Notes under the pieces: generated by a model | What the model was told of the DNA's origin: nothing | Database searches by the model: none | The model's input: the letters and a program-made list of their open reading frames with translations, nothing else | Program-made: the position numbers and the translations under genes | In this document: positions 1 through 64,000 of the stretch, piece after piece | Layout: each line of letters begins with the position of its first letter | Position numbering within the stretch: position 1 is the stretch's first letter | Sequence record: OR062945.1 | Strand: one strand, 5' to 3' | Length of the DNA stretch: 64,000 nucleotides | Source of the DNA: Escherichia phage 308Ecol101PP

Positions 1-210
1 GATAAAATCCACGGTGAAGAAGAGTTCGTTCCTCCGGCATGGAACGAAATAATGAAAATGGTTGAACGACGTGAAAATGCTGCCAAATCGGCAGCAAAAC
101 ATCCGTGCCCGGAATGTGGAACTATCCAAGTCCAACTGGTTAACTGGACCACTAATAACTTGAAATTGAAATGCCGTAAATGCTTCCACAAATTTGAGAG
201 AACATTATAA
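1..210 (+). CDS. hypothetical protein, C-terminal fragment with zinc-ribbon-like Cys pairs; 5' end lies outside the window
   Basis: Frame 1 is open from the window edge to TAA at 208-210; translation ends ...CPECG...CRKCFHKFERTL. Confidence 0.4.
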   Translation, partial: DKIHGEEEFVPPAWNEIMKMVERRENAAKSAAKHPCPECGTIQVQLVNWTTNNLKLKCRKCFHKFERTL

Positions 211-623
211 TGAGATATAGCCTTCGTTGTTTTATCGCAGCTTTAGTTTTTGCTATTATTCCATTCATTTGGAACAGCCAGAATACTTACATGGAAACTA
301 AAGTAATTCCTGTGGAGGTAGTGGAATTAATCTCAGGCCAATCTACAGGAAAATATTCTAAATTAGAATTTATTGCAGTCTATAAAGATGAGCAAGGACG
401 AGTTTTTGACAGGCGTGTATCGCCATCGTTTTATACGCTTCTGAATAAAGGTGATACGATAGCTATAGAAATTCGTGAGATGGATATCAAACAAACTACT
501 AAAGATAACTTGATTTGGTTCTTTGGTACAGTGTTGTTGGTTTCTATCTGTATCACAGGTTTTATTACATGTATTGTATTTGGCATTGCATATTTAATCG
601 ATGAAAGGAAAAATAATGTTTAA
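210..623 (+). CDS. hypothetical membrane protein
   Basis: 137-aa ORF with hydrophobic N- and C-terminal segments; start overlaps upstream stop (TAATG). Confidence 0.5.
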   Translation: MRYSLRCFIAALVFAIIPFIWNSQNTYMETKVIPVEVVELISGQSTGKYSKLEFIAVYKDEQGRVFDRRVSPSFYTLLNKGDTIAIEIREMDIKQTTKDNLIWFFGTVLLVSICITGFITCIVFGIAYLIDERKNNV

Positions 624-879
624 AGTGTACGGGTATGACTCTACTATTCATAAATGCATTTATTGCGATAATGCGAAACGATTGCTGACTGTTAAGAAAC
701 AACCATTCGAATTCATTAATGTTATGCCAGAAAAAGGTGTGTTCGATGATGAGAAAATTGCTGAGCTTCTGGTTAAGCTTGGTCGTGAATCACAAGTTGG
801 ATTGACTATGCCTCAAGTGTTTGCTCCTGATGGAACTTCGATCGGTGGCTTTGACCAACTACGAGAATATTTTAAATGA
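616..879 (+). CDS. nrdC: NrdC thioredoxin/glutaredoxin
   Basis: 87 aa starting MFKVYGYD with a CIYC redox motif; matches T4 NrdC in length and sequence from memory; start moved from track ATG 601 to ATG 616. Confidence 0.85.
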   Translation: MFKVYGYDSTIHKCIYCDNAKRLLTVKKQPFEFINVMPEKGVFDDEKIAELLVKLGRESQVGLTMPQVFAPDGTSIGGFDQLREYFK

Positions 880-1232
880 CATATTCATTAAATCTTAAAG
901 ATTTCCAAGATGTATACGAAGTTTGTGCCAATGAACTTGGTCCTGATGCTCCAACTATTATTGAAGTTTTAAATGTGCTCCCTTCATCATTAGCTTACGA
1001 AGCCAAATCATGTGGTTGGAACGACACTGTCGTTCGTGATGACCTTTACGTCCTGATGAACGATATGATGGTTAAAAAGGCAGAACCGGTTGCACCAATG
1101 GTTACCATTACCGTTGAAGAATATAATCGCCTGCAAGCCATTGAAGAGCTTCTGTGGAACATTGAATGTGACCTGCCATCCGGACTAGAATCCTGGATTG
1201 ATTATGAAGAGCTCAATAAACTCCGGGGTTAA
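876..1232 (+). CDS. hypothetical protein
   Basis: 118-aa ORF, start overlaps nrdC stop; acidic. Confidence 0.45.
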   Translation: MTYSLNLKDFQDVYEVCANELGPDAPTIIEVLNVLPSSLAYEAKSCGWNDTVVRDDLYVLMNDMMVKKAEPVAPMVTITVEEYNRLQAIEELLWNIECDLPSGLESWIDYEELNKLRG

Positions 1233-1360
1233 ACCGTGGTATTCGGCTCGATGGGAGACAGTCGAGCCAGACGTCGAAACAGTTTACAATGACGAAGAAA
1301 CGTGTTATGATGAACCTTCAATAAATGAATTAATTGATATGGAAATGGGAAGAGATTATT

Positions 1361-1531
1361 ATGCAAGTTAAATTATTGTACCGTTTATTAAAAAATGGCA
1401 AGCATGATTGGTATTTGCTTATTAAAACCGATCCGAATTTTTTCTCTGGACAACCATTTACAGTTCGTCCTACTAAACGTCAGCTTCGCAAAGCTAAACG
1501 TTCCCATCGTAACTTTTATAGAGAATATTGA
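1361..1531 (+). CDS. small basic protein with C-terminal RPTKRQLRKAKR tail
   Basis: Track ORF 1334..1531 begins at TTG; first ATG at 1361; the C-terminal motif recurs in three other small ORFs in the window. Confidence 0.4.
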   Translation: MQVKLLYRLLKNGKHDWYLLIKTDPNFFSGQPFTVRPTKRQLRKAKRSHRNFYREY

Positions 1532-1532
1532 T

Positions 1533-1946
1533 ATGAATATTTCTGAAACTCGCGGTAAATGGTTCAAGATTGTTAAAGAAGACGAAGAACTCCAAGATAA
1601 GTTTCCTGAATTAAAGAAAGATACGATCATCAAGGTAATTGGTACTACTACCGAAGATGGTTATGGCGACCATGGCATTATCGAAGTGATGTTGAACACA
1701 GGTGAGAAACTTTGCATCTATGACCGTGATACTTCTCTTTGGTGCTTCTGGGAATCCCATTCAATAGATGAACTCGAAGAAATTGACCAAGTAGTTTGTG
1801 ATGGTGGACTTGGCGAATTCGAAGGTGAACGTATTTCTTATGCTTTAGCTAAATTAGCCGCCCAAGAAAATAATGACGGTTATGAAGGTAATCTGATGCA
1901 AGCCGCAGCGGAATACATTGAATATTTAGAAAGACGTTTAAGTTAA
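1533..1946 (+). CDS. hypothetical acidic protein
   Basis: Track ORF 1395..1946; internal ATG at 1533 follows the stop of the preceding ORF. Confidence 0.45.
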   Translation: MNISETRGKWFKIVKEDEELQDKFPELKKDTIIKVIGTTTEDGYGDHGIIEVMLNTGEKLCIYDRDTSLWCFWESHSIDELEEIDQVVCDGGLGEFEGERISYALAKLAAQENNDGYEGNLMQAAAEYIEYLERRLS

Positions 1947-1955
1947 GGGCTTATT

Positions 1956-2135
1956 ATGAAAACTGCATTATTTTTTGGCGAAAGAACAAACGGTCAAAAA
2001 TCTTGGAAATTTGTTATAATTGGTGCTCCAAACAATCCGAACATGAGGACTTCAATCATTTCGGTAACACGTCCTACTAAAAGAATGATTCGCCAATACA
2101 AACGTTTCCATCGTGACTTTTATAACATTTATTAA
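1956..2135 (+). CDS. small protein with C-terminal RPTKRMIRQYKRFHRDFY tail (not in ORF track, 59 aa)
   Basis: Hand-translated ATG 1956 to TAA 2133-2135; its 3' end is about 75 percent identical at DNA level to the 3' end of 1361..1531. Confidence 0.4.
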   Translation: MKTALFFGERTNGQKSWKFVIIGAPNNPNMRTSIISVTRPTKRMIRQYKRFHRDFYNIY

Positions 2136-2137
2136 AT

Positions 2138-2145
2138 TATAAATA
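2138..2145 (+). promoter_or_regulatory. T4-type late promoter (TATAAATA) upstream of gene 49
   Basis: Exact TATAAATA about 29 nt upstream of the gene 49 ATG. Confidence 0.5.
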
Positions 2146-2168
2146 CCCTTATCTAATATGGTAAGGGT
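2145..2168 (+). promoter_or_regulatory. inverted repeat that can sequester the gene 49 ribosome-binding site
   Basis: Arms ACCCTTA (2145-2151) and TAAGGGT (2162-2168); the downstream arm contains the Shine-Dalgarno sequence. Confidence 0.45.
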
Positions 2169-2173
2169 TTATT

Positions 2174-2647
2174 ATGTTATTATCTGGCAAATTATACAAA
2201 GAAGAAAAACAAAAATTTTATGATGCACAGAATGGTAAGTGTCCTATTTGCCACCGTGAATTAGACCCTGATGTTCAAGGTAACCATCTTGACCACGACC
2301 ACGAATTAAACGGGCCAAAAGCAGGTAGAGTTCGTGGGTTACTCTGTAATCTGTGCAACGCAGCAGAAGGCCAAATGAAGCATAAGTTCAACCGTTCCGG
2401 TCTTAAAGGACGTGATGTCGACTACCTCGAATGGCTTGAAGCTCTTCTTGCTTATTTGAAACAAGATTATTCTGATAATAATATCCATCCTAATTTTGTT
2501 CCAGACAAAACTAAAGAGTTCTCAAGACTAGGTAAAGAGGAAATGATGGCTGAGATGCTTCAAAGAGGATTTGAATATAATGAATCTGATACCAAAACAC
2601 AATTAATAGCTTCATTCAAAAAGCAGCTTAGAAAGAGTTTAAAATGA
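2174..2647 (+). CDS. 49: endonuclease VII (Holliday junction resolvase)
   Basis: 157 aa, N-terminal CPIC...C...C zinc site and HLDHDHELNG motif; matches T4 gp49 from memory. Confidence 0.9.
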   Translation: MLLSGKLYKEEKQKFYDAQNGKCPICHRELDPDVQGNHLDHDHELNGPKAGRVRGLLCNLCNAAEGQMKHKFNRSGLKGRDVDYLEWLEALLAYLKQDYSDNNIHPNFVPDKTKEFSRLGKEEMMAEMLQRGFEYNESDTKTQLIASFKKQLRKSLK

Positions 2648-4461
2648 AAATTGAAAAAGAAATTGAAGGATTAATTCATAAAACTAATAAAGATCTTTTG
2701 AACGAGAATGCTAATAAAGATTCTCGTGTTTTTCCAACTCAACGGGACCTTATGGCTGGTATTGTGTCTAAGCACATTGCCAAAAATATGGTCCCGTCTT
2801 TTATTATGAAAGCACATGAAAGCGGAATTATCCATTTCCATGATATTGATTATTCCCCTGCTCTTCCATTTACTAATTGCTGTTTAGTAGATTTAAAAGG
2901 AATGCTTGAAAACGGGTTTAAGCTAGGTAATGCTCAAATTGAAACGCCTAAATCGATTGGTGTTGCTACTGCAATTATGGCACAAATTACCGCACAGGTT
3001 GCTTCACATCAGTACGGCGGAACGACTTTTGCTAATGTAGATAAAGTACTTTCTCCTTATGTTAAACGCACCTATGCAAAACATATTGAGGATGCAGAAA
3101 AATGGCAAATCGCTGATGCGTTGAATTATGCCCAATCTAAAACAGAAAAAGACGTATACGATGCATTTCAAGCTTATGAGTATGAAGTAAATACTCTTTT
3201 TAGCTCAAACGGTCAAACGCCTTTTGTAACAATTACATTTGGTACTGGAACTGACTGGACTGAACGAATTATTCAGAAAGCAATTCTTAAAAACCGCATT
3301 AAAGGCCTTGGTCGTGATGGAATAACTCCTATTTTCCCTAAACTTGTTATGTTCATTGAAGAGGGTGTCAATCTTTATAAAGACGACCCGAACTATGATA
3401 TTAAGCAGCTTGCTCTAGAGTGTGCAAGCAAAAGAATGTATCCTGATATTATTTCAGTTAAGAACAATAAAGCTATCACTGGTTCATCTATTCCTGTTTC
3501 TCCAATGGGTTGTCGTAGTTTCTTGAGTGTATGGAAAGATTCGACTGGAAATGAAATTCTTGATGGACGTAATAATCTTGGTGTTGTAACACTGAATCTT
3601 CCTCGTATTGCGTTAGATTCTTATATTGGAACACAATTCAATGAACAGAAATTTGTTGAGCTATTTAATGAACGAATGGATCTGTGTTTTGAAGCCTTGA
3701 TGTGTAGAATTAGTTCTTTAAAGGGTGTTAAAGCAACTGTTGCTCCTATTCTTTACCAAGAAGGTGCATTCGGGGTTCGTCTTAAACCTGATGACGATAT
3801 AATTGAGTTATTTAAAAACGGTAGAAGTTCAGTGTCCTTAGGATACATTGGTATTCACGAATTGAATATTCTTGTCGGTCGTGATATTGGACAAGAAATT
3901 TTAACTAAAATGAATGCTCGTCTTAAGCAGTGGACTGAAAGAACCGGTTTTGCTTTTAGCTTGTATTCTACTCCTGCTGAAAACCTGTGCTATCGCTTCT
4001 GTAAACTTGATACCGAGAAATATGGAAGTGTAAAAGATGTTACTGATAAAGGCTGGTACACTAATAGTTTCCATGTTTCAGTAGAAGAAAATATCACTCC
4101 GTTTGAAAAGATTTCTCGCGAAGCCCCATATCATTTCATTGCGACTGGCGGACATATTTCTTATGTTGAACTTCCTGATATGAAAAATAACCTAAAAGGT
4201 CTTGAGGCTGTATGGGATTATGCTGCACAACATTTAGATTATTTTGGTGTTAATATGCCAGTAGATAAATGTTTTACATGTGGAAGTACTCATGAAATGA
4301 CTCCTACTGAAACCGGATTTGTTTGTTCTATTTGTGGAGAAACTGACCCTAAAAAGATGAACACCATAAGAAGAACATGCGGTTATCTTGGAAATCCTAA
4401 CGAACGCGGATTTAATCTCGGCAAAAATAAAGAAATCATGCATAGGGTTAAACACCAATGA
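2644..4461 (+). CDS. nrdD: anaerobic ribonucleoside-triphosphate reductase
   Basis: 605 aa, C-terminal glycyl-radical region and CxxC zinc site (CFTCGS...CSICGE); uninterrupted ORF. Confidence 0.9.
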   Translation: MKIEKEIEGLIHKTNKDLLNENANKDSRVFPTQRDLMAGIVSKHIAKNMVPSFIMKAHESGIIHFHDIDYSPALPFTNCCLVDLKGMLENGFKLGNAQIETPKSIGVATAIMAQITAQVASHQYGGTTFANVDKVLSPYVKRTYAKHIEDAEKWQIADALNYAQSKTEKDVYDAFQAYEYEVNTLFSSNGQTPFVTITFGTGTDWTERIIQKAILKNRIKGLGRDGITPIFPKLVMFIEEGVNLYKDDPNYDIKQLALECASKRMYPDIISVKNNKAITGSSIPVSPMGCRSFLSVWKDSTGNEILDGRNNLGVVTLNLPRIALDSYIGTQFNEQKFVELFNERMDLCFEALMCRISSLKGVKATVAPILYQEGAFGVRLKPDDDIIELFKNGRSSVSLGYIGIHELNILVGRDIGQEILTKMNARLKQWTERTGFAFSLYSTPAENLCYRFCKLDTEKYGSVKDVTDKGWYTNSFHVSVEENITPFEKISREAPYHFIATGGHISYVELPDMKNNLKGLEAVWDYAAQHLDYFGVNMPVDKCFTCGSTHEMTPTETGFVCSICGETDPKKMNTIRRTCGYLGNPNERGFNLGKNKEIMHRVKHQ

Positions 4462-4928
4462 ATTATGATAGATTTTATCCTTGCGATTTTGTGAATGGCC
4501 CTGGTTGCAGGGTCGTTCTTTTCGTTACAGGTTGTTTGCATAAATGCGAAGGGTGTTATAATAAATCAACATGGAACGCTAGAAATGGTATTCCATTCAC
4601 GGGTGAAACACTAGAGCAATTAATTGAATGTTTGAATAATGATTATATAGAAGGATTAACTATAACTGGAGGAGACCCTCTCTATCCCGATAACAGAGAT
4701 GTTGTTCATTGCATTGCTCAAACAGTAAAAAATCTTTATCCCAATAAAAGCATTTGGTTGTGGACAGGATATAAGTTTGAAGATATTAAACAACTAGAAA
4801 TGCTTAAATATGTTGATGTTATTATTGATGGGAAGTATGAGAAAAATCTTCCGACTAAAAAGATGTGGCGAGGATCAGATAATCAGCGACTTTGGTCAAA
4901 TACCGATGGGGTGTGGAAACATGATTAA
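4458..4928 (+). CDS. nrdG: anaerobic RNR activating protein (radical SAM)
   Basis: 156 aa with Cys cluster CLHKCEGCYN; start overlaps nrdD stop (ATGA). Confidence 0.85.
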   Translation: MNYDRFYPCDFVNGPGCRVVLFVTGCLHKCEGCYNKSTWNARNGIPFTGETLEQLIECLNNDYIEGLTITGGDPLYPDNRDVVHCIAQTVKNLYPNKSIWLWTGYKFEDIKQLEMLKYVDVIIDGKYEKNLPTKKMWRGSDNQRLWSNTDGVWKHD

Positions 4929-5038
4929 ATTGAATTACATTATGGATACTATAAATGATATGATTTTTCGTTTTGGTCCAGAATTTTATTCGCAGTATAG
5001 TTTGGTGTTTATCAATGCTTAGTTAATTAAGGGTAAAT

Positions 5039-5254
5039 ATGTACAAATTTCGTAAAGGTTTAGCTGATTTTCTTACAACTGTAACGTTCTTTTTGTTTAT
5101 GGCAGTTGGAGCTATTTTTCTTATTCCTTTTACTGTTGTATTTTTCTTGATTAGTTTAATTTCTCCGGAAAAGGGTTTATCCTCCAGCGAATTCAATGAA
5201 CGTTTGGACAAAATTACTAATAAACTGAATTCTGTTCTTGATAAAAAGGCTTAA
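5039..5254 (+). CDS. hypothetical membrane protein
   Basis: 71 aa with one long hydrophobic segment. Confidence 0.45.
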   Translation: MYKFRKGLADFLTTVTFFLFMAVGAIFLIPFTVVFFLISLISPEKGLSSSEFNERLDKITNKLNSVLDKKA

Positions 5255-5256
5255 TT

Positions 5257-5574
5257 ATGATTAGTTTTGAGCGGTATGTGGTAGAGAGTTGGAAAGGTTT
5301 TGATATGTTCGGTAATGACTATTATTTTTACGAATGTAATCTAAATCCTAGTTTTTGGGCTGGACGTGAACGAGATCTCGAAGAAATTAATGCTCGTGCC
5401 GAATTGTTAGGTGAACTGCCTACGGTTTATTTTACCTTTGATGAATCTGGATTTGTTATCCAGGTTTATTTTCCTGAAGAAAACTCTGGTGAGGATTCTG
5501 TTAATCCTCCTTATTGGGCTTACCAAGGAATTATTTCTCGTGGAACAAAACTCGAACTTAAAGAACAAGATTGA
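5257..5574 (+). CDS. hypothetical protein
   Basis: 105-aa ORF immediately after previous stop. Confidence 0.45.
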   Translation: MISFERYVVESWKGFDMFGNDYYFYECNLNPSFWAGRERDLEEINARAELLGELPTVYFTFDESGFVIQVYFPEENSGEDSVNPPYWAYQGIISRGTKLELKEQD

Positions 5575-5863
5575 AATTTATGGCATCCCTGAAGAAGTAG
5601 GACGTTGTCCAGGATGTTATACTGTTACAAAACTTTTAAAGGAGCTCAATGCTCCTTATACATTTTATAAAGTCCTCACTAATAATGGTAAGATTGAATA
5701 CGACCGTCCTTTAATCGTATCTCTTGCTAAACGTGCAGGATTCACTTCACTTAATATTCGTTATCCTGTCATATTTTTAAATGATAAGAAACAAAAGAAT
5801 ATTGCAGAGTTTAAAAAGTCCTTGATTTCATTAGGATACGACTCTGATATCATAGAAGATTGA
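5570..5863 (+). CDS. nrdH: glutaredoxin-like protein (NrdH-like), start codon uncertain
   Basis: CPGC redox motif and glutaredoxin-like sequence begin at KIEIYGIPEEVGRCPGCY; no in-frame ATG/GTG/TTG near the homologous N-terminus (in-frame ATT at 5570). Confidence 0.55.
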   Translation: MEIYGIPEEVGRCPGCYTVTKLLKELNAPYTFYKVLTNNGKIEYDRPLIVSLAKRAGFTSLNIRYPVIFLNDKKQKNIAEFKKSLISLGYDSDIIED

Positions 5864-5889
5864 CCAGGTGCCGCCTGGTCTTCTTTATC
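5862..5889 (+). terminator. rho-independent terminator after nrdH
   Basis: Stem GACCAGG/CCTGGTC with loop TGCCG, followed by a T-rich tract. Confidence 0.55.
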
Positions 5890-5971
5890 TCATTTCTAAT
5901 ATAATCCATTGGAATCTTCACTTCACTATCTCCTTGTGCCCCTCTCAAATCGAAAATATTTTCATAAAACA

Positions 5972-6000
5972 GTTTACATCCTCAATAGATGTGTTAAGAT
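5972..6000 (+). promoter_or_regulatory. candidate early promoter (GTTTAC ... TAAGAT)
   Basis: -35-like GTTTAC and -10-like TAAGAT with 17-nt spacing. Confidence 0.35.
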
Positions 6001-6028
6001 TAAACCATCTACTATAGAGGAAAATAAA

Positions 6029-6211
6029 ATGACAATTGAAGATAAAGAAATTAAGGTCGACCAGTACTATTCTGTCAATGGTAATGCAGTACAGATAACC
6101 AGAGTTTCAAGCCTGGATGTTTGGTACCGTTCAATCAAATATCCAGAAATTGGTGAAATGCTTTGTGACCGTGGTATCTTCTGTTCAATTGCAAAGGAAA
6201 TTAAGCCATGA
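6029..6211 (+). CDS. hypothetical protein
   Basis: Track ORF 5909..6211; ATG at 6029 preceded by AGGAAAATAAA. Confidence 0.35.
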   Translation: MTIEDKEIKVDQYYSVNGNAVQITRVSSLDVWYRSIKYPEIGEMLCDRGIFCSIAKEIKP

Positions 6212-6456
6212 TTAGTTTAGATTCAAAGAAAGTTGTTCTAACTCTTAATGTAAACAACGAACGTCTGGTGTTCATTACCATTTCTGATTTGAACGTTGAA
6301 ATTGCTAATGGCGTCCGTACTTATCAAACGTATAAAACACATTGGGACTATATCCCAATGTTGACGCTTACTCAGCGTTTAGAATCAATTGGTCTTAAAG
6401 ACCTTTCAGTAAGTGAAGTGAATTTTATCAAACGCATTGTATCAATCAACCTCTGA
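6208..6456 (+). CDS. hypothetical protein
   Basis: 82-aa ORF, start overlaps previous stop. Confidence 0.4.
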   Translation: MISLDSKKVVLTLNVNNERLVFITISDLNVEIANGVRTYQTYKTHWDYIPMLTLTQRLESIGLKDLSVSEVNFIKRIVSINL

Positions 6457-6463
6457 GGTACTT

Positions 6464-6757
6464 ATGGGTAAAACGTATCGTCGTAAAGATTTGAAAGTTC
6501 GCGATTACGACTATTTTGGTAAGCGTAAAGCTCCTGACGGTGTTAGTCACAAAGACATGGTTGAAAACATTTTCCGCTCAGATAAATGGAAACGTATGAA
6601 AGGCGTTGATTCCGAAGTCAAGAACGAAATGAATCGACAACTCCGCAAAGAAGTTCGTAAGTTGAAAAAAGATGTTTACAGTAAAGAAGATTATGATTAT
6701 AATACTTCTCATACTGAAGCCAAACGTAAAGCTAACGAATGTTATCGTTACAGTTGA
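6464..6757 (+). CDS. hypothetical basic protein
   Basis: Track ORF 6437..6757; ATG 6464 preceded by GAGGTA; Lys/Arg-rich. Confidence 0.4.
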   Translation: MGKTYRRKDLKVRDYDYFGKRKAPDGVSHKDMVENIFRSDKWKRMKGVDSEVKNEMNRQLRKEVRKLKKDVYSKEDYDYNTSHTEAKRKANECYRYS

Positions 6758-6764
6758 GGAAATT

Positions 6765-6899
6765 ATGAATATCAAACGAATGCTTTTTAAGCAGGGATTA
6801 TATACTTTAAATGTTAATCCAAAGGGTGATACAACTAAATGGTCCGTAAATGACTGGATTAAGTTCATCGATGAAAATGGGGCGTGGAACACAAAATGA
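6765..6899 (+). CDS. hypothetical small protein (44 aa)
   Basis: Internal ATG of track ORF 6672..6899 with GAGGA Shine-Dalgarno. Confidence 0.3.
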   Translation: MNIKRMLFKQGLYTLNVNPKGDTTKWSVNDWIKFIDENGAWNTK

Positions 6900-7096
6900 A
6901 TCCTGAAAATATTGTGTCATGGCAACTTCGTGAAGAACGTGCCGAATTCTTTGCCAATATGAAACTCAACGGCGTTGAGGACGAAGACTTTTTACGTTGG
7001 TTCTGGATTTACAAATACAAAGAATGCCAGCACGCTGTACTACTGACTTGTGCAGCTATGTATGAAGGCTGGAAAGGCGCTAAAAAGTTCGGTTAA
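6896..7096 (+). CDS. hypothetical protein
   Basis: ATG 6896 overlaps previous stop (ATGA). Confidence 0.4.
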   Translation: MNPENIVSWQLREERAEFFANMKLNGVEDEDFLRWFWIYKYKECQHAVLLTCAAMYEGWKGAKKFG

Positions 7097-7099
7097 TAA

Positions 7100-7128
7100 T
7101 GTACAACGATAGGAAGACGTGTTATTAT
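7100..7128 (+). promoter_or_regulatory. candidate early promoter (TGTACA ... TATTAT) inside a 10-bp inverted repeat
   Basis: 17-nt spacing; arms GATAGGAAGA (7108-7117) and TCTTCCTATC (7129-7138) flank the -10. Confidence 0.45.
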
Positions 7129-7159
7129 CTTCCTATCGTCTTAAAATGAGGAAAATATC

Positions 7160-7399
7160 ATGGAACAAGAATTAGACGTTATTACATCGAAAAAACGTCT
7201 TGAAGTCGTAGTGAATGGCTCAACTATTAAGTTTGTATATGACACTTTAACTGATGCTATTACCGTTAGTTGTGGTGGAAAGGCTTTTAGTCTAGATTCT
7301 ACTGAAAACAAATACCCGTTCTATAAAGGTATCTTTGATATGGGTGTTGATATCAGTGTTCGTCAAGCAAACTATTTACATTATCTTATCACGGAATAA
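7160..7399 (+). CDS. hypothetical protein
   Basis: 79-aa ORF with GAGGAAAATATC upstream. Confidence 0.45.
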   Translation: MEQELDVITSKKRLEVVVNGSTIKFVYDTLTDAITVSCGGKAFSLDSTENKYPFYKGIFDMGVDISVRQANYLHYLITE

Positions 7400-7428
7400 T
7401 GCACAAACTCTTGAGAGCAGAGTATAAT
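7399..7428 (+). promoter_or_regulatory. candidate promoter (ATGCAC ... TATAAT) with 6-bp inverted repeat; element recurs at 52681
   Basis: TATAAT at 7423-7428 flanked by GAGAGC/GCTCTC; a near-identical 33-nt element lies at 52684-52716. Confidence 0.45.
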
Positions 7429-7467
7429 GCTCTCTCATTGGATAATAAAATAACCGAGGAAAATAAT

Positions 7468-7800
7468 ATGTCTACTAAAATCAAAAACGTAGTTAATTCT
7501 TTCGCTTTCGATAAAGTTGTTGCTCTTCTGGAATCCGGCAATATTGTTACTCCTCAAGTCCTTGACGCGTGGGAATTCCGTCTTTATGAAATCATGCAAA
7601 AACACGACCAGAAAATTGGACGTAATTCTATTCGTGAAATTCTAGTACAATATATTCTTTCTGAATTTGACGTTGCTGCATTTGGTGTTGAATCTAAAGC
7701 TTATCAGAAACATGAAATCTCTGAAAAGACTATCCGTCGTATGAAAAATCAACGTAAGAAAAAATTCGTTGACCTGAAAATTGTTAAGGCGGTAAAATGA
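7468..7800 (+). CDS. hypothetical protein
   Basis: Track ORF 7399..7800 starts inside the promoter element; ATG 7468 has GAGGAAAATAAT upstream. Confidence 0.45.
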   Translation: MSTKIKNVVNSFAFDKVVALLESGNIVTPQVLDAWEFRLYEIMQKHDQKIGRNSIREILVQYILSEFDVAAFGVESKAYQKHEISEKTIRRMKNQRKKKFVDLKIVKAVK

Positions 7801-8024
7801 GCGTATTAACAGAATCTTTGATTAATGACCTGCGTCTAGCTGGTTACGAAGTTGGTACAAATAGCCTAGGTCTTTCTCAGATTGAAGGGCTTGGATTTAT
7901 CCTAGAATATGAATTCAAACAATGGTGGCTATATGCTACGGCTGACGATGCGTTGAATATCGATTTCGTTGACCAATTTGATTCGTTGGATGATGCTCTT
8001 GAAGCAGCAAAGGAACTAGAATGA
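7797..8024 (+). CDS. hypothetical acidic protein
   Basis: 75-aa ORF, ATGA overlap with previous gene. Confidence 0.45.
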   Translation: MSVLTESLINDLRLAGYEVGTNSLGLSQIEGLGFILEYEFKQWWLYATADDALNIDFVDQFDSLDDALEAAKELE

Positions 8025-8290
8025 AATTAACTCGAATCAGTATAACTGAAGAAAAGCTGGGCGAATTTTATGTTGACGAATATATGAAAGTCACGTATTT
8101 TCCATTCGTTAAAGGTGTTGGTTTTTGGGAAACTCATGTATCTCAATTAAACGAAGGCGACTATAACGAAACACATGAGAACTTTTTAGATTTTCTTTAT
8201 AATGCCGGTCTTACTGAGCTTTATATCGATATCCATGAGTTCAAACGTTTAATGGAAAAAGTGTTTCAGGCTTATTGTTTGCTCCGATAG
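8021..8290 (+). CDS. hypothetical protein
   Basis: 89-aa ORF, ATGA overlap with previous gene. Confidence 0.45.
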   Translation: MKLTRISITEEKLGEFYVDEYMKVTYFPFVKGVGFWETHVSQLNEGDYNETHENFLDFLYNAGLTELYIDIHEFKRLMEKVFQAYCLLR

Positions 8291-8297
8291 TATCTCG

Positions 8298-8341
8298 TGC
8301 TTTAAGATAGGTCTCTAAATATTATGATATAATAGACCTAT
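8298..8341 (+). promoter_or_regulatory. promoter region upstream of gene 55 (TGCTTTA box; TATAAT at 8328-8333; inverted repeat ATAGGTCT/AGACCTAT)
   Basis: The -10 hexamer sits in the loop of an 8-bp inverted repeat; the MotA-box-like TGCTTTA is too far from this -10 to be its partner. Confidence 0.4.
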
Positions 8342-8362
8342 GAATTGAGCTAAGAGGTACTT

Positions 8363-8920
8363 ATGACTGAACAAAAACCTAAAAATAACTATGTGAATAA
8401 TAAAGAGCTTCTCGCCGCTATAATCGAGTGGAAAAAGGAGCTCTTAAATAATAAAGACCCAAACAAAATTATTCGTCAGAATGATACCATCGGTTTAGCA
8501 ATTATGCTTATCGCCGAAGGCCTGTCCAAACGTTTCAACTTTTCAGGATATACCCAGTCTTGGAAGCAGGAGATGATTGCAGATGGGATTGAAGCCTCTA
8601 TTAAGGGACTTCATAATTTCGACGAAACTAAGTACAATAACCCACATGCATACATAACTCGAGCTTGTTTTAATGCTTTTGTCCAACGTATCAAAAAAGA
8701 ACGTAAGGAAGTTGCAAAGAAATATAGTTACTTCGTTCATAATGTCTACGACAGTCATGACGATGATATGGTAGCGTTGGTAGATGAAACGTTTATTCAA
8801 GACATCTACGATAAAATGACGCATTATGAAGAATCCGCTTATAAAGCTCCTGGGGCTGAAAAGAAGGAAGTTGTTAGCGATTCGCCTAGTTTGGATTTTT
8901 TATATGAGGATGACAATTGA
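8363..8920 (+). CDS. 55: late-transcription sigma factor gp55
   Basis: 185 aa, same length as T4 gp55; matches T4 gp55 from memory. Confidence 0.9.
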
Positions 8921-9119
8921 CATCTCTAACTACTTAGAAGAACCTTTTGACGAAGCAATCCCTTATTTGGTAAAACTGTTGGGTCGTGAATTTAAGATTA
9001 ATTTTGACATCGACCCTTTGAACCCACATGACGTGTCATTTTCGATAAATGGGACTCCGGTTGAGTATGAGTTCTGTATTGAAGAGGATGGACGTTTTTA
9101 TTTTAATTTAATGAGATAA
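8910..9119 (+). CDS. hypothetical protein (start uncertain)
   Basis: Track ORF 8826..9119 overlaps gene 55; internal ATGs at 8904 and 8910. Confidence 0.35.
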
Positions 9120-9120
9120 T

Positions 9121-9444
9121 ATGACTACCGAGATTATTGAAAATAAAGAAGCAGAAGATGCAGTAGCTAAAATGCTACAAGAAATCCAAAAGAAAAATGA
9201 AGCTGAAGCACGTAAAAAATCCGAAAAGATTCTTAAAAAGAATCGTTTTGAACTAAACCGTCTTTATGCTCATGCTCAAGAAGCAGCAATTCAAAACAAC
9301 TTCGAAGCTTACGAATATGCTATTAAGAAATCTCGGGATATTCTACGACAACCATATAATGACAAGTTAATTAAAATCCAGTGGGTTACTACTCGTCAGG
9401 CTATTGAGGACATCATTAACGGCGCTAGTTCAAACAAAGTTTAA
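9121..9444 (+). CDS. hypothetical coiled-coil protein
   Basis: 107 aa, Lys/Glu-rich. Confidence 0.45.
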   Translation: MTTEIIENKEAEDAVAKMLQEIQKKNEAEARKKSEKILKKNRFELNRLYAHAQEAAIQNNFEAYEYAIKKSRDILRQPYNDKLIKIQWVTTRQAIEDIINGASSNKV

Positions 9445-9664
9445 ACGTCTGAAGCTGAACGCAGGGTTCACTCTTAAATTGGGAGGTCCTCTTTGTGTTA
9501 AAATCTCTGAAAAGGAATATCACGACGGTTCTATTACAGAAATTTGTCCGCCTATTGTAAAGGCAGACCCAAAACAACTCGTGTGGGTCGATTCATTTCA
9601 AGTTAAGAAATGGTGGAAACGATGAGAGAAATCGATTTAGGTATTTTCTGAGAGGTGATTATGC

Positions 9665-9838
9665 ATGACGAACGACCTGACCTCTGAAAATTTCGATAAA
9701 ATCCGTAAAGGCAAAGCAGAAAGAATGAGACGTTTTAAAGAGTCTTATGATAAAGCTAAAGCCGAAGGAACTATTACATACAAGCCCATTCGATTTAAAA
9801 GTTCAAATGAGCCTCTGTACGGTGTACTATGTGGATAG
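9665..9838 (+). CDS. hypothetical small basic protein (57 aa, not in ORF track)
   Basis: Hand-translated ATG 9665 to TAG 9836-9838 with GAGGTGA upstream; lies at the locus where T4 carries agt. Confidence 0.3.
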   Translation: MTNDLTSENFDKIRKGKAERMRRFKESYDKAKAEGTITYKPIRFKSSNEPLYGVLCG

Positions 9839-9862
9839 GAACTCTTCGGAGTTCCTTTTTTG
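9838..9862 (+). terminator. rho-independent terminator (UUCG tetraloop)
   Basis: GGAACTC-TTCG-GAGTTCC followed by TTTTTTG. Confidence 0.6.
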
Positions 9863-9907
9863 CTTTATAAACGGATGATAGAATGAATTAACTAATGAGG
9901 AAATAAT

Positions 9908-10927
9908 ATGAAAATTTTGCACTTAGGCGACTTCCATATCGGAGTCAAACAAGATGACCCATGGGTTCAAGATATTCAACGTGATGGTATTCGTCAAGCA
10001 ATTGAATACTCTAAGAAACACGGGATTAAAACTTGGATTCAGTACGGTGATTGGTTTGACGTCCGTAAAGCAATAACACATCGTACAATGGAATTCAATC
10101 GTGAAATCGTTGATATGATTTCTAAAGCAGGCATTCACGTTCATGTCACGATAGGAAACCACGACATGGCGTTTAAGAATACAATAACACCTAACACTGT
10201 TTCTGAATTGTTAACTCAATTTGAAAACTTTACTATTTATGAGCATCCAACTACTGTAGATTTTGACGGATGTCTGATTGATATCGTTCCATGGATGTGT
10301 GAAGAAAATACGGGTGAAATCTTAGAGCACATCAAGACTTCTTCTGCTGCGTATTGTGTTGGGCACTGGGAACTGAATGGCTTTTATTTCTATAAAGGAA
10401 TGAAGTCTCATGGGCTTGAACCTGATTTCTTAAAGACCTATAAACAAGTCTGGTCCGGCCACTTCCACACAATCTCTGAAGCTGCTAACGTCAAATATAT
10501 TGGGACACCATGGACCCTTACTGCAGGTGATGAGAACGACCCGCGCGGATTCTGGGTATTTGACACTGATGTTGAACGTATGGAATTTATTCCTAATGAA
10601 ACAACATGGCATCGACGAATCACTTATCCATTTAAAGGCAAAATCAATTATTCTGATTATACTAATCTAGCCGTACGTGTTATAGTATCAGAAATTGATT
10701 CAGAGTTGACTAAGTTTGAATCTGAACTTGAAAAAGTAGTTCACTCTCTTCGTATGGTTTCTAAAGTTGATAACAGTGTTGAATCTGATGACGACCAGGA
10801 AATCGAGATTAAATCACTTCAAGATATCATTAAAGAATATATTGACGCGATTCCAGATATCTCAGACGAAGACAGAGAAGCGCTGGTCAAATATTCCAAC
10901 GAACTTTATATTGAGGCAACACAATGA
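9908..10927 (+). CDS. 47: recombination nuclease subunit gp47 (Mre11-like)
   Basis: 339 aa, phosphoesterase motifs (DFHIG, GNHD, GHWE); matches T4 gp47 from memory. Confidence 0.9.
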   Translation: MKILHLGDFHIGVKQDDPWVQDIQRDGIRQAIEYSKKHGIKTWIQYGDWFDVRKAITHRTMEFNREIVDMISKAGIHVHVTIGNHDMAFKNTITPNTVSELLTQFENFTIYEHPTTVDFDGCLIDIVPWMCEENTGEILEHIKTSSAAYCVGHWELNGFYFYKGMKSHGLEPDFLKTYKQVWSGHFHTISEAANVKYIGTPWTLTAGDENDPRGFWVFDTDVERMEFIPNETTWHRRITYPFKGKINYSDYTNLAVRVIVSEIDSELTKFESELEKVVHSLRMVSKVDNSVESDDDQEIEIKSLQDIIKEYIDAIPDISDEDREALVKYSNELYIEATQ

Positions 10928-11181
10928 CTTTAGATGAATTTAACAATGCTGGACTCGGGCTTGAAGTTGAAATAGACGTTAAAGATGATGATGGATTCGA
11001 GAACACTATCAAGTATTGGATTGAGCCATTACGCGTTGAAGGCAATGAAGTTAAAGCAGTTCATGTCTGCACAGACTGGGCTATTGAATTTAGCTTTAAT
11101 ATAATGGACAACGATACTCCTGGCTCTATTCTTAAAATGGCTGAAGCGTGTATTGAGGACGCGTATAATGACGAAGACTGA
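10924..11181 (+). CDS. hypothetical protein (46.x locus)
   Basis: 85-aa acidic ORF between 47 and 46. Confidence 0.45.
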   Translation: MTLDEFNNAGLGLEVEIDVKDDDGFENTIKYWIEPLRVEGNEVKAVHVCTDWAIEFSFNIMDNDTPGSILKMAEACIEDAYNDED

Positions 11182-11407
11182 TTATGAAATCCATCGTCAT
11201 GAATTTAGTATTGGTGACGGTTATATTGGTGTCGTTGAATGGACTGAGAATTACGAGGAATCAACTCCTCGTTTCTTTGGAACAATGTATGTTACCTGTG
11301 AGTACGCGCCAGGTGTTGTTATTTATGCAGAACTAGATGAATATTTTGCTGATAGAGATGACATGTTAAAATATGTAGAGGACTTCATTCGAAGAGAATA
11401 CATATGA
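11168..11407 (+). CDS. hypothetical protein (46.x locus)
   Basis: Track ORF 11153..11407; ATG 11168 chosen to limit overlap. Confidence 0.4.
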   Translation: MTKTDYEIHRHEFSIGDGYIGVVEWTENYEESTPRFFGTMYVTCEYAPGVVIYAELDEYFADRDDMLKYVEDFIRREYI

Positions 11408-13092
11408 AATCATTTAAATTAAATCGTGTTCGTTATCAAAACATCATGTCGGTAGGTGGGAATCCTATTGACATCCAATTAGATAAAGTCCAAAAGACAT
11501 TAATCACTGGTAAAAATGGCGGTGGTAAATCTACGATGTTAGAAGCCATTACTTTCGGACTTTTCGGTAAACCATTTCGTGATGTTAAGAAAGGGCAAAT
11601 CATTAATAGCACGAACAAGAAAGAGCTCTTAGTTGAGCTTTGGATGGAATTCGATGGTAAAAAATACTTCATTAAACGTGGCCAAAAGCCCAATATTTTC
11701 GAAATCTCCGTTGACGGTGTTCGTCTCGATGAATCTGCCAGCAGTCGTGACTTCCAAGAAGAATTTGAACGTAGCATCGGAATGTCATACGCGTCTTTTA
11801 AACAAATCGTTGTGCTTGGGACGGCAGGGTATACCCCTTTCATGGCTCTTAGCACCCCTGCTCGTAGAAAACTTGTCGAAGACCTTTTAGAAGTCGGCAC
11901 ACTCGCCGAAATGGATAAAATCAATAAGTCTCAAGTTCGAGAACTTAATTCTCAGGGACAAGTTCTTGATGCCAAGAAAGATGGTATTATCCAACAAATT
12001 AAGATTTATAATGAGAATATCGAACGTCAAAAGAAATTATCTGGTGATAATGTAGCGCGTCTACAGAATATGTATGACGACCTAGCCAAAGAAGCTCGTT
12101 CATTAAAAGCAGAAATCGAAGAAGCTAATGAGCGACTACTTAATATCGTTCTTGATGAAGACCCTACTGAGGCATTCAACAAGATCGGACAAGAAGCATT
12201 CTTGATTAAATCTAAAATCGACTCATATAACAAAGTTATTAAGATGTATCATGACGGTGGTACATGTCCTACTTGTGCATCGCAGTTGCACCAGGGTGAT
12301 CCTATTGTCTCTAAGATTACCGATAAGCTTCACGAATGTAATCACTCATTCGAGCAACTTACATGTCACAGAGATAATCTGAGTGTCCTAGTGGACGAAT
12401 ATAGAGCTAATGTTAAGACTAAACAGGACCTTGCATCTGATATTCGTACCAAGAAACAAGCAATGATTGCCACTATTGATAAAGCTAAGAAAGTTAAAGC
12501 TGCAATAGAGCAAGCCTCAGCAGAATTTATCGACCATGCCGATGAGATAGCTTTGCTTCAAAAAGAACTTGATAAAATCATTAAAACAAAATCAGATATC
12601 GTTCTTGAAAAATACCATCGTGGTATTATCACAGATATGTTAAAAGATTCTGGTATTAAAGGTGCTATCATTAAAAAATATGTGCCTCTGTTCAACAAGC
12701 AGATTAACCATTATCTTAAAATCATGGAAGCTGATTACGTGTTTTCTATTGATGAAGAATTCAATGAATCTATAAAATCACGTGGCCGTGAAGAGTTCAG
12801 TTATGCTTCATTTAGTCAAGGCGAAAAAGCGCGTATCGATATCGCATTGTTGTTTACATGGCGAGATATTGCTGAAAAGGTCTCTGGTGTTAGAATCAAT
12901 ACATTAATTATGGACGAAGTCATGGATTCCGCGACTGATTCTGAAGGTATTAAAGCTATTTCAACAATTCTTAACTCTCTAACCGATGCAAACGTGTTTA
13001 TAATTAGTCACAGAGACCATGACCCACAAGCTTATGGACAACATCTTCAAATGAGCAAAGTTGGACGATTTACTGTAATGACTGTTTCATAA
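11404..13092 (+). CDS. 46: recombination nuclease subunit gp46 (Rad50/SbcC-like ATPase)
   Basis: 562 aa, Walker A GKNGGGKST, coiled-coil middle with CPTC zinc hook, C-terminal signature/Walker B. Confidence 0.9.
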   Translation: MKSFKLNRVRYQNIMSVGGNPIDIQLDKVQKTLITGKNGGGKSTMLEAITFGLFGKPFRDVKKGQIINSTNKKELLVELWMEFDGKKYFIKRGQKPNIFEISVDGVRLDESASSRDFQEEFERSIGMSYASFKQIVVLGTAGYTPFMALSTPARRKLVEDLLEVGTLAEMDKINKSQVRELNSQGQVLDAKKDGIIQQIKIYNENIERQKKLSGDNVARLQNMYDDLAKEARSLKAEIEEANERLLNIVLDEDPTEAFNKIGQEAFLIKSKIDSYNKVIKMYHDGGTCPTCASQLHQGDPIVSKITDKLHECNHSFEQLTCHRDNLSVLVDEYRANVKTKQDLASDIRTKKQAMIATIDKAKKVKAAIEQASAEFIDHADEIALLQKELDKIIKTKSDIVLEKYHRGIITDMLKDSGIKGAIIKKYVPLFNKQINHYLKIMEADYVFSIDEEFNESIKSRGREEFSYASFSQGEKARIDIALLFTWRDIAEKVSGVRINTLIMDEVMDSATDSEGIKAISTILNSLTDANVFIISHRDHDPQAYGQHLQMSKVGRFTVMTVS

Positions 13093-13118
13093 ACGCTTTA
13101 ACACGATGTGGTTATAAT
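13092..13118 (+). promoter_or_regulatory. candidate MotA-dependent middle promoter
   Basis: AACGCTTTA box, then 12 nt, then TATAAT (13113-13118). Confidence 0.4.
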
Positions 13119-13146
13119 GACCACATCAAATTAAATGGAGAACAAC

Positions 13147-13335
13147 ATGGAGTATTCAACTGGCCAACATCTTCTCGTTGTCCCTGAAATTAAAAAATAT
13201 GTTTTGACCAATACGTTTTCAGGTGAAGAACATATTGTTACTGAACAAATGCTCAAATCTGCTTTTAAAGATGAGTATAATAAAATAATGTCTAATCGCA
13301 ATTCCGCATGGACAGTTACCGACTTCTACGAATAA
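13147..13335 (+). CDS. hypothetical protein (45.2 locus)
   Basis: Track ORF 13135..13335; second ATG has GGAGA upstream. Confidence 0.4.
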   Translation: MEYSTGQHLLVVPEIKKYVLTNTFSGEEHIVTEQMLKSAFKDEYNKIMSNRNSAWTVTDFYE

Positions 13336-13347
13336 GAGAGAAATAAT

Positions 13348-13764
13348 ATGTTTACTACTGCTAAAGGTTTCACTGCTGCTGATCTGAAAGTTACTTCTAT
13401 CCGTACTGACGCTAACCCACATAACCATAATCGTGTTCGTAAAGCATGGGTCCTGCATTGTGATGACGCAAGTGCTAAAAAACTCCAATCTTTGCCACAA
13501 GAAACTCGTTTTATGATTTATGGTTTTATTGATAACGATGTATCTGATATGTGGATTCATCTGATGCGTAAGCACTATAAAGATTCTATTGAAGCCGGCG
13601 GAAAAATCGTTCTTGATAAAGATGGTTCTGAGCGTCTGGAAGATCTCTACTGTGTTGATGCCGACGAACAACTAATTGCAGCTGGTGAAATTGTTGCTTC
13701 TAAAATTCCAGAATATATTGAATCACTGCCTGAAGCTATTAAAAAGCAGATGGTTGCTGCATAA
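13348..13764 (+). CDS. rpbA: RNA polymerase binding protein RpbA (by position)
   Basis: 138 aa, directly upstream of gene 45 as in T4; no recognisable motif. Confidence 0.5.
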   Translation: MFTTAKGFTAADLKVTSIRTDANPHNHNRVRKAWVLHCDDASAKKLQSLPQETRFMIYGFIDNDVSDMWIHLMRKHYKDSIEAGGKIVLDKDGSERLEDLYCVDADEQLIAAGEIVASKIPEYIESLPEAIKKQMVAA

Positions 13765-13806
13765 TAAATTTGTTATAAACTTTGAATTGTCTTGAAAGGA
13801 AATAAA

Positions 13807-14493
13807 ATGAAACTGTCTAAAGATACTATCGCTATTCTGAAAAACTTTGCCTCTATTAACTCCGGCATTCTGCTGAGTCAAGGTAAATTTATTATGACTC
13901 GTGCAGTTAATGGCACCACTTATGCGGAAGCAAATATCTCTGATGAAATTGATTTTGACGTAGCACTTTATGATTTGAATAGCTTCTTAAGCATTTTGAG
14001 TCTAGTGTCTGATGATGCTGAAATTTCGATGCACACCGATGGCAATATTAAAATTGCAGATACACGTTCCACGGTTTATTGGCCTGCCGCTGACAAGAGC
14101 ACCATTGTTTTTCCTAATAAGCCAATTCAATTCCCAGTGGCTTCTGTGATTACTGAAATTAAAGCCGAAGACCTTCAACAATTGCTTCGAGTTTCACGTG
14201 GTCTTCAGATTGATACAATTGCTATTACAAATAAAGATGGTAAAATTGTTATCAACGGCTATAATAAAGTTGAAGATTCTGGACTAACTCGTCCTAAGTA
14301 TTCTTTGACTCTTACCGATTATGATGGTTCTAACAATTTTAACTTCGTAATCAATATGGCTAATATGAAAATCCAGCCAGGTAACTATAAAGTAATGTTG
14401 TGGGGAGCTGGTGATAAAGTTGCAGCCAAGTTTGAAAGCTCTCAAGTAAGTTATGTTATTGCGATGGAAGCCGATTCTACTCACGACTTCTAA
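13807..14493 (+). CDS. 45: sliding clamp gp45
   Basis: 228 aa starting MKLSKDT; matches T4 gp45 in length and sequence from memory; track start 13792 is TTG. Confidence 0.9.
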   Translation: MKLSKDTIAILKNFASINSGILLSQGKFIMTRAVNGTTYAEANISDEIDFDVALYDLNSFLSILSLVSDDAEISMHTDGNIKIADTRSTVYWPAADKSTIVFPNKPIQFPVASVITEIKAEDLQQLLRVSRGLQIDTIAITNKDGKIVINGYNKVEDSGLTRPKYSLTLTDYDGSNNFNFVINMANMKIQPGNYKVMLWGAGDKVAAKFESSQVSYVIAMEADSTHDF

Positions 14494-14496
14494 GTC

Positions 14497-14523
14497 AAAG
14501 CTTTACGTTTATTGTGATACGAT
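14497..14523 (+). promoter_or_regulatory. candidate MotA-dependent middle promoter upstream of gene 44
   Basis: AAAGCTTTA box, then 12 nt, then TACGAT. Confidence 0.4.
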
Positions 14524-14526
14524 TAT

Positions 14527-14542
14527 GGAGGAGAAATCCTCC
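14527..14542 (+). promoter_or_regulatory. 5' UTR hairpin upstream of gene 44
   Basis: GGAGG-AGAAAT-CCTCC inverted repeat 27 nt upstream of the start. Confidence 0.35.
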
Positions 14543-14568
14543 GGTTTAATGATAATGAGGAAAATTAC

Positions 14569-15531
14569 ATGATTACTATCAATTCCAAAGAACACATTCT
14601 AGAACAGAAATATCGTCCTTCTTCCATTGACGAATGTATTCTGCCTGCGTATGACCATGAAACATTCAAGTCTTTAGTATCTAAAGGAAAACTTCCTCAT
14701 ATTATTTTGCACTCTCCTTCTCCTGGTACAGGTAAAACAACCGTAGCAAAAGCATTATGTAATGATATCAATGCCGAAATGATGTTCGTCAACGGTTCTG
14801 ATTGTAAGATTGATTTTGTACGGGGACCGTTAACCGCATTCGCTCGTTCAGTCTCAATGGAAGGCAAGCCTAAAGTTATTGTTATTGATGAATTTGACCG
14901 TAGTGGCCTCGCCGAATCACAACGTCACCTTCGTACGTTTATGGAAGAATTCTCTAGTAACTGCTCTATTATTATTACTGCTAACAACATCGATGGAATT
15001 ATTGAACCATTACGTAGTCGTTGTCGAGTTATCGAATTCGGACGTCCAACCGAAGAAGATAAAATCTCGATGATGAAGAAAATGATTCATCGTATGGTTG
15101 AAATCTGTAAGAACGAAAATATCGAAATCGCTGATATGAAAGTTGTTGCAGCTCTGGTTAAAAAGAACTTCCCAGACTTTCGTCGAACAATTGGCCAATT
15201 AGACCAGTACTCGTCTAAAGGTGTTCTTGATGCGGGTATTTTGTCTATCGTAACTAATGACCGTGGCACAGTCTCTGATGTTATCGAAGCAATGAAGAAC
15301 AAAGATATCAAACAGCTTCGTGCATTAGCTCCAAAATATGCCGCAGATTATTCATGGTTCATCGATAAATTAGTTTCAGAATGTTATGACCAAGTTGCAC
15401 CTGGTAAAAGTATTATTTCGCTTTATGAAATTGCAGGCGAAAACAATAAGTTTCATGGATTAGCAAGTAATATTGAATTACATGTTATGTATATGCTTCT
15501 TCAACTGACCTGCGAACTGACTTGGAAATAA
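14569..15531 (+). CDS. 44: clamp loader large subunit gp44 (AAA+)
   Basis: 320 aa, Walker [11 protein letters not shown], Walker B VIVIDEFD. Confidence 0.9.
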
Positions 15532-15532
15532 T

Positions 15533-16096
15533 ATGAACTTATTCGATGATGACGTCCAGCTTAACGAGCACCAAATTGCATGGAAGTCTAATGACGCTGA
15601 TGCGATTCAAAAATGTGCTGATATGTTTAAAGAAAAACCTGAGAATGAATTCTTTAAAATCATTAATGCTATTAATGAAAAGAAATCTATGTCAATTGCT
15701 CAGGTCGACTACTCAAAATTTATGGTTGAGAACTCATTATCCCAGTTCCCAGAATGTATGCCAGCTGTTTACATGATGAACTTAGTCGGTTCTGAATTAA
15801 GTGATGAAGCGCACTTCAACTATATGATGGCGGCAATTCCGCGTGGTCGTCGATTCTCTAAATGGGCTAAACTAGTCGAAGACACTTCAGAGTTACTAGT
15901 TATCAAACTGTTGATGAAACATTACACAATCAACATGAATGATGCTACTGAGTATAAGCGGCTCCTTGAAAAAAATAACAAGTTGCCAATAGTCCTTAAA
16001 GAACTGAAGGCCATGGTCACTGATGAGTTTCTCAAAGAAGTTACAAAAAATGTGAAAGAACAAAAACAATTTAAAAAATTAGCATTGGAATGGTAA
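15533..16096 (+). CDS. 62: clamp loader small subunit gp62
   Basis: 187 aa, same length as T4 gp62, immediately after gene 44. Confidence 0.85.
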
Positions 16097-16098
16097 AA

Positions 16099-16467
16099 AT
16101 GATTGAAATTAAATTGAAGAACCCTGAAGATTTTCTGAAAGTCAAAGAGACTTTGACCCGTATGGGCATCGCTAATAACAAGGATAAAGTCCTTTACCAG
16201 TCTTGTCATATCCTCCAAAAGCAAGGTAAGTACTATATCGTCCACTTTAAAGAAATGCTGCGTATGGACGGACGTCAGGTTGATATTGACGGTGAAGACT
16301 ATCAGCGACGTGATTCGATTGCTCAGTTGCTTGAAGACTGGGGATTGATTGTTATTGAAGACTCTGCTCGTGAAGATCTGTTTGGCCTGACTAATAACTT
16401 CCGTGTTATCTCTTTTAAACAGAAAGATGACTGGACTTTGAAAGCAAAATATACAATTGGTAATTAA
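16099..16467 (+). CDS. regA: translational repressor RegA
   Basis: 122 aa starting MIEIKLKNPEDFLKVKETLTRMGIANNKDKVLYQSCHILQK; matches T4 RegA from memory. Confidence 0.85.
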   Translation: MIEIKLKNPEDFLKVKETLTRMGIANNKDKVLYQSCHILQKQGKYYIVHFKEMLRMDGRQVDIDGEDYQRRDSIAQLLEDWGLIVIEDSAREDLFGLTNNFRVISFKQKDDWTLKAKYTIGN

Positions 16468-16472
16468 AGCAA

Positions 16473-16491
16473 TGGGACTTCGGTCCCATTT
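16473..16491 (+). terminator. hairpin with UUCG tetraloop after regA (short U tract)
   Basis: TGGGAC-TTCG-GTCCCA followed by TTT, then TATAAT at 16496. Confidence 0.4.
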
Positions 16492-16548
16492 GGAGTATAA
16501 TAAGTTCATCAACAAACAAAAGACAATAACTCGTCTAAAGGAAATTAA

Positions 16549-19260
16549 ATGAAAGAATTTTACTTAACGGTTGAACAGATTGGTGATTCAATTTTTGAAC
16601 GTTACATCGATTCTAACGGCCGTGAACGTACTCGTGAAGTAGAATATAAACCATCACTGTTTGCTCATTGTCCAGAAAGTCAGGCTACGAAATATTTCGA
16701 TATCTACGGTAAGCCGTGTACTCGTAAGTTGTTCGCCAATATGCGTGATGCCTCCCAATGGATTAAACGCATGGAAGATATCGGACTTGAAGCACTTGGC
16801 ATGGATGATTTCAAATTGGCGTATTTGTCTGACACTTATAACTATGAAATCAAATACGACCATACAAAAATTCGTGTGGCTAACTTCGACATCGAAGTAA
16901 CATCTCCGGACGGGTTCCCTGAGCCGTCACAAGCAAAACATCCGATTGATGCTATCACTCATTATGACTCAATTGATGACAGGTTTTATGTATTTGACCT
17001 TTTGAATTCTCCATATGGTAATGTAGAAGAATGGTCTATTGAAATCGCTGCTAAGCTTCAAGAACAAGGCGGTGATGAAGTTCCATCTGAAATTATCGAT
17101 AAAATCATTTATATGCCGTTCGATAACGAAAAAGAATTGTTGATGGAATATCTCAACTTCTGGCAACAGAAAACTCCTGTCATTTTGACTGGATGGAACG
17201 TTGAGTCATTTGATATTCCATATGTGTATAACCGAATCAAGAATATTTTTGGCGAATCTACTGCGAAACGTTTATCACCACATCGTAAAACTCGTGTTAA
17301 AGTTATCGAAAACATGTATGGTTCTCGTGAAATCATTACATTGTTCGGTATCTCTGTTCTTGATTACATTGACCTTTACAAAAAATTCTCTTTTACCAAT
17401 CAACCATCATATTCTCTGGATTACATTTCAGAATTTGAATTGAACGTTGGTAAACTGAAATATGACGGCCCTATTTCTAAGCTTCGTGAAAGCAATCACC
17501 AACGATATATTTCTTATAACATTATCGACGTGTATCGTGTATTGCAAATTGATGCTAAACGTCAGTTCATCAACTTGAGTTTGGACATGGGTTATTATGC
17601 TAAGATACAGATTCAATCTGTGTTTAGCCCAATTAAAACATGGGATGCTATTATTTTTAATAGCCTTAAAGAGCAGAACAAGGTGATTCCACAAGGTCGT
17701 TCTCACCCGGTTCAACCTTATCCCGGCGCTTTTGTTAAGGAACCTATTCCAAATCGATACAAATATGTAATGAGTTTCGACCTTACATCTCTGTATCCAA
17801 GTATTATTCGCCAAGTGAATATTAGCCCAGAAACAATAGCAGGAACGTTTAAAGTAGCTCCACTACATGATTATATTAACGCAATCGCTGAACGTCCTTC
17901 TGATGTGTACAGTTGTTCTCCTAACGGCATGATGTATTATAAAGACCGTGACGGTGTTGTTCCAACTGAAATCACTAAAGTCTTTAATCAACGTAAAGAA
18001 CATAAAGGTTACATGCTTGCAGCTCAACGTAATGGCGAAATAATTAAAGAGGCATTGCATAATCCTAATCTTTCTGTTGACGAACCATTAGATGTTGATT
18101 ATCGTTTCGACTTCAGTGATGAGATTAAAGAAAAGATTAAAAAGTTGTCTGCTAAATCTCTTAATGAAATGTTGTTTAGAGCTCAACGTACTGAAGTTGC
18201 AGGTATGACTGCCCAAATTAACCGTAAATTGCTTATCAACTCACTTTATGGTGCACTTGGCAACGTTTGGTTCCGTTATTATGATTTGCGTAATGCTACT
18301 GCAATCACAACATTCGGGCAAATGGCTTTACAGTGGATTGAACGTAAAGTTAATGAATATCTGAATGAAGTTTGTGGCACAGAAGGTGAAGCTTTCGTTC
18401 TTTATGGTGATACAGACTCTATTTACGTATCTGCTGATAAAATTATCGATAAGGTTGGTGAATCTAAATTCCGTGATACCAACCATTGGGTAGACTTCTT
18501 AGATAAGTTTGCACGTGAACGTATGGAACCAGCTATTGATAGAGGTTTCCGTGAAATGTGTGAATACATGAACAATAAACAACACTTAATGTTCATGGAC
18601 CGAGAAGCTATCGCTGGGCCTCCACTCGGTTCTAAAGGTATTGGTGGATTCTGGACTGGTAAGAAACGTTATGCATTAAACGTGTGGGATATGGAAGGAA
18701 CCAGATACGCTGAGCCTAAACTCAAAATCATGGGTCTAGAGACTCAGAAATCTTCGACTCCTAAAGCAGTACAGAAAGCTCTTAAAGAATGTATTCGTCG
18801 TATGCTTCAAGAAGGTGAAGAATCATTACAAGAATATTTTAAAGAGTTTGAAAAAGAATTCCGTCAATTGAATTATATTAGCATCGCGTCGGTATCTTCT
18901 GCGAATAACATTGCTAAATATGATGTAGGTGGATTCCCTGGTCCTAAATGCCCGTTCCATATTCGTGGAATTCTGACGTATAACCGGGCTATCAAAGGTA
19001 ATATCGATGCACCGCAAGTTGTAGAAGGTGAAAAAGTATATGTTCTGCCTTTACGTGAAGGAAACCCATTCGGTGATAAATGTATCGCATGGCCTTCTGG
19101 TACTGAAATCACAGATTTAATTAAAGACGATGTACTTCATTGGATGGACTACACTGTTCTCCTTGAGAAGACATTTATTAAACCACTTGAAGGATTCACA
19201 TCAGCAGCGAAACTCGATTACGAGAAGAAAGCATCTCTGTTCGATATGTTCGATTTTTGA
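16549..19260 (+). CDS. 43: DNA polymerase gp43 (family B, with 3'-5' exonuclease)
   Basis: 903 aa; exonuclease motif FDIEV, polymerase motifs DLTSLYPSI, KLLINSLYG and YGDTDS; N-terminus matches my memory of RB69 gp43. Confidence 0.95.
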   Translation: MKEFYLTVEQIGDSIFERYIDSNGRERTREVEYKPSLFAHCPESQATKYFDIYGKPCTRKLFANMRDASQWIKRMEDIGLEALGMDDFKLAYLSDTYNYEIKYDHTKIRVANFDIEVTSPDGFPEPSQAKHPIDAITHYDSIDDRFYVFDLLNSPYGNVEEWSIEIAAKLQEQGGDEVPSEIIDKIIYMPFDNEKELLMEYLNFWQQKTPVILTGWNVESFDIPYVYNRIKNIFGESTAKRLSPHRKTRVKVIENMYGSREIITLFGISVLDYIDLYKKFSFTNQPSYSLDYISEFELNVGKLKYDGPISKLRESNHQRYISYNIIDVYRVLQIDAKRQFINLSLDMGYYAKIQIQSVFSPIKTWDAIIFNSLKEQNKVIPQGRSHPVQPYPGAFVKEPIPNRYKYVMSFDLTSLYPSIIRQVNISPETIAGTFKVAPLHDYINAIAERPSDVYSCSPNGMMYYKDRDGVVPTEITKVFNQRKEHKGYMLAAQRNGEIIKEALHNPNLSVDEPLDVDYRFDFSDEIKEKIKKLSAKSLNEMLFRAQRTEVAGMTAQINRKLLINSLYGALGNVWFRYYDLRNATAITTFGQMALQWIERKVNEYLNEVCGTEGEAFVLYGDTDSIYVSADKIIDKVGESKFRDTNHWVDFLDKFARERMEPAIDRGFREMCEYMNNKQHLMFMDREAIAGPPLGSKGIGGFWTGKKRYALNVWDMEGTRYAEPKLKIMGLETQKSSTPKAVQKALKECIRRMLQEGEESLQEYFKEFEKEFRQLNYISIASVSSANNIAKYDVGGFPGPKCPFHIRGILTYNRAIKGNIDAPQVVEGEKVYVLPLREGNPFGDKCIAWPSGTEITDLIKDDVLHWMDYTVLLEKTFIKPLEGFTSAAKLDYEKKASLFDMFDF

Positions 19261-19300
19261 TATAATGACATGGACGGTAAACTAATTAAATGAGAGAAAT

Positions 19301-19936
19301 ATGAAAACTACTCCTATTACTATCGCTATTGACGCAATCATAAAACAAGCTTCTTCTTTGGCCGCTATGGCCAAAGTAATTAGTCAAAACCCTGCTCGTT
19401 ATAATGCTATTCTAGAAACTCTTCGACGCCCAGGACTTAGTAATTATGAAAGCCGAGTAATTATTACAGGTGTTGGTAAGAATGCTAATATTGCAACTAA
19501 AGCTTCTGAGACATTTGCTTCACTTGGTATCCCGAGTATGTACTTGAACACTGGGCATTATTCTCACGGTGATGCAGGATTCATTGCGCCTAATGATGTG
19601 TTGATTCATATTAGTCGTTCTGGTAAAACTGAAGAAATGATAGGCGTGGCTAAGCATCTTAAAATGATTCGTCCGAACGTCAAACAGATTCTGTTGCATT
19701 GTAACCCGGACATTCCACAAGAATACGAAGCTCTTTTTGATTATACGTTCTGTACAGGCATCGCAGTAGAGGTTGATGAGAATTCTCTGGCTCCGACCAT
19801 GTCCACTACATTGTTGTTAGCGCTTATCGATACGTTTGCTATCAACCTTTCGTCTGAACGTGGATTTACCTCTAATGACTTCCTTAAGTTCCACCCTGGT
19901 GGTGCACTAGGTGCCATGTTACGAGGCGAACAATGA
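19301..19936 (+). CDS. SIS-domain sugar-phosphate isomerase (KdsD/GutQ-like or GmhA-like, no CBS domains)
   Basis: 211 aa; SIS-like pattern GVGKNANIA...SRSGKTEE and C-terminal HPGGALG, characteristic of arabinose-5-phosphate isomerase SIS domains. Confidence 0.7.
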   Translation: MKTTPITIAIDAIIKQASSLAAMAKVISQNPARYNAILETLRRPGLSNYESRVIITGVGKNANIATKASETFASLGIPSMYLNTGHYSHGDAGFIAPNDVLIHISRSGKTEEMIGVAKHLKMIRPNVKQILLHCNPDIPQEYEALFDYTFCTGIAVEVDENSLAPTMSTTLLLALIDTFAINLSSERGFTSNDFLKFHPGGALGAMLRGEQ

Positions 19937-20076
19937 AAGCAATAACAATAGGACTTTTACTATTGATGCTTGTCATGACTATCTACTGGAGCTTAACGGC
20001 TCCAGTAATGATTCCGACTCTTATAATCGGATGGATTATGATTGGACTACAAGCAAAGTATGAATGCTTTAACTAG
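19933..20076 (+). CDS. hypothetical small membrane protein (47 aa, not in ORF track)
   Basis: Hand-translated ATG 19933 (ATGA overlap) to TAG 20074-20076; almost entirely hydrophobic. Confidence 0.35.
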   Translation: MKAITIGLLLLMLVMTIYWSLTAPVMIPTLIIGWIMIGLQAKYECFN

Positions 20077-20117
20077 AATAGTGTACAATACTCCTACTTA
20101 CCAATGAGGACCACAAC

Positions 20118-21803
20118 ATGAAAAAAGCTGTTATTCTTGGTGCTGGACTGGCAACTCGTTTGTATCCAATAACGCATCATATTCCTAAGGTGCTTGTTAA
20201 CTATAAACAAGACACTATTCTGAGCAATTTGTATACAATTTATTCTGACCTTGGCGCAGATGAAATTATTGTAGTAGTTCATTCAAAATTTGCTGAAACT
20301 GTTCGAGCTTATTGTGAGCAAGAAGGGTTCAATGTGACTATTCGTACAGTTGATGAAGCGTATGGTTCTGCTTATGCTCTTGCTAAATTGCACAAAGATT
20401 TAGACGGCCATAATGTAATTGTTAACTGGTGTGATATTATTCCTGATTTTGGTTCGTGGTCTTGGAATGTTAACGCAATCTATGTTAAGGGTGACGAATG
20501 TCGATATAATTTCGACGGTGAAAATATCACTAATGTAGGTTCAACAGGTGGTAATGTTGTAGGAATTTATCAGTTCAAAGACTGGGAATTCTATATGGGT
20601 TCTACTGATGAGGAAATTCATGAATACTGCAAAGGACGTGATTTCGTAGAATTCCTTTACGGCAGCGCATTCAATAAATCAGAGCTTATGAATCTAATTG
20701 ATTTAGGTGATATGCCTAAACTTGAAAAAGCTCATGAAGTTCGTGAACTTAATCGTAGTTTTAATGCAGTTGAAATTGGTGAAGAAACTGTAACTAAATT
20801 CGCATTAACCGAACAGGGCCGAGCTCTTCAGAAAGATGAGATTTCATGGTATCTTAAAGTGAAATCAGATTCAGTTCCTCAGTTAGTTTCTGTTAATGAA
20901 AATAACTTTGAAATGGAACGCATTAAAGGTAAGCCGGCATTTGAATATATTAAATCCAAATCAAGTCTTGCTCGTCCACAAATTGTTGATGCAATTTTAG
21001 ATGCACTGAAATTCAGCACAGACACTTATTTTGTAAGTCCTGAAACTGTTCGTCGTGATTTCACTAAAGAATTCTATACTAAAGTTATTGATCGTTGTGA
21101 AAGTATTCAACCATTGATTGATTCATTTGGTAAAATCACACATGTGAACTACACTAAGATTGGGCGTCTGAAGCCAATGTTGAAACAAGCTTTAGAACAC
21201 CTTATTCGTTATCATAACCGTTCTCAGGGACAGTACTCTGTTATTCATGGTGACCCGAACTTCAGTAATACTATGATTACTGATAATGGTGAAGTCAAGT
21301 TTATCGACCCTCGTGGATATTTTGGTGAAACCAAGATTTATGGGCCAAAATTGTATGATGAAGCTAAAGTGCTTTACGCTGTTTCAGGTTATGATGAATT
21401 CAACGCTAATCCGACTTGGGGACAGTTTACTATTGATGAAACAACTTGTAATGTGACTATTAACATCAATCCGTTAGTTTACAAATATGGAAAGATGAGT
21501 TCGTTTAACGAGTATCATCATTTGGCAGTGGCAATTATCTGGATTGCATTAGGTGGTTATTTCAAGAATAATCCACTTAAAGCGGTAGCCGCATATTATA
21601 AAGGTATGGAACTTCTGACTAAGCAATTACGTAATATGGGCCGTGTACTTCAGGACGGCACTATTAGTTATGATGTAGCAGAACCTGTAACGGCTACTCT
21701 GATTACAAAAAATCCTGGTAAATGGGTACTAACTGATAAAGAAACTGGTGTTTCTTATCGTCCAATCGGTGGCGATATCACTCATCAATGGGAACGAATC
21801 TAA
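20118..21803 (+). CDS. bifunctional sugar-1-phosphate nucleotidyltransferase / kinase-fold protein
   Basis: N-terminus ILGAGLATRLYPIT resembles the G-x-G-T-R motif of sugar nucleotidyltransferases; C-terminal HGDPNFSNTMI...KFIDPRG resembles the catalytic loop of APH/choline-kinase-fold kinases. Confidence 0.7.
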   Translation: MKKAVILGAGLATRLYPITHHIPKVLVNYKQDTILSNLYTIYSDLGADEIIVVVHSKFAETVRAYCEQEGFNVTIRTVDEAYGSAYALAKLHKDLDGHNVIVNWCDIIPDFGSWSWNVNAIYVKGDECRYNFDGENITNVGSTGGNVVGIYQFKDWEFYMGSTDEEIHEYCKGRDFVEFLYGSAFNKSELMNLIDLGDMPKLEKAHEVRELNRSFNAVEIGEETVTKFALTEQGRALQKDEISWYLKVKSDSVPQLVSVNENNFEMERIKGKPAFEYIKSKSSLARPQIVDAILDALKFSTDTYFVSPETVRRDFTKEFYTKVIDRCESIQPLIDSFGKITHVNYTKIGRLKPMLKQALEHLIRYHNRSQGQYSVIHGDPNFSNTMITDNGEVKFIDPRGYFGETKIYGPKLYDEAKVLYAVSGYDEFNANPTWGQFTIDETTCNVTININPLVYKYGKMSSFNEYHHLAVAIIWIALGGYFKNNPLKAVAAYYKGMELLTKQLRNMGRVLQDGTISYDVAEPVTATLITKNPGKWVLTDKETGVSYRPIGGDITHQWERI

Positions 21804-22189
21804 TGCACCGTGTAAAAAACATGCTTAATCTTTGTTTTGATGTCGATGATTGTATAACAGAGTGGAATAACAATCGTGATTACGTGAACTTCAAACCAGA
21901 CGTCGAAATGGTGTCTGCCATTAATGCCCTGTATGATGCAGGGCATACCATAACGCTTTACACTGCTCGCGGTATGAAGTCAGTAGGTCCTGGTCGTATA
22001 GCAATTGACATTCTCCCAAGTCTGATTCAGAACTTGGCAAACATTGGATTGAAGTACCATAATTTGCTAACACATAAACCAGTATATGATTGGATTATCG
22101 ACGACAAAGCTATGCGTCCTGACGAATTCAAAGCTCTTATGAATAAAGGCGAATTCGAAACATTTAAATCATATAAACCGAATCTATAA
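21803..22189 (+). CDS. HAD-superfamily phosphatase
   Basis: 128 aa with HAD motif I (FDVDDCIT); TAATG overlap with upstream gene; track start 21788. Confidence 0.6.
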   Translation: MHRVKNMLNLCFDVDDCITEWNNNRDYVNFKPDVEMVSAINALYDAGHTITLYTARGMKSVGPGRIAIDILPSLIQNLANIGLKYHNLLTHKPVYDWIIDDKAMRPDEFKALMNKGEFETFKSYKPNL

Positions 22190-22235
22190 TAATTTAAGTA
22201 AGACCTGCAAAAACCATCGCATCAATTAACGTGGG

Positions 22236-23411
22236 ATGCAAAAAAAAAAAATGAATACTTTTAAAATCGGAACGAATTTTGATTTAGCTCTTCTTGATAA
22301 AATCGTAGAGCTCAATAAAACTTATCCTAATAGCTTGATAAACGAAGTATACGGCTCTACAAGAGAAATGGCTTTTGTAGCAGCCAGACCTGATTTTAGG
22401 CTTCCTGACGTTGACAAAAAGATGTTAGAAGATTACGTTAAACGTTGTAACGAATTAGGTATTTGCTTTAACTATACACTCAACACGATAAATCCTGGTT
22501 CAAAAAGAGAACTAGTTGAGTGGAAGAAGAAAGCTATTCAGGATTATGTTCAGTATCTTTGGTCAATAGGCGTATGGCGTATTACTATCGCTAACCCTGT
22601 TGTTATGGAAATTGTTCGTGAAGTCAATAAAGACATTGAGATTGAAGTTTCAACAATTCTACATGTCGATGCTGTAACTCAAATCAAATACTTGCATGAC
22701 CAATATAATATCAAAAAGGTCTGCTGTGGAATTCATAAGAACCGTTCAGTTTCTTTCCTGAAACGTGCAGCAGAGTTTTGTAATAAGAACAATATAATAT
22801 TTGAAGTTCTTGTAAATGAGTTCTGTTCTAATGCTGGTAAAGGGTACACAACACATTGTAGCTATCGTGACTCTTGCTATATTTTCCATAGCACCGATGT
22901 TACAGTAGATGATGCCAAATCCTTAAATGGATATCCAATGCAACACTGTATTAAAGCTCGTGATACAGATCCATTTAACTGGTTGAGAACTCGTTTTGTT
23001 CGTCCTCAAGATTTGAAACTTTATAATGATATTGGTATCACTCAATTTAAAGTTTCAGGACGTACAGGTAGCACCGACTACATTTTAAAAGTTCTTGAAG
23101 CTTACGCTTCTGAAAAGTTTGAAGGTAATTTGTTGGAATTGTGGAAGCCTTTAGAGACCATTTTCACTCTTGAAAATGAGACTGAGTTTTCACATACGGT
23201 AAATATTGAAACCTCTTTGTTAGACGGCTTTTTAGAAAAAAGGTGGTTCAAACATCCAGATTTCGATTGTGCTAATGAAATCTGCGGGACGACGTGTACA
23301 TATTGTGAAAGATATTATAAACGTCAGTTATCTAAAAATGGGTTATCAGAAAACTCTATATCTATTATTGATATAACTAACTCTGATGACGCTTTGAGGT
23401 ACCCAGAATGA
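22236..23411 (+). CDS. hypothetical Cys-rich protein (start at ATG 22236 or 22251)
   Basis: 391 aa with many Cys (CCGIH, EFCSNAG, HCSYRDSC, CANEICGTTCTYCE); an A12 tract lies between the two candidate ATGs. Confidence 0.5.
   Translation: MQKKKMNTFKIGTNFDLALLDKIVELNKTYPNSLINEVYGSTREMAFVAARPDFRLPDVDKKMLEDYVKRCNELGICFNYTLNTINPGSKRELVEWKKKAIQDYVQYLWSIGVWRITIANPVVMEIVREVNKDIEIEVSTILHVDAVTQIKYLHDQYNIKKVCCGIHKNRSVSFLKRAAEFCNKNNIIFEVLVNEFCSNAGKGYTTHCSYRDSCYIFHSTDVTVDDAKSLNGYPMQHCIKARDTDPFNWLRTRFVRPQDLKLYNDIGITQFKVSGRTGSTDYILKVLEAYASEKFEGNLLELWKPLETIFTLENETEFSHTVNIETSLLDGFLEKRWFKHPDFDCANEICGTTCTYCERYYKRQLSKNGLSENSISIIDITNSDDALRYPE
22240..22251 (+). repeat. homopolymeric A12 tract at the 5' end of the Cys-rich gene
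   Basis: ATGCAAAAAAAAAAAATG read directly from the sequence. Confidence 0.8.
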
Positions 23412-23493
23412 TTTCTAGAAAAACTTTTAACCACCAACTTAACGAAGAGATTTTGACTATTAAAATTAACAGCAACGAACAAATTCTTAAAAA

Positions 23494-23513
23494 GGCCCTT
23501 ATGGGCCTGTTTG
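23494..23513 (+). terminator. candidate weak terminator hairpin
   Basis: GGCCC-TTAT-GGGCC followed by TGTTTG. Confidence 0.3.
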
Positions 23514-23645
23514 AAACTAAAGCGGCTAAAGTGATTAAAGAAACCTGTTCAACTAGAATACTACGCTGATGCATTTCTTCATAGTGTTCTTGGAAATATC
23601 GATGCTGAAGCTTTACGTTATATCAACATCGCTAAGAAATTCAAA

Positions 23646-23671
23646 TAAGCTTTATGAATTGAGTATATAAT
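23646..23671 (+). promoter_or_regulatory. candidate MotA-dependent middle promoter upstream of gene 42
   Basis: AAGCTTTA box, then 11 nt, then TATAAT (23666-23671). Confidence 0.4.
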
Positions 23672-23689
23672 AACTGTATTGAGGTAAAC

Positions 23690-24406
23690 ATGGGAAAACA
23701 TAACACAATGAAATATATTAAAGCCGCAGATTTTCAATCCGCATTTAAAGCTGTCAATCGTGAAATTTTAGAAAATCCACAGTTCGTTACTGATTCTCGT
23801 ATTGGACGTTGTAATGAAATTGGGTCTATGACAGTAGTTGTTGATACCCCTTCATCATTCAAAATGACCGACCCACGTATTAATCGCATCTCTTATGAAT
23901 ATGCTGAAGATTTCTGGAAATTTATGATTTCTGGTGGTACTGATGCAAAAGAAGCATTTAAGGCATATCCTAACGTTGCTAAATTTATTTCTAAACCTAA
24001 ATCAGACGCTTTGCCTGCAAACTTCAACACTTTCTATGGTCCACGAATTGCGGCCCAGTTACCAGCTCTTCTCAAAGAACTTAAAGAGAAACCTAATTCA
24101 CGAAGAGTTGTGTTTCAAATTCTTGAAAGTTCAGATCAGGCTTTGCTTGATTCGGATGAAACGCTTGAATATCCATGTACTGACTCAGTGACTTATTATA
24201 TTCGTGATGGTAAGCTTTATACCCACTGTCATATGCGTTCTCAGAACTGTGCTGTTGTTATGCAGTTGGATTTTTATCTCCAAGGAAAATTACTTCATTA
24301 TATCGCTAACGAATGTGGTGTAGAAGTTGGTGATTATACTCATACCATGGTAAGTGCCCATGTGTTTGAACGTGATTTTGATTATGTTAAAGGATTCCTT
24401 GACTAA
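23690..24406 (+). CDS. 42: dCMP hydroxymethylase (thymidylate-synthase fold)
   Basis: 238 aa; TS-family pattern SRRVVFQIL ... YPCTDS (catalytic Cys) ... QLDFY (Asp 31 residues after the Cys, as in cytosine-specific members). Confidence 0.7.
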   Translation: MGKHNTMKYIKAADFQSAFKAVNREILENPQFVTDSRIGRCNEIGSMTVVVDTPSSFKMTDPRINRISYEYAEDFWKFMISGGTDAKEAFKAYPNVAKFISKPKSDALPANFNTFYGPRIAAQLPALLKELKEKPNSRRVVFQILESSDQALLDSDETLEYPCTDSVTYYIRDGKLYTHCHMRSQNCAVVMQLDFYLQGKLLHYIANECGVEVGDYTHTMVSAHVFERDFDYVKGFLD

Positions 24407-25305
24407 TGGCTATTTTCCGCGTACCTATCTTGAGTATGCGGTCTTATGAAACTGGACAGTATGCTATCCTTAAGGATGGCAACTTCCAACTTCATTTGCA
24501 CCGTGCTAATCCGGGTGATGTGATTACATATCCACGTAATGCATCTGATATTAAAGAATGCGAACGTCTTTTTCCAGAATTTAAGTTTGTTCCATTATGG
24601 TATAAAGATAACGCGTATAACACTCGTAAATATTTCTGGTCTGAAAATGAATTTGTGGTTGATTCATTAATTGCTTATTATGATTGTGATTTTCTAATCA
24701 CAGATATCACTGGATATGACGGCGCTTTTGATGTGGAATTCAATTTCAATATCACTGCAGACCCTAATAAACCACGTTTTTATATTGACGAATTCTTAAA
24801 AACCGACATGTTGTCGGTTAATCGTTCACTTCAAACTACTGTGTTGAATGAACGTCAAAAAGAAGTGCTGGTTAACGCAGGTGCAGATGGTAATAAGATT
24901 ATCGTAACCCAGAAAGTTATACGTCCTTCCATCATGCAGCGTCTTGTAGGTGATTTGGCTCCTATTCATCTAGATGGTATTTTTCATCCATTTCGAATTA
25001 GTGACCCGTGCTATCGTTTTGAACAAGTGGTTGAATGTGCAATTCAATTAGGTCAACCGCTTTATATAACTGATCCAAATAATAGTTTCGACAGAAATAA
25101 GTATCCTGAAGAAGCGCTGATTCGAATTTTTAATCCAACTAAAACTGAGTACTATCAAATTCTTAAAGGACGTCCGAAGATTCAATATTTCGAAAATCCT
25201 GAAGAAGTATTCCATCCAGGTCTTGGTGAGTTCATCTACTTTAATGCTTTAATTTCTTCGCCGTATAATATACCTAAATACGAAGATGTCGTAATCGAGG
25301 AATAA
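24406..25305 (+). CDS. hypothetical protein at the locus where T4 encodes beta-glucosyltransferase
   Basis: 299 aa, TAATG overlap with gene 42; no resemblance to T4 beta-GT that I can see. Confidence 0.5.
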   Translation: MAIFRVPILSMRSYETGQYAILKDGNFQLHLHRANPGDVITYPRNASDIKECERLFPEFKFVPLWYKDNAYNTRKYFWSENEFVVDSLIAYYDCDFLITDITGYDGAFDVEFNFNITADPNKPRFYIDEFLKTDMLSVNRSLQTTVLNERQKEVLVNAGADGNKIIVTQKVIRPSIMQRLVGDLAPIHLDGIFHPFRISDPCYRFEQVVECAIQLGQPLYITDPNNSFDRNKYPEEALIRIFNPTKTEYYQILKGRPKIQYFENPEEVFHPGLGEFIYFNALISSPYNIPKYEDVVIEE

Positions 25306-25306
25306 A

Positions 25307-25855
25307 ATGGTTAAAATTATTTTAGTAGATGGCCCGGATAATGCCGGTAAAACAACTTTCATTAATGACATAATGGAAATTAGTGAAAGATATGTAAAGA
25401 TTGATTTCCCTAAACGAACAGTTGATGGACGTTTCGATGTTAAGTCTCGAAATGAAGTTGGCTGTTTCGAAACGATGTTGAATTATTTAGACCCTACTAA
25501 GATTTATCTGTTAGACCGTGGATATATTAGTAACTGGGTTTATGGACGTATTCGACAAGATGCGGACTCGGTTCTTGACGTTTATGAACAGGATTATGTT
25601 CGTCTTTGCCAAAACCATGATGTGTTCACAATTATTTTAACACGTAACGAAATGACTGAAAGTTTTGAAGACGACCTTATTACTTTGTCTTCATTCGGTT
25701 TTAATACAGTCATTTCATATTTTGAAGAGTTTGCAATTCATAACAAAATCCAAACGTATCAATTACTTAATCATGACGGTGCTAACAAAGTTATAGGATT
25801 TAATGCAAGCGAACGTAATTATTTGATTACAGAAATTATCAAATGGGCTCGTTAA
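25307..25855 (+). CDS. P-loop nucleotide kinase, thymidylate-kinase-like
   Basis: 182 aa; Walker A VDGPDNAGKTT and DRGY motif as in the Tmk family. Confidence 0.55.
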   Translation: MVKIILVDGPDNAGKTTFINDIMEISERYVKIDFPKRTVDGRFDVKSRNEVGCFETMLNYLDPTKIYLLDRGYISNWVYGRIRQDADSVLDVYEQDYVRLCQNHDVFTIILTRNEMTESFEDDLITLSSFGFNTVISYFEEFAIHNKIQTYQLLNHDGANKVIGFNASERNYLITEIIKWAR

Positions 25856-25873
25856 GAGCCTGTTTAAAGTTTT

Positions 25874-25901
25874 AAATGCTGTATAACCCTTAGTATATAA
25901 T
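25874..25901 (+). promoter_or_regulatory. candidate middle promoter upstream of uvsX
   Basis: AAATGCTGTA box-like element, then 12 nt, then TATAAT (25896-25901). Confidence 0.35.
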
Positions 25902-25954
25902 CGTCTTATCTTTTAAACATGAGTAAAATATAATGATGCCTATGGAAAAATACA

Positions 25955-27127
25955 ATGTCTGATTTAAAATCTCGTCTGATTAAAGCTTCTACTTCTAAAA
26001 TGACTGCAGACTTGACTAAGTCTAAGCTGTTTAATAATCGTGATGAAGTCCCTACTCGTATTCCGATGTTGAATATTGCATTAGGTGGTGCACTGAATGC
26101 CGGGTTGCAATCAGGCTTAACTATTTTTGCTGCTCCTTCTAAACACTTTAAAACGTTGTTTGGGCTGACCATGGTTGCAGCATATATGAAGAAATATAAA
26201 GATGCAATTTGTTTGTTCTATGATTCAGAATTTGGTGCTTCAGAATCTTATTTTCGTTCAATGGGTGTTGATTTAGACCGTGTAGTTCATACTCCTATTC
26301 AATCTGTCGAACAACTTAAAGTTGATATGACTAATCAGCTTGACGCGATTGAACGTGGTGATAAAGTTATTATCTTTATCGATTCAATCGGTAATACTGC
26401 ATCTAAGAAAGAAACCGAAGATGCGTTGAACGAGAAAGTCGTAGGTGATATGTCTCGTGCTAAGGCACTTAAATCTCTTTTCCGTATTGTGACCCCGTAT
26501 CTGACTATTAAAGATATTCCGTGTGTTGCAATTAACCATACAGCAATGGAAATCGGCGGATTGTATCCTAAAGAGATTATGGGCGGTGGTACAGGTATTC
26601 TTTATTCTGCCAACACGGTATTTTTTATCTCTAAACGTCAGGTTAAAGAAGGCACAGAATTGACCGGTTATGACTTCACGTTGAAAGCAGAAAAATCTCG
26701 AACCGTTAAAGAAAAATCTACTTTCCCAATCACGGTTAATTTTGATGGTGGTATCGACCCATTCAGTGGCTTGTTAGAAATGGCAACTGAAATTGGTTTT
26801 GTAGTTAAGCCTAAAGCCGGGTGGTATGCTCGAGAATTCCTTGACGAAGAAACAGGCGAAATGATTCGTGAAGAAAAATCATGGCGTGCTAAAGCTACTG
26901 ATTGTGTAGAATTCTGGGGACCGTTGTTTAAACACAAACCTTTCCGAGACGCAATTGAAACTAAATATAAACTAGGTGCTATCTCTTCTATTAAAGAAGT
27001 TGATGACGCTGTTAATGACCTTATTAATTGCAAAGCAACAACTAAAGTTCCGGTTAAAACTTCTGATGCACCGTCTGCAGCAGATATAGAAAACGACCTT
27101 GACGAAATGGAAGATTTCGATGAATAA
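25955..27127 (+). CDS. uvsX: RecA-like recombinase UvsX
   Basis: 390 aa; N-terminus and RecA-fold core match T4 UvsX from memory. Confidence 0.9.
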   Translation: MSDLKSRLIKASTSKMTADLTKSKLFNNRDEVPTRIPMLNIALGGALNAGLQSGLTIFAAPSKHFKTLFGLTMVAAYMKKYKDAICLFYDSEFGASESYFRSMGVDLDRVVHTPIQSVEQLKVDMTNQLDAIERGDKVIIFIDSIGNTASKKETEDALNEKVVGDMSRAKALKSLFRIVTPYLTIKDIPCVAINHTAMEIGGLYPKEIMGGGTGILYSANTVFFISKRQVKEGTELTGYDFTLKAEKSRTVKEKSTFPITVNFDGGIDPFSGLLEMATEIGFVVKPKAGWYAREFLDEETGEMIREEKSWRAKATDCVEFWGPLFKHKPFRDAIETKYKLGAISSIKEVDDAVNDLINCKATTKVPVKTSDAPSAADIENDLDEMEDFDE

Positions 27128-27461
27128 TCTCGATGATTTAAATCTAGAAATCGTTGATGAATCCCCTTCTTCGGAAGGGGAAGACATTCGCAAAGAACGA
27201 GTGTTTAATGAATCTCTTAAAATTATCCGTTCAGCAATGGAAAATGTCATTCAAGAGATTCTGATTACACTTGAAGACGGTTCTCATCATATAGTCTATA
27301 TTACAAAACTAGACTGGGTTGATGGTAAAATCGTAATGGACTTTGCAGTTCTTGACCAGGATAGAAAAGCAGAACTTGCACCACATGTTGAAAAATGTGT
27401 TACAATGCAAGTACAACAAGCTTTTAATGAACGGACCAAGAAAAAATTTAAATTCTTTTAA
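27120..27461 (+). CDS. 40: gp40 head vertex assembly chaperone (by position)
   Basis: 113 aa between uvsX and 41; track ORF begins at TTG 27099, first ATG at 27120. Confidence 0.5.
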   Translation: MNNLDDLNLEIVDESPSSEGEDIRKERVFNESLKIIRSAMENVIQEILITLEDGSHHIVYITKLDWVDGKIVMDFAVLDQDRKAELAPHVEKCVTMQVQQAFNERTKKKFKFF

Positions 27462-27470
27462 GGAGTTATC

Positions 27471-28913
27471 GTGGTAGAAATTATTTTGTCTCATCTAGTA
27501 TATGACCAGGCTTATTTTTCTAAGGTCTGGCCTTATATGGATTCTGAGTATTTTGAGCGTGGACCGGCAAAAAATGTCTTTAAAATTATAAAGAGCCACG
27601 TTAACGAATATAATGCAATGCCATCTATCAATGCGTTAAAGGTGGCTTTAGATAACAGTTCTTTAACTGAAGCCGAATATAAAGGAACTTCAGACCTAAT
27701 TGAAAAATTGGCTGATACTCCTGAAGACCATGAATGGTTGGTTAAAGAAACTGAGAAATATGTCCAGCAAAAAGCGATGTATAATGCTACGTCCAAAATC
27801 ATTGAGATTCAGTCTAATGCTGAATTACCTCCAGAACAACGTAACAAGAAAATGCCTGATGTAGGAGCTATTCCTGATATTATGCGTCAAGCACTTTCAA
27901 TTTCGTTTGATAGTTATGTTGGGCATGACTGGATGGAAGACTATGAAGCACGCTGGCTTTCTTATCTAAACAAAGCACGTAAGGTCCCGTTCAAATTAAA
28001 CATTCTGAATAAAATCACTAAAGGTGGTGCTGAAACCGGTACACTGAATGTTTTAATGGCTGGTGTTAACGTTGGTAAATCTTTAGGCCTTTGTTCACTT
28101 GCTGCAGATTATCTTCAAACAGGTCATAACGTTCTTTATATTTCTATGGAAATGGCTGAAGAAGTTTGCGCTAAGCGTATAGATGCAAACATGCTTGACG
28201 TATCACTTGATGATATTGATGATGGTAACGTATCTTATGCTGAATATAAAGCCAAGATGGAAAAATGGCGTTCAAAATCCACATTAGGACGTTTAGTAGT
28301 TAAACAGTATCCTACTGGCGGAGCTAATGCTAATACATTCCGTGCATTGCTTAATGAATTGAAACTCAAGAAGAACTTTGTGCCATCTGTAATCATGGTT
28401 GATTACTTAGGTATTTGTGGGTCTTGTCGTATCAGAGTTTACACTGAAAATAGTTACACATTAGTTAAAGCTATCGCAGAAGAACTTCGTGCATTAGCAG
28501 TAGAATCTGAAACAGTTCTATGGACTGCAGCTCAAGTAGGACGTGCAGCATGGGATGCTTCGGATATGAACATGAGCGATATTGCAGAATCAGCAGGTTT
28601 ACCAGCAACGGCAGATTTCATGTTGGCCGTAATTGAAACCGAAGAACTTGCACAAGCCGAACAACAACTTATCAAACAAATCAAATCACGATACGGCGAT
28701 AAGAATAAGTGGAATAAATTCCTGATGGGTGTACGTAAAGGCAACCAGAAATGGATTGAGATTGAGCAAGAAGGCATGAACACATCTAACACAGTAAATG
28801 AAAACGCAGGTGCTCAGATGCGTCAGGCAGAGGTGAATCGTACGGAACGCGTAGGTAAAGCCAAAGCAACACGTGCTGACCTAGATAGCTTAGCCAATGA
28901 GTTAAAATTTTAA
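27471..28913 (+). CDS. 41: replicative DNA helicase gp41 (DnaB-like)
   Basis: 480 aa, GTG start with AGGAG upstream, Walker A GVNVGKS; matches T4 gp41 from memory. Confidence 0.9.
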   Translation: MVEIILSHLVYDQAYFSKVWPYMDSEYFERGPAKNVFKIIKSHVNEYNAMPSINALKVALDNSSLTEAEYKGTSDLIEKLADTPEDHEWLVKETEKYVQQKAMYNATSKIIEIQSNAELPPEQRNKKMPDVGAIPDIMRQALSISFDSYVGHDWMEDYEARWLSYLNKARKVPFKLNILNKITKGGAETGTLNVLMAGVNVGKSLGLCSLAADYLQTGHNVLYISMEMAEEVCAKRIDANMLDVSLDDIDDGNVSYAEYKAKMEKWRSKSTLGRLVVKQYPTGGANANTFRALLNELKLKKNFVPSVIMVDYLGICGSCRIRVYTENSYTLVKAIAEELRALAVESETVLWTAAQVGRAAWDASDMNMSDIAESAGLPATADFMLAVIETEELAQAEQQLIKQIKSRYGDKNKWNKFLMGVRKGNQKWIEIEQEGMNTSNTVNENAGAQMRQAEVNRTERVGKAKATRADLDSLANELKF

Positions 28914-28919
28914 TAAAAA

Positions 28920-28938
28920 GGAGACTTCGGTCTCCTTT
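28920..28938 (+). terminator. hairpin with UUCG tetraloop after gene 41
   Basis: GGAGAC-TTCG-GTCTCC followed by TTTCGGGG. Confidence 0.45.
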
Positions 28939-28942
28939 CGGG

Positions 28943-28972
28943 GTTTACATCTTCCTCTAGGCATGATACGAT
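28943..28972 (+). promoter_or_regulatory. candidate early promoter (GTTTAC ... TACGAT)
   Basis: 18-nt spacing. Confidence 0.4.
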
Positions 28973-29001
28973 GTACTTACACCAACCAAGAGGAAAACAT
29001 T

Positions 29002-29376
29002 ATGAATATGTCTCAAGCAATTTTTACTGCAATCACCGAAAACACAACTGTTGAAGTAGTTTCTCCACTGGCAACCTACGTTATTCTTGCTCCTAAAACT
29101 ATTGTATCTCGTATGGAAAACATGGGCAAACGTATCGTACAAATTGTTGGAGCCGGAAATCAAAAACTTGATTATCTGCGAACCATCAAAGCTTATGAAC
29201 ATTTCCAACTCGAAAAAGGTTCTCCTATCCAGGTAGAACTCGTAAATGGTGATATCGTTCGAGCAATGTTCCATCATTTCTATGCATTGAATGACCCATC
29301 TAAAGCAGTTCGTTTAATTGCATACGACGCAAACCAAACCGAAATCAACGCAGATGTATCTAAATTACGTTTTTAA
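29002..29376 (+). CDS. hypothetical protein
   Basis: Track ORF 28963..29376 starts in the promoter; ATG 29002 has AGAGGAAAA upstream. Confidence 0.45.
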   Translation: MNMSQAIFTAITENTTVEVVSPLATYVILAPKTIVSRMENMGKRIVQIVGAGNQKLDYLRTIKAYEHFQLEKGSPIQVELVNGDIVRAMFHHFYALNDPSKAVRLIAYDANQTEINADVSKLRF

Positions 29377-29405
29377 GTTTACTTCTCCAGTAGTTGTGTT
29401 ATTAT
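29377..29405 (+). promoter_or_regulatory. early promoter (GTTTAC, 17 nt, TATTAT) inside a 12-bp inverted repeat
   Basis: Arms CTCCAGTAGTTG (29385-29396) and CAACTACTGGAG (29414-29425); the downstream arm contains the Shine-Dalgarno sequence of the next gene. Confidence 0.5.
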
Positions 29406-29431
29406 AGACCTATCAACTACTGGAGAACAAA

Positions 29432-29749
29432 ATGAAAACCATCGATTGTAAAGCAGAATTTAAGATTTTTTATCACGGTTCAAGTAGTTCAGCTAACATC
29501 GAAAACATGCTTTGTCCTCCTGAGGAAACAGGAGTTCTGTCTGAAACCGGACGTAAGAAAAACTTGGATCGTGTATTCTTTACTGAAGATATCGGTTTAG
29601 CAAAGATTTATGCAGGACGAGCAGCACGCTCTTATGGAGGTGAACCACGTCTCTATCGAGTAATTTCTCCGGTAGACGTAGTTCAAATGAATGATACTAA
29701 AGGTGCTACAGTTTATCACGCTGAATGGGCATTTTGTGAGGAAATATGA
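29432..29749 (+). CDS. hypothetical protein
   Basis: 105-aa ORF. Confidence 0.45.
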   Translation: MKTIDCKAEFKIFYHGSSSSANIENMLCPPEETGVLSETGRKKNLDRVFFTEDIGLAKIYAGRAARSYGGEPRLYRVISPVDVVQMNDTKGATVYHAEWAFCEEI

Positions 29750-29937
29750 GCAAATTAACTAAAGTTACTTTTATAGGTTGGTTTAAAAGCGGTGAGATGT
29801 TCACTAAAGATATCATGTTATCAGGTGATCGCGAAGAAATCGAGTGGGTTACGGTACAACTTGCTGAAGTGAACAACGCATTAGTTAAAGCATTTGTTAA
29901 TGACGAGAAAGTTTTTGAAGCTGATTTCAGAGGATAA
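29746..29937 (+). CDS. dmd: Dmd-like antitoxin (inhibitor of host RnlA/LsoA RNase toxins)
   Basis: 63 aa with pattern FIGWFKSGEMFTK...LAEVNNALVKAF, which resembles T4 Dmd as I remember it; sits between 41 and 61. Confidence 0.65.
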   Translation: MSKLTKVTFIGWFKSGEMFTKDIMLSGDREEIEWVTVQLAEVNNALVKAFVNDEKVFEADFRG

Positions 29938-29938
29938 T

Positions 29939-30151
29939 ATGTATTCAACTGTGTTTAAACCATCAACATACGAATTTGCATCAACTACACAATGGAAAGC
30001 TCTTATTCTGGAAGGATGGGAACTAATGATGGACTGTGAAGCATCTGAAAAGTTTCCGCACGGCAAAGTGGACTTCGTTAAATTTGCTGTACGTCCGACT
30101 AAACGACAGATTCGTCAAGAAAAACGCAAATTTCGCAAAAGTTTAAAATAA
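29939..30151 (+). CDS. small protein with C-terminal RPTKRQIRQEKRKFRK tail
   Basis: Track ORF 29894..30151; ATG 29939 follows the dmd stop; third member of the RPTKRQ-tail family. Confidence 0.4.
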   Translation: MYSTVFKPSTYEFASTTQWKALILEGWELMMDCEASEKFPHGKVDFVKFAVRPTKRQIRQEKRKFRKSLK

Positions 30152-30153
30152 CT

Positions 30154-30183
30154 GTTTACAAGCACCACATACTGTGTTACTAT
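30154..30183 (+). promoter_or_regulatory. candidate early promoter (GTTTAC ... TACTAT)
   Basis: 18-nt spacing. Confidence 0.4.
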
Positions 30184-30211
30184 CTTTTTATCAACTACAG
30201 AGGAAATTAAA

Positions 30212-30580
30212 ATGAAAAAATTAATCGCTTTAGCAATGGTATTTGGATTAACCGGATGTGGTGCCCATGGCTTTATCCCTAATAACGTTGGCCAATTGAT
30301 TTACAATCCGAATGTTAAACAATATGAACAACCTAAAGTTGAAGTGGAAGACCCGGTTACTGTAGGTAATCGAATGATTCAAGCTGATGCCCATGCTCAA
30401 CGTTATCGTGACTCTGATACTGTAGCTGTGTCAAAGGAACAGCGCGTTAAAGAACATTGCTTACAGGCTACTGAAATCGCATTCATTCGCTATGTTGAAA
30501 CAACCGGTAAAGAGCCTACCCAGAAACAAATCGCGAATAACTACGTCCAGTGTATTGAACGTTTAAACAAATTTAATTAA
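30212..30580 (+). CDS. putative lipoprotein
   Basis: Signal peptide with lipobox LTGC (MKKLIALAMVFGLTGC). Confidence 0.55.
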   Translation: MKKLIALAMVFGLTGCGAHGFIPNNVGQLIYNPNVKQYEQPKVEVEDPVTVGNRMIQADAHAQRYRDSDTVAVSKEQRVKEHCLQATEIAFIRYVETTGKEPTQKQIANNYVQCIERLNKFN

Positions 30581-30641
30581 TTGGTTTACGCCAAAGTTAA
30601 AACAAGATGCTATAAACATAACAAATCAAGAGGAAATTAAC

Positions 30642-30890
30642 ATGGAATTATTCGTGGCTAGTTCAGTAGCAGTTTTAATCGCAGGTATTGGTTCAATCAT
30701 CATTTACATGTTGCCTTGGGTAATCGCACTTATTCGTGGCACAAAAAGCACAACAGCAATCTTCTTTGTATCTTTACTCTTTAACTGGACGATGATTGGT
30801 TGGATTGGAACTTTAATTTGGTCTATTGTTGCCGAAAAGAAATCTGCTCAGCAGCCTCAACAAGTAATTATTATTCGCGAAAAAGAATAA
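30642..30890 (+). CDS. hypothetical inner-membrane protein
   Basis: 82 aa with two hydrophobic helices. Confidence 0.5.
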   Translation: MELFVASSVAVLIAGIGSIIIYMLPWVIALIRGTKSTTAIFFVSLLFNWTMIGWIGTLIWSIVAEKKSAQQPQQVIIIREKE

Positions 30891-30894
30891 ACTT

Positions 30895-30924
30895 GTTTAC
30901 ATTATAGATGGACTATAGTATAGT
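30895..30924 (+). promoter_or_regulatory. candidate early promoter (GTTTAC ... TATAGT) with palindromic -10 region
   Basis: 18-nt spacing; GGACTATAGTATAGTAGTCC. Confidence 0.4.
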
Positions 30925-30953
30925 AGTCCTATCAAATCAACTAAGGAGTTAAA

Positions 30954-31247
30954 ATGAAAAAGTTATCATTGGCAGCAATCTTACTCGCAGTATCATGTGC
31001 ACCAGCTCCAGTTACGGCAGGTTATGATAAAGACCTCTGTGAGTGGTCAATGACTGCAAATCAAGAAGATGTTGAACAACAAATCTTCTCTGATATCATG
31101 AACATCACTAAACGAGACCGTCCTAATATGGTTAATAAAGTTGTTGAACAACTTAAGTCCGGTGGTATCATGCAGTACAATTATGTTTTGTATTGTGACC
31201 CTAATTTCGATAACAAAGATATCGTAACCGAAATCACAGGTGAATAA
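30954..31247 (+). CDS. sp: Spackle-like periplasmic protein (superinfection exclusion)
   Basis: 97 aa with signal peptide MKKLSLAAILLAVSCAPAP; T4 Sp is also 97 aa and encoded near dmd and 61. Confidence 0.6.
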   Translation: MKKLSLAAILLAVSCAPAPVTAGYDKDLCEWSMTANQEDVEQQIFSDIMNITKRDRPNMVNKVVEQLKSGGIMQYNYVLYCDPNFDNKDIVTEITGE

Positions 31248-31248
31248 T

Positions 31249-31899
31249 ATGATTTATTACATGCACAAAAACGCGCCATTTAAATATGGTAAATTTCCTA
31301 ATGCACAATGTTATAATATAACGCCGAATGAAAATAATAACGGTTATCATATTGGTGTAATTTTTGTAATTGTTAAAGATAACGAAATCGTTGCCTGGGC
31401 TGATTTTAAAGGTACAACGTATGATGTTAATCCGGTGCCTTTCACATATTACAATATAATGGATTTGGCATATGATTATAATTGGTTTAATCATGACGCG
31501 TTGGCTCATATTGAAGGTGTAGGATTTGACATCTCTTATTCTAGCTATTCATTATGTCCTATGAGCCGAGCTCACGGTAAAGATGCATCATATCTTTCAT
31601 TTCGGAAACGTGTAAACTTCAAACGTAGTACAGAGTATGTCGGTGGACTCTTTGTTAAAGATAATAAAATAACCCGTATTAGTTATCCTTTAAGTGTAGG
31701 TCAAAAAGATGTTGATGTTGATTTAGACTTAACTGAAAATAACATTAATCATATTGCTTCTGTATATTTTGATATCGATGAAAAAATTGTAGTGTGTGGA
31801 TACGAATTACCACCTGAAGAAAAGGCTGAAGCAATTGAAGTCGAATTAGAAATTTCTGTTGATGACCAAATATTTAATGCATTTATGAATCGAGGTTAA
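31249..31899 (+). CDS. hypothetical protein
   Basis: 216 aa; noticeably AT-rich codon usage. Confidence 0.45.
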   Translation: MIYYMHKNAPFKYGKFPNAQCYNITPNENNNGYHIGVIFVIVKDNEIVAWADFKGTTYDVNPVPFTYYNIMDLAYDYNWFNHDALAHIEGVGFDISYSSYSLCPMSRAHGKDASYLSFRKRVNFKRSTEYVGGLFVKDNKITRISYPLSVGQKDVDVDLDLTENNINHIASVYFDIDEKIVVCGYELPPEEKAEAIEVELEISVDDQIFNAFMNRG

Positions 31900-31900
31900 A

Positions 31901-32098
31901 ATGACTACTGCAATTTGCACTGGTTCTAAAATTAGTGTTTTTACAAGTTTTGAAGATTATGAAGTTGTTTCAAAACACCAATACCATATTAGCGTAAAAG
32001 CTAATGATGGTGTAATTTGGAATATTCCACAGTATGAAGGCACTACATATGAAGTCACAGATATAAATGGTGACAAAGCAATCTTTGTAATTGATTAA
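31901..32098 (+). CDS. hypothetical protein
   Basis: 65-aa ORF. Confidence 0.4.
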   Translation: MTTAICTGSKISVFTSFEDYEVVSKHQYHISVKANDGVIWNIPQYEGTTYEVTDINGDKAIFVID

Positions 32099-32117
32099 AT
32101 ATACTCAGGAGGTACCT

Positions 32118-32585
32118 ATGGGTATTATTAACACTGCAATAGATTCTGTTTACGCATATAAGTTTATTCGACTAATGCAAAAACCTTTTACCGAATGGAA
32201 AGCATACGAAGCCAAAATCATCGATGAACGTGGAAGTGTTCTTAAACGTCCTTCTACTCCCGAAGAGAAAGCGGCGTATACACCTTTTCATGCTTCAGTT
32301 CGTTCAATGAAGCGAATGATGAGCACTGTTCCAGGTCTTAATGGAATGGCCTCAATGATGTCTGCCTGGAGTGCTGTAGCTTCACGCTATAACATTACGG
32401 AAGAACAGCAGAAAGAAATATTTAAAGAACTCCCTTTATTTGAGGATATGGTTGCTGGTGATTCAGGTGGCAGCCCTCAAGCTATTGCATCAGGAACAAC
32501 TACAGGTGCAGTCGTAAATAAAGGTCCAGAACAAATTCCTTCCAAGAAAAGAAAGCGAATTAAAGTAAATATTAATAAGTTGTGA
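32118..32585 (+). CDS. hypothetical protein
   Basis: Track ORF 32091..32585; ATG 32118 has AGGAGGTACCT upstream. Confidence 0.45.
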   Translation: MGIINTAIDSVYAYKFIRLMQKPFTEWKAYEAKIIDERGSVLKRPSTPEEKAAYTPFHASVRSMKRMMSTVPGLNGMASMMSAWSAVASRYNITEEQQKEIFKELPLFEDMVAGDSGGSPQAIASGTTTGAVVNKGPEQIPSKKRKRIKVNINKL

Positions 32586-32624
32586 TATGATGGCCTTATT
32601 AATTTAAGGCCTCTGGAGAATACT

Positions 32625-33647
32625 ATGGCTGAATGGATAGATAATGAATTTGCTTATCGTGCGTTTTCTCACCTACCTCGTTTTAGACAAATCAATAATT
32701 CAAGCACATTTAAATTAACATTTCGTTGTCCAGTTTGTGGCGACTCCCAGACAGATGCAATGAAAGCTCGTGGATGGTATTATGGCGGTACTCCTGGTAA
32801 TGTACATTGCTATAATTGTCAATACCACAATACAATTTCCGGATACTTAAAAGAATATGACGAAGAGCTTTATCGCGAATATCTAATGGAAGTTCGTAAA
32901 GAAAAAGCTAGAATGGAACCAAAGATTGAAAAGGTTCCTGAAGCTAAGCCGGAGCCAGAGAAAAAGACTATAAATTCTTTACCGTCTTGTTCTCGTCTGG
33001 ACAAGCTGCCTGAAGAGCATCCTATTGTGAAATATGTTAAGTCTCGATGCATTCCTAAAGAATCATGGAACAGATTATGGTTCACATTAGAATGGCCTAA
33101 ATTGGTCAACAAGATTCAACCTGGTACGTATAAGAAAGAGATTCCCGAACCACGTTTAGTGATTCCTATTTTTAATAAAGATGGGAAGGCCGAGTCATTC
33201 CAAGGGCGTGCACTTCGTAAAGATGCTCCTCAGAAATATATCACTATTAAAGCGTTTGAGTCTGCAACAAAAATTTATGGTGTTGAACGTGTTAAGGAAG
33301 GAGACGTCTGGGTAATGGAAGGCCCTATTGATAGTTTATTCATACCCAATGCAATCGCTATTACAGGCGGCTCAATAGATTTAGATGTGGTACCATTTAA
33401 AGAACGTCGGGTATGGGTAATGGATAATGAACCTAGGCATCCGGATACTATAGCTCGCATGAAGCGATTAGTTGATGCAGGCGAACGTGTCATGTTCTGG
33501 GACCGAGCTCCATGGAGATCAAAGGATGTGAATGATATGGTAATGAAAGAAAATGCAACACCACAAGAAATTTTAGAATATATGAAACAGAATATTTCAA
33601 GTGGGTTGCATGCTAAAATGAGATTATCTCGTTATTCGAAGATTTAA
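32625..33647 (+). CDS. 61: DNA primase gp61
   Basis: 340 aa, N-terminal zinc ribbon CPVCGDS...CYNC, TOPRIM core; matches T4 gp61 from memory. Confidence 0.9.
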   Translation: MAEWIDNEFAYRAFSHLPRFRQINNSSTFKLTFRCPVCGDSQTDAMKARGWYYGGTPGNVHCYNCQYHNTISGYLKEYDEELYREYLMEVRKEKARMEPKIEKVPEAKPEPEKKTINSLPSCSRLDKLPEEHPIVKYVKSRCIPKESWNRLWFTLEWPKLVNKIQPGTYKKEIPEPRLVIPIFNKDGKAESFQGRALRKDAPQKYITIKAFESATKIYGVERVKEGDVWVMEGPIDSLFIPNAIAITGGSIDLDVVPFKERRVWVMDNEPRHPDTIARMKRLVDAGERVMFWDRAPWRSKDVNDMVMKENATPQEILEYMKQNISSGLHAKMRLSRYSKI

Positions 33648-33841
33648 ACAAGCCCTATAATAGCAAAGGCCAAATCAACTACAGTATCCAATGGAACAGA
33701 AGGAACTATAATACCATTAGCAACTAACAATGGTGCAATCCCGAAGTTCCATGAAATAATGCCACCTACAACTATTGCGGCGATAGCAGTTTTCTTTTTA
33801 TTGCCTTTAATAGCGTTTATTAACGATGGAAGTTTAAACAT
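33644..33841 (-). CDS. hypothetical small membrane protein encoded antisense to the surrounding early genes
   Basis: 65 aa, hydrophobic; AGGAGATATT Shine-Dalgarno on the minus strand; near-consensus late-promoter-like AATAAATAA upstream. Confidence 0.4.
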   Translation of the reverse strand: MFKLPSLINAIKGNKKKTAIAAIVVGGIISWNFGIAPLLVANGIIVPSVPLDTVVDLAFAIIGLV

Positions 33842-33929
33842 AATATCTCCTTAGTTACCTATTATTTATTACGCTTTATAAAATTAATGTTAGAATTAAC
33901 TCTCTTATACTGAATTGAAAGGAAAAATA

Positions 33930-34451
33930 ATGGCACACTTTAACGAATGTTCACAACTTATTTCTGGTGTTGATAAAGCAGAAGAAGCTTATTTTAATGC
34001 TCTGATTCACGAAGATAAAGACCCACTTCAGGTAATGCTTGATATGCAGAAATCTTTACAGGTTCGTTTGGCAAATGACAAGCCTGAACATAACAAACAT
34101 CCTGATGAATTGGCCACTGCAGGCGACGTTGTTGATTGGCTGCGTAATCAGAAAGATTATATTGATGATGAATTCCGTGAACTGCTGACTTCACTTGGTG
34201 GTATGAGCAATGGTGAAAAAGCCGCCAGCAGTGTATGGAAGCCGTGGAAAGCACAACATGCTGAATATCGTAATCGTCGTATCGATGAACTGTCTCCTGA
34301 AGACCAGCTTGAAATTAAATTTGAGATGATTGATATTCTGCACTTCGTTCTGAACATGTTCCAAGGTCTGGGTCTTTCTGCTGAAGAAATCTTTAAACTG
34401 TATTATCTGAAGAATGCTGAAAACTTTGCTCGTCAAGACCGAGGTTATTAA
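33930..34451 (+). CDS. 56: dCTP/dUTP pyrophosphatase gp56 (MazG-like)
   Basis: 173 aa starting MAHFNE with acidic MazG-type helices; track start 33915 is TTG. Confidence 0.75.
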   Translation: MAHFNECSQLISGVDKAEEAYFNALIHEDKDPLQVMLDMQKSLQVRLANDKPEHNKHPDELATAGDVVDWLRNQKDYIDDEFRELLTSLGGMSNGEKAASSVWKPWKAQHAEYRNRRIDELSPEDQLEIKFEMIDILHFVLNMFQGLGLSAEEIFKLYYLKNAENFARQDRGY

Positions 34452-34624
34452 TGGCTCGTTTAAATAAACGTCAGCTTAAGAAAGCTCATAAGAAACGTAT
34501 TGACCAACTATTTAAAAATGATAACAGTGAGCTTATTTGTAAGCTCCTGTCTAATCAGCTTCAGCATGTTAGTCAATTATCAGACCATCTACATATGGTT
34601 GATTGGGTTGCAAATGAAACTTGA
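34451..34624 (+). CDS. hypothetical small basic protein (57 aa, not in ORF track)
   Basis: Hand-translated; N-terminus MARLNKRQLKKAHKKR resembles the RPTKRQ tail motif. Confidence 0.3.
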   Translation: MARLNKRQLKKAHKKRIDQLFKNDNSELICKLLSNQLQHVSQLSDHLHMVDWVANET

Positions 34625-34838
34625 TTTTTATGCATGGCAAAAAGCCGGGAGACCGGCTAATAAAGCATTCGGCTCTGATGGATATAATACTAGACTCCAC
34701 TGGAAATTTAATACTCCAGATGATTATTCTCCGGTAATAATTAACGGTGATGTTGTTATATTAGCTAAATTCGGATATTTTATTGTCCCGAAGAAATTCA
34801 TTATAAATACACCTGTAATTAAACAACAAAGGAGTTAA
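34614..34838 (+). CDS. hypothetical protein
   Basis: Internal ATG of track ORF 34500..34838. Confidence 0.3.
   Translation: MKLDFYAWQKAGRPANKAFGSDGYNTRLHWKFNTPDDYSPVIINGDVVILAKFGYFIVPKKFIINTPVIKQQRS
34802..34809 (+). promoter_or_regulatory. T4-type late promoter (TATAAATA) upstream of soc
   Basis: Exact TATAAATA about 31 nt upstream of the soc ATG. Confidence 0.55.
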
Positions 34839-34840
34839 TT

Positions 34841-35077
34841 ATGGGTGGTTATGTAAACATCAAAACCTTTACGCATCCTGCTGGTGAAGGTAAAGAAGTT
34901 AAAGGTATGGAAGTTTCTGTGCCGTTTGAGATTTATTCAAACGAACATCGGATTGCAGATTCTCATTACCAAATCTTTCCATCAGAAAAGGCAGCTTATT
35001 CTACTGTAGTTTCTGATGCAGCTGACTGGAAAACTAAGAACGCTGCAATGTTTACCCCTACACCAGTAAGTGGTTAA
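34841..35077 (+). CDS. soc: small outer capsid protein Soc
   Basis: 78 aa with GYVNIKTF...YQIFPSEKAAYSTV, matching T4 Soc from memory; has its own late promoter. Confidence 0.7.
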   Translation: MGGYVNIKTFTHPAGEGKEVKGMEVSVPFEIYSNEHRIADSHYQIFPSEKAAYSTVVSDAADWKTKNAAMFTPTPVSG

Positions 35078-35086
35078 ATAATTTAA

Positions 35087-35113
35087 GGAATCCTTCGGGG
35101 TTCCTTTTTTTTT
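35087..35113 (+). terminator. rho-independent terminator (UUCG tetraloop) after soc
   Basis: GGAATCC-TTCG-GGGTTCC followed by T9. Confidence 0.7.
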
Positions 35114-35122
35114 GTTTCTACA

Positions 35123-35152
35123 GTTTACAAACACTAAAAACTGTGTTAAGAT
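35123..35152 (+). promoter_or_regulatory. candidate early promoter (GTTTAC ... TAAGAT)
   Basis: 18-nt spacing. Confidence 0.4.
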
Positions 35153-35180
35153 ATTCTTACTTACTCAAGAGGAGAATAAT

Positions 35181-35408
35181 ATGTTAAATCGTTGGATTAA
35201 ACCTAATAACACATTAGGTGCTTTGATTGCTCAAGAAGTTTCGTTGAAATACGGTCTTGGATATTACGATGATGTAGTCGTACACTCATTCATGATGGAT
35301 GGTGAAGACGTCAAATTTAATGCCGAAATCCGTTGGGATGATGGTGGTGTTCGTTTTGTTCGAGGAACAATTAATGCTTACGATACTGAAGAAGTTGTTT
35401 GCTGTTAA
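35181..35408 (+). CDS. hypothetical protein
   Basis: Track ORF 35112..35408; ATG 35181 has GAGGAGAATAAT upstream. Confidence 0.4.
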   Translation: MLNRWIKPNNTLGALIAQEVSLKYGLGYYDDVVVHSFMMDGEDVKFNAEIRWDDGGVRFVRGTINAYDTEEVVCC

Positions 35409-35421
35409 ACCAGGCGAAGGT

Positions 35422-35610
35422 ATGATGCCTATTCCTGATACACACGAAAAAAGTTGGGAATACATTGGTGACGGCATGATGGAAGAAGTTATTCGTCCTA
35501 AGTCTGCTTCAAACTCTTCAAGTTATAATCATTCATACGTATCGTCTTGGCCCGGTGATTCTGGGTCAAGTTATTCTGATTGTGGTTCAAGCTCAGGGAG
35601 CTGCGAATGA
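35422..35610 (+). CDS. hypothetical Ser-rich protein
   Basis: Internal ATG of track ORF 35299..35610 after the previous stop. Confidence 0.35.
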   Translation: MMPIPDTHEKSWEYIGDGMMEEVIRPKSASNSSSYNHSYVSSWPGDSGSSYSDCGSSSGSCE

Positions 35611-35786
35611 ACAAGATAGTTAAATGGTTTAAAAGCTGGGACGATGGTGTCGGTCCAGAAGATTGGCTGGATGTTCTTGAAGAGAATATGGCTAAAGAAT
35701 TCCAGAAACATGAAGAAAAGCTCGTCGAAGATGAAGGCGAACGTATTGTAAAACTTTATATGGGTGAACCATCGAGGAAATTATAA
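35607..35786 (+). CDS. hypothetical protein
   Basis: ATGA overlap; track ORF 35580..35786. Confidence 0.4.
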   Translation: MNKIVKWFKSWDDGVGPEDWLDVLEENMAKEFQKHEEKLVEDEGERIVKLYMGEPSRKL

Positions 35787-36250
35787 TGGATGCTATGCTA
35801 TTTAAAATGTATTTGCTTGAAGCCAAGTCATTTAAACATATACCAGTGGAAGATAAGACTCCACTAGAAATAGCTATTCTAATTAACAAAAGTCTAAATA
35901 ATCCGCAATATATCGTAGAAGAATTCTGCAAATTGCAGATTCCTAAAGGTTACAAAATTCGTGTAGAGCGAGTTGGAGCTATTACTCGTTCTAAAAATTC
36001 TCCGTTTAGTCTTGAAGAAGGCATAAAGGACTTAGGTTATGAATCTACGGAAAATGCCGTTTATGTGAATCCTGAAAAGCGTTTAGACCTGTTTGAAAAG
36101 CGAGACCATAAGTATTTTGCCAAAAAATACTTTATTACATCATTAGCAGATTTAATCCATTTGCAACGAGCTATTTGGAAATTTTTTAAGACAAAAGGTG
36201 TAGCACTAGAAACATTCTCTGAACCGGCTAGTTTTTATCTAGGTGAATAA
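35786..36250 (+). CDS. hypothetical protein
   Basis: 154-aa ORF. Confidence 0.5.
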   Translation: MDAMLFKMYLLEAKSFKHIPVEDKTPLEIAILINKSLNNPQYIVEEFCKLQIPKGYKIRVERVGAITRSKNSPFSLEEGIKDLGYESTENAVYVNPEKRLDLFEKRDHKYFAKKYFITSLADLIHLQRAIWKFFKTKGVALETFSEPASFYLGE

Positions 36251-36431
36251 TATGGACCTTATGAGTATGTTTGACGAGCCTGAAGTTGAGGCTCCTAAAG
36301 TGCATCGTAGTGAACTTATTGATGAACTAGATAGTATTATACAACGACACGGCTTTAGTTTACCTGTTGAAGCCCTGAAAGACCTTGCATCTTATTATGA
36401 CGACCCTCCACCATGGAGTCCTTGGAAATGA
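36243..36431 (+). CDS. hypothetical acidic protein
   Basis: 62-aa ORF. Confidence 0.4.
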   Translation: MNNMDLMSMFDEPEVEAPKVHRSELIDELDSIIQRHGFSLPVEALKDLASYYDDPPPWSPWK

Positions 36432-36592
36432 AAGAGAAATTGAAAGAGAAATTCTTACTAGAAATCAAGGAAAAAGACTTTGAGACATGGTATCGAATGG
36501 TGAAAGGGCTGACATTGCTTTTTAAAGCATCGTTATTCATGTTAGAACAACCTGGTCCTGATGGGCCTTTAGTAGGAAAGCTTAAAAAGTAG
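36428..36592 (+). CDS. hypothetical protein (54 aa, not in ORF track)
   Basis: Hand-translated ATG 36428 (ATGA overlap) to TAG 36590-36592. Confidence 0.3.
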   Translation: MKEKLKEKFLLEIKEKDFETWYRMVKGLTLLFKASLFMLEQPGPDGPLVGKLKK

Positions 36593-36620
36593 TTTACATT
36601 CCCTCCTCTCGTGTTATGAT
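36592..36620 (+). promoter_or_regulatory. early promoter (GTTTAC, 17 nt, TATGAT) upstream of modA
   Basis: Hexamers read directly. Confidence 0.45.
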
Positions 36621-36647
36621 AGGCTTATCTTTAAATGGAGGTCTATC

Positions 36648-37229
36648 ATGACATGTCAATCTGAACTTCAAGAACGTGAATACCTAACAAATCTGATTGA
36701 TAGCAAATTCACCCGCCAAGAACAAAACATTCTCTGGGCTTGCACCGATTCTAAGGAAGACCCAGATTTCCACTATGAATTAGACCATCTTGTTCGTAAG
36801 CATATGACTTCTACAGTACCAGTAGAACTCTACCGTGGTGTAACTCCAGAAGAAGTAGAACGTCTTTCCCTTCTTTCTGTGGGATGCCATTGGTCTCCTG
36901 GACGAGTAACATCGTTCACAACTGATTTCAGTACAGCTCGTCAATTCTCCGGGAGATGGGAATATCAGACGTACACTATTCTTAGTCTCAGGAATGCTCC
37001 GTTCATTTTTGATTACTACCAAAACATGGTTAACATTGTACTCGCCGGAAAGAACCCTAAGCATGTTATGGAAGAAACTCGTATCGATGTCCTAGATATG
37101 ATTGAATCTGAGCAAGAGTACATGGTCTCAGGTATCTCTAGATTTGAGATTGTGGAAATTGAAGACTTAGAATATGACCCTTTATCTCGGTTATACAAAA
37201 TCATTCATTTGAAAATGTTGAATTTTTAG
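36648..37229 (+). CDS. modA: ADP-ribosyltransferase ModA-like
   Basis: 193 aa with ART R-S-ExE pattern (LYRGV ... SFTTDFSTA ... ESEQEYM); T4 modA and modB are adjacent as here. Confidence 0.7.
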   Translation: MTCQSELQEREYLTNLIDSKFTRQEQNILWACTDSKEDPDFHYELDHLVRKHMTSTVPVELYRGVTPEEVERLSLLSVGCHWSPGRVTSFTTDFSTARQFSGRWEYQTYTILSLRNAPFIFDYYQNMVNIVLAGKNPKHVMEETRIDVLDMIESEQEYMVSGISRFEIVEIEDLEYDPLSRLYKIIHLKMLNF

Positions 37230-37258
37230 TGTACAAACTCTTCCGATGATGATACTAT
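37229..37258 (+). promoter_or_regulatory. candidate early promoter (GTGTAC ... TACTAT)
   Basis: 18-nt spacing. Confidence 0.4.
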
Positions 37259-37286
37259 ACCTTTATCAACCATAGGAGAAACCTAA

Positions 37287-37895
37287 ATGTTTATGCCGTA
37301 TAACGAGTGTGAAATTGAAGAAATGGTTCGTCGTGCTCAAAACCCCGAATATCAAGATGTATTGCAGTACGAAATTGATAGTCAATTCAGCGATAATGAA
37401 CAAAGCGTCCTTTGGCAGTGTATGGAAAACAAGCCAGACTGTATTCAACAGGAGTTAAGTTCAATCGTTCGTAGAAATTGGACGTCTTCTGTTCCTGAGA
37501 CAATGTATCGTGGAATCTCTAAGAAAACTATGGCCACACTCGATGATAAAGGCATTGGTAGTATTATTAAATTTGACAGAGTAATGAGCTTCAGCCCAGT
37601 GTTCGGTGTAGCGCGTAACTTTGCTTCGTATAATTTTTACGGAACATTTAATATGTTCTGCATCAAAGATGCACCATTTGCTTTCAACTTCCGTGAACAT
37701 ATGCTTAATATGATTCTGGCTGCACCATCTTGTGAGTTCAATGGAGCTTTCCCTGAAGCGACAAGACGGTCTAATGCTAGACTTATATCTGACGAATGTG
37801 AATTTATGCTCCCTATAGGGACTACACTGCGTGTAGATTCTATTATTCAAGATGGACGTTATACAATCTGGAATCTGTCTATTGTCAGTTACTGA
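37287..37895 (+). CDS. modB: ADP-ribosyltransferase ModB-like
   Basis: 202 aa with ART pattern (MYRGIS ... SFSPVFGVA ... SDECEFM); paralogous to the upstream gene. Confidence 0.7.
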   Translation: MFMPYNECEIEEMVRRAQNPEYQDVLQYEIDSQFSDNEQSVLWQCMENKPDCIQQELSSIVRRNWTSSVPETMYRGISKKTMATLDDKGIGSIIKFDRVMSFSPVFGVARNFASYNFYGTFNMFCIKDAPFAFNFREHMLNMILAAPSCEFNGAFPEATRRSNARLISDECEFMLPIGTTLRVDSIIQDGRYTIWNLSIVSY

Positions 37896-37969
37896 CTGAA
37901 TTGGAATAACCGGATGGAACTCAGAACCATTATAACACATAAAAAATTAAAGCATTTTATGAAAAAAGA

Positions 37970-37998
37970 GTGTACACTACCTGAGGGCATGATATTAT
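37970..37998 (+). promoter_or_regulatory. candidate early promoter (GTGTAC, 17 nt, TATTAT)
   Basis: Hexamers read directly. Confidence 0.4.
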
Positions 37999-38048
37999 AA
38001 GCTTATCAGCTAAACGACCTTAACGTCCGTAAGACAGAGGAAAATATT

Positions 38049-38795
38049 ATGTTATCAAATAATAAAATTAACAAAATTAATCGTCGTCTTGACCACACCA
38101 GAGCTTCTGCGAAGAGACGCTCTAAGGATTTTAACTTAGACTTTAATTACCTTAAAAACATTCTTGATCAAAAGGTCTGTGCTTACTCAGGTGAATCTTT
38201 TAATAACTCTGTTGAAGGTGAGAAATTATCCTTAGAACGTTTTAATAATGATATAGGCTACATTAAAGGTAATGTTATCCCGGTTAAGAAAAAATATAAC
38301 ACGGCTCGTTCTGATTTAACATTAGAAGAACTTATTGAGAAACGCGATGCCATTGCAAGACGTATCGCTAATCCTTCGGCCCGTAAAGTAGAGAAACTTA
38401 ATCTCGACGAGAAGAAATGGGCCCAAATTAAAAAGGTTTATGGTACTATTTTAAAAATCCGAGCAAAACGTGAAAATCGTGTTAAGCATATGGCGAACAT
38501 GATGAAAAATCAACCTTTATCTAACGAATCTAAACTTAGAATTGTTGCTTTGAAAGCACGCATTAATGGCTCACATCAAGCAGAAGGCCATGAACTTACT
38601 AAACTCAACGTTCTTCTTAAAGGCTCTGACTGGAAAACTAAAACTAAATTAACTGACGCTGAATCGCTTTTCGATACATATGATAAAGTTATCCAAGGTC
38701 TGCAACGTTTTGAAAAGATTGGTTTCATTGGTAAATTAAAATTGAAACGTGGCTTACCACTTAGCGCATCATTATTCCAACTGATTAAAGGTTAA
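38049..38795 (+). CDS. srd: Srd-like protein (by position between modB and dda)
   Basis: 248 aa basic protein; assignment rests on synteny only. Confidence 0.4.
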   Translation: MLSNNKINKINRRLDHTRASAKRRSKDFNLDFNYLKNILDQKVCAYSGESFNNSVEGEKLSLERFNNDIGYIKGNVIPVKKKYNTARSDLTLEELIEKRDAIARRIANPSARKVEKLNLDEKKWAQIKKVYGTILKIRAKRENRVKHMANMMKNQPLSNESKLRIVALKARINGSHQAEGHELTKLNVLLKGSDWKTKTKLTDAESLFDTYDKVIQGLQRFEKIGFIGKLKLKRGLPLSASLFQLIKG

Positions 38796-38797
38796 TT

Positions 38798-39109
38798 ATG
38801 GTTTATGTATATGCAATAGTTTATCGAGATATGGAAGGATTTACTGTCCCGGTTCCACTTGATGAGCATCGTCCTGCAGTATTTTTTAGAAAGGATATTG
38901 CAGATAAAGTTTTCGATACTTTGAAAACACAGTATAAAACAGATTTAAAAATGGGAGTTCTAAGAATGGTTGAAACTCCGCGTAAGTTCTGGTTTAATAA
39001 GCTTGAAATGAAACACGTTAAACTAGATGCGGAGACGCAAAGATTGTATCAACGAATCCTGGACACAGGCCGTATTGTTAGTATTCCAATTGCAGGGACT
39101 TTACGATGA
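38798..39109 (+). CDS. hypothetical protein (dda.1 locus)
   Basis: 103-aa ORF. Confidence 0.45.
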   Translation: MVYVYAIVYRDMEGFTVPVPLDEHRPAVFFRKDIADKVFDTLKTQYKTDLKMGVLRMVETPRKFWFNKLEMKHVKLDAETQRLYQRILDTGRIVSIPIAGTLR

Positions 39110-40419
39110 CATTTGATGATTTGACTGAAGGCCAGAAAAACGCCTTCAACGTTGTTATGGAAGCTATTAAAGAAAAGAAACATCATGTAACTATTAATGG
39201 ACCTGCTGGTACAGGTAAAACAACCCTTACTAGATTCATCGTTGAAGCCCTTATTTCTTCTGGAGAATCAGGTATTATTTTAGCAGCCCCTACACATGCT
39301 GCTAAAAAGGTTCTAAGCAAACTTGCTGGTCAAGAAGCATCGACTATTCATAGCATTCTTAAAATCAACCCAACTACATACGAAGAAAACGTATTGTTTG
39401 AACAGAAAAAGGTTCCAGACTTAGCCTTGTGTCGTGTACTGTTATTTGATGAAGCGTCAATGTGCGACCGTTCTCTGTTTAAAATAATGTTAGCTAGTAT
39501 CCCTAAATGGTGTACAGTAATTGGAATCGGCGACCGATGCCAGATTCGTCCGGTAGACCCAGGCGAATCAACTGCGTATCTAAGTCCTTTCTTCACTCAC
39601 AAAGACTTCGTGCAATGCAACCTTACAGAAGTTAAACGTAGCAATGCACCAATTATTGATGTTGCGACTGATATTCGTAATGGCAAATGGATTTACGATA
39701 AAGTAGTTGATGGGCACGGCGTTCATGGATATACAGACCTTAAATCGTATATGATGAACTATTTTAACGTCGTTAAAACTCCTGAAGACCTTTTCGAAAA
39801 TCGAATGATGGCATTCACAAATAAGTCGGTGGACAAGTTAAATTCAATTATTCGCCGAAAACTTCTTGAAACAGAAAAACCATTTATTAAAGACGAAGTC
39901 ATTGTTCTACAAGAGCCATTTACTAAGACATATAAGCTAGACGGTAAAAATATGACCGAAATGCTTTTCAATAATGGGCAATTCGTTCGTATTCGAGATG
40001 CTGTAGAAACGTCTACATTCGTTAAAGCACGTGGTGTTTCAGGCGAATATATGATACGATACTGGAATCTTACAGTAGAAACATATGGTGATGATGAAGA
40101 ATACGTCCGAGAGGATATAAAGGTTATTTCTTCTGAAGAAGAGCTTTATAAATTCAATTTGTTTTTGGCTAAGACCGCAGAAACATACAAATTCTGGAAT
40201 AAAGGTGGTAAAGCTCCATGGAGCGAATTCTGGGATGCTAAACGTATGTTCACTAAGGTGAAGGCACTACCAGTATCAACCTTCCATAAGGCCCAGGGTA
40301 TGTCTGTTGACACAGCCTTTGTTTATACACCGTGTATCCATTATGCCGATTCAGAATTAGCTAAACAGTTATTGTATGTCGGCACAACTCGTGGTCGGTT
40401 TGACGTCCATTTTATTTGA
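39106..40419 (+). CDS. dda: DNA helicase Dda (SF1)
   Basis: 437 aa, Walker A GPAGTGKTT, Walker B LLFDEASM. Confidence 0.85.
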   Translation: MTFDDLTEGQKNAFNVVMEAIKEKKHHVTINGPAGTGKTTLTRFIVEALISSGESGIILAAPTHAAKKVLSKLAGQEASTIHSILKINPTTYEENVLFEQKKVPDLALCRVLLFDEASMCDRSLFKIMLASIPKWCTVIGIGDRCQIRPVDPGESTAYLSPFFTHKDFVQCNLTEVKRSNAPIIDVATDIRNGKWIYDKVVDGHGVHGYTDLKSYMMNYFNVVKTPEDLFENRMMAFTNKSVDKLNSIIRRKLLETEKPFIKDEVIVLQEPFTKTYKLDGKNMTEMLFNNGQFVRIRDAVETSTFVKARGVSGEYMIRYWNLTVETYGDDEEYVREDIKVISSEEELYKFNLFLAKTAETYKFWNKGGKAPWSEFWDAKRMFTKVKALPVSTFHKAQGMSVDTAFVYTPCIHYADSELAKQLLYVGTTRGRFDVHFI

Positions 40420-40428
40420 GAGAAAATT

Positions 40429-41106
40429 ATGAGCACTGACGTTATTATAGATTTTGAAACATTCGGCAATACATCAAAAGCGGCTGTTATTGACCTTGCG
40501 GTTATTGCATATAATTCCGACCCTGAAGTTGTTGAATCATTTGAAGAACTTGTTCAACGAGGTAAGCGAATTAAATTTAATTTAGCTTCTCAGAAAGGGA
40601 AGCGAGTTTTCGCTAAATCCACTATGAAATGGTGGAAAGAACAATCGGCTGAAGCACGTAAAAACTTGGCTCCGTCTGAAGACGATGTCACTACGCTTGA
40701 AGGCATCAAAATCTTTTTAGATTATTGCCGAGCTAATAAAGTTGACCAATGGAAATCACAGATGTGGTGCCGTGGTATGAGCTTTGACTTCCCGATCTTG
40801 GTCGATTTGATTCGTGACCTCTATCGTGATGAAGGTGTTCTTGAACCAGATATTGATACTGATAAATTAGAACCGGTTAAATTCTGGGCTCAACGCGATA
40901 TTCGTACGGCAATCGAAGCTTACTCGTTGACACGAGGATTAAGTATGTGTCCATTACCGATGGGTACGCTAAAAGGATTCGTTGCCCATGATAGTGTTCA
41001 TGATTGTGCTAAAGATATTTTGATGTTAAAATATGCTCAGCGTTATGCGCTTGGTCTTGAAGATGTCCCTGAGAATCCTGACCCGTTAAGTGTAAAACAG
41101 CGATAA
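40429..41106 (+). CDS. dexA: exonuclease A (DnaQ-like 3'-5' exonuclease)
   Basis: 225 aa with exo motif IIDFETFG; T4 DexA is 227 aa. Confidence 0.8.
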   Translation: MSTDVIIDFETFGNTSKAAVIDLAVIAYNSDPEVVESFEELVQRGKRIKFNLASQKGKRVFAKSTMKWWKEQSAEARKNLAPSEDDVTTLEGIKIFLDYCRANKVDQWKSQMWCRGMSFDFPILVDLIRDLYRDEGVLEPDIDTDKLEPVKFWAQRDIRTAIEAYSLTRGLSMCPLPMGTLKGFVAHDSVHDCAKDILMLKYAQRYALGLEDVPENPDPLSVKQR

Positions 41107-41111
41107 AATCA

Positions 41112-41141
41112 GTTTACAACCAAGGACGGTTGGAGTATAAT
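41112..41141 (+). promoter_or_regulatory. early promoter (GTTTAC, 18 nt, TATAAT)
   Basis: Hexamers read directly. Confidence 0.5.
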
Positions 41142-41171
41142 CTTTCTATCTTAACCAAACGGGAAACAATT

Positions 41172-41666
41172 ATGAATATCAATACTACGTCTACTTACAT
41201 CCTGAAAGACGAAAAACAAATCAACTGGTACGGTGCTTCAGTGCGAGCTTATGAAAAGTTTTGTGAAATTTTAGGTGCCACTCAAGGTAATAGTTTCACT
41301 ATTGTTAACTTCATCAAACAAGTTGAAGGCCCTTGGTTATTCTTAGAAATTAAAAATTCATACGGTACAATTTCTACTACTGCCCTTCCGAGCACCGACT
41401 TTGAACTCTTGATTGAAGAAGCACCTGTTAAAGATGGTCTCCACTTTGATATGGATATCGTTTGTATGTACGGTACTCTGATTAAGCCTATTGAGCCTAC
41501 TGATTTATTGTGTAAATATGTTTCAATTCGACGCCCATTCGATGGTCCAGTAAATGGATGGGTAACTGACCAGTGGATTGAAGATGGGGTTGAACTTCTG
41601 AACGTTGTTCATGCCGGTGATTTTAGTGTGGTTCCGCGTAGTGCTGTGGTTAATATCCTTAATTAA
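41172..41666 (+). CDS. dexA.1-family paralog A
   Basis: Track ORF starts at TTG inside the promoter; ATG at 41172; C-terminal module GWVTDQWIEDGVELLNVVHAGDFSVVP shared with the next two genes. Confidence 0.5.
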   Translation: MNINTTSTYILKDEKQINWYGASVRAYEKFCEILGATQGNSFTIVNFIKQVEGPWLFLEIKNSYGTISTTALPSTDFELLIEEAPVKDGLHFDMDIVCMYGTLIKPIEPTDLLCKYVSIRRPFDGPVNGWVTDQWIEDGVELLNVVHAGDFSVVPRSAVVNILN

Positions 41667-41668
41667 TG

Positions 41669-41698
41669 TTGTACATCCAAGGATGGATGGAGTATAGT
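41669..41698 (+). promoter_or_regulatory. candidate early promoter (TTGTAC ... TATAGT)
   Basis: 18-nt spacing. Confidence 0.4.
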
Positions 41699-41726
41699 GA
41701 ATTCAATTTAAACAAAGAGAGAAATT

Positions 41727-42257
41727 ATGATTACTATTGGTGAAATCCTTCGTGTATCTCCTGCTTCTCGTTCTAAAGCTGCAGGTCGTCTGGTTGAAGT
41801 AGCAGGACTTCGTACTAACGGCATGGGACGTGTTAAAGAAGTTAAAGTTCGAATCATCCCCAGTTTTGGCGGACAAGACGCCCAGTATGCTTACGTAAGT
41901 CCTAAATTCCTGGAAAAACATATACGAGTCCAATTTGCTTCAAGCGAAGAAGTTGCACCTGCACACTTTGCTTCTGTTGAAGAAGTTGAATCACGTGATG
42001 GATACGTATGTGAATCCACTGAGCCTAATGTACAGTTCAAATGGGCCCTTTGCAAAGGCGTTGAATTTATAACCGATAAAGAATTTGATTACATCGACGA
42101 ATACGGTTATCCAAGCAAAACTGATATTATGTGTGGCTTCATTAGTGACCAATGGGTTGAAGATGGTGAAAAGTTATACAATATCGTATTCTTAGGTGAC
42201 TTCCGAGTTGTTAAAGAATCTGAAATCACTCGCTATGTGTCTCCTCGTAAAGCTTAA
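41727..42257 (+). CDS. dexA.1-family paralog B
   Basis: 176 aa; N-terminal ASRSKAAGRLVEV and C-terminal GFISDQWVEDGEKLYNIVFLGDFRVV shared with paralog C. Confidence 0.5.
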   Translation: MITIGEILRVSPASRSKAAGRLVEVAGLRTNGMGRVKEVKVRIIPSFGGQDAQYAYVSPKFLEKHIRVQFASSEEVAPAHFASVEEVESRDGYVCESTEPNVQFKWALCKGVEFITDKEFDYIDEYGYPSKTDIMCGFISDQWVEDGEKLYNIVFLGDFRVVKESEITRYVSPRKA

Positions 42258-42266
42258 GGAATTATT

Positions 42267-42686
42267 ATGAATATTGTAAATCTCTCTACAGGTGATTACG
42301 TATATGTATCTGTTGCTTCTCGCTCTAAAGTTGCCGGGAAGTTGGTTGAAGTTCTTTCTGTGAGTGATCCGGTTTTTGGTCGTAACCAAGTTAAAGTTCG
42401 TGACGCTGATGGCAACATTGGTTACGTTAAAAGCCAATTCATTGAACCGGAAGAAAAAGCGTTCAAATGGAAACTGTGCAGGTCTGTTTTAGTTGTAAAA
42501 GACCATGAATTTACTATTGCTGCTGCAACTGACGGGTCTCCATGGTCAACGAATCAAGTTGCTGGTTTTATTTCGGACCAATGGGTAGAAGATGGTGTTA
42601 AGCTTTATAACATCGTTTTCGCTGGACAGTTCATGGTAGTTCCTGAGTTCCAAATCAAAAAATATTGTCCAGCATCTTTTGCATAA
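42267..42686 (+). CDS. dexA.1-family paralog C
   Basis: 139 aa; ASRSKVAGKLVEV ... GFISDQWVEDGVKLYNIVFAGQFMVV. Confidence 0.5.
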   Translation: MNIVNLSTGDYVYVSVASRSKVAGKLVEVLSVSDPVFGRNQVKVRDADGNIGYVKSQFIEPEEKAFKWKLCRSVLVVKDHEFTIAAATDGSPWSTNQVAGFISDQWVEDGVKLYNIVFAGQFMVVPEFQIKKYCPASFA

Positions 42687-42690
42687 AGTT

Positions 42691-42719
42691 GTTTACTTCT
42701 CCTCTGGATTTGGTATTAT
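42691..42719 (+). promoter_or_regulatory. early promoter (GTTTAC, 17 nt, TATTAT) inside a 10-bp inverted repeat
   Basis: Arms TCTCCTCTGG (42698-42707) and CCAGAGGAGA (42731-42740); the downstream arm contains the Shine-Dalgarno sequence. Confidence 0.5.
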
Positions 42720-42745
42720 ATCCATATCAACCAGAGGAGAATAAT

Positions 42746-43270
42746 ATGTTAGTTTACCGCGTAGAACGTAGTTTTTGTACTCAACGTGAATCATTACCAG
42801 GAATTGCTATCGAAGATGGTAAAGCCGTCAGAATTTGGGAAACCTCTTGGAATAAAGAACCTCGCTCGCCATACGGCTGGTCGGGCACCGACAACTCTGA
42901 AGAAACATGGGAGTTCCTTGATAAGCATGGAATACTCTCAGGTAACTTCTACCATCATGGCGACAACTATAATGTCCCTAATCGTCCTACAGTAAATGAA
43001 GACAAACTCCTTGAACAAAATATCTTAAGATACTATAGAATTGATCACACATTTGAATTGAGTGAAGATTGGGCTCAAGGGTTCTATTTTGGATTTGAAA
43101 GTGTTGACGCGGTTTATGCATGGTTTGATGACCAGGTGGATGTTGAACTCTTGAAAGCTAAAGGATACTACATCGCGGTCTATGAAGCACCTGATTTCAT
43201 CCTCGGAAGTTGTCAATTAATGTTTAGACGTTCATTGGCAGAACAAGTTGATTTTATTTTGCTAAAATGA
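42746..43270 (+). CDS. hypothetical protein
   Basis: Track ORF 42665..43270 starts upstream of the promoter; ATG 42746 follows the Shine-Dalgarno sequence. Confidence 0.45.
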   Translation: MLVYRVERSFCTQRESLPGIAIEDGKAVRIWETSWNKEPRSPYGWSGTDNSEETWEFLDKHGILSGNFYHHGDNYNVPNRPTVNEDKLLEQNILRYYRIDHTFELSEDWAQGFYFGFESVDAVYAWFDDQVDVELLKAKGYYIAVYEAPDFILGSCQLMFRRSLAEQVDFILLK

Positions 43271-43299
43271 TGTACAACAACTATGGCCTATGATACTAT
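43271..43299 (+). promoter_or_regulatory. candidate early promoter (TGTACA, 17 nt, TACTAT)
   Basis: Followed by the TAGACCTATCAA motif. Confidence 0.4.
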
Positions 43300-43327
43300 A
43301 GACCTATCAAAACAAGAGGAGAATATT

Positions 43328-43555
43328 ATGAAACGTCAAATCATTAAAAACGTAACTACTGATTCAAACATCGATGAGTTTGAAGATGTTCTGTTTAATC
43401 CTGATTTAGTTGTTGTACAGAAAAACTGGACCGAATTTTTATGCTACACCGAAGTGGTTTACGTTTACGAAAAACTCGGTGATGAAATGCCTATCTATGG
43501 TATCTTCCGTGAAATCACTGAAAACGGTACAACTTATTGGAAGGAAACTTATTAA
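43328..43555 (+). CDS. hypothetical protein
   Basis: Track ORF 43283 starts inside the promoter; ATG 43328 has AGAGGAGAATATT upstream. Confidence 0.4.
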
Positions 43556-43965
43556 TGGCTAATAAATTCCGCGTTAACTCATGGTACCAATTTATAGATA
43601 AACGTACCCAAAAAGAGTTTATTAAAAACCACACTGATAATGGGATTTATGCACGACGTCTTGGCATGGAACCATTTAAAGTATTAGATGTTGACCATCT
43701 TGGCCGTCCTACTAAAATTGTGACATCTACTGGCACGGTTGGATACGCAACAGGCGGTGATATTCTTGATGAAAACTTTATCTGGCTCTCTACTAGTGAA
43801 GCAGAGTTTTTTGATGAAGTGGGAAATCCATATCAAGCGTCCGAAGAGCAAGATTCTGGTGAACTTGACGAATTGACTGAATTTCCTGTGACGACGATTA
43901 CTATCGAAAATAACGACCAGGCATGGTCTTTGTATCAAATGTTGAAAGCACATTTTAAGGAATAA
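43555..43965 (+). CDS. hypothetical protein
   Basis: TAATG overlap; 136 aa. Confidence 0.45.
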
Positions 43966-43967
43966 TA

Positions 43968-44147
43968 ATGCCGTTATACGACTATAAATGTCAATCTGAA
44001 GATTGTGGCCATGAATATGAAAAAATTAAAAGGATTTCTGAACGAGAAAACGATGTTTGTCCTGAATGTCATCGTCTGTCTACTCGTCGGGTTTCTGCTC
44101 CTAAACATGTGAACGGTGGTTTTTACGACTTACTTAAGAAGGGTTAA
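43968..44147 (+). CDS. small zinc-ribbon protein (59 aa, not in ORF track)
   Basis: Hand-translated MPLYDYKCQSEDCGHEYE...CPECH; two CxxC pairs, FmdB-like zinc-ribbon pattern. Confidence 0.5.
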   Translation: MPLYDYKCQSEDCGHEYEKIKRISERENDVCPECHRLSTRRVSAPKHVNGGFYDLLKKG

Positions 44148-44149
44148 TT

Positions 44150-44572
44150 ATGGCTTTTAAAGGTTTTGAAGTTGGTAAGAAATATCGTATTATCAAAGGA
44201 CAGGAAGATAATTTCTTGAGAATTCTTAATACGACTGGTAAACGTCTTAACACTACTCTGCATACAGTTTTATTATCAAGAGATTTTATCGTAGAAGAGA
44301 TGATTGGTTACGGTGTTTCAATGATTGCCGCTGAAACCGATGGACCTGGACGTACAATCATTAGTATGCAAGGTGATATTCTGATTTATGGTGCAGAATT
44401 TAAATTCTTTGAAGAAGTTCCGGAACCAGATACAACTGTCGATTTCAAAAAAGGCTCTATAGAATTTGTTGATGGTTCGGTGATCGTATCAGGCGATGTG
44501 GTCATTACAGTTAAAAGTGAACAAGGGCGTTTGGCTGCAATTGATGCACTTCAGAAAATTAAATTTAAATAA
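44150..44572 (+). CDS. hypothetical protein
   Basis: 140-aa ORF followed by a strong terminator. Confidence 0.5.
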   Translation: MAFKGFEVGKKYRIIKGQEDNFLRILNTTGKRLNTTLHTVLLSRDFIVEEMIGYGVSMIAAETDGPGRTIISMQGDILIYGAEFKFFEEVPEPDTTVDFKKGSIEFVDGSVIVSGDVVITVKSEQGRLAAIDALQKIKFK

Positions 44573-44590
44573 GGGCTTCGGCCCTTTTTG
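44573..44590 (+). terminator. rho-independent terminator (UUCG tetraloop)
   Basis: GGGC-TTCG-GCCC followed by T5. Confidence 0.6.
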
Positions 44591-44635
44591 CTTTAGATTT
44601 CGGATGATAGAATACCTTCATAACGAGGAGACAAC

Positions 44636-46453
44636 ATGATTAAAAATGAAATTAAGGTATTGTCAGATGTAGAACATATTAAGAAACGTAGTGGCATGTA
44701 TATTGGTTCTTCGGCCAAAGAAGCCCACGAGCGTTTTTTGTTTGGTAAATATCAACAAGTTGAATATGTTCCTGGTCTGGTTAAATTAATCGATGAGATT
44801 ATTGACAACTCGGTTGATGAAGCTATTCGTACATCATTTAAGTTTGCAAATAAAATCGATGTGCAAATTAAAAATAATCAAGTTTCGGTGGAAGATAACG
44901 GACGTGGTATTCCTCAAGGTTTAGTTACCGACCAAACAGGTGAACAAATTCCTGGGCCTGTAGCAGCCTGGACTATTCCAAAGGCTGGTGGTAACTTTGG
45001 TGATGACTCTGAACGCAAGACTGGCGGTATGAACGGCGTCGGGAGTAGTTTAACTAATATCTTCTCTACGTTGTTTACAGGCATAACGTCAGATGGCGAA
45101 AATGAAATCACTGTTAACTGTTCAAACGGAATGGAAAACAAATCGTGGTCTTCTAAGAAATCTAAAGGTAAAGGCACTAAAGTAATCTTCACTCCTGATT
45201 TCTCTTCGTTTGAAGAACATAATTTATCTCAAATTTATTTAGATATTACTTTAGACCGACTTCAAACATTGGCAGTCGTTTATCCTGATATCAAGTTCAC
45301 ATTTAATGGTAAAAAGGTTGATGGTAATTTTAAACGATTTGCTAAACAATTTGGCGAAGATAACATCATTCAAGAAAATGATAAAGTCTCTATAGCATTC
45401 ACAACATCACCAGATGGCTTCCGTCATTTAACTTATGTGAATAACATCCATACTAAAAATGGTGGTCATCATGTTGAATGTGTAATGGATGATATCTGCG
45501 AACATCTTTTGCCGGGTATTAAAAAGAAATATAAGGGTATTGAAGTCACTAAAGCTCGTGTTAAAGAATGTCTCACAATGTTGATGTTTATTAGAGACAT
45601 GAGCAACATGCGTTTTGATTCTCAGACTAAAGAACGTTTAACGTCAACGTATGGTGATATTCGTAATCATATCCAATTGGATGCTAAGAAAATTGCTCAG
45701 GCACTTCTTAAAAACGAAGCCTTGATTATGCCTATTGTTGAAGCAGCATTAGCTCGTAAATTGGCAGCAGAAAAGGCTGCAGAAACTAAAGCAGCTAAAA
45801 AGGCAACTAAAGCTAAGGTTCATAAGCATATTAAAGCTAACCAATGTGGTAAAGATGCAGATACGACATTGTTCTTAACAGAAGGTGATTCGGCAATTGG
45901 TTATCTCATTGATGTTCGTGACCGTGAACTACACGGCGGATTCCCATTACGTGGTAAGGTGATGAATAGCTGGGGTATGTCATATGCTGATATGATGAAG
46001 AACAAAGAGCTCTTTGATATCTGTGCTATCACAGGTCTTATTCTTGGTGAAAAGGCAGAGAACACGAACTATCGTAATATTGCAATTATGACCGATGCCG
46101 ATCATGACGGTCTTGGAAGTATTTATCCGGCTTTGCTTGCTTTCTTTAGTAATTGGCCTGAATTGTTTGAACAAGGACGTATTCGCTTTGTTAAAACGCC
46201 TGTAATTATTGCACAAATTGGCAAAACTCAAAAATGGTTTTATACTGTAGCTGAGTATGAAGAAGCTAAAGATACACTTCCTAAGCATAGTATTCGATAC
46301 ATCAAGGGATTAGGCTCCCTTGAAAAGTCAGAATATCGTGAAATGATTCAGAACCCTGTGTACGACGTAGTTAAACTTCCTGAAAATTGGAAAGAACTCT
46401 TTGAAATGTTGTTGGGTGATGATTCAGAACTTCGTAAAGAATGGATGTCCTAA
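44636..46453 (+). CDS. 39: DNA topoisomerase II large subunit, GyrB-like, unsplit (covers T4 gp39 plus gp60)
   Basis: 605 aa; N-terminal GHKL ATPase and C-terminal TOPRIM (IAIMTDADHDGLGSIYP), the part T4 encodes separately as gene 60. Confidence 0.85.
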   Translation: MIKNEIKVLSDVEHIKKRSGMYIGSSAKEAHERFLFGKYQQVEYVPGLVKLIDEIIDNSVDEAIRTSFKFANKIDVQIKNNQVSVEDNGRGIPQGLVTDQTGEQIPGPVAAWTIPKAGGNFGDDSERKTGGMNGVGSSLTNIFSTLFTGITSDGENEITVNCSNGMENKSWSSKKSKGKGTKVIFTPDFSSFEEHNLSQIYLDITLDRLQTLAVVYPDIKFTFNGKKVDGNFKRFAKQFGEDNIIQENDKVSIAFTTSPDGFRHLTYVNNIHTKNGGHHVECVMDDICEHLLPGIKKKYKGIEVTKARVKECLTMLMFIRDMSNMRFDSQTKERLTSTYGDIRNHIQLDAKKIAQALLKNEALIMPIVEAALARKLAAEKAAETKAAKKATKAKVHKHIKANQCGKDADTTLFLTEGDSAIGYLIDVRDRELHGGFPLRGKVMNSWGMSYADMMKNKELFDICAITGLILGEKAENTNYRNIAIMTDADHDGLGSIYPALLAFFSNWPELFEQGRIRFVKTPVIIAQIGKTQKWFYTVAEYEEAKDTLPKHSIRYIKGLGSLEKSEYREMIQNPVYDVVKLPENWKELFEMLLGDDSELRKEWMS

Positions 46454-46495
46454 GCTCCTTCTGGAGCTTCATTTTAATTTTAATAAGGCTTAATT

Positions 46496-47596
46496 ATGAA
46501 AGTTATGTTTATCCCATCTCGCGCAGTCCCATTTAATCCTGACCGTGTACAAGGTGGTCTTGAAGCAGTACATTTAAATGTGTTGAAATATCTTGTGTCC
46601 ATCGGTGCTGATATTGATTATATCGGCTTTGATAATGACACGTTTGGTGACTGGAAAGTTACACACCATCCTGTTGGTCATCTGACTAAATTTAGTCTAG
46701 GTATGAGTTATACTATGGCTCGTAAGATTGTTGAACTAGCCGGCATCCATGAATACGATTTTGTTGTTACTATGGAACCGACTAAACTAACCGTTCAGGC
46801 AATTAAAGACGCAGGTCTCTCTAAAGTTCATAAGAATTTTATGGCAACACCATTTGAACCGGTATCTCGTGGCATTGTTCAAATTTGGGACCAGACTATT
46901 CAAATTCATAAGAATGGTGGTAAGAGTTATGCTCCTACTAAAGCCTTCCGTGAATTTGAACGCAAATATTGTTATATGACTTCAGGTCTGACTGACAAAA
47001 TTGATTATGATTATTGGCGAGCAAATCCGTTGTTTGAAGCCGAAGATTATCCGGTTATTTGTTTGAATGAGAAACCTGAAGTTCTTCCGGCGACTGATCT
47101 GATTATTAGTGCACAACGTTATGACACTAAAATGCGTCGTACTGATGTTGCTCTTGAAGCGATTAAAGCACTAGGCGAAAATGGTGTAGGATACTGTCCA
47201 AGCAAATGGGCACCACCAGCTAAATATCCTGTTATTATTGATGCTCCACACAGTGAAATCATGGAACGTCTTAAAACAGCTAAAGCGCTTATTAATACGT
47301 GTCCTGACACAGGTACGGTAGAGAATAGTTCTATTGAAGCCATCTCTAAAGGTGTCCCTGTAATCCAGTTAGTTTTTAAGGATTATCCTCATGCGACATT
47401 CGAATACGACCCAGATACTGTGCGTGTAGAAATTGATTCCTCTACTCCTAAGAAAGAAGTAGTTGCGCTTTACACAAAAGCTGTATTAGAATTCACTGAC
47501 ACATACGAAGCTCGAGTTAAACGTGCTGAAGCAGTATGGAAGAAGTATAACCGAGATGCAGTTGTTGCGATGTGGGATAAAATCTTCACAGCGTAA
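46496..47596 (+). CDS. GT-B fold glycosyltransferase (GT4-like), candidate DNA glycosyltransferase
   Basis: 366 aa; C-terminal E-x7-E-type motif VENSSIEAISKGVPVIQ typical of GT4 retaining glycosyltransferases; N-terminus MKVMFIPSRAVPFNPDRVQGG. Confidence 0.6.
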   Translation: MKVMFIPSRAVPFNPDRVQGGLEAVHLNVLKYLVSIGADIDYIGFDNDTFGDWKVTHHPVGHLTKFSLGMSYTMARKIVELAGIHEYDFVVTMEPTKLTVQAIKDAGLSKVHKNFMATPFEPVSRGIVQIWDQTIQIHKNGGKSYAPTKAFREFERKYCYMTSGLTDKIDYDYWRANPLFEAEDYPVICLNEKPEVLPATDLIISAQRYDTKMRRTDVALEAIKALGENGVGYCPSKWAPPAKYPVIIDAPHSEIMERLKTAKALINTCPDTGTVENSSIEAISKGVPVIQLVFKDYPHATFEYDPDTVRVEIDSSTPKKEVVALYTKAVLEFTDTYEARVKRAEAVWKKYNRDAVVAMWDKIFTA

Positions 47597-47612
47597 ATCC
47601 TGAATCGCCTGA

Positions 47613-47663
47613 GGCACTATTACACATAAGATGATAAATTATATGGTCTTTAGTAATAGTGCC
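47613..47663 (+). repeat. 11-bp inverted repeat with 29-nt loop between the glycosyltransferase gene and rIIA.1
   Basis: GGCACTATTAC (47613-47623) and GTAATAGTGCC (47653-47663). Confidence 0.5.
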
Positions 47664-47688
47664 CTAGGAATCTACTGAAGAGAATATT

Positions 47689-47889
47689 ATGAGAACATAT
47701 AACGTGGACTTGGAACTTTTTGATAAAGCAGTGCTCCGGGAATTCCGGCTTATCCAAAGATTTTTTGATATCGAGTCAGCAGAGTCCTTTAAAGAACGCT
47801 TTAAAGAAATTCGATATAAAATACAAACCGATACAGCTACTAAAGAAGAACTTCTTGAAGTAGCAGAAATTTTTAAACGTAACTTGTGA
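47689..47889 (+). CDS. hypothetical protein (rIIA.1 locus)
   Basis: 66-aa ORF immediately upstream of rIIA. Confidence 0.45.
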   Translation: MRTYNVDLELFDKAVLREFRLIQRFFDIESAESFKERFKEIRYKIQTDTATKEELLEVAEIFKRNL

Positions 47890-47901
47890 TGAGAGAAAAA
47901 T

Positions 47902-50115
47902 ATGATTATTGAAACGGCTAAAGAAACGATTATTGGTTCAGGCGGTAAGAGCACAGCATTTACTATTCAAGGCAATAGCAAAGTTTATAAGATTTTGTCT
48001 AATGACCTTTATACAAACAAAGAATTGGCTTGTGTACGTGAATTAATCACAAACTGTATTGATGGGCAAATTCTTAATGGTTGCACTGATAAGTTTATTG
48101 TTCAGGCTCCAGGTCGTTTAGACCCACGTTTTGTAGTTCGTGATTTTGGACCTGGTATGAGTGATTTCACTATTCGTGGTAATGACGAAGAGCCAGGAAT
48201 TTATAACTCATATTTTGCTTCAACTAAAACATCGAGTAACGATTTCATTGGTGGATTCGGACTCGGCTCTAAAGCTCCATTAGCATATACTGATACGTTT
48301 AACCTTACGTCTTATCATAATGGTGAAGTTCGTGGTTACGTAATCTACCAAGATGACACAGGTCCACAGATTAAGCCGACCTTTGTAGATAAGATGGGTC
48401 CTGATGACCGTACGGGTGTAGAAGTAGTTGTACCGGTTAACCCGGAAGATTTTGAAAAGTTTGCATCCGAAATTGCATATGTTATGCGTCCTCTAGGTGA
48501 TATTGCAGAAGTTCGTGGTGTTAAAGATATTAAATACTTCCCAGAATTTGATGATGTATATTTGGCCAAGGAAGCTCCATGGGGTGAACGTGGTAATATC
48601 ATGGCTGTTTATGGCGGTATTGTATATCCAATCGGAAGTGTTATTAAAGAACAAACATGGATGATGACACGATGCACTACAGCTTATATTAAATTCCCAA
48701 TGGGTGAACTAGATGTTGCTCCGTCTCGCGAAGCATTGTCATTTGATAAACGTACAGTAGCAAATATCCATAAACGCGTTGCAGAAATCGATGCTAAATT
48801 GTTCGCTGAAGATTCTAAGAAATGGATTGATTGTAAATACCCACGACATGTGTTCCGCGAAATTGATTCTCTTGGCTATACCGCTCGTAAATACATGGAA
48901 AAGGCCGGGTCTAATATTGAATCACTGAAATACTCTAAAGAACAACTAACTTATTCTGAGTTGTACAAACGTTTTAAAATGGGACCTGAGTGGTGTAATC
49001 TTGGTGTCGTATACGATATCGTTGAATCCCCTCGTCTTCGTCGTATTCGTGAAAGTGGTAGCTCATCATCAACCATTTCAATTAACAGCCTGATTGGCAT
49101 TAACATTAAAAACGTTGAAATTGTTATTGACGATGTTAAGGGACGCGTTCCATTAATGCGAGCTCTTAATTCAATTGAAATGTCTAAAGACGAGGTTAAA
49201 TTATCCGGTAAAGTTCCACGCGGTTTTGGTAAAAGCGTACTATTCGTTGACCCTACAGACGAAGATGCAATGAAACTTCTGGAACGCCTTAAAGTTATCT
49301 TTGATGGCGACAACATTAACATGTACAAGACTTCAGAGCTTTTACAAATCGTTAAGCCATGGATTGAAGTCAGGAAACGGACTAATGAGCCTCGTCCTAA
49401 ATCCCCGAGTGCTCATCGATTCTTTAAGAATGAAAACGATGTTTGGGTATCAGAAGACCTCTTTATTCCGGCAAGTGAAGCAGATGAAATCCAAGGTTAT
49501 GCTATAGTTCGTAATCGTTCTAATGCTGAATGTCTTGACGCAGATAAAGGTTGGTTGAACTATGACTCCAATTTCTTGACCCGTATTGCTGATTTGTCAG
49601 GTATTAAAGAGTTCACTGTAGTTCGTCCACAGATTGCTAAGAAAGTTCGTAAACTTGGTGAAGTAGAATGCTTGTTCGAAAAATCAATTAATGACTATAT
49701 TACGCTAATTGATAAAGTGGATTATGATGAGTATGTATCACCAAGTCGTAGAGCACAGCCTTATTTGAATCATATTACTCGTAACGAAGAGCTTAACTTC
49801 CTTAGTAAGTATTTTAGCTCTAAGAACAAAGAAATCAGTAAAGACTTTGCAAAACTCTCAACAGTAAATAATCGTTGGGGATGGAATCGATTCGCAGGTG
49901 CTACTAATACAGACCTGAATAAGAAGTTAGAATTGTGTGCTAAAATTTTCGATAAGCTTAAAGATAATGCTTACGATAATGATGATAAAATGGTTATTGA
50001 ATTCGAAACCAATTATCATATTGTGTCAGAATACATGGGACGACGTGGTACTCTTTCCAAAGAACAGGTCGCTCAAATCGTTAAATTCATGAAGGCCGTG
50101 GAAGCGGCCAAATAA
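47902..50115 (+). CDS. rIIA: rIIA protein
   Basis: 737 aa (T4 rIIA about 725 aa), N-terminal ATPase-like region, position upstream of rIIB. Confidence 0.8.
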   Translation: MIIETAKETIIGSGGKSTAFTIQGNSKVYKILSNDLYTNKELACVRELITNCIDGQILNGCTDKFIVQAPGRLDPRFVVRDFGPGMSDFTIRGNDEEPGIYNSYFASTKTSSNDFIGGFGLGSKAPLAYTDTFNLTSYHNGEVRGYVIYQDDTGPQIKPTFVDKMGPDDRTGVEVVVPVNPEDFEKFASEIAYVMRPLGDIAEVRGVKDIKYFPEFDDVYLAKEAPWGERGNIMAVYGGIVYPIGSVIKEQTWMMTRCTTAYIKFPMGELDVAPSREALSFDKRTVANIHKRVAEIDAKLFAEDSKKWIDCKYPRHVFREIDSLGYTARKYMEKAGSNIESLKYSKEQLTYSELYKRFKMGPEWCNLGVVYDIVESPRLRRIRESGSSSSTISINSLIGINIKNVEIVIDDVKGRVPLMRALNSIEMSKDEVKLSGKVPRGFGKSVLFVDPTDEDAMKLLERLKVIFDGDNINMYKTSELLQIVKPWIEVRKRTNEPRPKSPSAHRFFKNENDVWVSEDLFIPASEADEIQGYAIVRNRSNAECLDADKGWLNYDSNFLTRIADLSGIKEFTVVRPQIAKKVRKLGEVECLFEKSINDYITLIDKVDYDEYVSPSRRAQPYLNHITRNEELNFLSKYFSSKNKEISKDFAKLSTVNNRWGWNRFAGATNTDLNKKLELCAKIFDKLKDNAYDNDDKMVIEFETNYHIVSEYMGRRGTLSKEQVAQIVKFMKAVEAAK

Positions 50116-50124
50116 GGAAACATT

Positions 50125-51072
50125 ATGTACAATATTAAATGCTTGTCCCAAGAAGAACAGTTAGAAGCTTACGGCCTGGTTGAATCAGGCAAATGGACTC
50201 GTAAAGAAATTGCCGATTACTTCGACATTTCAACAGATACTCTTCGTAAGATTGTTAAGAATTTTAAAGCAGAAGGCGTTGTCCCTGAAGCAAACGATGC
50301 CTCTTATGTAATCGAAGAAGTTCCAGAAAATGATGAACCTATTATCGGCGGACATCGTCCTGAAATCGTATGGAACGCGTCATCTAAATTTATTTCAATT
50401 ATTGAAGGACGCGTAGCATACAATGCGACTCCATCAAGTCATGCAAATTTTGAAGAAATTAAAGCTAATCTGGTCGCAGGAAACCTTAGTAAAGCTGTCG
50501 AACTTATTAACATCAAGAAAGCTATTAGTAAGTTTGTTGACGGTAATGTTGTTATTGAAGGTGGTAGTTTATTTTATCAAGGTATAGAGATTCGTTCTGG
50601 CCTGGTTAATCGTATTATTGATTCTATGGAAAAAGGCGAAGACTTTAAATTCTATCTACCGTTCCTTGAAAACCTGTTAGAAAACCCAAGCGAAAAAGCT
50701 GTACAACGTTTATTCGACTTCTTGGTTGCAAATGATATTGAAATCACTGAAGATGGGCATTTCTACGCGTGGAAAGTAGTTCGTAAAGATTATTTAGATT
50801 GCTATAGCGGTACATTTGATAACTCACCAGGTAAAGTTGTTTCAATGCCTCGTACTCGTGTTAACGATGATGATACACAAACCTGCTCCCGTGGTCTACA
50901 TGTTTGCGCTAAATCGTATATTCGTTACTTTGGTTCTAGCTCAGATAAAGTTGTTAAGGTTAAAGTTCATCCACGTGATGTTGTGTCCATCCCAGTTGAC
51001 TATGGCGATGCTAAGATGCGTACTTGTCGTTATGAAGTAATTTCAGACGTTACTGAATTATTTGCAGAATAA
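50125..51072 (+). CDS. rIIB: rIIB protein
   Basis: 315 aa (T4 rIIB 312 aa), by position after rIIA. Confidence 0.75.
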   Translation: MYNIKCLSQEEQLEAYGLVESGKWTRKEIADYFDISTDTLRKIVKNFKAEGVVPEANDASYVIEEVPENDEPIIGGHRPEIVWNASSKFISIIEGRVAYNATPSSHANFEEIKANLVAGNLSKAVELINIKKAISKFVDGNVVIEGGSLFYQGIEIRSGLVNRIIDSMEKGEDFKFYLPFLENLLENPSEKAVQRLFDFLVANDIEITEDGHFYAWKVVRKDYLDCYSGTFDNSPGKVVSMPRTRVNDDDTQTCSRGLHVCAKSYIRYFGSSSDKVVKVKVHPRDVVSIPVDYGDAKMRTCRYEVISDVTELFAE

Positions 51073-51077
51073 TAATT

Positions 51078-51100
51078 GGGGACTTCGGTCCCCTTTTTTT
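51078..51100 (+). terminator. rho-independent terminator (UUCG tetraloop) after rIIB
   Basis: GGGGAC-TTCG-GTCCCC followed by T7. Confidence 0.7.
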
Positions 51101-51114
51101 CTTTAGGGGTAATT

Positions 51115-51402
51115 ATGATTCATCCATTTGACGTATCAGAATCCAAAATTGCTAATCTTCGTGGTCATCATAAGTGTAAATCAGTTTATTGTGCTAAATT
51201 GGTAAAACATCCTGGCGATGCACACTATGGTTGGTTAGAATGCGACGAAGTTGTTATTGAAATCCCACCGGTAGATGCAGAATATCTTGAAGAAGGTGAC
51301 CGCATTTATTTTGGCGAACTACACATCAGAGGTATCTATGGTAAAGACGAACTTGGGACTGTTGAGACTGAAGAATCTTCCGACATTTATCCTGTCGAAT
51401 GA
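51115..51402 (+). CDS. hypothetical protein
   Basis: Track ORF 51076 begins inside the terminator; ATG 51115 has TAGGGGTAATT upstream. Confidence 0.4.
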   Translation: MIHPFDVSESKIANLRGHHKCKSVYCAKLVKHPGDAHYGWLECDEVVIEIPPVDAEYLEEGDRIYFGELHIRGIYGKDELGTVETEESSDIYPVE

Positions 51403-51418
51403 GTTTTTGACTAGTGAA

Positions 51419-51895
51419 ATGAAGGTGAAGATTGCTGACACTGCTCGGTATTCCCTGAGCCAAAATCCTGACCAAAACAAAGAAGATGTAGTTCGACGTT
51501 GTAAGGTTGCGGTCTTTGCAGAGTATGTAGTAGCAAATTGGCTAGACGGATATGTTAATAAAGGTATTGAAGACGTAGAAGACCCGTACACGTATGCATG
51601 GGACGTGTTAGCCCATCCCAAGTATTGTGGAATTCGTGTAGAAGTCAAGACACACCAGATAGATTCTAAATGGATTTCTGTTACCACAGGATACAGTGGT
51701 GATTATCCAGGTGGCAACGGAATCAACATAGGGCCCTTCTTGAACCATCGAGTCGCAGATTGCATTATTATATTAGATGTCAAAGAAACCTCACCTGACG
51801 TCTTCTCTTATTCTATAAAGTTCGTGGGAGACCATGAAGACCTAAAGAAAATCGTCCGCAAGAGCAACTACAACGGGTGGTATCTTCAACTTTAA
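51419..51895 (+). CDS. hypothetical protein at the T4 denB position (start uncertain)
   Basis: Internal ATG of track ORF 51275..51895 after the previous stop. Confidence 0.4.
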   Translation: MKVKIADTARYSLSQNPDQNKEDVVRRCKVAVFAEYVVANWLDGYVNKGIEDVEDPYTYAWDVLAHPKYCGIRVEVKTHQIDSKWISVTTGYSGDYPGGNGINIGPFLNHRVADCIIILDVKETSPDVFSYSIKFVGDHEDLKKIVRKSNYNGWYLQL

Positions 51896-51907
51896 TTTCA
51901 TAAAAGT

Positions 51908-51937
51908 GTTTACAACTAAGTAGGACTATGATATAGT
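51908..51937 (+). promoter_or_regulatory. candidate early promoter (GTTTAC ... TATAGT) with palindromic -10 region
   Basis: 18-nt spacing; TAGGACTATGATATAGTAGTCCTA. Confidence 0.45.
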
Positions 51938-51963
51938 AGTCCTATCTAAAAGAGGATAACATC

Positions 51964-52227
51964 ATGAAATTTAAATTTTTCTACGCAAAACATAAAGTAA
52001 CAGGCGAATTTGTTTCAATGTACAACACTGCAGATGACGAAGGGATGATTTATACCCATTTGGGTCTATCTCATTGGGACTCAGACGTGCCTTATATGTC
52101 ATCTGAAGCCGAAATAACTCGTCTGGTTAATGGACATATGAACTACCATTTTAGTGTTATTCTTTCTAAAGACCTTAAAGAGGTTATCAACAAAGGATAT
52201 ATGGAACTCGCGGAAGTTGAGATATGA
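51964..52227 (+). CDS. hypothetical protein
   Basis: 87-aa ORF with AGAGGATAACATC upstream. Confidence 0.45.
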   Translation: MKFKFFYAKHKVTGEFVSMYNTADDEGMIYTHLGLSHWDSDVPYMSSEAEITRLVNGHMNYHFSVILSKDLKEVINKGYMELAEVEI

Positions 52228-52419
52228 GCTCTAAAATGTGGATCGGAATATGGTTGCTTAGTATCCCTATGATTTGTATAGTATTTTCAATTGTATTGAG
52301 GTACTTATGAAAAATGCACTTATTATTGTACTAAGAACAATTTGTGATACGGGTTTTTACATCGCATGTTCGTTCACTGGATCATGGTTGGCTTTAACAT
52401 ATTTTAATGTAATTTAATT

Positions 52420-52449
52420 GTTTACAACAAGGTAGGATTATGGTATAGT
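52420..52449 (+). promoter_or_regulatory. candidate early promoter (GTTTAC ... TATAGT)
   Basis: 18-nt spacing; GTAGGA/TCCTAC palindrome. Confidence 0.45.
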
Positions 52450-52477
52450 AGTCCTACTGAAACATGAGGAACACAAA

Positions 52478-52678
52478 ATGGCTAAGCTTTTTAAAGATGT
52501 TGAAATTGGTGAAAAATTTGTTCTGAATAATGGTCAGCAGCTTATTCGTGTAGCTTCTATCGCCGGACAAACTCATAACTGTATCGCCACAACGTGTTGG
52601 ACTCGATTCTTTATTGAAGATGACACTGAATGTTTAACTATTGAAGAGCTTTTTGAACGTTCTGATATAGCCGAATAA
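52478..52678 (+). CDS. hypothetical protein
   Basis: 66-aa ORF with GAGGAACACAAA upstream. Confidence 0.45.
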   Translation: MAKLFKDVEIGEKFVLNNGQQLIRVASIAGQTHNCIATTCWTRFFIEDDTECLTIEELFERSDIAE

Positions 52679-52680
52679 AA

Positions 52681-52716
52681 TTGTACAAACTCTTGAGAGC
52701 AGAGTATAATGCTCTC
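52681..52716 (+). promoter_or_regulatory. candidate promoter (TTGTAC, 18 nt, TATAAT) with GAGAGC/GCTCTC inverted repeat; copy of the 7399 element
   Basis: 33 nt near-identical to 7402-7434. Confidence 0.45.
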
Positions 52717-52754
52717 ATGGATTACAAAAACATTAATCAATTGAGGAAATTAGC

Positions 52755-53201
52755 ATGTCCAAATATTTAACTCGTAAAGACCTTCTGGCAGTTGGCGGTG
52801 AAGTTGTTGCAGTAGTTCGTAATGGCGAATACGGTTCTGAAGTTTCTAAAGAGTTTCGTTCTCGTGAAGGTTTTTACTTCTTTGTTAAAGGTTCATCTGA
52901 CTGGCGTCAAGTTGCAGCACGATTCTTTGTAGGACGTCAACGTTCTAAACAAGGGTTGGATGCAATTCTTTCTCACATTCGTCAAGGCCGTTCGCAACTA
53001 GCCCGTACTATGGGCACTAACAATATTGAATATGATGTAATCTTTGTTGCAGCTAAGAACATGAAACCCCTGACTACTGGTTATGGTAAAGGACAATTGG
53101 CTCTGGCATTCACTCGCAATCATACATCAGAATATCAAACACTCACTGAAATGAACCGTCTTCTGGCAGATAATTTCAAATTCGTTCTGCAGAGTTACTA
53201 A
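52755..53201 (+). CDS. ndd: nucleoid disruption protein Ndd
   Basis: 148 aa with [13 protein letters not shown]...[14 protein letters not shown]...[13 protein letters not shown]...[12 protein letters not shown]; matches T4 Ndd from memory. Confidence 0.75.
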
Positions 53202-53209
53202 TTTATACG

Positions 53210-53240
53210 GGCCTATTAAGTTAGGCCTTTAATTTATTTT
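53210..53240 (+). terminator. rho-independent terminator after ndd
   Basis: GGCCTA-TTAAGT-TAGGCC followed by a T-rich tract. Confidence 0.5.
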
Positions 53241-53253
53241 TGAGGTAATTAAA

Positions 53254-53403
53254 ATGGTAGCATGGATTATTGCATTGCTGTGTTGGTCGTTTTTATTCGT
53301 TAACACTTTAGTTACAGGCGAAACAACAGTATTTCAACAGGCTGTGTCACAAGGTACCTTAGCGGTCTTAGCTCTTCTTAACGTATTAAAAGGCGAGCAA
53401 TGA
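53254..53403 (+). CDS. hypothetical small membrane protein (49 aa, not in ORF track)
   Basis: Hand-translated, hydrophobic; GAGGTAATT upstream. Confidence 0.35.
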   Translation: MVAWIIALLCWSFLFVNTLVTGETTVFQQAVSQGTLAVLALLNVLKGEQ

Positions 53404-53540
53404 TTAAGAAAATCTTAGCAGGAGCCTTCGGGCTCTTGTTTTTGCTTACGGTTCTGTACTACGGTGTGATGTTTGGGCTAATCCAAGTAGTGCTTTTCAT
53501 TTCAGATGTTATAATGGTTATTCGTTCATTAATATGGTGA
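53400..53540 (+). CDS. hypothetical small membrane protein (46 aa, not in ORF track)
   Basis: Hand-translated, hydrophobic; ATGA overlap with previous. Confidence 0.35.
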   Translation: MIKKILAGAFGLLFLLTVLYYGVMFGLIQVVLFISDVIMVIRSLIW

Positions 53541-53544
53541 AAAT

Positions 53545-54870
53545 ATGCAATTGAATTCTCGTAATCTAAAAAGTATTATTGATAACGAAGCCTTAGCATA
53601 TGCGATGTACACCGTTGAAAACCGTGCAATCCCAAACATGATTGATGGATTTAAGCCGGTTCAACGTTTTGTGGTTCATCGTGCGTTAGATTTGGCTCGT
53701 GGTAATAAAGAAAAATTTCATAAACTTGCGTCAATTGCAGGCGGTGTTGCAGATTTAGGTTATCACCATGGTGAATCTTCTGCACAAGATGCAGGTGCAT
53801 TGATGGCTAACACATGGAACAACAACTATCCGTTGTTAGATGGCCAAGGCAACTTTGGTTCTAGAACAGTCCAAAAAGCTGCAGCATCTCGTTATATTTT
53901 TGCTCGTGTAAGTAAAAATTTCTATAACGTATATAAAGATACTGAATATGCTCCAGCTCATGAAGATAAAGAACACATTCCACCAAAATTCTATCTTCCT
54001 ATTATTCCGACAGTTCTTTTGAATGGTGTCTCTGGTATTGCAACCGGTTACGCAACAAATATTCTGCCTCATAGTTTTAAATCAGTCAAAAAGGCTGTAT
54101 TACAAGCTCTTCAAGGTAAAAATGTCACTAAGCCAAAAGTTGAATTCCCGGAATTCCGTGGTGAAGTACATGAAGTTGATGGGCGTTATGAGATTCACGG
54201 AACATATAAGTTCACATCTCGCACTCAAATGCAGATAACTGAAATCCCGTATAAATTCGACCGTGAAACGTATGTGAGTAAGGTTCTTGACCCGTTGGAA
54301 GACAAAGGTCTAATCTCATGGGAAGATGATTGCGGTGAACACGGCTTTGGATTTAAGGTGAAGTTCCGTAAAGAGTACTCGCTTCCTGATGATGAAGAGC
54401 TACGTCATGAAAAAATCATGAAAGATTTTAGTCTCATCGAACGTCGTTCACAAAACATCACAGTGATTAATGAAAAGGGTAAATTAGCGGTCTATGATAA
54501 CGTAGTAGACTTAATCAAAGATTTTGTTGAAGTCCGTAAGACTTACGTTCAGAAACGTATTGACAACAAAATCCTTGAATCTGAAAAAGCATTTAAACTT
54601 GCTTTTGCTAAGGCGCACTTCATCAAAAAAGTTATCAACGGTGAAATTGTGATTCAAGGCAAGACTCGTAAAGCTTTGACTGAAGAGCTAGCACAAATCG
54701 AAATGTATAAAGAACATGTCGATAAACTGGTAGGTCTTAACATCTTCCATATCACTTCCGATGAAGCACGTAAATTAGCAGAAGAAGCTAAAGCTAAGAA
54801 AGAAGAAAATGAGTATTGGAAGTCTACTGATGTTGTGACAGAGTACACTAAAGACTTGGAGGCACTTTGA
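53545..54870 (+). CDS. 52: DNA topoisomerase II medium subunit gp52 (GyrA-like)
   Basis: 441 aa (T4 gp52 about 442 aa), GyrA-like N-terminal region. Confidence 0.85.
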   Translation: MQLNSRNLKSIIDNEALAYAMYTVENRAIPNMIDGFKPVQRFVVHRALDLARGNKEKFHKLASIAGGVADLGYHHGESSAQDAGALMANTWNNNYPLLDGQGNFGSRTVQKAAASRYIFARVSKNFYNVYKDTEYAPAHEDKEHIPPKFYLPIIPTVLLNGVSGIATGYATNILPHSFKSVKKAVLQALQGKNVTKPKVEFPEFRGEVHEVDGRYEIHGTYKFTSRTQMQITEIPYKFDRETYVSKVLDPLEDKGLISWEDDCGEHGFGFKVKFRKEYSLPDDEELRHEKIMKDFSLIERRSQNITVINEKGKLAVYDNVVDLIKDFVEVRKTYVQKRIDNKILESEKAFKLAFAKAHFIKKVINGEIVIQGKTRKALTEELAQIEMYKEHVDKLVGLNIFHITSDEARKLAEEAKAKKEENEYWKSTDVVTEYTKDLEAL

Positions 54871-54946
54871 GTGCCCTAGCCTTAGGATTTCTCAGTGCAA
54901 TAGCTGCACTAGTGATTTGGCTGTATTGGTTGGACAAACATGATTA

Positions 54947-54967
54947 GGGAGCTTCGGCTCCCTTTTG
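54947..54967 (+). terminator. rho-independent terminator (UUCG tetraloop) after gene 52
   Basis: GGGAGC-TTCG-GCTCCC followed by TTTTG. Confidence 0.6.
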
Positions 54968-54989
54968 TGCATTTTTTTTTCACAAAACA

Positions 54990-55018
54990 GTTTACATGTG
55001 CTTCAAACATGATATTAT
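54990..55018 (+). promoter_or_regulatory. early promoter (GTTTAC, 17 nt, TATTAT) upstream of motA
   Basis: Followed by the TAGACCTATCAA motif. Confidence 0.5.
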
Positions 55019-55057
55019 AGACCTATCAAATCAAAACAACCAAATTGGAGAAATAAA

Positions 55058-55690
55058 ATGTCTAAAGTTACTTACATCATCAAAGCTTCTGAAAACGCTC
55101 TGAATGAAAAAACTGCTGCAATAATGGTTTATATCATTAAGAACAACTTCACCACTGCTGCCAATGTCCGTGAAGCTCTGGAAGCAGAATACAATGCATC
55201 GGTTGTTAACTCTAACATTGGTGTATTGATTAAGAAAGGTTTAGTCGAAAAATCTGGTGATGGACTTGTAGCAACAGGCGAAGCAATGGATATTATCCAA
55301 AAAGCTGCAGACCTCTTTGCCCAAGAAAATGCTCCAGAACTTCTTCAGAAACGTAACACTAGAAAAGCACGTGGAGTTACTCCTGAAATGCATGAATTAG
55401 CAAACTTTGTTTTTGAAAATATTAAAGATAAAGTTGAAGTTAAAGAAATTGGTGAAAACCGTAGTAACTTGGAAGTTCGATTCGCTAAACGAGTTCTAGG
55501 CATTCGCCAAATTGAAATTCGACGAGATGGCGCTCTTAGAATCTTTGCATACAACATGTCAGAAACTGAATCAAAGCTGTTTACTTCTCTTGAAAATGAT
55601 GTTAAGATTAAGATCGGTGGTAAATATACTTACATTGACTTCCCTAATGTGTCCAAAGAAATCATTACCCTTGTAACTAACGTACTGTGA
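55058..55690 (+). CDS. motA: middle-transcription activator MotA
   Basis: 210 aa starting MSKVTYIIKAS with SNIGVLIKKGLVEKSGDGL; matches T4 MotA from memory. Confidence 0.85.
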   Translation: MSKVTYIIKASENALNEKTAAIMVYIIKNNFTTAANVREALEAEYNASVVNSNIGVLIKKGLVEKSGDGLVATGEAMDIIQKAADLFAQENAPELLQKRNTRKARGVTPEMHELANFVFENIKDKVEVKEIGENRSNLEVRFAKRVLGIRQIEIRRDGALRIFAYNMSETESKLFTSLENDVKIKIGGKYTYIDFPNVSKEIITLVTNVL

Positions 55691-55700
55691 GGAATACATA

Positions 55701-56030
55701 ATGAATAAGCTGAATATTATTAACGAACTTCGTAAATGTGCAGAACCTACTCAGGAAGGATGGGATATTTGGTACCACGGGGCTTATTTAGGGACAATTG
55801 TAAAGATTAAAGCAGGCCAATATACGGTTATTCGTGAAAATAATGACGCGCCATTTGGCCTTCGTAAAAACTACATGGCAGCGATCAGTTCATTTGTTGA
55901 TGCAGCTTACGAAATCTATAAAGAAGATTATAAAGAATATCAACAGTCACAACCGGTTATTCGTTCGATTGGTGTAAATAAACAAGCACAAAAATCTATT
56001 TGGCAACGTATTAAGGAATGGTTTAAATGA
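55701..56030 (+). CDS. hypothetical protein
   Basis: 109-aa ORF. Confidence 0.45.
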
Positions 56031-56488
56031 AAACTTTTAAAGAACGTTTAGCTCTGTTAGATAAAGCTTTGTCGCGTGAGACTCCGGAAAGTCTAGCTGC
56101 TAAATTAGCTTCTTACGGTGGTGAATATACAGAACAAAATGTTTTAGATGAAGTTCCTGAAATCTGTTGGCAGACTCTGTATTGGGATGAAAACCAAAAG
56201 TATCAACGACGAATTGTCTGCGCAGCCAACCGTTTTAAATTAAAAGATGGACGAACTCTTATTATTCCAGGTGCTCGTCATTACTCTAAAGATATGGCTG
56301 AAGTACTTGATATAGTTGGTCCTCAATTAGTCTCGCAACAAGTTTGTGGCGACGACCAAGGCTTTATCGACCAATACTCTAATTACTGGACGCGTGAAGA
56401 AGCAATGATTATTGCAACGTATGCTGGACAGGTACGTATTGAACGTGGCGGAAGTGAGAAAGAACTTTATTCAGAGGACCTTTATTAA
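56027..56488 (+). CDS. hypothetical protein
   Basis: 153-aa ORF. Confidence 0.45.
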
Positions 56489-56769
56489 TGAATATTAAAC
56501 AACTCCAGATTGATGCTATTGAAGCCCACATTAATCATATCAAACGCCTGAATGCTATGATGGAAGAAAATTATGGTATGTATGCTAATCAGCCTGGTTG
56601 GGATGCTTTAGACCATCCTTATTTGGTTAATTTATGTAAAGGTGACACGTTAGCAATTATTCGTGATGGGTTAAAACCTTTCTTGCGTGACATGTATATT
56701 AAAATGAACGAAGAAATTATTAGCTCGTTGCAATATCAATTAAGGAAATTAGACGATGAGAATAATTGA
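56488..56769 (+). CDS. hypothetical protein
   Basis: 93-aa ORF. Confidence 0.45.
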   Translation: MNIKQLQIDAIEAHINHIKRLNAMMEENYGMYANQPGWDALDHPYLVNLCKGDTLAIIRDGLKPFLRDMYIKMNEEIISSLQYQLRKLDDENN

Positions 56770-56980
56770 TTCTAAAGTAGATTATTTTAATTCCGTTAAT
56801 GATAAGAATAAAGCTTTAATTCGCCACTTTATTACTGAGATGGGTTATACCGACTCTAAAGATTTGAAAGAGCACATTATCGAATGTTCTGTGGCTAAAA
56901 AGTTTTCTTTCACAGACAAATGTTTAAACGAGGTTATAAAGCATTATGAACAATCTTGTAGCAAAACACGATTTCAATAA
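56756..56980 (+). CDS. hypothetical protein
   Basis: 74-aa ORF. Confidence 0.4.
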   Translation: MRIIDSKVDYFNSVNDKNKALIRHFITEMGYTDSKDLKEHIIECSVAKKFSFTDKCLNEVIKHYEQSCSKTRFQ

Positions 56981-57054
56981 GGCTTCCGTCCATAAGGACA
57001 AAAAGAAATCAGAACTTCAATCTAAACGTAAACAAAAACATAAGGGTAAAGACT

Positions 57055-57354
57055 ATGCTTACTAAAATCAAAGAAAATCCTGCCACTGAACTTGTTATTC
57101 GATGTGAAGAACTTGCAGAGCTTTATCAGGTTAACCGAGAAGTGTGTCGTAGTGTTATCGTAGATATGGAAGATGAAGTCTGTTCTCGAATTGAGTTTAG
57201 TGTTGATTTCAGTCATTCTAAACCCGGTGAAATCACTATCGTATTTGGTTCTGACTACACTGAAGAACAGGCTCTTAATGTCTTAGAATATGAAATGTCA
57301 TTCTTTGACATACAGGACTACATTGATAGTTATAAGGAACAATATGAGTCATAA
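57055..57354 (+). CDS. hypothetical strongly acidic protein (possible DNA mimic)
   Basis: 99 aa, Asp/Glu-rich throughout; lies between motA and asiA where T4 carries arn. Confidence 0.4.
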   Translation: MLTKIKENPATELVIRCEELAELYQVNREVCRSVIVDMEDEVCSRIEFSVDFSHSKPGEITIVFGSDYTEEQALNVLEYEMSFFDIQDYIDSYKEQYES

Positions 57355-57505
57355 TCTTCAGAACGTAGTAGAGGCCGAACGTGAGCGTGAGGCTTTAGTC
57401 TATAATGAACTATTAGTTCAGTTCTTGGCCTTACACTCGTACGAACAGGAAGACTATACCAATTACGTTAAAAGCGTAGAAAAAGCTGTTTACAATCAAC
57501 ACTGA
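57344..57505 (+). CDS. hypothetical protein (53 aa)
   Basis: Internal ATG of track ORF 57290..57505. Confidence 0.3.
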   Translation: MSHNLQNVVEAEREREALVYNELLVQFLALHSYEQEDYTNYVKSVEKAVYNQH

Positions 57506-57551
57506 TAATGGTACTATATCCATATCAACTAAGTGGAATGAATAAAACGTT

Positions 57552-57824
57552 ATGAATAAAGACATTGAAATCGTACGTGAAATTATTACTATTGCTTCTA
57601 TTTTGATTAAATTCTCTAGGGAAGATATTGTTGAAGACCGAGCAAGTTTCATCGGATTCTTGAATGAGATTGGAATTAAAAAAGATGGTCGGCAGCTAAA
57701 TCAGAATTCTTTTAGAAAACTAATTACAAATTTAACTGCCGAAGAAAAGAAAACACTGATTAGTGAATTCAATGAAGGTTTTGAAAATATTTATCGTCAT
57801 TTAGCGATGTATTCTAACAACTAA
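57552..57824 (+). CDS. asiA: anti-sigma70 factor AsiA
   Basis: 90 aa, MNKDIEIVREIITIASILIKFSREDIVE...; matches T4 AsiA from memory. Confidence 0.85.
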   Translation: MNKDIEIVREIITIASILIKFSREDIVEDRASFIGFLNEIGIKKDGRQLNQNSFRKLITNLTAEEKKTLISEFNEGFENIYRHLAMYSNN

Positions 57825-58484
57825 TTATTTAGCCCTTCCTAGTATTCGGATCGCTTGGTTGCATATAGCCGCTAAGCGATCTTCCTCAAGTATATTACTC
57901 CCCTTATACCAATACATCGTCACAGTTCCGGCATAGATGTTATCCAAATTAAAGTATGGACAACTATACATATAAGAAAGTTCGGCAGTCTTAGATTTTG
58001 TAGGCAAAAATGCAAATTCTGATTTAGATGAGAAATGACGGCCACTTAAATGAATTATATATTCATTGGCCGTTTTATCCACCGGGAATCCGCCAAGGGA
58101 CTTTTCAGAAATTGTGCTAGGTAGTTTGCCTTCATAAGCTATAAGGTCGACAAAATAATTTAAGTTTTTAGGTCTGAAAGAATACACAGCACTAAAATCT
58201 GCACCAGATGAGATATGAACTATTTGCAGTTGTTCTAGAGCCGCAGATTCAAAACGTAAAGCTCGTTCTTTTTGGATTATTTCAGTATAAGTATCATACT
58301 TAGCTCTTACATAATAATCCAGCAAAATACTTCCTTTGTACCATATTAGTGCCATTAGGAACAAAAGAATAATTACCGCTACTCGGGACATTAAAACCTT
58401 TCCGGTAGCGTTATCTTTGAAAATACGATCTAGCAACCCAAATAGAATATCACTAAGCGAAAATGATACTTTTGGTGTTGCCAT
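57825..58484 (-). CDS. t: holin T
   Basis: 219 aa with a single N-terminal transmembrane helix and large C-terminal domain; T4 T is 218 aa. Confidence 0.85.
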   Translation of the reverse strand: MATPKVSFSLSDILFGLLDRIFKDNATGKVLMSRVAVIILLFLMALIWYKGSILLDYYVRAKYDTYTEIIQKERALRFESAALEQLQIVHISSGADFSAVYSFRPKNLNYFVDLIAYEGKLPSTISEKSLGGFPVDKTANEYIIHLSGRHFSSKSEFAFLPTKSKTAELSYMYSCPYFNLDNIYAGTVTMYWYKGSNILEEDRLAAICNQAIRILGRAK

Positions 58485-58493
58485 AATACCTCC

Positions 58494-59045
58494 TTACTTA
58501 AAGATATTTATAATCGCTTTGATAATAGATTTGTTTTCAAGGTCAGGGAATTTAGGGAATTCGCCGCCAAGATGTTCATGTTTTTCTAAAAGGGCAAAGA
58601 ATTTTTTGAGCTCTTTAAATTTTCGTTTTTCTTCTCTATTAGCAACCTCTGCGTCAATAAGAGAACTTAAAACACTGAATAATTTATAGAGTTCATGAAT
58701 TTTCTTATCACGTTGAACTACGCGTTTATATGCTTCATCTTCCTTCCACCCGTCGTCGGTCCAAATGTCAAATTCACCGGGTTCTTCTGTAGTAACATTT
58801 TGAAGAGCACCTGGAGTGTCAATAACAATTTTTTGCTTATCATAAGTCCATACTGTTTTTCCACGATGGTCTTCAACATATACCCATTCTTGTTCGCGTT
58901 CATCAAATACAACAGCATAGCCTTCTTTAGGGTCTAAAGGTTTTTTTGGTGTCGAATGAGCCGGAAATCCTACGCCTTTTAATGGTTTATAATTTTCTTC
59001 TTTGTAAAATTCTTTAGTGTCAAAATAATAGTGATAGAGTTTCAT
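58494..59045 (-). CDS. 38: gp38 tail fibre assembly chaperone (T4 type)
   Basis: 183 aa, MKLYHYYFDTKEFYKEENYKP...; same length as T4 gp38. Confidence 0.8.
   Translation of the reverse strand: MKLYHYYFDTKEFYKEENYKPLKGVGFPAHSTPKKPLDPKEGYAVVFDEREQEWVYVEDHRGKTVWTYDKQKIVIDTPGALQNVTTEEPGEFDIWTDDGWKEDEAYKRVVQRDKKIHELYKLFSVLSSLIDAEVANREEKRKFKELKKFFALLEKHEHLGGEFPKFPDLENKSIIKAIINIFK
58505..58512 (-). promoter_or_regulatory. T4-type late promoter (TATAAATA on minus strand) for t, inside the 3' end of gene 38
   Basis: Plus-strand TATTTATA 21 nt upstream of the t start. Confidence 0.5.
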
Positions 59046-59077
59046 ATTATAAAAAAGGGACAGAAGTCCCTTCTCCT
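59046..59077 (-). promoter_or_regulatory. structured translation-initiation region of gene 38 (hairpin between Shine-Dalgarno and AUG)
   Basis: Minus strand reads AAGGAGAA-GGGAC-TTCT-GTCCC-TTTTTTATAAT-ATG; the hairpin sits between the Shine-Dalgarno sequence and the start codon. Confidence 0.5.
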
Positions 59078-62000
59078 TATGCTAAACGAACGATATAGTT
59101 AAAAGCAACGTTTTTAACTGTGTTTTCTGTATTTCCTGTGGCATTTACAGTTATTGTATGACCATGAGAACCAATCGCTACCGAATGAGAGTGGGCACCA
59201 ATACCTACAGTATGTGTATGGGCACCAATACCAACGGTGTGGGCATGGTTACCTGTGGTACTTGTAGTTCCTGACCAACTATGAGTGTGGGCACCATCTG
59301 AAGAAGTTTTGGCCATATTCGACGCTGCAGTAGCACCGCTCACGGATCCAGTGATTTTAGCGTTGCCGTTTGGTCCCGCACTATTGTATCCATCATAGAA
59401 TATGCTAGTGGGTACGCCGCCTTGTATCTGAGGGCCTGAACGCGCGTGTTGGTGCGCACCAGCGGAACCAGTATTACCACTCACTGTATGGTTATGATTA
59501 CCAGTGGTATTGCTGGTCTTAGTACCATAGTCGAAGCTACTTGTCGTCTTAGTACCATAATCAAAACTTGACGTGGTCTTAGTACCCAAATCTGTGCTTG
59601 ATGCACTTGCACTATGGCTATGTGACTTAACACCGTCTGCTTCTGTACTTAGTACAGCACGCCCGGATGGTTTACCCTTGATAGTTTGACCACGCATATC
59701 AGGCAGAGCGCCGGAAGGATACACCGCAGCTAACTTAGGATACAAGCCAGCATCAAATGTTTGACCTTCCATTATGGCATAACCTTCAGGAGGTGTATCA
59801 GTAGGCCAAGGAATCGGAGCACCAATTGGATAACTTGAGACAATATCTGTCTTAAGGTTATTTATTGTGGTATTCAAGTTAGCAAAATTACCAGAACCAC
59901 CAGTAATATTACCATCAGTACCGAATTGAGCATTACCAACTTTTAATGGTTTAGTAATATCGACAGAATCAGAGTTTAATGCAATACCATGTGAATATGT
60001 GTAGCTGTGCATACGAACGACGTTGCCGCCATCGCCAATACCTAAATACCATTTCGGAACATCTGCTTTACGTCCTTGAATGAAGTTAGAAGACTCTTGT
60101 GTTGGAGCATTTATTCTAATAGCATCTGATGCCATATTTACTGTTATGCGTTGACCAGCCGTAGTACCAGTTGTATCTACTTTAAATCTACCACCGCCGA
60201 TATCTACTACATGGTCCATAGAAACTTGGCCATCGCCTAAATTGATATAAAACGGGCGAAGATTACTTATTCCACCACTTTCACCGGCATCTTTAGGAGT
60301 CGGAATAATGTACAGACTTGTTTCTGAACGTCGGAAAATAGCGCCGTATTCAGCGTTCCAAATTCTTAATGCGTCGGCTGTTCCACCGAATTTAGCTTGG
60401 CCGTTTACAGATAATCCATTATTTGCAACTAAACTTGATTCGCTAACAATAGAACCGGCCGATATAATACCACCACCCACACGTAAAGCGCCGGAAATTC
60501 TGAATTGAAGAGCACCGACAGTTTCAGAACCCGTCGGTGCTAAACGTTGAGAATAAAAATGATAGCCCTGGCCATCATACAATTCAAATACGGTTTCACG
60601 ATTACCGGCGGTGGAGTCGAATGCATTACCCCAGGCTTTCATAGTCAGATAACTTTTATTTTGTCCTGAACGGGTCCCGGCGTTCCACTGGATAGTTCTC
60701 GAGCCATCAACTTTGCTAGGGGCGCCAAATTTAAGGCCTTCGGTATTATTAGAACTATTTAAAAATAATTCGTTGTCTAATTTAACAGGTTGGATAGAAG
60801 AAATAGTGCCGTCAGCATAAAACTGTACATTATTAGAGCCAGTTACCAATTTCAAAATACCCGGATTAACTTCCATGCCTTCTTGAGTATTAATATTAGT
60901 TTTGCCTTTACCACGGAAATAGTGGTTCATTTTTCCGCCAGAATTATATCCAATATGGGTTTGACCATCTCCAGCAGAGTTTTCATCAGCCTGAGTTTGG
61001 ACTGATAAAAGAGCGGCGTTGGTTCCAGGCATAATCCATGTGGTTCCTTGGTCTTCTGAACGTCCAAATAAACCTTTGCGAGTACTACGGAAACTGTCAG
61101 GAGTAATAGAAGCAACAGAATTCCCTGAACCAACTAAATCATAAACACCGGTTTTTTTGTATGATAGCCCCGTCCCGTTATCGCCTAGAGCTAAATAAAC
61201 ACCGAATCCTAAAGCGGCACCATTACCATAGTCGCTTGACGGGTATCCTGCAGTCACAGTACCGATGGCCAGGCTATTGCGGATAATCATTCTGCCGTCA
61301 TTACGAATACCATATAATTTAAATGATGGTGTATTACCAGACCACCAAGAAACTTCATCAGCCTGGCCTGTTTGTGCAGTAACAATTTCATGATACATTG
61401 TACTACCGGATTTAGCTCGCACTTTACGAAGATAGTTTACACCATTCGTTTCGCCGGTGCCTGGATATACATAATTAACTAATGAATCTGTATCATATAC
61501 ACCAAAGGCTTTGCCACCGTGGATAACTGTATCAGCTGCAATGCGTTTAGTTACTAACGAATCTGATGCTAAAATACGGTTGGCTTGAAATTCACCGCCG
61601 TTTATAGAACGGAAATAGAATTCGCTATTAACGGTGCTTCCTGTTCCTTGTCTAACTCTAAGACGTATTTCACCATCAGTTGTAGTTTGAGGACGAGCAT
61701 ATATAACGCCTCGTTCAGTGCCATCAGCATTTTCAAACCATAAATGGGCATTTGATGTTTCACCAGGTGAAGCTCTTGTATAAAACGAACCTTGCAATGC
61801 TCTAAAAGTTTGAGCTGAAATACTAGTACCAGCGGTAATCTGGCCACTTGTGGAAAAATTTCCAAAATTGTTTATTGGCCCATTAACACGTAAAGTTCCA
61901 TTAATAGTAACGTTGCCGTCAACCTGGCCACCTTTAGCAAAGCCTAGGCTAATAATATTACCGAGGTCATCTTTAGTAAAAAGAGTTCGATCTTTTAAGT

Positions 62001-62094
62001 TTATCGCTAATTCGCCTTCGGCTAATTGTGCTGCAGTAGGATTAACTCCTGCCACTTTGCTTCTTTTAAATTGTATCTGTTTTAATGTAGCCAT
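59077..62094 (-). CDS. 37: long tail fibre distal subunit gp37 (receptor-binding)
   Basis: 1005 aa; C-terminal His-x-His repeats ([24 protein letters not shown]) and Gly/Ser/Thr-rich repeats. Confidence 0.85.
59150..59245 (-). repeat. tandem DNA repeats encoding the HxH motifs of the gp37 tip
   Basis: Repeated GGGCACCAATACC...GTGTG units readable in the plus-strand sequence. Confidence 0.5.
59515..59605 (-). repeat. three imperfect 30-33-nt tandem repeats inside gene 37
   Basis: GTCTTAGTACCATA... repeated three times, encoding [11 protein letters not shown] three times. Confidence 0.6.
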
Positions 62095-62102
62095 AAGTCC
62101 TC

Positions 62103-62765
62103 TTAATAATAGCCGAAATCTTGAACAGAATCTTTAATTACAATCTGGTCGAAACGAGGAACATGATTAGCCTCAGACGCCGGATTCTGTGAGAAAAAGT
62201 TTGGTGCTGTTAAAGTACCAATCATGGTATCGCCAGAACGCAATACACGGGAATTTGTGTTATCCGTAACAATATTTATTCGTCCATCAACATAATCTTT
62301 TCGTGTGAGATCATTTGCTGCAACCGGAGCAGTAGCGTTAGAACGGACAGGACCAATTGCATAAAAACCGCCCTTAGTGCTGATATCACCGGTACGAGCG
62401 TTAATAACAACAGTTCGGTCTGCTGAACCTTGTGATGACTTAAAACCAATACCATTCCACGAAACGATGTCAATATTTGCCATATCAAAAGTAGCTGCAT
62501 CACCGTTACCTGGATAAACACCACACTGTTGACTACTACCTACAGTAGGAACATGTACGCCTCCATTAAATCGAACAGTTGCAGCGTAAGTACCACCATT
62601 AGCTTTAGAAACGAAATCGTTATCAGCAGCTTGTGGTTTATTATATTCTGAATAGAGTTTAAACGTTTTATACAGGACGTCATCACCTGCTGGCATTAAA
62701 GGGAAATTACCTTGATGCCATATAACGGCACCGCCAGTTGTACTACCAGCTTTTAAATCGGCCAT
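62103..62765 (-). CDS. 36: long tail fibre distal connector gp36
   Basis: 220 aa (T4 gp36 221 aa), directly upstream of gene 37. Confidence 0.8.
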
Positions 62766-62789
62766 AGTTGTCTCCTTATATGTATACCA

Positions 62790-62797
62790 TATTTATA
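62790..62797 (-). promoter_or_regulatory. T4-type late promoter (TATAAATA on minus strand) upstream of gene 36
   Basis: Plus-strand TATTTATA about 25 nt upstream of the gene 36 start. Confidence 0.5.
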
Positions 62798-62822
62798 CAA
62801 AAATGGGAGACCGAAGTCTCCC
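62798..62822 (-). terminator. rho-independent terminator (UUCG tetraloop, minus strand) after gene 35
   Basis: Minus strand reads GGGAGAC-TTCG-GTCTCCC followed by ATTTTTG. Confidence 0.55.
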
Positions 62823-62827
62823 TAAAT

Positions 62828-63955
62828 TTATTCTGATGCTTCTTTAAATTCTTGTCCAAATACCTTACCAGTATCAGTTGAAGATTGAGTAGGTAATGTC
62901 ATTATGTCTGGAGCACTTAAAGATTCTGAAACATAATTTACACGAATACCATTTACACCAAACTCAGCAGGTTTTGAAACACTTCCATTACATGATACTT
63001 CAGTGAATATAACGTTTCTTAATCCACCTTGCCCGACTGGAGCTGTACGATAACAATAAATCGTGTACCCATCAGCTCCAGCAGGAATTTCTATATAGTC
63101 TTCATATATCTTCCATTCACCTGCGCCCCCATCAAAGTTTATATCCTTAAATGAAATAGGTGAAGTAGAAGGAGATTTAAAGAACCGAATAGAAAGTCGT
63201 GTCGTCCCTTGTGCTAACAAATCAGCATCAGCCATTAGTTGGAATTTCATATAAAGGAAATCTCCAGGCTTCAATTTATACCCAGCGAGAGGTGTAATAA
63301 GGGACGTTGTAGGCATCCTTTTAATTTCATTATTAGTACCTCCAACAGCAGATAAAAATGTGTCTGTCGATTCGTACGTACGACTAGGGAAGCCGGTAGC
63401 ACCAATATCATCGATCGTGTCGTACACAACATCAAGTGGTGTACTATAGTCGGTTGAAGTTTTCTTATTACTATACTTAATATGTTCTAGTGCTATAGCA
63501 TTCTTACCAGAAATATAAAATGCTGAATAAGAAATGTCCACTATATTTAAAACTTGTTGAGCTAATGGAATAACAGAACTCCCAGCTTTAGTAAACCATG
63601 CGAGAACTTCGGGTGGAAAGTTTGTTTTAGCATTAGTAACAAGAGCAAATATAAAATTTGAAGCGTATGTGTCCATGTAAGTAACGAATGCGCTTGACGT
63701 GGCGTCGTTTTCAGTAGAGAAATTATATGTCTTAGATTCAACTACTGCACCTGTTGTAGGATTTATTACACGAACGTTTAATCCAACAGAAAAAACCTGG
63801 GACCCAAGTGGATTATCTTGGAACTTAATATAAGCAGGAGATGTTGATAGCGGGCAAGAGCCCGCTATGCTTAATTTAAATCGTACTGAATTGCTTTCCG
63901 ATAAAAATGGCGTTTGGACGTATCCTTGTCCAAACTTAGCCATAAATTTTTCCAT
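62828..63955 (-). CDS. 35: long tail fibre proximal connector gp35
   Basis: 375 aa (T4 gp35 372 aa), by position upstream of 36. Confidence 0.8.
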   Translation of the reverse strand: MEKFMAKFGQGYVQTPFLSESNSVRFKLSIAGSCPLSTSPAYIKFQDNPLGSQVFSVGLNVRVINPTTGAVVESKTYNFSTENDATSSAFVTYMDTYASNFIFALVTNAKTNFPPEVLAWFTKAGSSVIPLAQQVLNIVDISYSAFYISGKNAIALEHIKYSNKKTSTDYSTPLDVVYDTIDDIGATGFPSRTYESTDTFLSAVGGTNNEIKRMPTTSLITPLAGYKLKPGDFLYMKFQLMADADLLAQGTTRLSIRFFKSPSTSPISFKDINFDGGAGEWKIYEDYIEIPAGADGYTIYCYRTAPVGQGGLRNVIFTEVSCNGSVSKPAEFGVNGIRVNYVSESLSAPDIMTLPTQSSTDTGKVFGQEFKEASE

Positions 63956-63964
63956 AATACCTCT

Positions 63965-64000
63965 TATTCAATCCACTCAAATTTAACAGTTTTATTCACA
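63965..64000 (-). CDS. 34: gp34 long tail fibre proximal subunit, C-terminal fragment
   Basis: Open minus-strand frame ending ...EWIE-stop at 63965-63967; assignment by synteny only. Confidence 0.3.

Follow-up and report, generated by a model that had tools for sequence, protein, structure and literature searches.

The stretch of DNA analysed here (the window, 64 kb in length) comes from an RB69-like T-even phage of the genus Mosigvirus, and its positions 1200-2700 are 100% identical to phage PNJ-6. In this part of the window, two small genes enclose pin, which encodes an inhibitor of the host Lon protease (1533..1946, + strand; Pfam PF10465 Inhibitor_I24, E 3.4e-47, and annotation of phage JS09). 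The first of the two, c1 (1361..1531, +), lies directly upstream of pin, is of the RB69ORF089c type and encodes 56 amino acids. The second, c2 (1956..2135, +), is of the RB69ORF087c type, encodes 59 amino acids and is found between pin and gene 49, the gene for endonuclease VII (2174..2647, +; identified from annotations and from Pfam Endonuclease_7 in L017). The genes are tightly packed: the ATG of c1 overlaps the stop codon of gene 49.1, and 6 nt upstream of both c1 and c2 there are purine-rich sequences that resemble Shine-Dalgarno sites. Downstream of c2, positions 2139..2168 (+) contain TATAAATA and, after it, a 9-bp hairpin whose end lies just ahead of the gene 49 start; this segment marks the downstream boundary of the c2 cassette. 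TATAAATA is the T4 late-promoter consensus, the hairpin (2145-2168) is terminator-like, and the segment holding both is conserved in T4, PP01 and APCEc01. A scan of positions 1..2700 for sigma-70 promoters did not rise above shuffled background, so no promoter was assigned. The timing of expression is read from gene order, by which c1 and c2 would be expressed together with the surrounding accessory genes from nrdC to 49.

Both reading frames, with the tails quoted for them in the preliminary description, exist, and both are real genes under purifying selection. In related phages c1 is annotated as a CDS of 171 nt, the exact c1 protein is present on 261 contigs, and the reading frames of c1 and c2 are conserved in hundreds of phage records. 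The ratio pN/pS is ∼0.14 for c1 (compared with NicPhage) and ∼0.1 for c2, or 0.10–0.15 overall in comparisons with pS between 0.27 and 0.51.

By sequence comparison, c1 and c2 are paralogues with homology along their entire length, and they belong to one small family of single-domain proteins. A third member, c3, is found at 29939..30151. All three match Pfam PF23945 (DUF7279; gathering cut-off 24.5 bits): c1 with 54.5 bits (E 1.1e-14, model positions 1-53 of 53), c2 with 53.8 bits (E 1.8e-14, positions 4-53) and c3 with 72.1 bits (E 3.5e-20, positions 2-52). BLASTP aligns c1 and c2 over their full length with 36% identity in 59 columns (E 4e-11). The earlier statement that the two are otherwise unrelated small proteins thus does not hold. 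When an HMM built from 33 family members was run against all open reading frames of the window, it returned exactly c1, c2 and c3 (E 1e-21 to 3e-24, next best 0.66), and another 100 kb, from the PNJ-6 genome, contained no additional member. With Pfam E-values of 1e-14 to 3.5e-20 and these HMM scores, chance similarity is ruled out. Among protein clusters, c1 and c2 fall into phrog_3272 (E 1.8e-30 for c2) and TifA into PHROG 2375. The NCBI name "DUF7279 family protein" is carried by the exact c3 sequence and by close cluster relatives of c1 and c2.

The Pfam entry PF23945 has no function attached, and a full-text literature search for "DUF7279" returned no papers, so that the link between DUF7279 and TifA rests on the literature on gene 61.4; a search for RB69ORF087c and RB69ORF089c also found nothing. 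Fig. 5C of PMC10853763 aligns ten "TifA homologs", one of which is the 56 amino acid protein of phage phiE142 (UniProt A0A0U4JDN8); at 90% this protein clusters with c1. The family is small, since an exhaustive HMM search of 1.84 billion representative sequences gave just 8 matches. One of these, P0005 (1685 amino acids), matches profile positions 4-31 only, and does so in repeats. A word-index protein search with c3 alone gave 2 matches.

Two further copies of the tail had been listed in the preliminary description, and they turn out to be of different kinds. The one at 29939..30151 (+) is c3, which is tifA (gene 61.4) itself, 70 amino acids long and identical to RB69 gp61.4 (AAP75940.1). It lies directly downstream of, and in one operon with, dmd, which encodes the antitoxin against RnlA and LsoA (29746..29937, +; Pfam PF17587 Dmd, E 4e-21; JS09 annotation). 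The one at 34451..34624 (+), beginning MARLNKRQLKK, was rejected as a family member: its family HMM E-value of 2.7 is the noise of a random reading frame, and it has no DUF7279 match. It is a homologue of Soc.2 (phrog_5782, E 2.1e-30) located downstream of gene 56, and tblastn finds it in 289 records, all of them adjoining the dCTPase gene and at least one annotated as Soc.2. Soc.2 is encoded by a small ORF that T-even phages carry between genes 56 and soc. Its N-terminus is basic and includes KRQLKK, but Soc.2 differs from the TifA family in having no Pro-Thr cap, no sheet and no DUF7279 signal.

TifA, the ToxN inhibitory factor, is the product of T4 gene 61.4 or RB69 gp61.4 (Srikant et al. 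2022, PMC9391042; Guegler et al. 2023, PMC10853763). Its target ToxN is an endoribonuclease, the toxin of the type III toxin-antitoxin system toxIN; TifA ties it up in an inactive ribonucleoprotein complex that forms on abundant RNA, 16S rRNA for example. RB69 TifA neutralises ToxN (PMC9391042), and neutralisation with restored plating on toxIN cells has been shown for the TifA of T2, T4, T6 and RB69. Guegler et al. found that a basic helix capped by Pro-Thr binds RNA, and that the substitutions P53A/T54A and K55A/R56A/R59A abolish both RNA binding and ToxN neutralisation (PMC10853763). The binding shows little sequence preference (PMC10853763), with a KD of 0.36–2.3 μM for TifA_RB69 as determined by fluorescence polarisation, for which artJ and 16S RNA oligonucleotides served as ligands. 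The neutralisation panel was made up of long forms only, of ∼70 amino acids or more, and included no short form (PMC10853763). Six divergent long homologues neutralised none of the toxins tested with them, so membership of the TifA family does not predict a role against ToxN or against toxins in general. The neighbouring Dmd (T4 61.5) and AdfA (61.2) are likewise small early accessory proteins of a T-even "anti-TA island" that neutralise toxins of host TA systems, but they belong to unrelated sequence families, and in the case of Dmd the toxin is bound directly and no RNA takes part.

What the proteins share as the RPTKRQ tail is the C-terminal alpha-helix of the TifA family, in which a basic face comes after a Pro-Thr cap. 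RPTKR occurs exactly three times when the window is translated in all six frames, always in the reading frames of c1, c2 and c3. In c3, P53, T54, K55, R56 and R59 are at the published TifA positions (TifA_RB69 sequence in Table S2 of PMC10853763). The helix starts with R36-P-T-K-R-Q-L-R43 in c1 and R39-P-T-K-R-M-I-R46 in c2, and all TifA helix residues proven essential are present in both. Across the 33 family members, c1 and c2 included, no variation is seen at the Pro, the Thr, R59, K62 and R66, and hardly any at K55, R63 and W27. Judged by these conserved residues, c1 and c2 would bind RNA through the same helix as TifA. Of the roles proposed earlier for the tail, nucleic-acid binding goes in the right direction, since the TifA helix binds RNA and its key residues are kept in c1 and c2. 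The targeting tag or mobile mini-domain does not hold, given full-length paralogy and the same predicted topology. Packaging in virions and targeting to the nucleoid find no support. As a possible relative, the ribosomal protein bS21, a 16S rRNA-binding protein whose basic C-terminus is capped by KPT, was compared by hhalign (family alignment against E. coli RpsU) and rejected at a probability of 0.3% (E 0.18, 12 columns); PF01165 gave no match at E-values up to 10.

c1 and c2 are predicted to share the strand-strand-strand-helix core of TifA. Of the AlphaFold2 models, made for c2 and c3, the c2 model (pLDDT 91.6) has strands at 2-9, 15-22 and 31-36 and a helix at 42-58, and the c3 model (pLDDT 76.8) has strands at 2-6, 27-33 and 43-49 and a helix at 55-69. 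Between beta1 and beta2 the c3 model contains a low-confidence loop of 20 residues that is absent from c1 and c2, where a 5-residue turn replaces residues 7-26. The beta2-beta3 loop reads TDPNFFSG in c1 and APNNPNMR in c2, compared with EKFPHGK in TifA_RB69; in TifA, this loop around residue 41 tunes ToxN inhibition and lies at the predicted ToxN interface. The loops predicted to face ToxN in TifA are thus missing or altered in c1 and c2, and c3 has them. A profile search of PDB sequences for relatives of solved structure gave nothing below E 1.6, and Foldseek with the c2 model against the PDB nothing below E 0.79. Against BFVD, Foldseek found only small uncharacterised proteins of other T4-like phages, S16 (36% identity) and Merlin (TM 0.83–0.90), which are probably more members of the TifA family.

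At the DNA level, the helix-coding parts of the two genes form a direct repeat of 55 nt with the copies flanking pin at a spacing of 604 nt. The left copy (1466..1520, +) codes for RPTKRQLRKAKRSHRNFY of c1, and the right copy (2070..2124, +) for RPTKRMIRQYKRFHRDFY of c2. They are identical at 44 of 55 positions (80%), and the 22 tail codons at 47 of 66 (71%), which makes the earlier figure of ∼75% over ∼60 nt a reasonable one. Upstream of the tails there is little DNA similarity. Where c1 and c2 share a residue within the repeat, the codon is identical in 12 of 13 cases, with 6.4 expected (P 0.001). In phages SHSML-52-1, phiE142 and AV109, c1 and c2 are found as one chimeric gene with the same junction in each and without pin, and the junction is present as one contiguous match in at least 28 phage records. 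The crossover in these natural chimeras falls inside the last 9 nt of the left repeat copy, ACTTTTATA. In nature, T-even recombination has thus removed pin by way of the repeat and joined c1 to the tail part of c2. A different repeat, D2 (1939-1958 and 2157-2176), was considered as a route by which c2 is lost. Genomes without c2 retain the late-promoter and hairpin segment, so this deletion did not use D2.

The place upstream of gene 49 is a conserved one for such genes. In Tequatrovirus and Gaprivervirus this position is taken by counterparts of c2 with 50–60% identity. Tequatrovirus PP01 and Gaprivervirus VR7 each have a short paralogue directly upstream of gene 49, and so does a T4-like contig from a metagenome, which lacks pin. 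Presence is patchy: c2 is missing from about half of the related Mosigvirus records, and T4 has no intact short copy of the family. c2 is dispensable in nature.

Several explanations of the pair have to be weighed. That the similarity is due to chance or to non-coding repeats, and that c1 and c2 are not genes, might be suggested by their shortness and by the RB69 record, where RB69ORF089c is annotated at only 38 amino acids, but this has next to no probability: it is refuted by E-values of 1e-11 to 1e-24, by pN/pS of ∼0.1, by conservation in hundreds of records, and by the result of an Rfam search of positions 1..3000, which gave no credible or significant RNA family. It is also very improbable that the tail is a portable basic module, such as a targeting tag or mobile mini-domain, carried by unrelated small proteins. 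The concentration of DNA identity in the tail (80% over 55 nt), the codon identity above expectation and the basic KRQLKK N-terminus of the unrelated protein at 34451 would all fit such a module. As stated, however, it is refuted by full-length homology: the Pfam and BLASTP alignments take in the N-terminal sheet, a Trp upstream of the tail is invariant or nearly so in family alignments, and the c2 and c3 models have the same predicted topology. The motif, moreover, is found nowhere else in the window or in the further 100 kb of PNJ-6, the 34451 protein is a Soc.2 homologue with a noise-level score, and exchange between neighbouring paralogues accounts better for the surplus of identical codons.

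Accepting that c1 and c2 are paralogues of TifA, they might be extra ToxN inhibitors that raise the TifA dose, a natural counterpart of the tifA amplification seen in experimental T4 evolution. All essential residues of the RNA helix are there, T4 requires more TifA against plasmid-borne toxIN, and RB69 is the least affected T-even phage (PMC9391042). We nevertheless consider this unlikely: identity of the two to TifA_RB69 is only ∼26–35%, varying with the alignment used; the beta1-beta2 loop is missing and the residue-41 loop has another sequence; long homologues that resemble TifA far more closely neutralised none of the ToxN proteins tested; and the stronger effect of RB69 is reproduced by plasmid-borne RB69 TifA alone (PMC9391042). 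A housekeeping or regulatory function, in which c1 and c2 stabilise or translationally control transcripts such as those of pin and gene 49 and have no part in counter-defence, is improbable as well. It would suit the conserved site of the short paralogue directly upstream of gene 49, next to a hairpin overlapping the start region of that gene, and the little sequence preference of TifA in binding RNA. Against it, c2 is often lost while gene 49 is retained, T4 has just a fossil of a short paralogue, a patchy presence of this kind is what accessory host-range genes typically show, not regulators of an essential packaging nuclease, and the sole characterised member of the TifA family is a counter-defence protein.

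Most likely, then, c1 and c2 are short TifA paralogues that would act as RNA-binding accessory proteins, probably in counter-defence, with a protein partner that is probably not ToxN. They resemble TifA in Pfam family and phage group, in having a basic pI (9.9–11.4) and a similar size class, in their predicted three-stranded sheet and C-terminal helix, and in the Pro-Thr cap with equivalents of K55, R56 and R59. They differ in being 56 and 59 amino acids long instead of 70–85, in their low identity to TifA_RB69, and in lying around pin, ∼28 kb from c3, whereas TifA adjoins dmd in the 41-61 interval. The step against ToxN as partner follows from the absent 20-residue beta1-beta2 loop and the different sequence of the residue-41 loop. 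The helix of c1 and c2 would bind RNA as it does in TifA, and the proteins would serve as accessory, probably counter-defence, factors.

A more speculative extension, which is possible but doubtful, is that the loop-less short paralogues upstream of gene 49 form a distinct class, tethered to RNA by the helix and using another surface to trap a different host RNase or toxin. The target may be another type III toxin, with TenpN and CptN as candidates, or a defence nuclease of an unrelated kind. The product of pin inhibits Lon and through this could halt the turnover of antitoxins; pin and the pair would make up a second anti-toxin islet, gained and lost through repeat recombination, and the TifA fold would be a modular "RNA anchor plus specificity face" diversified by duplication.

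The RPTKR motif in itself settles nothing new: TifA's RNA-binding helix has been published, and Pfam already lists the DUF7279/TifA family. The use of the finding is narrower. RB69-type phages have three TifA-family genes, two of them of the short form, which is conserved directly upstream of gene 49 in several T-even genera. Where new specificities in counter-defence are sought, c1 and c2 are well-defined and inexpensive candidates. The pair is also a case from natural genomes of accessory-gene gain and loss driven by microhomology, as in experimental T4 evolution: a 55-nt repeat provided by two paralogues has deleted pin across a whole lineage. In T4, the 15 C-terminal residues of Pin are a fossil of the TifA-family helix, a remnant that matters when structure-function data on Pin are interpreted.

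The motif RPTKR occurs three times in the six-frame translation of the 64 kb window: in two small genes on either side of pin, c1 (1361..1531, + strand, protein MQVKLLYRLLKNGKHDWYLLIKTDPNFFSGQPFTVRPTKRQLRKAKRSHRNFYREY) and c2 (1956..2135, + strand, protein MKTALFFGERTNGQKSWKFVIIGAPNNPNMRTSIISVTRPTKRMIRQYKRFHRDFYNIY), and in an open reading frame ending at 30151. The latter, c3 (29939..30151, + strand), is the orthologue of T4 gene 61.4, since renamed tifA (PMC9391042). Pfam PF23945 (DUF7279) matches all three proteins over essentially the whole of its 53-position model (E 1e-14 to 3.5e-20), and a family HMM built from 33 members and searched against the 1258 stop-to-stop ORFs of the window recovers exactly c1, c2 and c3 (E 1e-21 to 3e-24; next best ORF 0.66). 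Across the 33 aligned members no substitution occurs at P, T, R59, K62 or R66, and hardly any at K55, R63 and a Trp further towards the N-terminus; all of these residues are present in c1 and c2. PHROG places c1 and c2 in phrog_3272 and TifA in phrog_2375. In phage PNJ-6, whose last 9 kb hold late structural genes, no further family members were found in 1-50 kb and 111-161 kb.

The preliminary description had seen these tails, RPTKRQ, as a tag or mobile mini-domain on otherwise unrelated proteins. Both small ORFs are present as it described them, and its figure of about 75% DNA identity over some 60 nt was fair: 44 of 55 positions agree (80%; 1466-1520 against 2070-2124), and 47 of 66 over the last 22 codons. 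The proteins are not unrelated: the BLASTP alignment of c1 with c2 covers their full length (36% identity, E 4e-11). The tag interpretation falls with this full-length homology, whereas nucleic-acid binding was a sound suggestion and is published for the TifA helix.

The motif and the family are already known and experimentally explained. c3 is identical to RB69 protein AAP75940.1 and follows dmd (29746..29937, + strand; Pfam Dmd, E 4e-21) directly, exactly as in the published arrangement. Srikant et al. 2022 found that amplification of dmd-tifA lets T4 escape toxIN, a type III toxin-antitoxin system, and that the TifA protein inhibits the endoribonuclease ToxN; of the homologues they tested, RB69 TifA was the most potent (PMC9391042). 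The motif is directly explained by Guegler et al. 2023 (PMC10853763): what the family conserves is a Pro-Thr cap followed by basic residues; in c3, R52-P53-T54-K55-R56-Q57-I58-R59 corresponds to RPTKRQ. For synthetic TifA_RB69 the KD for RNA is 0.36-2.3 uM, and neither the P53A/T54A nor the K55A/R56A/R59A mutant retains RNA co-purification, ToxN rescue or ToxN co-precipitation; in the authors' model, TifA holds ToxN captive on abundant RNAs, 16S rRNA in particular (PMC10853763). Their neutralisation panel consisted of long forms only, from roughly 70 aa upwards (T2, T4, T6, RB69, EcS1, vB_EcoM_005, VR7, JS98, PM2 and CB4). The 56-aa phiE142 protein A0A0U4JDN8, which shares a 90% cluster with c1, figures among ten aligned 'TifA homologs' in Fig. 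5C of the same paper, and NCBI gives the name 'DUF7279 family protein' to the exact c3 sequence and to proteins closely clustered with c1 and c2. Literature searches found no mention of RB69ORF087c, RB69ORF089c or DUF7279. For the short form, therefore, family membership has already been published and function has not. The residual interest lies in the short paralogues, the recombination that deletes pin, and the fossil tail of T4 Pin.

c1 and c2 are short paralogues of TifA, and the fold predicted for c2 agrees. The AlphaFold2 model of c2 is confident (pLDDT 91.6) and has strands at 2-9, 15-22 and 31-36 and a helix at 42-58; in the c3 model the elements come in the same order, with strands at 2-6, 27-33 and 43-49 and a helix at 55-69. 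Between beta1 and beta2 the c3 model makes a low-confidence 20-residue excursion, whereas c1 and c2 have a five-residue turn, and the residue-41 loop that tunes ToxN inhibition in TifA differs in sequence from the beta2-beta3 loop of c1 and c2. Both are strongly basic (pI 10.8 and 11.4), with 9 and 7 Lys and Arg in the last 21 residues. They are real genes under purifying selection, with pN/pS of about 0.10-0.15 in comparisons with pS up to 0.27-0.51. Each has a purine-rich Shine-Dalgarno-like sequence 6 nt 5' of its ATG; the c1 ATG overlaps the 49.1 stop codon, and pin begins 2 nt past the stop of c1.

Over 1200-2700 the Escherichia phages PNJ-6, PNJ-9 and JQD51 are 100% identical to the window and JS09 (Mosigvirus, RB69-like T-even phages) 99.7%. 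The order on the + strand, the direction of early transcription, is nrdC (601..879), RB69ORF091c, 49.1, c1, pin (1533..1946; Pfam Inhibitor_I24, E 3.4e-47), c2, gene 49 (endonuclease VII, 2174..2647) and nrdD. The JS09 annotation likewise flanks pin with counterparts of c1 and c2, noted as similar to RB69ORF089c and RB69ORF087c respectively. The start regions of c1 (1345-1363), c2 (1939-1958) and gene 49 (2157-2176) are alike (RGGRARRGNTTATTATG, 84-85% identity across 19-20 nt); in the copy preceding gene 49 this sequence is the 3' arm of a hairpin (2145-2168), which directly follows a late-promoter box of the T4 consensus, TATAAATA.

The family has few members: 8 matches came from an exhaustive HMM search of 1.84 billion representatives and 35, all with PF23945, from a profile search of a 5.8-billion-sequence collection; where named, the sources are T-even-like phages. 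Among phage records, tblastn found the TifA type in 645, the c1 type in 409 and the c2 type in 367. A c2-type gene lies directly 5' of gene 49 in Tequatrovirus PP01 (order pin, short gene, 49), in Gaprivervirus VR7 and again in a metagenomic T4-like contig without pin (L017). c1 is found at >80% identity only in Mosigvirus-type genomes, and its matches of about 40% in Tequatrovirus are the c2-type gene. Because the c2-type position is conserved across genera and c1 is confined to Mosigvirus-type genomes, c2 holds the common and probably ancestral place and c1 is the extra copy. At 4001-4225 of a Logan contig (SRR32613846, L016) a distant member of DUF7279 (74 aa, helix RPTKRQIRQEKRAFR) is encoded among small ORFs, adjoining a DNA methylase gene. 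This context is not T4-like, so the family extends beyond T-even phages, as the homologue of Pectobacterium phage CB4 likewise suggests (PMC10853763).

The helix-coding segments of c1 and c2 are direct repeats of each other, 55 nt long, whose starts lie 604 nt apart. Related phages show three architectures, c1-pin-c2-49 (100% query coverage), c1-pin-49 (84%) and a third form (52%); full, c2-less and pin-less forms coexist among Mosigvirus-type phages. The third form is seen in Shigella phage SHSML-52-1 (segment 1001-1260), where c1 runs to ...CATCGTAACTTTTATA and is followed by the last codons of c2 with its stop, late-promoter box and hairpin; there is no pin, and the chimeric protein terminates in ...SHRNFYNIY. 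In phiE142 and AV109 the junction is identical, within the shared ACTTTTATA, and leads onto an ATK47-type c2 tail. One contiguous match spans the junction in at least 28 records, from about 24 distinct phages; the junction is always inside ACTTTTATA, and gene 49 directly follows the chimeric gene. Read from these natural recombinants, the direct repeat has deleted pin in nature, and the junction common to all records points to one ancestral event or a strongly preferred crossover. A microhomology-driven deletion of the same kind was seen in evolving T4 by Srikant et al. (PMC9391042). In the helix region c1 and c2 use an identical codon at 12 of 13 common residues, where the codon usage of the window predicts 6.4 (P = 0.001); c1 against c3 (5/10) and c2 against c3 (6/11) are at expectation. 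This suggests sequence exchange between the neighbouring tails, although it is one modest statistic and not proof.

In T4, no gene lies between pin and 49, where PP01 and many other Tequatroviruses have an intact short TifA-family gene. When T4 pin (NC_000866 segment 2398-2883, minus strand) is aligned with PP01 (segment 1055-1677), it extends beyond the PP01 pin stop (...SFSDRAF*) into the last 15 codons of the short gene: T4 Pin ends ...SFSDR-MIQQYKRLHQMFYNT and the PP01 short protein ...RPTKK-MIRQYKRLHRMFYNT. On this alignment a deletion has fused pin to the short gene in frame, so that the last 15 residues of the 161-aa T4 Pin (MIQQYKRLHQMFYNT) are a fossil helix that has lost the Pro-Thr cap and has Gln in place of two Arg.

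It is quite likely that c1 and c2 would bind RNA through the same helix as TifA. More tentatively, and with slightly more doubt than belief, they might serve as accessory factors in counter-defence, with some partner other than ToxN: their sole characterised relative is a counter-defence protein, their presence is patchy, as host-range genes typically are, the loops that face ToxN in TifA are missing or altered, and the neighbourhood includes pin, a Lon inhibitor. T7 Gp4.5 is reported to counter a toxin-antitoxin defence by Lon inhibition (Sberro et al. 2013). It is worth noting, as a caution against over-reading, that none of the six divergent long homologues in the published panel neutralised any toxin tested (PMC10853763).

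Directly 5' of dmd-tifA is a 105-aa ORF (29432-29749, RB69ORF040c type, no Pfam match), a candidate counter-defence gene because it is sited in the published 'anti-TA island'. The PP01 annotation gives the label 'antitoxin from a toxin-antitoxin system' to a 56-aa gene (429-599) lying between nrdC and 49.2, a further hint that the nrdC-49 interval gathers anti-toxin genes.

The repeated tail is a real observation, except for a fourth copy that had been placed at 34451..34624. This ORF was rejected as a family member (family-HMM E 2.7, no DUF7279 match, phrog_5782); its relatives lie directly 3' of the dCTPase gene 56 and are named Soc.2 in one record. About 390 nt between gene 56 and soc in the window (34451-34838), holding this Soc.2-type ORF and an overlapping 112-aa ORF (34500..34838), are absent from JS09. 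The PHROG label 'virion structural protein' on the Soc.2 relatives may be borrowed from the adjoining soc gene.

Follow-up and report, generated by a model that had tools for sequence, protein, structure and literature searches.

Two intergenic sites of a T4-type coliphage, about 45 kb apart in the 64,000 nucleotides analysed here (the window), carry the same sequence, which raises the question of what kind of element this is and how it came to stand ahead of both downstream genes. The window belongs to the genus Mosigvirus (RB69/JS09-like), the closest records being pEK20, JQD51, JS09 and ST0 at approximately 99% identity, and its early-gene strand is the + strand. The first-pass annotation had described the two sites as a promoter-like element and had suggested recent duplication, a promoter cassette or a recombination hotspot.

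Sequence and genomic setting of the repeat

The repeat, ACAAACTCTTGAGAGCAGAGTATAATGCTCTC, is exact over 32 nt and is preceded by C at position 7402 in copy 1 and by T at position 52684 in copy 2 (Table 1). The initial description of two 33-mers with one mismatch was therefore accurate, as was that of a TATAAT flanked by GAGAGC(A) and (T)GCTCTC in both. No match to the 32-nt repeat arose by chance in 100 dinucleotide-preserving shuffles, even with 3 mismatches allowed. A third copy was not found in the window by a scan permitting up to 10 mismatches, nor by a covariance model, which scored the true copies at 58-64 bits and the next best site at 15 bits. Downstream of the 32-nt core a weaker likeness continues for some 12-15 nt (TCATTGGATAA versus ATGGATTAC) and then ends.

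Both copies lie between an upstream stop codon and a downstream Shine-Dalgarno (SD) sequence and ATG (7397-7399 to 7468 and 52676-52678 to 52755). Copy 1 is 1 nt past the stop codon of a 79-aa ORF (7160-7399) and 33 nt ahead of the ATG of a homologue of T4 gp55.2 (7468-7800), which is followed by a gp55.1 homologue, a homologue of RB69 ORF072c and then gene 55 (8363-8920). Copy 2 follows the ndd.1 homologue (52478-52678), 3 nt past its stop codon, and lies 38 nt ahead of the ATG of ndd, the nucleoid disruption gene, which is an early gene in T4. The statement that both copies precede small unknown genes thus holds for copy 1, the function of the gp55.2 homologue being unknown, but not for copy 2, since ndd encodes the nucleoid disruption protein.

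Table 1. Coordinates of the two elements and of the neighbouring cassette, with the stem arms found across the family.
Feature	Position	Strand	Description	Basis
Repeat, copy 1	7403..7434	+	32 nt; spacer, -10 box and both stem arms	exact match, mismatch scan, covariance model
Repeat, copy 2	52685..52716	+	32 nt	exact match, mismatch scan, covariance model
-35 hexamer, copy 1	7400..7405	+	TGCACA	T4-type consensus TTTACW (PMC4122927)
-10 hexamer, copy 1	7423..7428	+	TATAAT, spacer 17 nt, no TGn extension	
-35 hexamer, copy 2	52682..52687	+	TGTACA	
-10 hexamer, copy 2	52705..52710	+	TATAAT, spacer 17 nt	
Stem-loop, copy 1	7413..7434	+	GAGAGCA (7413-7419) / TGCTCTC (7428-7434), loop GAGTATAA, -11.4 kcal/mol as RNA	
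Stem-loop, copy 2	52694..52717	+	8 bp, TGAGAGCA / TGCTCTCA, loop GAGTATAA, MFE -13.9 kcal/mol, z = -3.4	
Leader, copy 1	7435..7470	+	predicted start ~7435-7437, short AU-rich leader, SD GAGG 7456-7459, ATG 7468-7470	start from -10 spacing
Leader, copy 2, and ndd	52718..53201	+	SD GAGGAA 52743-52748, ndd ATG 52755, stop 53201	
Neighbouring cassette	7100..7399	+	promoter TGTACA-N17-TATTAT (7100-7128) in 11-bp inverted repeat (7106-7116 / 7129-7139), ORF 7160-7399	
Arms, window and most Mosigvirus copies			5' GAGAGCA, 3' TGCTCTC	
Arms, Mosigvirus pseT copy			5' AGGAGCA, 3' TGCTCCT	
Arms, RB69 55.x			5' CGAGAGA, 3' TCTCTCG	
Arms, Dhakavirus-like pseT copy			5' GGGAGCA, 3' TGCTCCC or TGCTCCT	
Arms, PSD2002 and EC.W15-4			5' GGGACCA, 3' TGGTCCT	
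Arms, MX01			5' GGGAGCG, 3' TGCTCCT	
Arms, TH41			5' GGGAGCA, 3' TGTTCCC	

Promoter anatomy

Each copy is predicted to be a T4-type early promoter, with use by the polymerase and the start site as part of the prediction. Both match the sigma-70 consensus at 10 of 12 hexamer positions with a spacer of 17 nt; the -10 TATAAT is perfect, whereas the -35 hexamers agree with TTGACA at 4 of 6 positions only. Against the early-promoter consensus of T4 and PST, TTTACW-N17-TAYWAT (Comeau et al. 2014, PMC4122927), TGTACA fits at 5 of 6 positions, TGCACA at 4 of 6, and TATAAT agrees with TAYWAT. The -35 hexamer is TTTACA in the e.6, pseT and JM17 copies. The order of stop codon, T[TG]TACA, N17, TAYWAT, leader, SD and ATG is common to the other early-strand sites of the window and recurs at 35 sites in the complete genome of pEK20, which was assembled from four pieces and used for the family and promoter surveys. 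Some GenBank records carry an annotated promoter at the site of the element. With the phage's own early-promoter architecture, a position at the head of genes and membership of a discrete multi-copy family, the sequence supports the proposal of a promoter cassette.

An extended -10 (TGn) is absent from both copies, GAG preceding the TATAAT; several other promoters of the window have TGn. The A+T content of the 20 nt upstream, which form the end of a coding region, is approximately 65-70% as counted at the two copies without a genome background, and neither a clear UP element nor a clear AT-rich block was seen upstream of the -35 at either copy. Two other classes of T4 promoter were ruled out by reading the sequence. 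The MotA box of middle promoters is TGCTTtA, centred at -30 and 11-13 bp from the -10; the -30 region of the element is ACAAACTCT and shows no MotA box at that spacing, the nearest match of the TGC type being TGCACAA, which is present in copy 1 only and ends 16 nt from the -10. The motif of late promoters, TATAAATA, is absent.

The early promoters of T4 (Pe) have the form UP/-35/TGn/-10 (Hinton 2010, PMC2988021). The element resembles them in its host sigma-70 -35 and -10 boxes, its 17-nt spacer and its place at the head of prereplicative genes, but differs in lacking TGn and a clear UP element, and T4 itself lacks the element at both the 55.3/55.2 and the ndd.1/ndd junctions.

Copies in related phages and age of the family

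The search for copies that the first-pass annotation had proposed yielded many further ones in related phages and none more in the window. pEK20 has four members, located before ndd, before the gp55.2 homologue, between frd.3 and e.6 and, as a diverged copy, in the pseT region. Exact-word copies were present at 2-3 per record in approximately 160 GenBank phage records, all RB69/JS09-like. In RB69 the ndd and e.6 copies have the identical core, and the copy at 55.x is a variant. Relatives with altered stems sit at 55.x and pseT in Dhakavirus; others were found in a Gaprivervirus and in one Tequatrovirus. A pattern scan of IMG/VR gave only 14 loci, which were useful for Dhakavirus-like variants and too few for statistics.

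At the 24 non-hexamer positions of pEK20 promoters with 17-nt spacers, the three close members show 1 difference and the pseT copy 5-6, compared with 13-18 for typical pairs of promoters. So few differences identify a true subfamily, beyond what two good matches to a consensus would give. Recent duplication, as first suggested, is contradicted by RB69, in which ndd and e.6 each have their copy with an unchanged core, and by the recurrence of the family throughout the Mosigvirus records. Since stem variants sit at the corresponding 55.x and pseT loci in Dhakavirus, the family predates these genera. The 55.x copy of RB69 differs from the window at clustered positions, a pattern that compensatory change would explain as well as gene conversion would.

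The stem-loop around the -10

In copy 1 the -10 occupies the loop and the first base of the 3' arm. The hairpin is predicted in every variant of the family, with folding energies from -10.6 to -13.9 kcal/mol. Among 11 distinct variants, 98.7% of stem cells pair, compared with 39-53% when the partner is slid; changes on both sides have occurred in four of the seven stem pairs, and the covariation score was reached by none of 500 shuffles. By contrast with the changing arms (Table 1), none of the 11 departs from GAGTATAAT in the loop or from ACAAACTCT upstream, as expected if the -10 and spacer constitute a promoter and pairing is all that is required of the arms. Compensatory changes across genera, around an invariant -10 in the loop, indicate that the stem is kept by selection.

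On the sense strand, the six stem cells that depart from Watson-Crick pairing are G.T without exception, and A.C does not occur. This pattern is no more than suggestive of a sense-strand structure, since sense and antisense folding did not differ at 35 promoters (p = 0.77) and this strand test, failing to discriminate, does not separate a role in RNA from one in DNA. Two smaller features of the sequence were observed. After the 3' arm, copy 1 has an extra TC at 7433-7436 (GCTCTCTCATTGG) relative to JM17 (GCTCTCATTGG), which looks like slippage in a CT repeat and removes what could have been an eighth base pair, as in copy 2. Within the spacer (7408-7422 and 52690-52704) CTCT could instead pair with AGAG over 4 bp, with loop TGAGAGC; this pairing excludes the main hairpin, and both of its arms are invariant.

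An intrinsic (Rho-independent) terminator was ruled out and a terminator role in general is doubtful, because no T-run follows the hairpin (the tails are TCATTGGA and ATGGATTA) and the terminator scan called neither copy. A search with the covariance models of Rfam 15 found nothing up to E = 1 in the surroundings of either copy. A hairpin that sequesters the ribosome binding site (RBS) was likewise ruled out for the element, the SD lying 20-30 nt past the 3' arm.

Inverted repeats at other promoters of the phage

Perfect inverted repeats of at least 8 bp bracket the -10 at 17% of pEK20 promoters compared with 1.2% of random positions, and spacer stems of at least 4 bp occur at 63% of promoters and 38% of controls, a modest enrichment. 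Stronger folding than in controls was seen for promoter windows on either strand (p = 0.0035 for sense, p = 2e-5 for antisense). In one group of promoters the 3' arm begins directly past the -10, as in the 32-nt element. At 7100-7139, 300 nt upstream of copy 1, a second early-promoter-like site, which has TGn, carries its -10 in the loop of an 11-bp perfect inverted repeat, ACGATAGGAAG/CTTCCTATCGT; with a folding energy of -16.5 kcal/mol (z = -4.0) it shows this geometry more strongly than copy 1 does.

In a different group, with four sites in pEK20, a TTCTCC... sequence just past the -35 pairs with the downstream Shine-Dalgarno. Two early promoters of the window, at ~29383-29427 and ~42697-42741, have such a 5' arm (TTCTCCAGTAGTTG and TTCTCCTCTGG, respectively), starting from the end of the -35 TTTACT and pairing with the SD (CAACTACTGGAGAA and CCAGAGGAGAA); the RBS would be sequestered in read-through transcripts and free in transcripts from the internal promoter. 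In T4, hairpins across an internal promoter are known to sequester the RBS in read-through transcripts of genes e, soc, 49 and I-TevI (Uzan & Miller 2010, PMC3014915), and the two window sites are true examples of this type, located at early promoters. The 32-nt element shares with the T4 genes a 5' arm upstream of the internal start site, so that only read-through transcripts would fold; it differs in that its 3' arm ends before the start site and the SD lies outside, and in that the T4 precedents are late promoters.

A further subtype has a small spacer hairpin with an (A/T)GGA loop and is represented in the window at 41113-41141, 41671-41699 and 54991-55018, and in pEK20 at 30231, 31415, 45852, 97923, 119041, 120037 and 162509. 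Its arms vary by copy (AACCA/TGGTT, CACCA/TGGTG, CCACA/TGTGG, ACACA/TGTGT). The subtype looks like the PeSL subclass, described below, in which the stem-loop lies between the -35 box and that of the -10.

Gene-content differences at the element

Mosigvirus JM17 lacks exactly the promoter at 7100 and the ORF at 7160-7399, that is, the cassette immediately upstream of copy 1. The JM17 junction falls within the two -35 hexamers (TGTACAAC... and TGCACAAAC...), and one element with TTTACA is left. In the IMG/VR locus L017 an extra cassette has been inserted between the stop codon of frd.3 and the copy at e.6. It comprises a promoter that belongs to a different subtype, a leader and an ORF of 85 aa, and T[GT][CT]ACAAAC stands at both of its junctions. 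These are two independent promoter-to-promoter cassette indels with their endpoints in -35 hexamers.

Differences between genera were also observed. At 55.3/55.2 the element is absent from T4 because the gap there is only 13 nt, and at ndd.1/ndd T4 has an unrelated hairpin in place of the element and no clear promoter. This T4 hairpin (AF158101; L021 2262-2283, minus strand), GGCCG-tgtgtattcatg-CGGCC, has a -10-like TATTCA in its loop and may be a degenerate or alternative cassette. Around the pseT copy, Tequatroviruses share the upstream gene only and Dhakaviruses share the element and the downstream gene only. In Tequatrovirus EC.W15-4 an element of the PSD2002 type occupies a junction of the dexA-cef region at which a different promoter subtype stands in the window. 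Alignments between genera break at the element, although breaks at intergenic regions are expected anyway. Within Mosigvirus the ndd locus is collinear across 152 records.

Among the Dhakavirus-like loci from IMG/VR, L009 has a 160-aa ORF immediately after the element, and L019 lacks this ORF cleanly. A promoter-mediated origin of this deletion was ruled out, the ORF having been excised exactly from ATG to ATG at a TATGA microhomology (TTATGA / GTATGA), with the result that the element would itself drive the gene that follows. In L010 the place of the 160-aa ORF is taken by a replacement ORF that has diverged strongly. In pEK20, positions 132303-133163 (L006 2403-3263) hold an annotated MobD-like homing endonuclease between genes 47 and 46, in a region that corresponds to the window.

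Comparison with PeSLs and proposed explanation

PeSLs (promoter-early stem-loops) were defined in phages RB49 and phi1 as composite elements between genes that combine a stem-loop with a strong early promoter of the sigma-70 type (Arbiol et al. 2010, PMC2839356). In these phages promoter activity, terminator activity of one stem-loop and the formation of mini-circles by recombination between neighbouring PeSLs have been demonstrated, and the stem-loop falls into five positional subclasses, one of which overlaps the -10 box (PMC2839356). The concept was later extended to T4/PST and KVP40/nt-1 and proposed for probably all T4-like phages (Comeau et al. 2014, PMC4122927). Neither PMC2839356 nor PMC4122927 mentions RB69-like phages, and a literature search linking PeSLs with RB69, Mosigvirus or Dhakavirus found no report.

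Several sequence features by which PeSLs are recognised were found in the element: a sigma-70-type promoter with the appropriate spacing, a stable stem-loop over the -10, placement between a stop codon and an SD/ATG, and multiple copies beside ORF indels or replacements that distinguish close relatives. It differs from described PeSLs in its stem, GAGAGCA/TGCTCTC rather than the GGGG/CCCC of RB49 or the AGNA/TCNT of PST, and in forming a tight four-copy subfamily in which the spacer is identical too, with no clear AT-rich block before the -35 and no T-run after the stem. Whereas the activities of the RB49 and phi1 PeSLs were demonstrated, promoter activity of the Mosigvirus element is a prediction from sequence. 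The element is best assigned to the known PeSL class and does not represent a new kind of system. The idea of a recombination hotspot tied to variable regions finds support, in the sense known for PeSLs, from the two cassette indels that abut copies of the element, its absence at 55.3/55.2 of T4 and the swap of subtypes. The link between copy sites and gene content, which had been proposed as a check, holds at the JM17 and L017 loci, while the ndd locus itself is collinear. With further copies found and a tie to variable regions seen, the outcome that was to refute the first-pass idea did not occur. The two copies of the window would be unworkable as a recombining pair, since recombination between them would delete about 45 kb, including replication genes.

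Lambdoid morons are promoter-gene-terminator units in which no flanking conserved repeat serves as an exchange site. Cassettes bounded by the Mosigvirus element are similarly self-contained for expression and add small accessory genes; the difference is that the conserved promoter itself is the junction.

The element is probably a PeSL-type cassette of early promoter and stem-loop, of the '-10-overlapping' subclass, that would be shuffled by recombination within promoter sequences. The repeat, its promoter-like layout, the discreteness of the family, the covarying stem and the indel endpoints at the -35 are observed; promoter activity, its timing, the role of the hairpin and the mechanism of recombination are inferred. 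Host sigma-70 RNA polymerase would read each copy as an early promoter, copy 1 heading the unit of the gp55.2 homologue, gp55.1 homologue, ORF072c-like gene and gene 55, and copy 2 heading ndd. Transcripts from the element would start just past the 3' arm and hence lack the hairpin, which would form only in read-through transcripts from upstream genes. There it would most likely act as an attenuator or as a protective 3' end insulating the downstream unit. The T[GT][TC]ACAAAC at the -35 would provide the short homology at which promoter-plus-ORF cassettes enter or leave, and the copies would be nearly identical because promoter recombination placed one promoter subfamily at several gene junctions.

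Alternative explanations

An unlikely alternative is that the inverted repeat acts in DNA, either as a cruciform or non-template hairpin that assists or gates opening of the -10, or as the target of a structure-specific phage protein, such as endonuclease VII or gp46/47, that initiates cassette recombination. The stem encloses the -10 and so cannot be in the promoter's own transcript, the excess folding of promoter windows is found on both strands, and the authors of the PeSL concept speculated that the stem-loop is a target of recombination proteins, one RB49 crossover having occurred in the loop (PMC2839356). By the established energetics of extrusion, however, a 7-bp stem with an 8-nt loop makes a poor cruciform, and an open complex melts only from about -11 to +3, leaving the 5' arm duplex. 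The restriction of all six non-Watson-Crick cells to G.T on the sense strand favours a wobble-tolerant structure of that strand, and the junctions of both the JM17 and L017 indels are at the -35, outside the stem. Even if the inverted repeat acts in DNA, the promoter assignment would remain valid. It is improbable that the element is instead an intercistronic RNA hairpin only, concerned with processing, stability or termination, whose TATAAT in the loop is no working promoter. Covariation of the stem, a -35 that is weak by the E. coli consensus and the different hairpin without a clear promoter at ndd.1/ndd of T4 would all suit such a hairpin; yet it would have no need of a TATAAT set at precisely 17 nt from a T[TG]TACA of the kind found in other promoters of the phage, nor of loop and upstream sequences that stay invariant in 11 of 11 variants while the stem changes. 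Its geometry is, moreover, that of the PeSL subclass for which promoter activity was demonstrated in RB49 and phi1.

The palindrome might also be regarded as an operator, at which a protein dimer would bind DNA and turn off these particular early promoters. Operators classically have the position of this inverted repeat, over the -10, and early-promoter shut-off in T4 is incompletely explained (PMC2988021). This reading is very improbable: the half-sites change in step, differently by phage and by locus and including G.T pairs, and unrelated arm sequences adopt the same geometry at other promoters, which is the signature of base pairing and not of one protein's recognition sequence. That the repeat is a functionless product of recent segmental duplication or an artefact of assembly is scarcely credible. 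The identity of the two copies at 32 of 32 positions would fit, but more than 150 independently sequenced genomes, RB69 among them, have these copies at these loci, the likeness ends within about 15 nt on each side, and the structure is kept by variants in other genera.

A further reading, also unlikely, would make the stem a selected recombination signal instead of an insulator at the level of transcripts, its hairpin or cruciform being recognised by a structure-specific enzyme of the phage, and the promoters of this subfamily quasi-site-specific 'attachment sites' at which small early genes are shuffled within T4-like genera and from one to another. If so, this would explain both the identical spacer at four loci and the non-orthologous junction in a Tequatrovirus.

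Implications for Mosigvirus and related phages

As a PeSL-type cassette, the element brings within the PeSL concept the coliphages of Mosigvirus (RB69/JS09-like) and Dhakavirus, groups widely isolated for use in therapy and biocontrol. Compared with the PeSL text consulted, what is added are the compensatory stem changes across genera and two natural indels with both endpoints in neighbouring -35 hexamers. For annotation, the element marks the likely early transcription starts of ndd, of the gp55.2 homologue and of two other units, and it flags junctions at which accessory genes are likely to differ between isolates.

Follow-up and report, generated by a model that had tools for sequence, protein, structure and literature searches.

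A recurrent sequence at the -10/+1 region of phage promoters is probably an early-promoter core of the RB69 type

Introduction

In Escherichia phage 308Ecol101PP (sequence record OR062945.1) the -10 hexamer at position 8,328 is followed by an extended sequence, which returns after the -10 hexamers of other promoters. What keeps bases beyond the hexamer alike from one promoter to the next? A preliminary description of the DNA, a stretch of 64,000 nucleotides referred to here as the window, listed seven copies. The sequence was described as partly palindromic and as extending beyond the T4 early-promoter consensus. Three readings were offered: a conserved initial transcribed sequence, a binding site for a phage regulator, or an RNA processing signal. 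We consider it highly probable that the motif is the early-promoter core of an RB69-like (Mosigvirus) T4-type phage, with constraints imposed by a block of bases at the start site and by stem-loops of the PeSL (promoter-early stem-loop) type.

Results

Origin of the DNA and enrichment of the motif

A 4-kb piece around the first site matched records of Mosigvirus, which is the RB69 group of T4-type phages, at 99% identity. The whole 64-kb window was collinear with RB69 at 94–97% identity and ran, in RB69 coordinates, from 49907 down to 1 and then from 167560 to approximately 153150. Hence, the + strand of the window carries early and middle gene transcription.

All seven copies were recovered, within 2–4 nt of the positions first listed. 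Their -10 hexamers start at 8328, 29400, 30919, 43294, 51932, 52444 and 55013, and sites are named here by these bases. As originally described, the extended sequence follows the hexamer: each promoter copy lay on the + strand, directly 3' of TAnnnT. The motif was also in excess of the AT-rich background. Thus, the 9-mer TAGWCCTAT occurred 6 times against 0.81 expected, a count reached by 0 of 100 dinucleotide-preserving shuffles. Allowing up to 3 mismatches, the 17-mer occurred 6 times against 0.66 expected in shuffled sequence. Enrichment of the TATAGTAGTCCTA pattern, with up to 2 mismatches, was marginal (5 against 1.67 expected, equalled by 2 of 100 shuffles); its three exact copies are each a promoter site. 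On the early strand of RB69 the 7-mer AG(A/T)CCTA was found 31 times. Directly after a -10 hexamer, and then followed by T, were 19 of the 31; the other copies were scattered and had no -10 context. Scanning IMG/VR for the 17-mer returned 8 loci, six or seven with the same promoter architecture, which is too few for covariation analysis.

The consensus first proposed, TATA(A/T)TAGACC, had to be corrected to TAYWRT-AG(A/T)CCT-ATCAA. An exact TATAAT-AGACC is present only at 8328; the hexamer of the other AGACC sites is TATTAT or TACTAT. The 3' end of the motif varies too, being ATGAA at 8328 and ACTGA at 52444. Six of the 21 definable early-type promoters in the window carry the motif, as does one middle-type promoter. 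The motif is the signature of a sub-family and not the mark of the whole early-promoter class.

Promoter context

Promoters were located with a weight matrix built from positions -47 to -7 only, which excludes the downstream part of the motif. In the window, the matrix picked out 21 sites, all of them on the + strand; in RB69, 54 lay on the early strand versus 1 on the other. Six of the seven motif sites were among the 21, the exception being 8328. These six are positional orthologues of RB69 early promoters predicted previously (Nolan, Petrov, Bertrand, Krisch & Karam 2006; Virol J 3:30, additional file 3), with 93–100% identity over 120 nt. The preliminary description was right to place the motif around -10/+1 of promoter-type sites. 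A scan with the generic sigma-70 consensus was uninformative (54 matches versus 51.8 expected).

Six of the seven sites have a -35 hexamer of the GTTTAC(A/T) type (TTTACA, TTTACT or TGTACA) with a spacer of 16–17; it is lacking at 8328. Further upstream is an A-rich or AT-rich element, seen in the window as AAAA, TAAAA or a T-run plus CACAAAAC. In the RB69 logo, A occupies positions -43 to -39 in 33–44 of 57 promoters. The extended -10 bases T(-15) and G(-14) are present at 6/7 motif sites, 30919 having TAG, and G(-14) occurs in 17/21 promoters of the window logo. At all seven sites, an ATG with a purine-rich Shine-Dalgarno sequence upstream lies 20–33 nt past +1. In order, the genes downstream of the six early sites are a phrog_2110 ORF, spackle, cef, a phrog_2390 ORF, an ndd.1-like ORF and motA. 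The last was identified by its product (E = 4.8e-90) and is a classic immediate-early gene. Coordinates are collected in Table 1.

Table 1. Promoters carrying the motif, with associated elements, stems and RB69 orthologues. Start sites are predicted; fold values are in kcal/mol.
Feature	Position	Strand	Elements	Predicted start	Stem	Fold	RB69 orthologue
Promoter core upstream of gene 55	8325..8344	+	extended -10 TGaTATAAT 8325-8333; AGACCT; TGAA after start	A 8340		-9.5, z = -1.8	
5' arm of inverted repeat at 8328	8307..8314	+	ATAGGTCT		pairs with AGACCTAT 8334-8341; 19-nt loop containing -10 box		
Perfect MotA-box sequence	8298..8304	+	TGCTTTA, about -42 to -36; one helical turn upstream of canonical -30				
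Early promoter, ORF from 29432	29378..29427	+	-35 TTTACT 29378-29383; -10 TATTAT 29400-29405; AGACCT	A 29412		-21.1, z = -5.6	Pe:20537
Stem at 29400	29383-29396 with 29414-29427	+	TTCTCCAGTAGTTG with CAACTACTGGAGAA		14 bp; encloses -10 box and start site		
Early promoter of spackle (sp)	30896..30940	+	-35 TTTACA; -10 TATAGT 30919-30924; AGTCCT	A 30931	GGACTA 30910-30915 with TAGTCC 30924-30929	-11.1, z = -2.8	Pe:19020 (region 100% identical)
Early promoter of cef	43271..43315	+	-35 TGTACA; -10 TACTAT 43294-43299; AGACCT	A 43306	degraded: GGCCTAT with ATAGACC, one mismatch	no significant fold	Pe:6863 (perfect GGTCTAT/ATAGACC stem)
Early promoter, 87-aa ORF downstream	51909..51953	+	-35 TTTACA; -10 TATAGT 51932-51937; AGTCCT	A 51944	perfect 8 bp: TAGGACTA 51921-51928 with TAGTCCTA 51937-51944; 8-nt loop (tgatatag) containing -10 box	-13.2, z = -2.6	Pe:165795
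Early promoter of ndd.1-like ORF	52421..52465	+	-35 TTTACA; -10 TATAGT 52444-52449; AGTCCT	A 52456	GTAGGATTA 52432-52440 with TAGTCCTAC 52449-52457, one U.G pair	-14.1, z = -3.4	Pe:165283
Early promoter of motA	54991..55034	+	T/A-rich upstream element; -35 TTTACA; -10 TATTAT 55013-55018; AGACCT	A 55025	no stem-loop	none above background	Pe:162713

The start site register and a conserved start block

The register of the start sites was taken from T4. Base 40180 of T4, the start of promoter P55, is the A after TATAAT-AGATCT and the seventh base past the hexamer. Similarly, the T4 record name Pe133295 denotes the 7th base after a hexamer placed at 133307-133302, in this case of an early promoter. 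Because the P55 start is the A that follows TATAAT-AGATCT, +1 in the window would be the A of CCT-ATC, where the second hyphen of the consensus marks the start. The seven start positions predicted in Table 1 were all transferred in this way. The motif then consists of the -10 hexamer TAYWRT (-12 to -7), a discriminator AG(A/T)CCT (-6 to -1), the start A (+1) and TCAA. The idea of a conserved initial transcribed sequence is upheld for the ATCAA part, which begins at the predicted +1.

Among the 21 promoters in the window, the bases around the start were C(-3) in 15/21, T(-1) in 18/21, A(+1) in 19/21, T(+2) in 15/21 and C(+3) in 14/21. None of these positions lay within the detection matrix (-47 to -7). 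The RB69 start block is alike, and C(-3) reaches 1.28 bits, about equal to the -35 positions. T4 early promoters have CT-ATCAACTAC and RB49 early promoters have CCC-ATCGAAAC. Hence, the early-promoter sets examined, from Mosigvirus, Tequatrovirus and Krischvirus, share a start block YYT-ATC(A/G)AA(A/C). Briefly, the scheme is three pyrimidines, the start A, two pyrimidines and then an A-rich stretch. The block is common to genera that differ at -35, which is TTGACA in RB49 versus GTTTAC in T4 and RB69. The leaders are A-rich and unstructured as far as the Shine-Dalgarno sequence. The start A is the only purine that the start block puts in the start window and, from what is generally understood of start-site selection, this may fix initiation with ATP at one position.

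Parts of this pattern have been noticed before. Nolan 2006 pointed out that promoters of RB69, RB49 and 44RR favour C at -3 to -1, and Hinton 2010 described T4 early promoters with consensus regions beyond the standard elements. Papers on NAD-capping and on DksA and the discriminator reported no matching motif. The claim that the motif extends beyond the T4 early consensus is partly right: RB69-type phages typically have AG(A/T)CC as discriminator, but the start block CT-ATCAAC is found in T4 and RB49 too. In T4, AG(A/T)CC was found at one early promoter, with its -10 hexamer from T4 65390, upstream of denV.

Stem-loops embedded in the promoters

The palindromic character noted at the outset has a structural counterpart, a stem-loop that encloses the -10 box and takes its 3' arm from the discriminator. 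A 5' arm, GG(T/A)CT, sits in the spacer between -35 and -10, and the discriminator is often its partner. We compared pairing of each promoter's own arms with pairing across promoters. Own arms paired better, and 0/5000 permutations exceeded the observed value in RB69, T4, the window or RB49. With the 3' arm reversed as a control, pairing was at or near background, RB69 keeping a marginal signal (167/5000). Stems of at least 6 bp clustered sharply in a single register, with pairs running outward from -16:-7; RB69 has 12 such promoters, T4 and RB49 have 5 each and the window has 4. Pair -16:-7 closes the stem and, therefore, the -10 box is inside an 8-nt loop.

Stem-loops overlap the promoter at 5/7 motif sites and also at 7123, 42714 and 52705; the structure is absent at 55013 and degraded at 43294. 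Two of these stems outside the motif family are ACGATAGGAAGA...TCTTCCTATCGT at 7123 and TGAGAGCA...TGCTCTCA at 52705. Folded as RNA, stems of the discriminator type gave -11 to -16.5 kcal/mol with z of -2.6 to -4.4, the stem at 8328 being weaker. Over all stems, fold energies spanned -11 to -22.5 kcal/mol and z went as low as -5.6.

Compensatory changes were evident between arms. GGACTA/TAGTCC corresponds to GGGCTA/TAGCCC, with a G.U intermediate, and GAGAGC/GCTCTC of the window and RB69 corresponds to GGGACC/GGTCCC of T4. Within T4, AAGACTA/TAGTCTT is matched by AAGATTA/TAATCTT; in RB49, GGGGGTA/TACCCCC is matched by GGGAGTA/TACTCCC. Arms that differ between promoters while pairing is kept argue for a structure and not for a protein site. 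Single mismatches in strong stems were G.T in 12 cases versus A.C in 2, compared to 190:168 for cross-pairs, although some promoters are paralogous and the counts are not fully independent. The excess of G.T over A.C points to pairing in sense-strand RNA. Column-by-column covariation over all promoters was weak (z up to 3.4) because stem registers differ between sub-families.

Pairing is not the sole reason for AGACC conservation, since AGACC is kept at 55013, where there is no stem, at 43294, where the stem is degraded, and at 8328, where it is weak. Promoter sub-families are nearly identical over approximately 35 nt, spacer and leader included. The exact repeats probably owe something to shared ancestry or to gene conversion between promoter copies, and selection for promoter strength may play a part too.

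The promoter upstream of gene 55

The site at 8328 is without a -35 hexamer, and the ORF downstream (8363-8920) encodes gp55, the late sigma factor. A block TGCTTTAAGATAGGTCT...TGATATAATAGA(C/T)CTATGAATTGAGCTAAGAGG upstream of gene 55 is nearly identical in T4 and the window, and the T4 counterpart of the core reads TGATATAAT-AGATCT-A. This is T4 middle promoter P55, with start site 40180 (Marshall, Sharma & Hinton 1999, as given in Table 1 of Hinton 2010). We conclude that, by sequence, the 8328 core is the orthologue of P55. The lists of early and middle promoters for RB69 in Nolan 2006 have no entry upstream of gene 55.

In T4, P55 depends on MotA and counts as a middle rather than an early promoter; a -35 hexamer is missing. 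In the window, homology to T4-type phages begins exactly at the TGCTTTA box (query position 29). This sequence is 23 bp upstream of TATAAT versus a canonical 11–13 bp, placing it approximately 11 bp upstream of the canonical position. At -30, where the MotA box (a/t)(a/t)(a/t)TGCTT(t/c)A is expected, the region reads ATAGGTCT. We rejected a canonical middle promoter at 8328 on MotA-box spacing, though the T4 orthologue is listed as P55. The inverted repeat at this site (Table 1) folds weakly. The T4 P55 arms are ATAGGTCT/AGATCTAT, so pairing is kept with one G.U.

Terminators and masking of the Shine-Dalgarno sequence

The stems have no U-tract after them, a ATCAAAAC-type sequence following instead. 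Hence, they are not classical intrinsic terminators and we rejected this reading. In a terminator scan of positions 28000–44000, none of the + strand promoter stems was reported. The only hit at these stems was a - strand hairpin (43304-43285) across the inverted repeat at 43294.

A second kind of stem was found at 29400 and 42714 and, less well formed, at 28967 and 5995. Its pyrimidine-rich 5' arm (TTCTCC...) comes right after the -35 box and its 3' arm, at +3 to +17, contains the Shine-Dalgarno sequence. At 29400 this is the GGAG of the ORF starting at 29432. Such stems have 11–14 bp and fold at -21 to -22.5 kcal/mol, with z near -5. Because the 5' arm is upstream of the start site, the hairpin would be formed only by read-through RNA. 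Accessibility of the Shine-Dalgarno sequence in the window was 0.46 for read-through versus 0.67 for primary transcripts. Own upstream sequence masked the Shine-Dalgarno sequence no better than foreign upstream sequence in the window (1271/5000) or RB69 (3449/5000); an effect was seen only in T4 (112/5000). Masking as a genome-wide property was rejected, and applies only to the subset with 10–14 bp stems.

Discussion

A model for the motif

The interpretation that best fits our data is the early-promoter core of an RB69-like phage. Host sigma-70 RNA polymerase would read these promoters immediately after infection. Two separate constraints, the start block and the stem-loop, would keep the motif alike across promoters. 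The single purine of the start block would fix an ATP start and yield an unstructured, A-rich leader. Both arms of the stem-loop would be present only in RNA from an upstream promoter, the promoter's own transcript being without the 5' arm. By analogy with RB49 and phi1, the stems may attenuate read-through in this phage.

Other readings were weighed against the same evidence. Chance matches in AT-rich DNA are extremely improbable. The short 13-mer pattern, at 2 mismatches, was only marginally enriched, as chance would allow, but the 9-mer excess was reached by no shuffle, and every copy lies on the same strand with a -10 hexamer immediately before it. There is a small probability that the exact repeats have no function beyond that of a generic promoter and simply reflect the recent paralogy of early promoters, kept uniform by recombination or gene conversion. 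The near identity of sub-families over approximately 35 nt would fit, as would the retention of AGACC at the stemless 55013. Furthermore, short homologies suffice for recombination in T4-type phages, and PeSLs have been proposed as exchange sites. However, the compensatory changes and one sharp stem register in four genomes indicate selection on pairing, and the start block is common to genera with otherwise different promoters. A role for the RNA leader, in which 5'-AUCAA(A/C)... would be a 5'-end signal for stability, processing or translation of immediate-early mRNAs, is unlikely. Conservation of +1 to +8 in the promoter sets of three genera, outside the detection matrix, speaks for such a signal, as does the A-rich leader without structure up to the Shine-Dalgarno sequence. 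Conversely, no T4 RNase or RNA-binding protein is known whose site matches the leader, RegB requires GGAG plus a 3' A-rich tract, and conservation peaks at the untranscribed positions -3 to -1. A leader signal is compatible with the promoter explanation and is not an alternative to it. For an RNA processing signal, as first suggested, we found no evidence.

Two further readings concern the shut-off of early promoters. In one, the quasi-palindromic TAGNNCTA boxes (-23 to -16 and -7 to +1) would be an operator for a dimeric phage protein that occludes the promoter. The symmetry of TAGGACTA...TAGTCCTA across the -10 box is what an operator might look like, and two reviews call the shut-off mechanism unknown. 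Nevertheless, arms vary while complementarity is kept (GAGAGC/GCTCTC, ATAGGAAGA/TCTTCCTAT, AGGATGAT/ATCATCCT, GGGACC/GGTCCC and the G- and C-runs of RB49), which one sequence-specific protein would not tolerate. The predominance of G.T over A.C mismatches fits pairing of sense-strand RNA and not recognition of duplex DNA. In addition, the motA promoter (55013) has no upstream box and the same core is found at middle promoter P55. An operator is thus very improbable and the regulator-binding site of the preliminary description is not sustained, given that arms vary between promoters while pairing is kept. In the other reading, the start block itself is the cis-target of an abrupt early-promoter shut-off minutes after infection, the stem-loops being a separate RNA-level layer. 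Sigma-70 RNA polymerase is not known to require the start block. The presence of the same core at P55 weakens this reading, and we regard it as very improbable.

We conclude that the motif is real, non-random and functional, and that it is already known: a 2006 paper predicted the promoters, and papers of 2010 and 2014 described the stem-loop architecture. The Mosigvirus arms and the shared register are details within a known kind; the available text of the literature holds no explicit description of these arms or of the shared -16:-7 register. Importance beyond annotation is limited. In practice, immediate-early transcription units of RB69-like phages can be recognised reliably by the motif, the motA, spackle and cef promoters included. 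Early-promoter models are worth extending to approximately +8, and discriminator bases that form a hairpin arm should not be taken as RNA polymerase contacts.

Comparison with known systems

The promoters resemble those predicted for RB69 by Nolan 2006 in their GTTTAC-type -35, A-rich upstream element and TAnnnT -10. That model ends at the start site, leaving the ATCAA leader outside, and the available text mentions neither stem-loops nor sub-families.

Uzan & Miller 2010 reviewed hairpins that mask the ribosome-binding site in long T4 transcripts of e, soc, 49 and I-TevI. As in those cases, the promoters at 29400 and 42714, and less clearly those at 28967 and 5995, are inside a hairpin whose 3' arm carries the Shine-Dalgarno sequence. 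The T4 hairpins use late promoters, whereas the internal promoters of the window are early and make up only a subset.

The architecture matches that of the PeSLs described in RB49 and phi1 (Arbiol 2010; Genome Biol Evol 2:140), where many copies are dispersed among small ORFs. In that study, stem-loops, counted with G-T pairs included, were most commonly between -35 and -10 or overlapped the -10 box. Both promoter activity and a terminator-like drop in read-through were shown in RB49/phi1, one stem cutting lacZ expression as much as rrnB T1. Attenuation of transcription arriving from upstream was proposed, as was recombination between cassettes that shuffles small ORFs. Attenuation and mini-circle formation were demonstrated in RB49/phi1 only. 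PeSLs were extended to T4/PST and KVP40/nt-1 by Comeau, Arbiol & Krisch (2014; Genome Biol Evol 6:1611) who, in the part of the paper available, suggest them in all T4-like phages. The accessible PeSL literature, covering RB49/phi1, T4/PST and KVP40/nt-1, contains no treatment of Mosigvirus.

In the window, too, the promoters are repeated among small ORFs, and one locus recalls the exchange of such ORFs. An 87-codon ORF (51964-52227), which has no T4 homologue, is situated between two near-identical TATAGTAGTCCTA promoter cores 512 bp apart. At this position T4 has the ORFs ndd.2-ndd.6, and the available text of Comeau 2014 uses the ndd.4/.5 exchange locus as an example. The ORF is the one clear candidate for a gene replacement, in comparison with T4. 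With RB69 the window is collinear; breaks are few and none is at a promoter.

In other respects the likeness to PeSLs is close. The shared features are a strong early promoter of the sigma-70 type, AT-rich sequence upstream, a stem-loop at -10, G-T pairs, and a Shine-Dalgarno sequence and start codon on the 3' side. Arms in the window are AT-richer (GGACTA/TAGTCC) compared to the G-runs and C-runs of RB49. On re-analysis of RB49, the own-arm signal and the -16:-7 register were the same as in the window. Stem-loops known from RB49, T4 and KVP40 relatives occur in Mosigvirus in the same register.

Inverted repeats at early promoters

At early promoter 7123, named for the start of its -10 hexamer, a perfect 12-bp inverted repeat (ACGATAGGAAGA/TCTTCCTATCGT, 7106-7139) surrounds the hexamer TATTAT. 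The repeat folds with an energy of -16.5 kcal/mol (z = -4.4). In the RB69 orthologue one extra G creates a bulge.

A distinct promoter sub-family has the pattern AACTCTTG-xxxxxx-AGAGTATAAT-xxxxxx, where x marks variable positions. Both variable hexamers differ between copies and their complementarity is kept. The copies are listed in the table, together with early promoters that have an anti-Shine-Dalgarno sequence (TTCTCCTC...) as spacer.

Promoters with anti-Shine-Dalgarno spacers, and promoters with variable complementary hexamers
Feature	Genome	Position	Variable pair
Anti-Shine-Dalgarno spacer	Window	29383-29427	
Anti-Shine-Dalgarno spacer	Window	42697-42741	
Anti-Shine-Dalgarno spacer	Window	28950-28995	
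Anti-Shine-Dalgarno spacer	Window	5979-6021	
AACTCTTG/AGAGTATAAT sub-family	Window and RB69	52682-52717 (window)	GAGAGC/GCTCTC
AACTCTTG/AGAGTATAAT sub-family	RB69, further copies		CGAGAGA/TCTCTCG; GGAGC/GCTCC
AACTCTTG/AGAGTATAAT sub-family	T4	~7215-7180	GGGACC/GGTCCC

Classical terminators, each a hairpin followed by a T-run, were found at 35085-35106 and 28942-28962. These precede early promoters 35147 and 28967. Hence, upstream terminator and promoter occur together at both sites. An upstream terminator of this kind is missing from most of the window's other promoters.

The gene 55 promoter

The block containing the gene 55 promoter (8298-8341) matches its T4 counterpart at almost every base. 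Homology with T4-type phages starts exactly at TGCTTTA, a perfect MotA-box sequence. This lies ~23 bp upstream of the -10 hexamer, compared with 11-13 bp in the canonical arrangement, and the canonical -30 position holds ATAGGTCT, which forms the 5' arm of the promoter's inverted repeat. The orthologous T4 promoter, P55, has this geometry and is MotA-activated.

The motA coding sequence contains an early-promoter-like site at 55580-55620 (TTTACT, 17 bp, TAAGAT), which scores 17 with the early-promoter weight matrix and lacks the conserved start block. Either a spurious match or a promoter internal to the gene could account for it.

Gene content and collinearity

The TATAGTAGTCCTA promoter core occurs in near-identical form at 51932 and at 52444, and between the two copies lies an 87-codon ORF (51964-52227; phrog_2390, function not assigned). 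No T4 homologue of this ORF was found; at this position T4 instead has the small ORFs ndd.2-ndd.6.

Collinearity with RB69 is lost across 58514-64000, where GC skew is also reversed. RB69 has no match longer than 400 nt to 58.5-61.9 kb and is just 75% identical across 61.9-64.0 kb. Judged by synteny, 58514-64000 is the region of the long tail fibres and adhesin, whose genes are read from the opposite strand.

Possible hairpins in read-through RNA

At the promoters with anti-Shine-Dalgarno spacers, the spacer would pair with a downstream arm that includes the Shine-Dalgarno sequence, and this hairpin could form in read-through RNA only. This resembles the mechanism at T4 genes e, soc, 49 and I-TevI. 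The difference is that, in the window, the promoter inside the hairpin is early.
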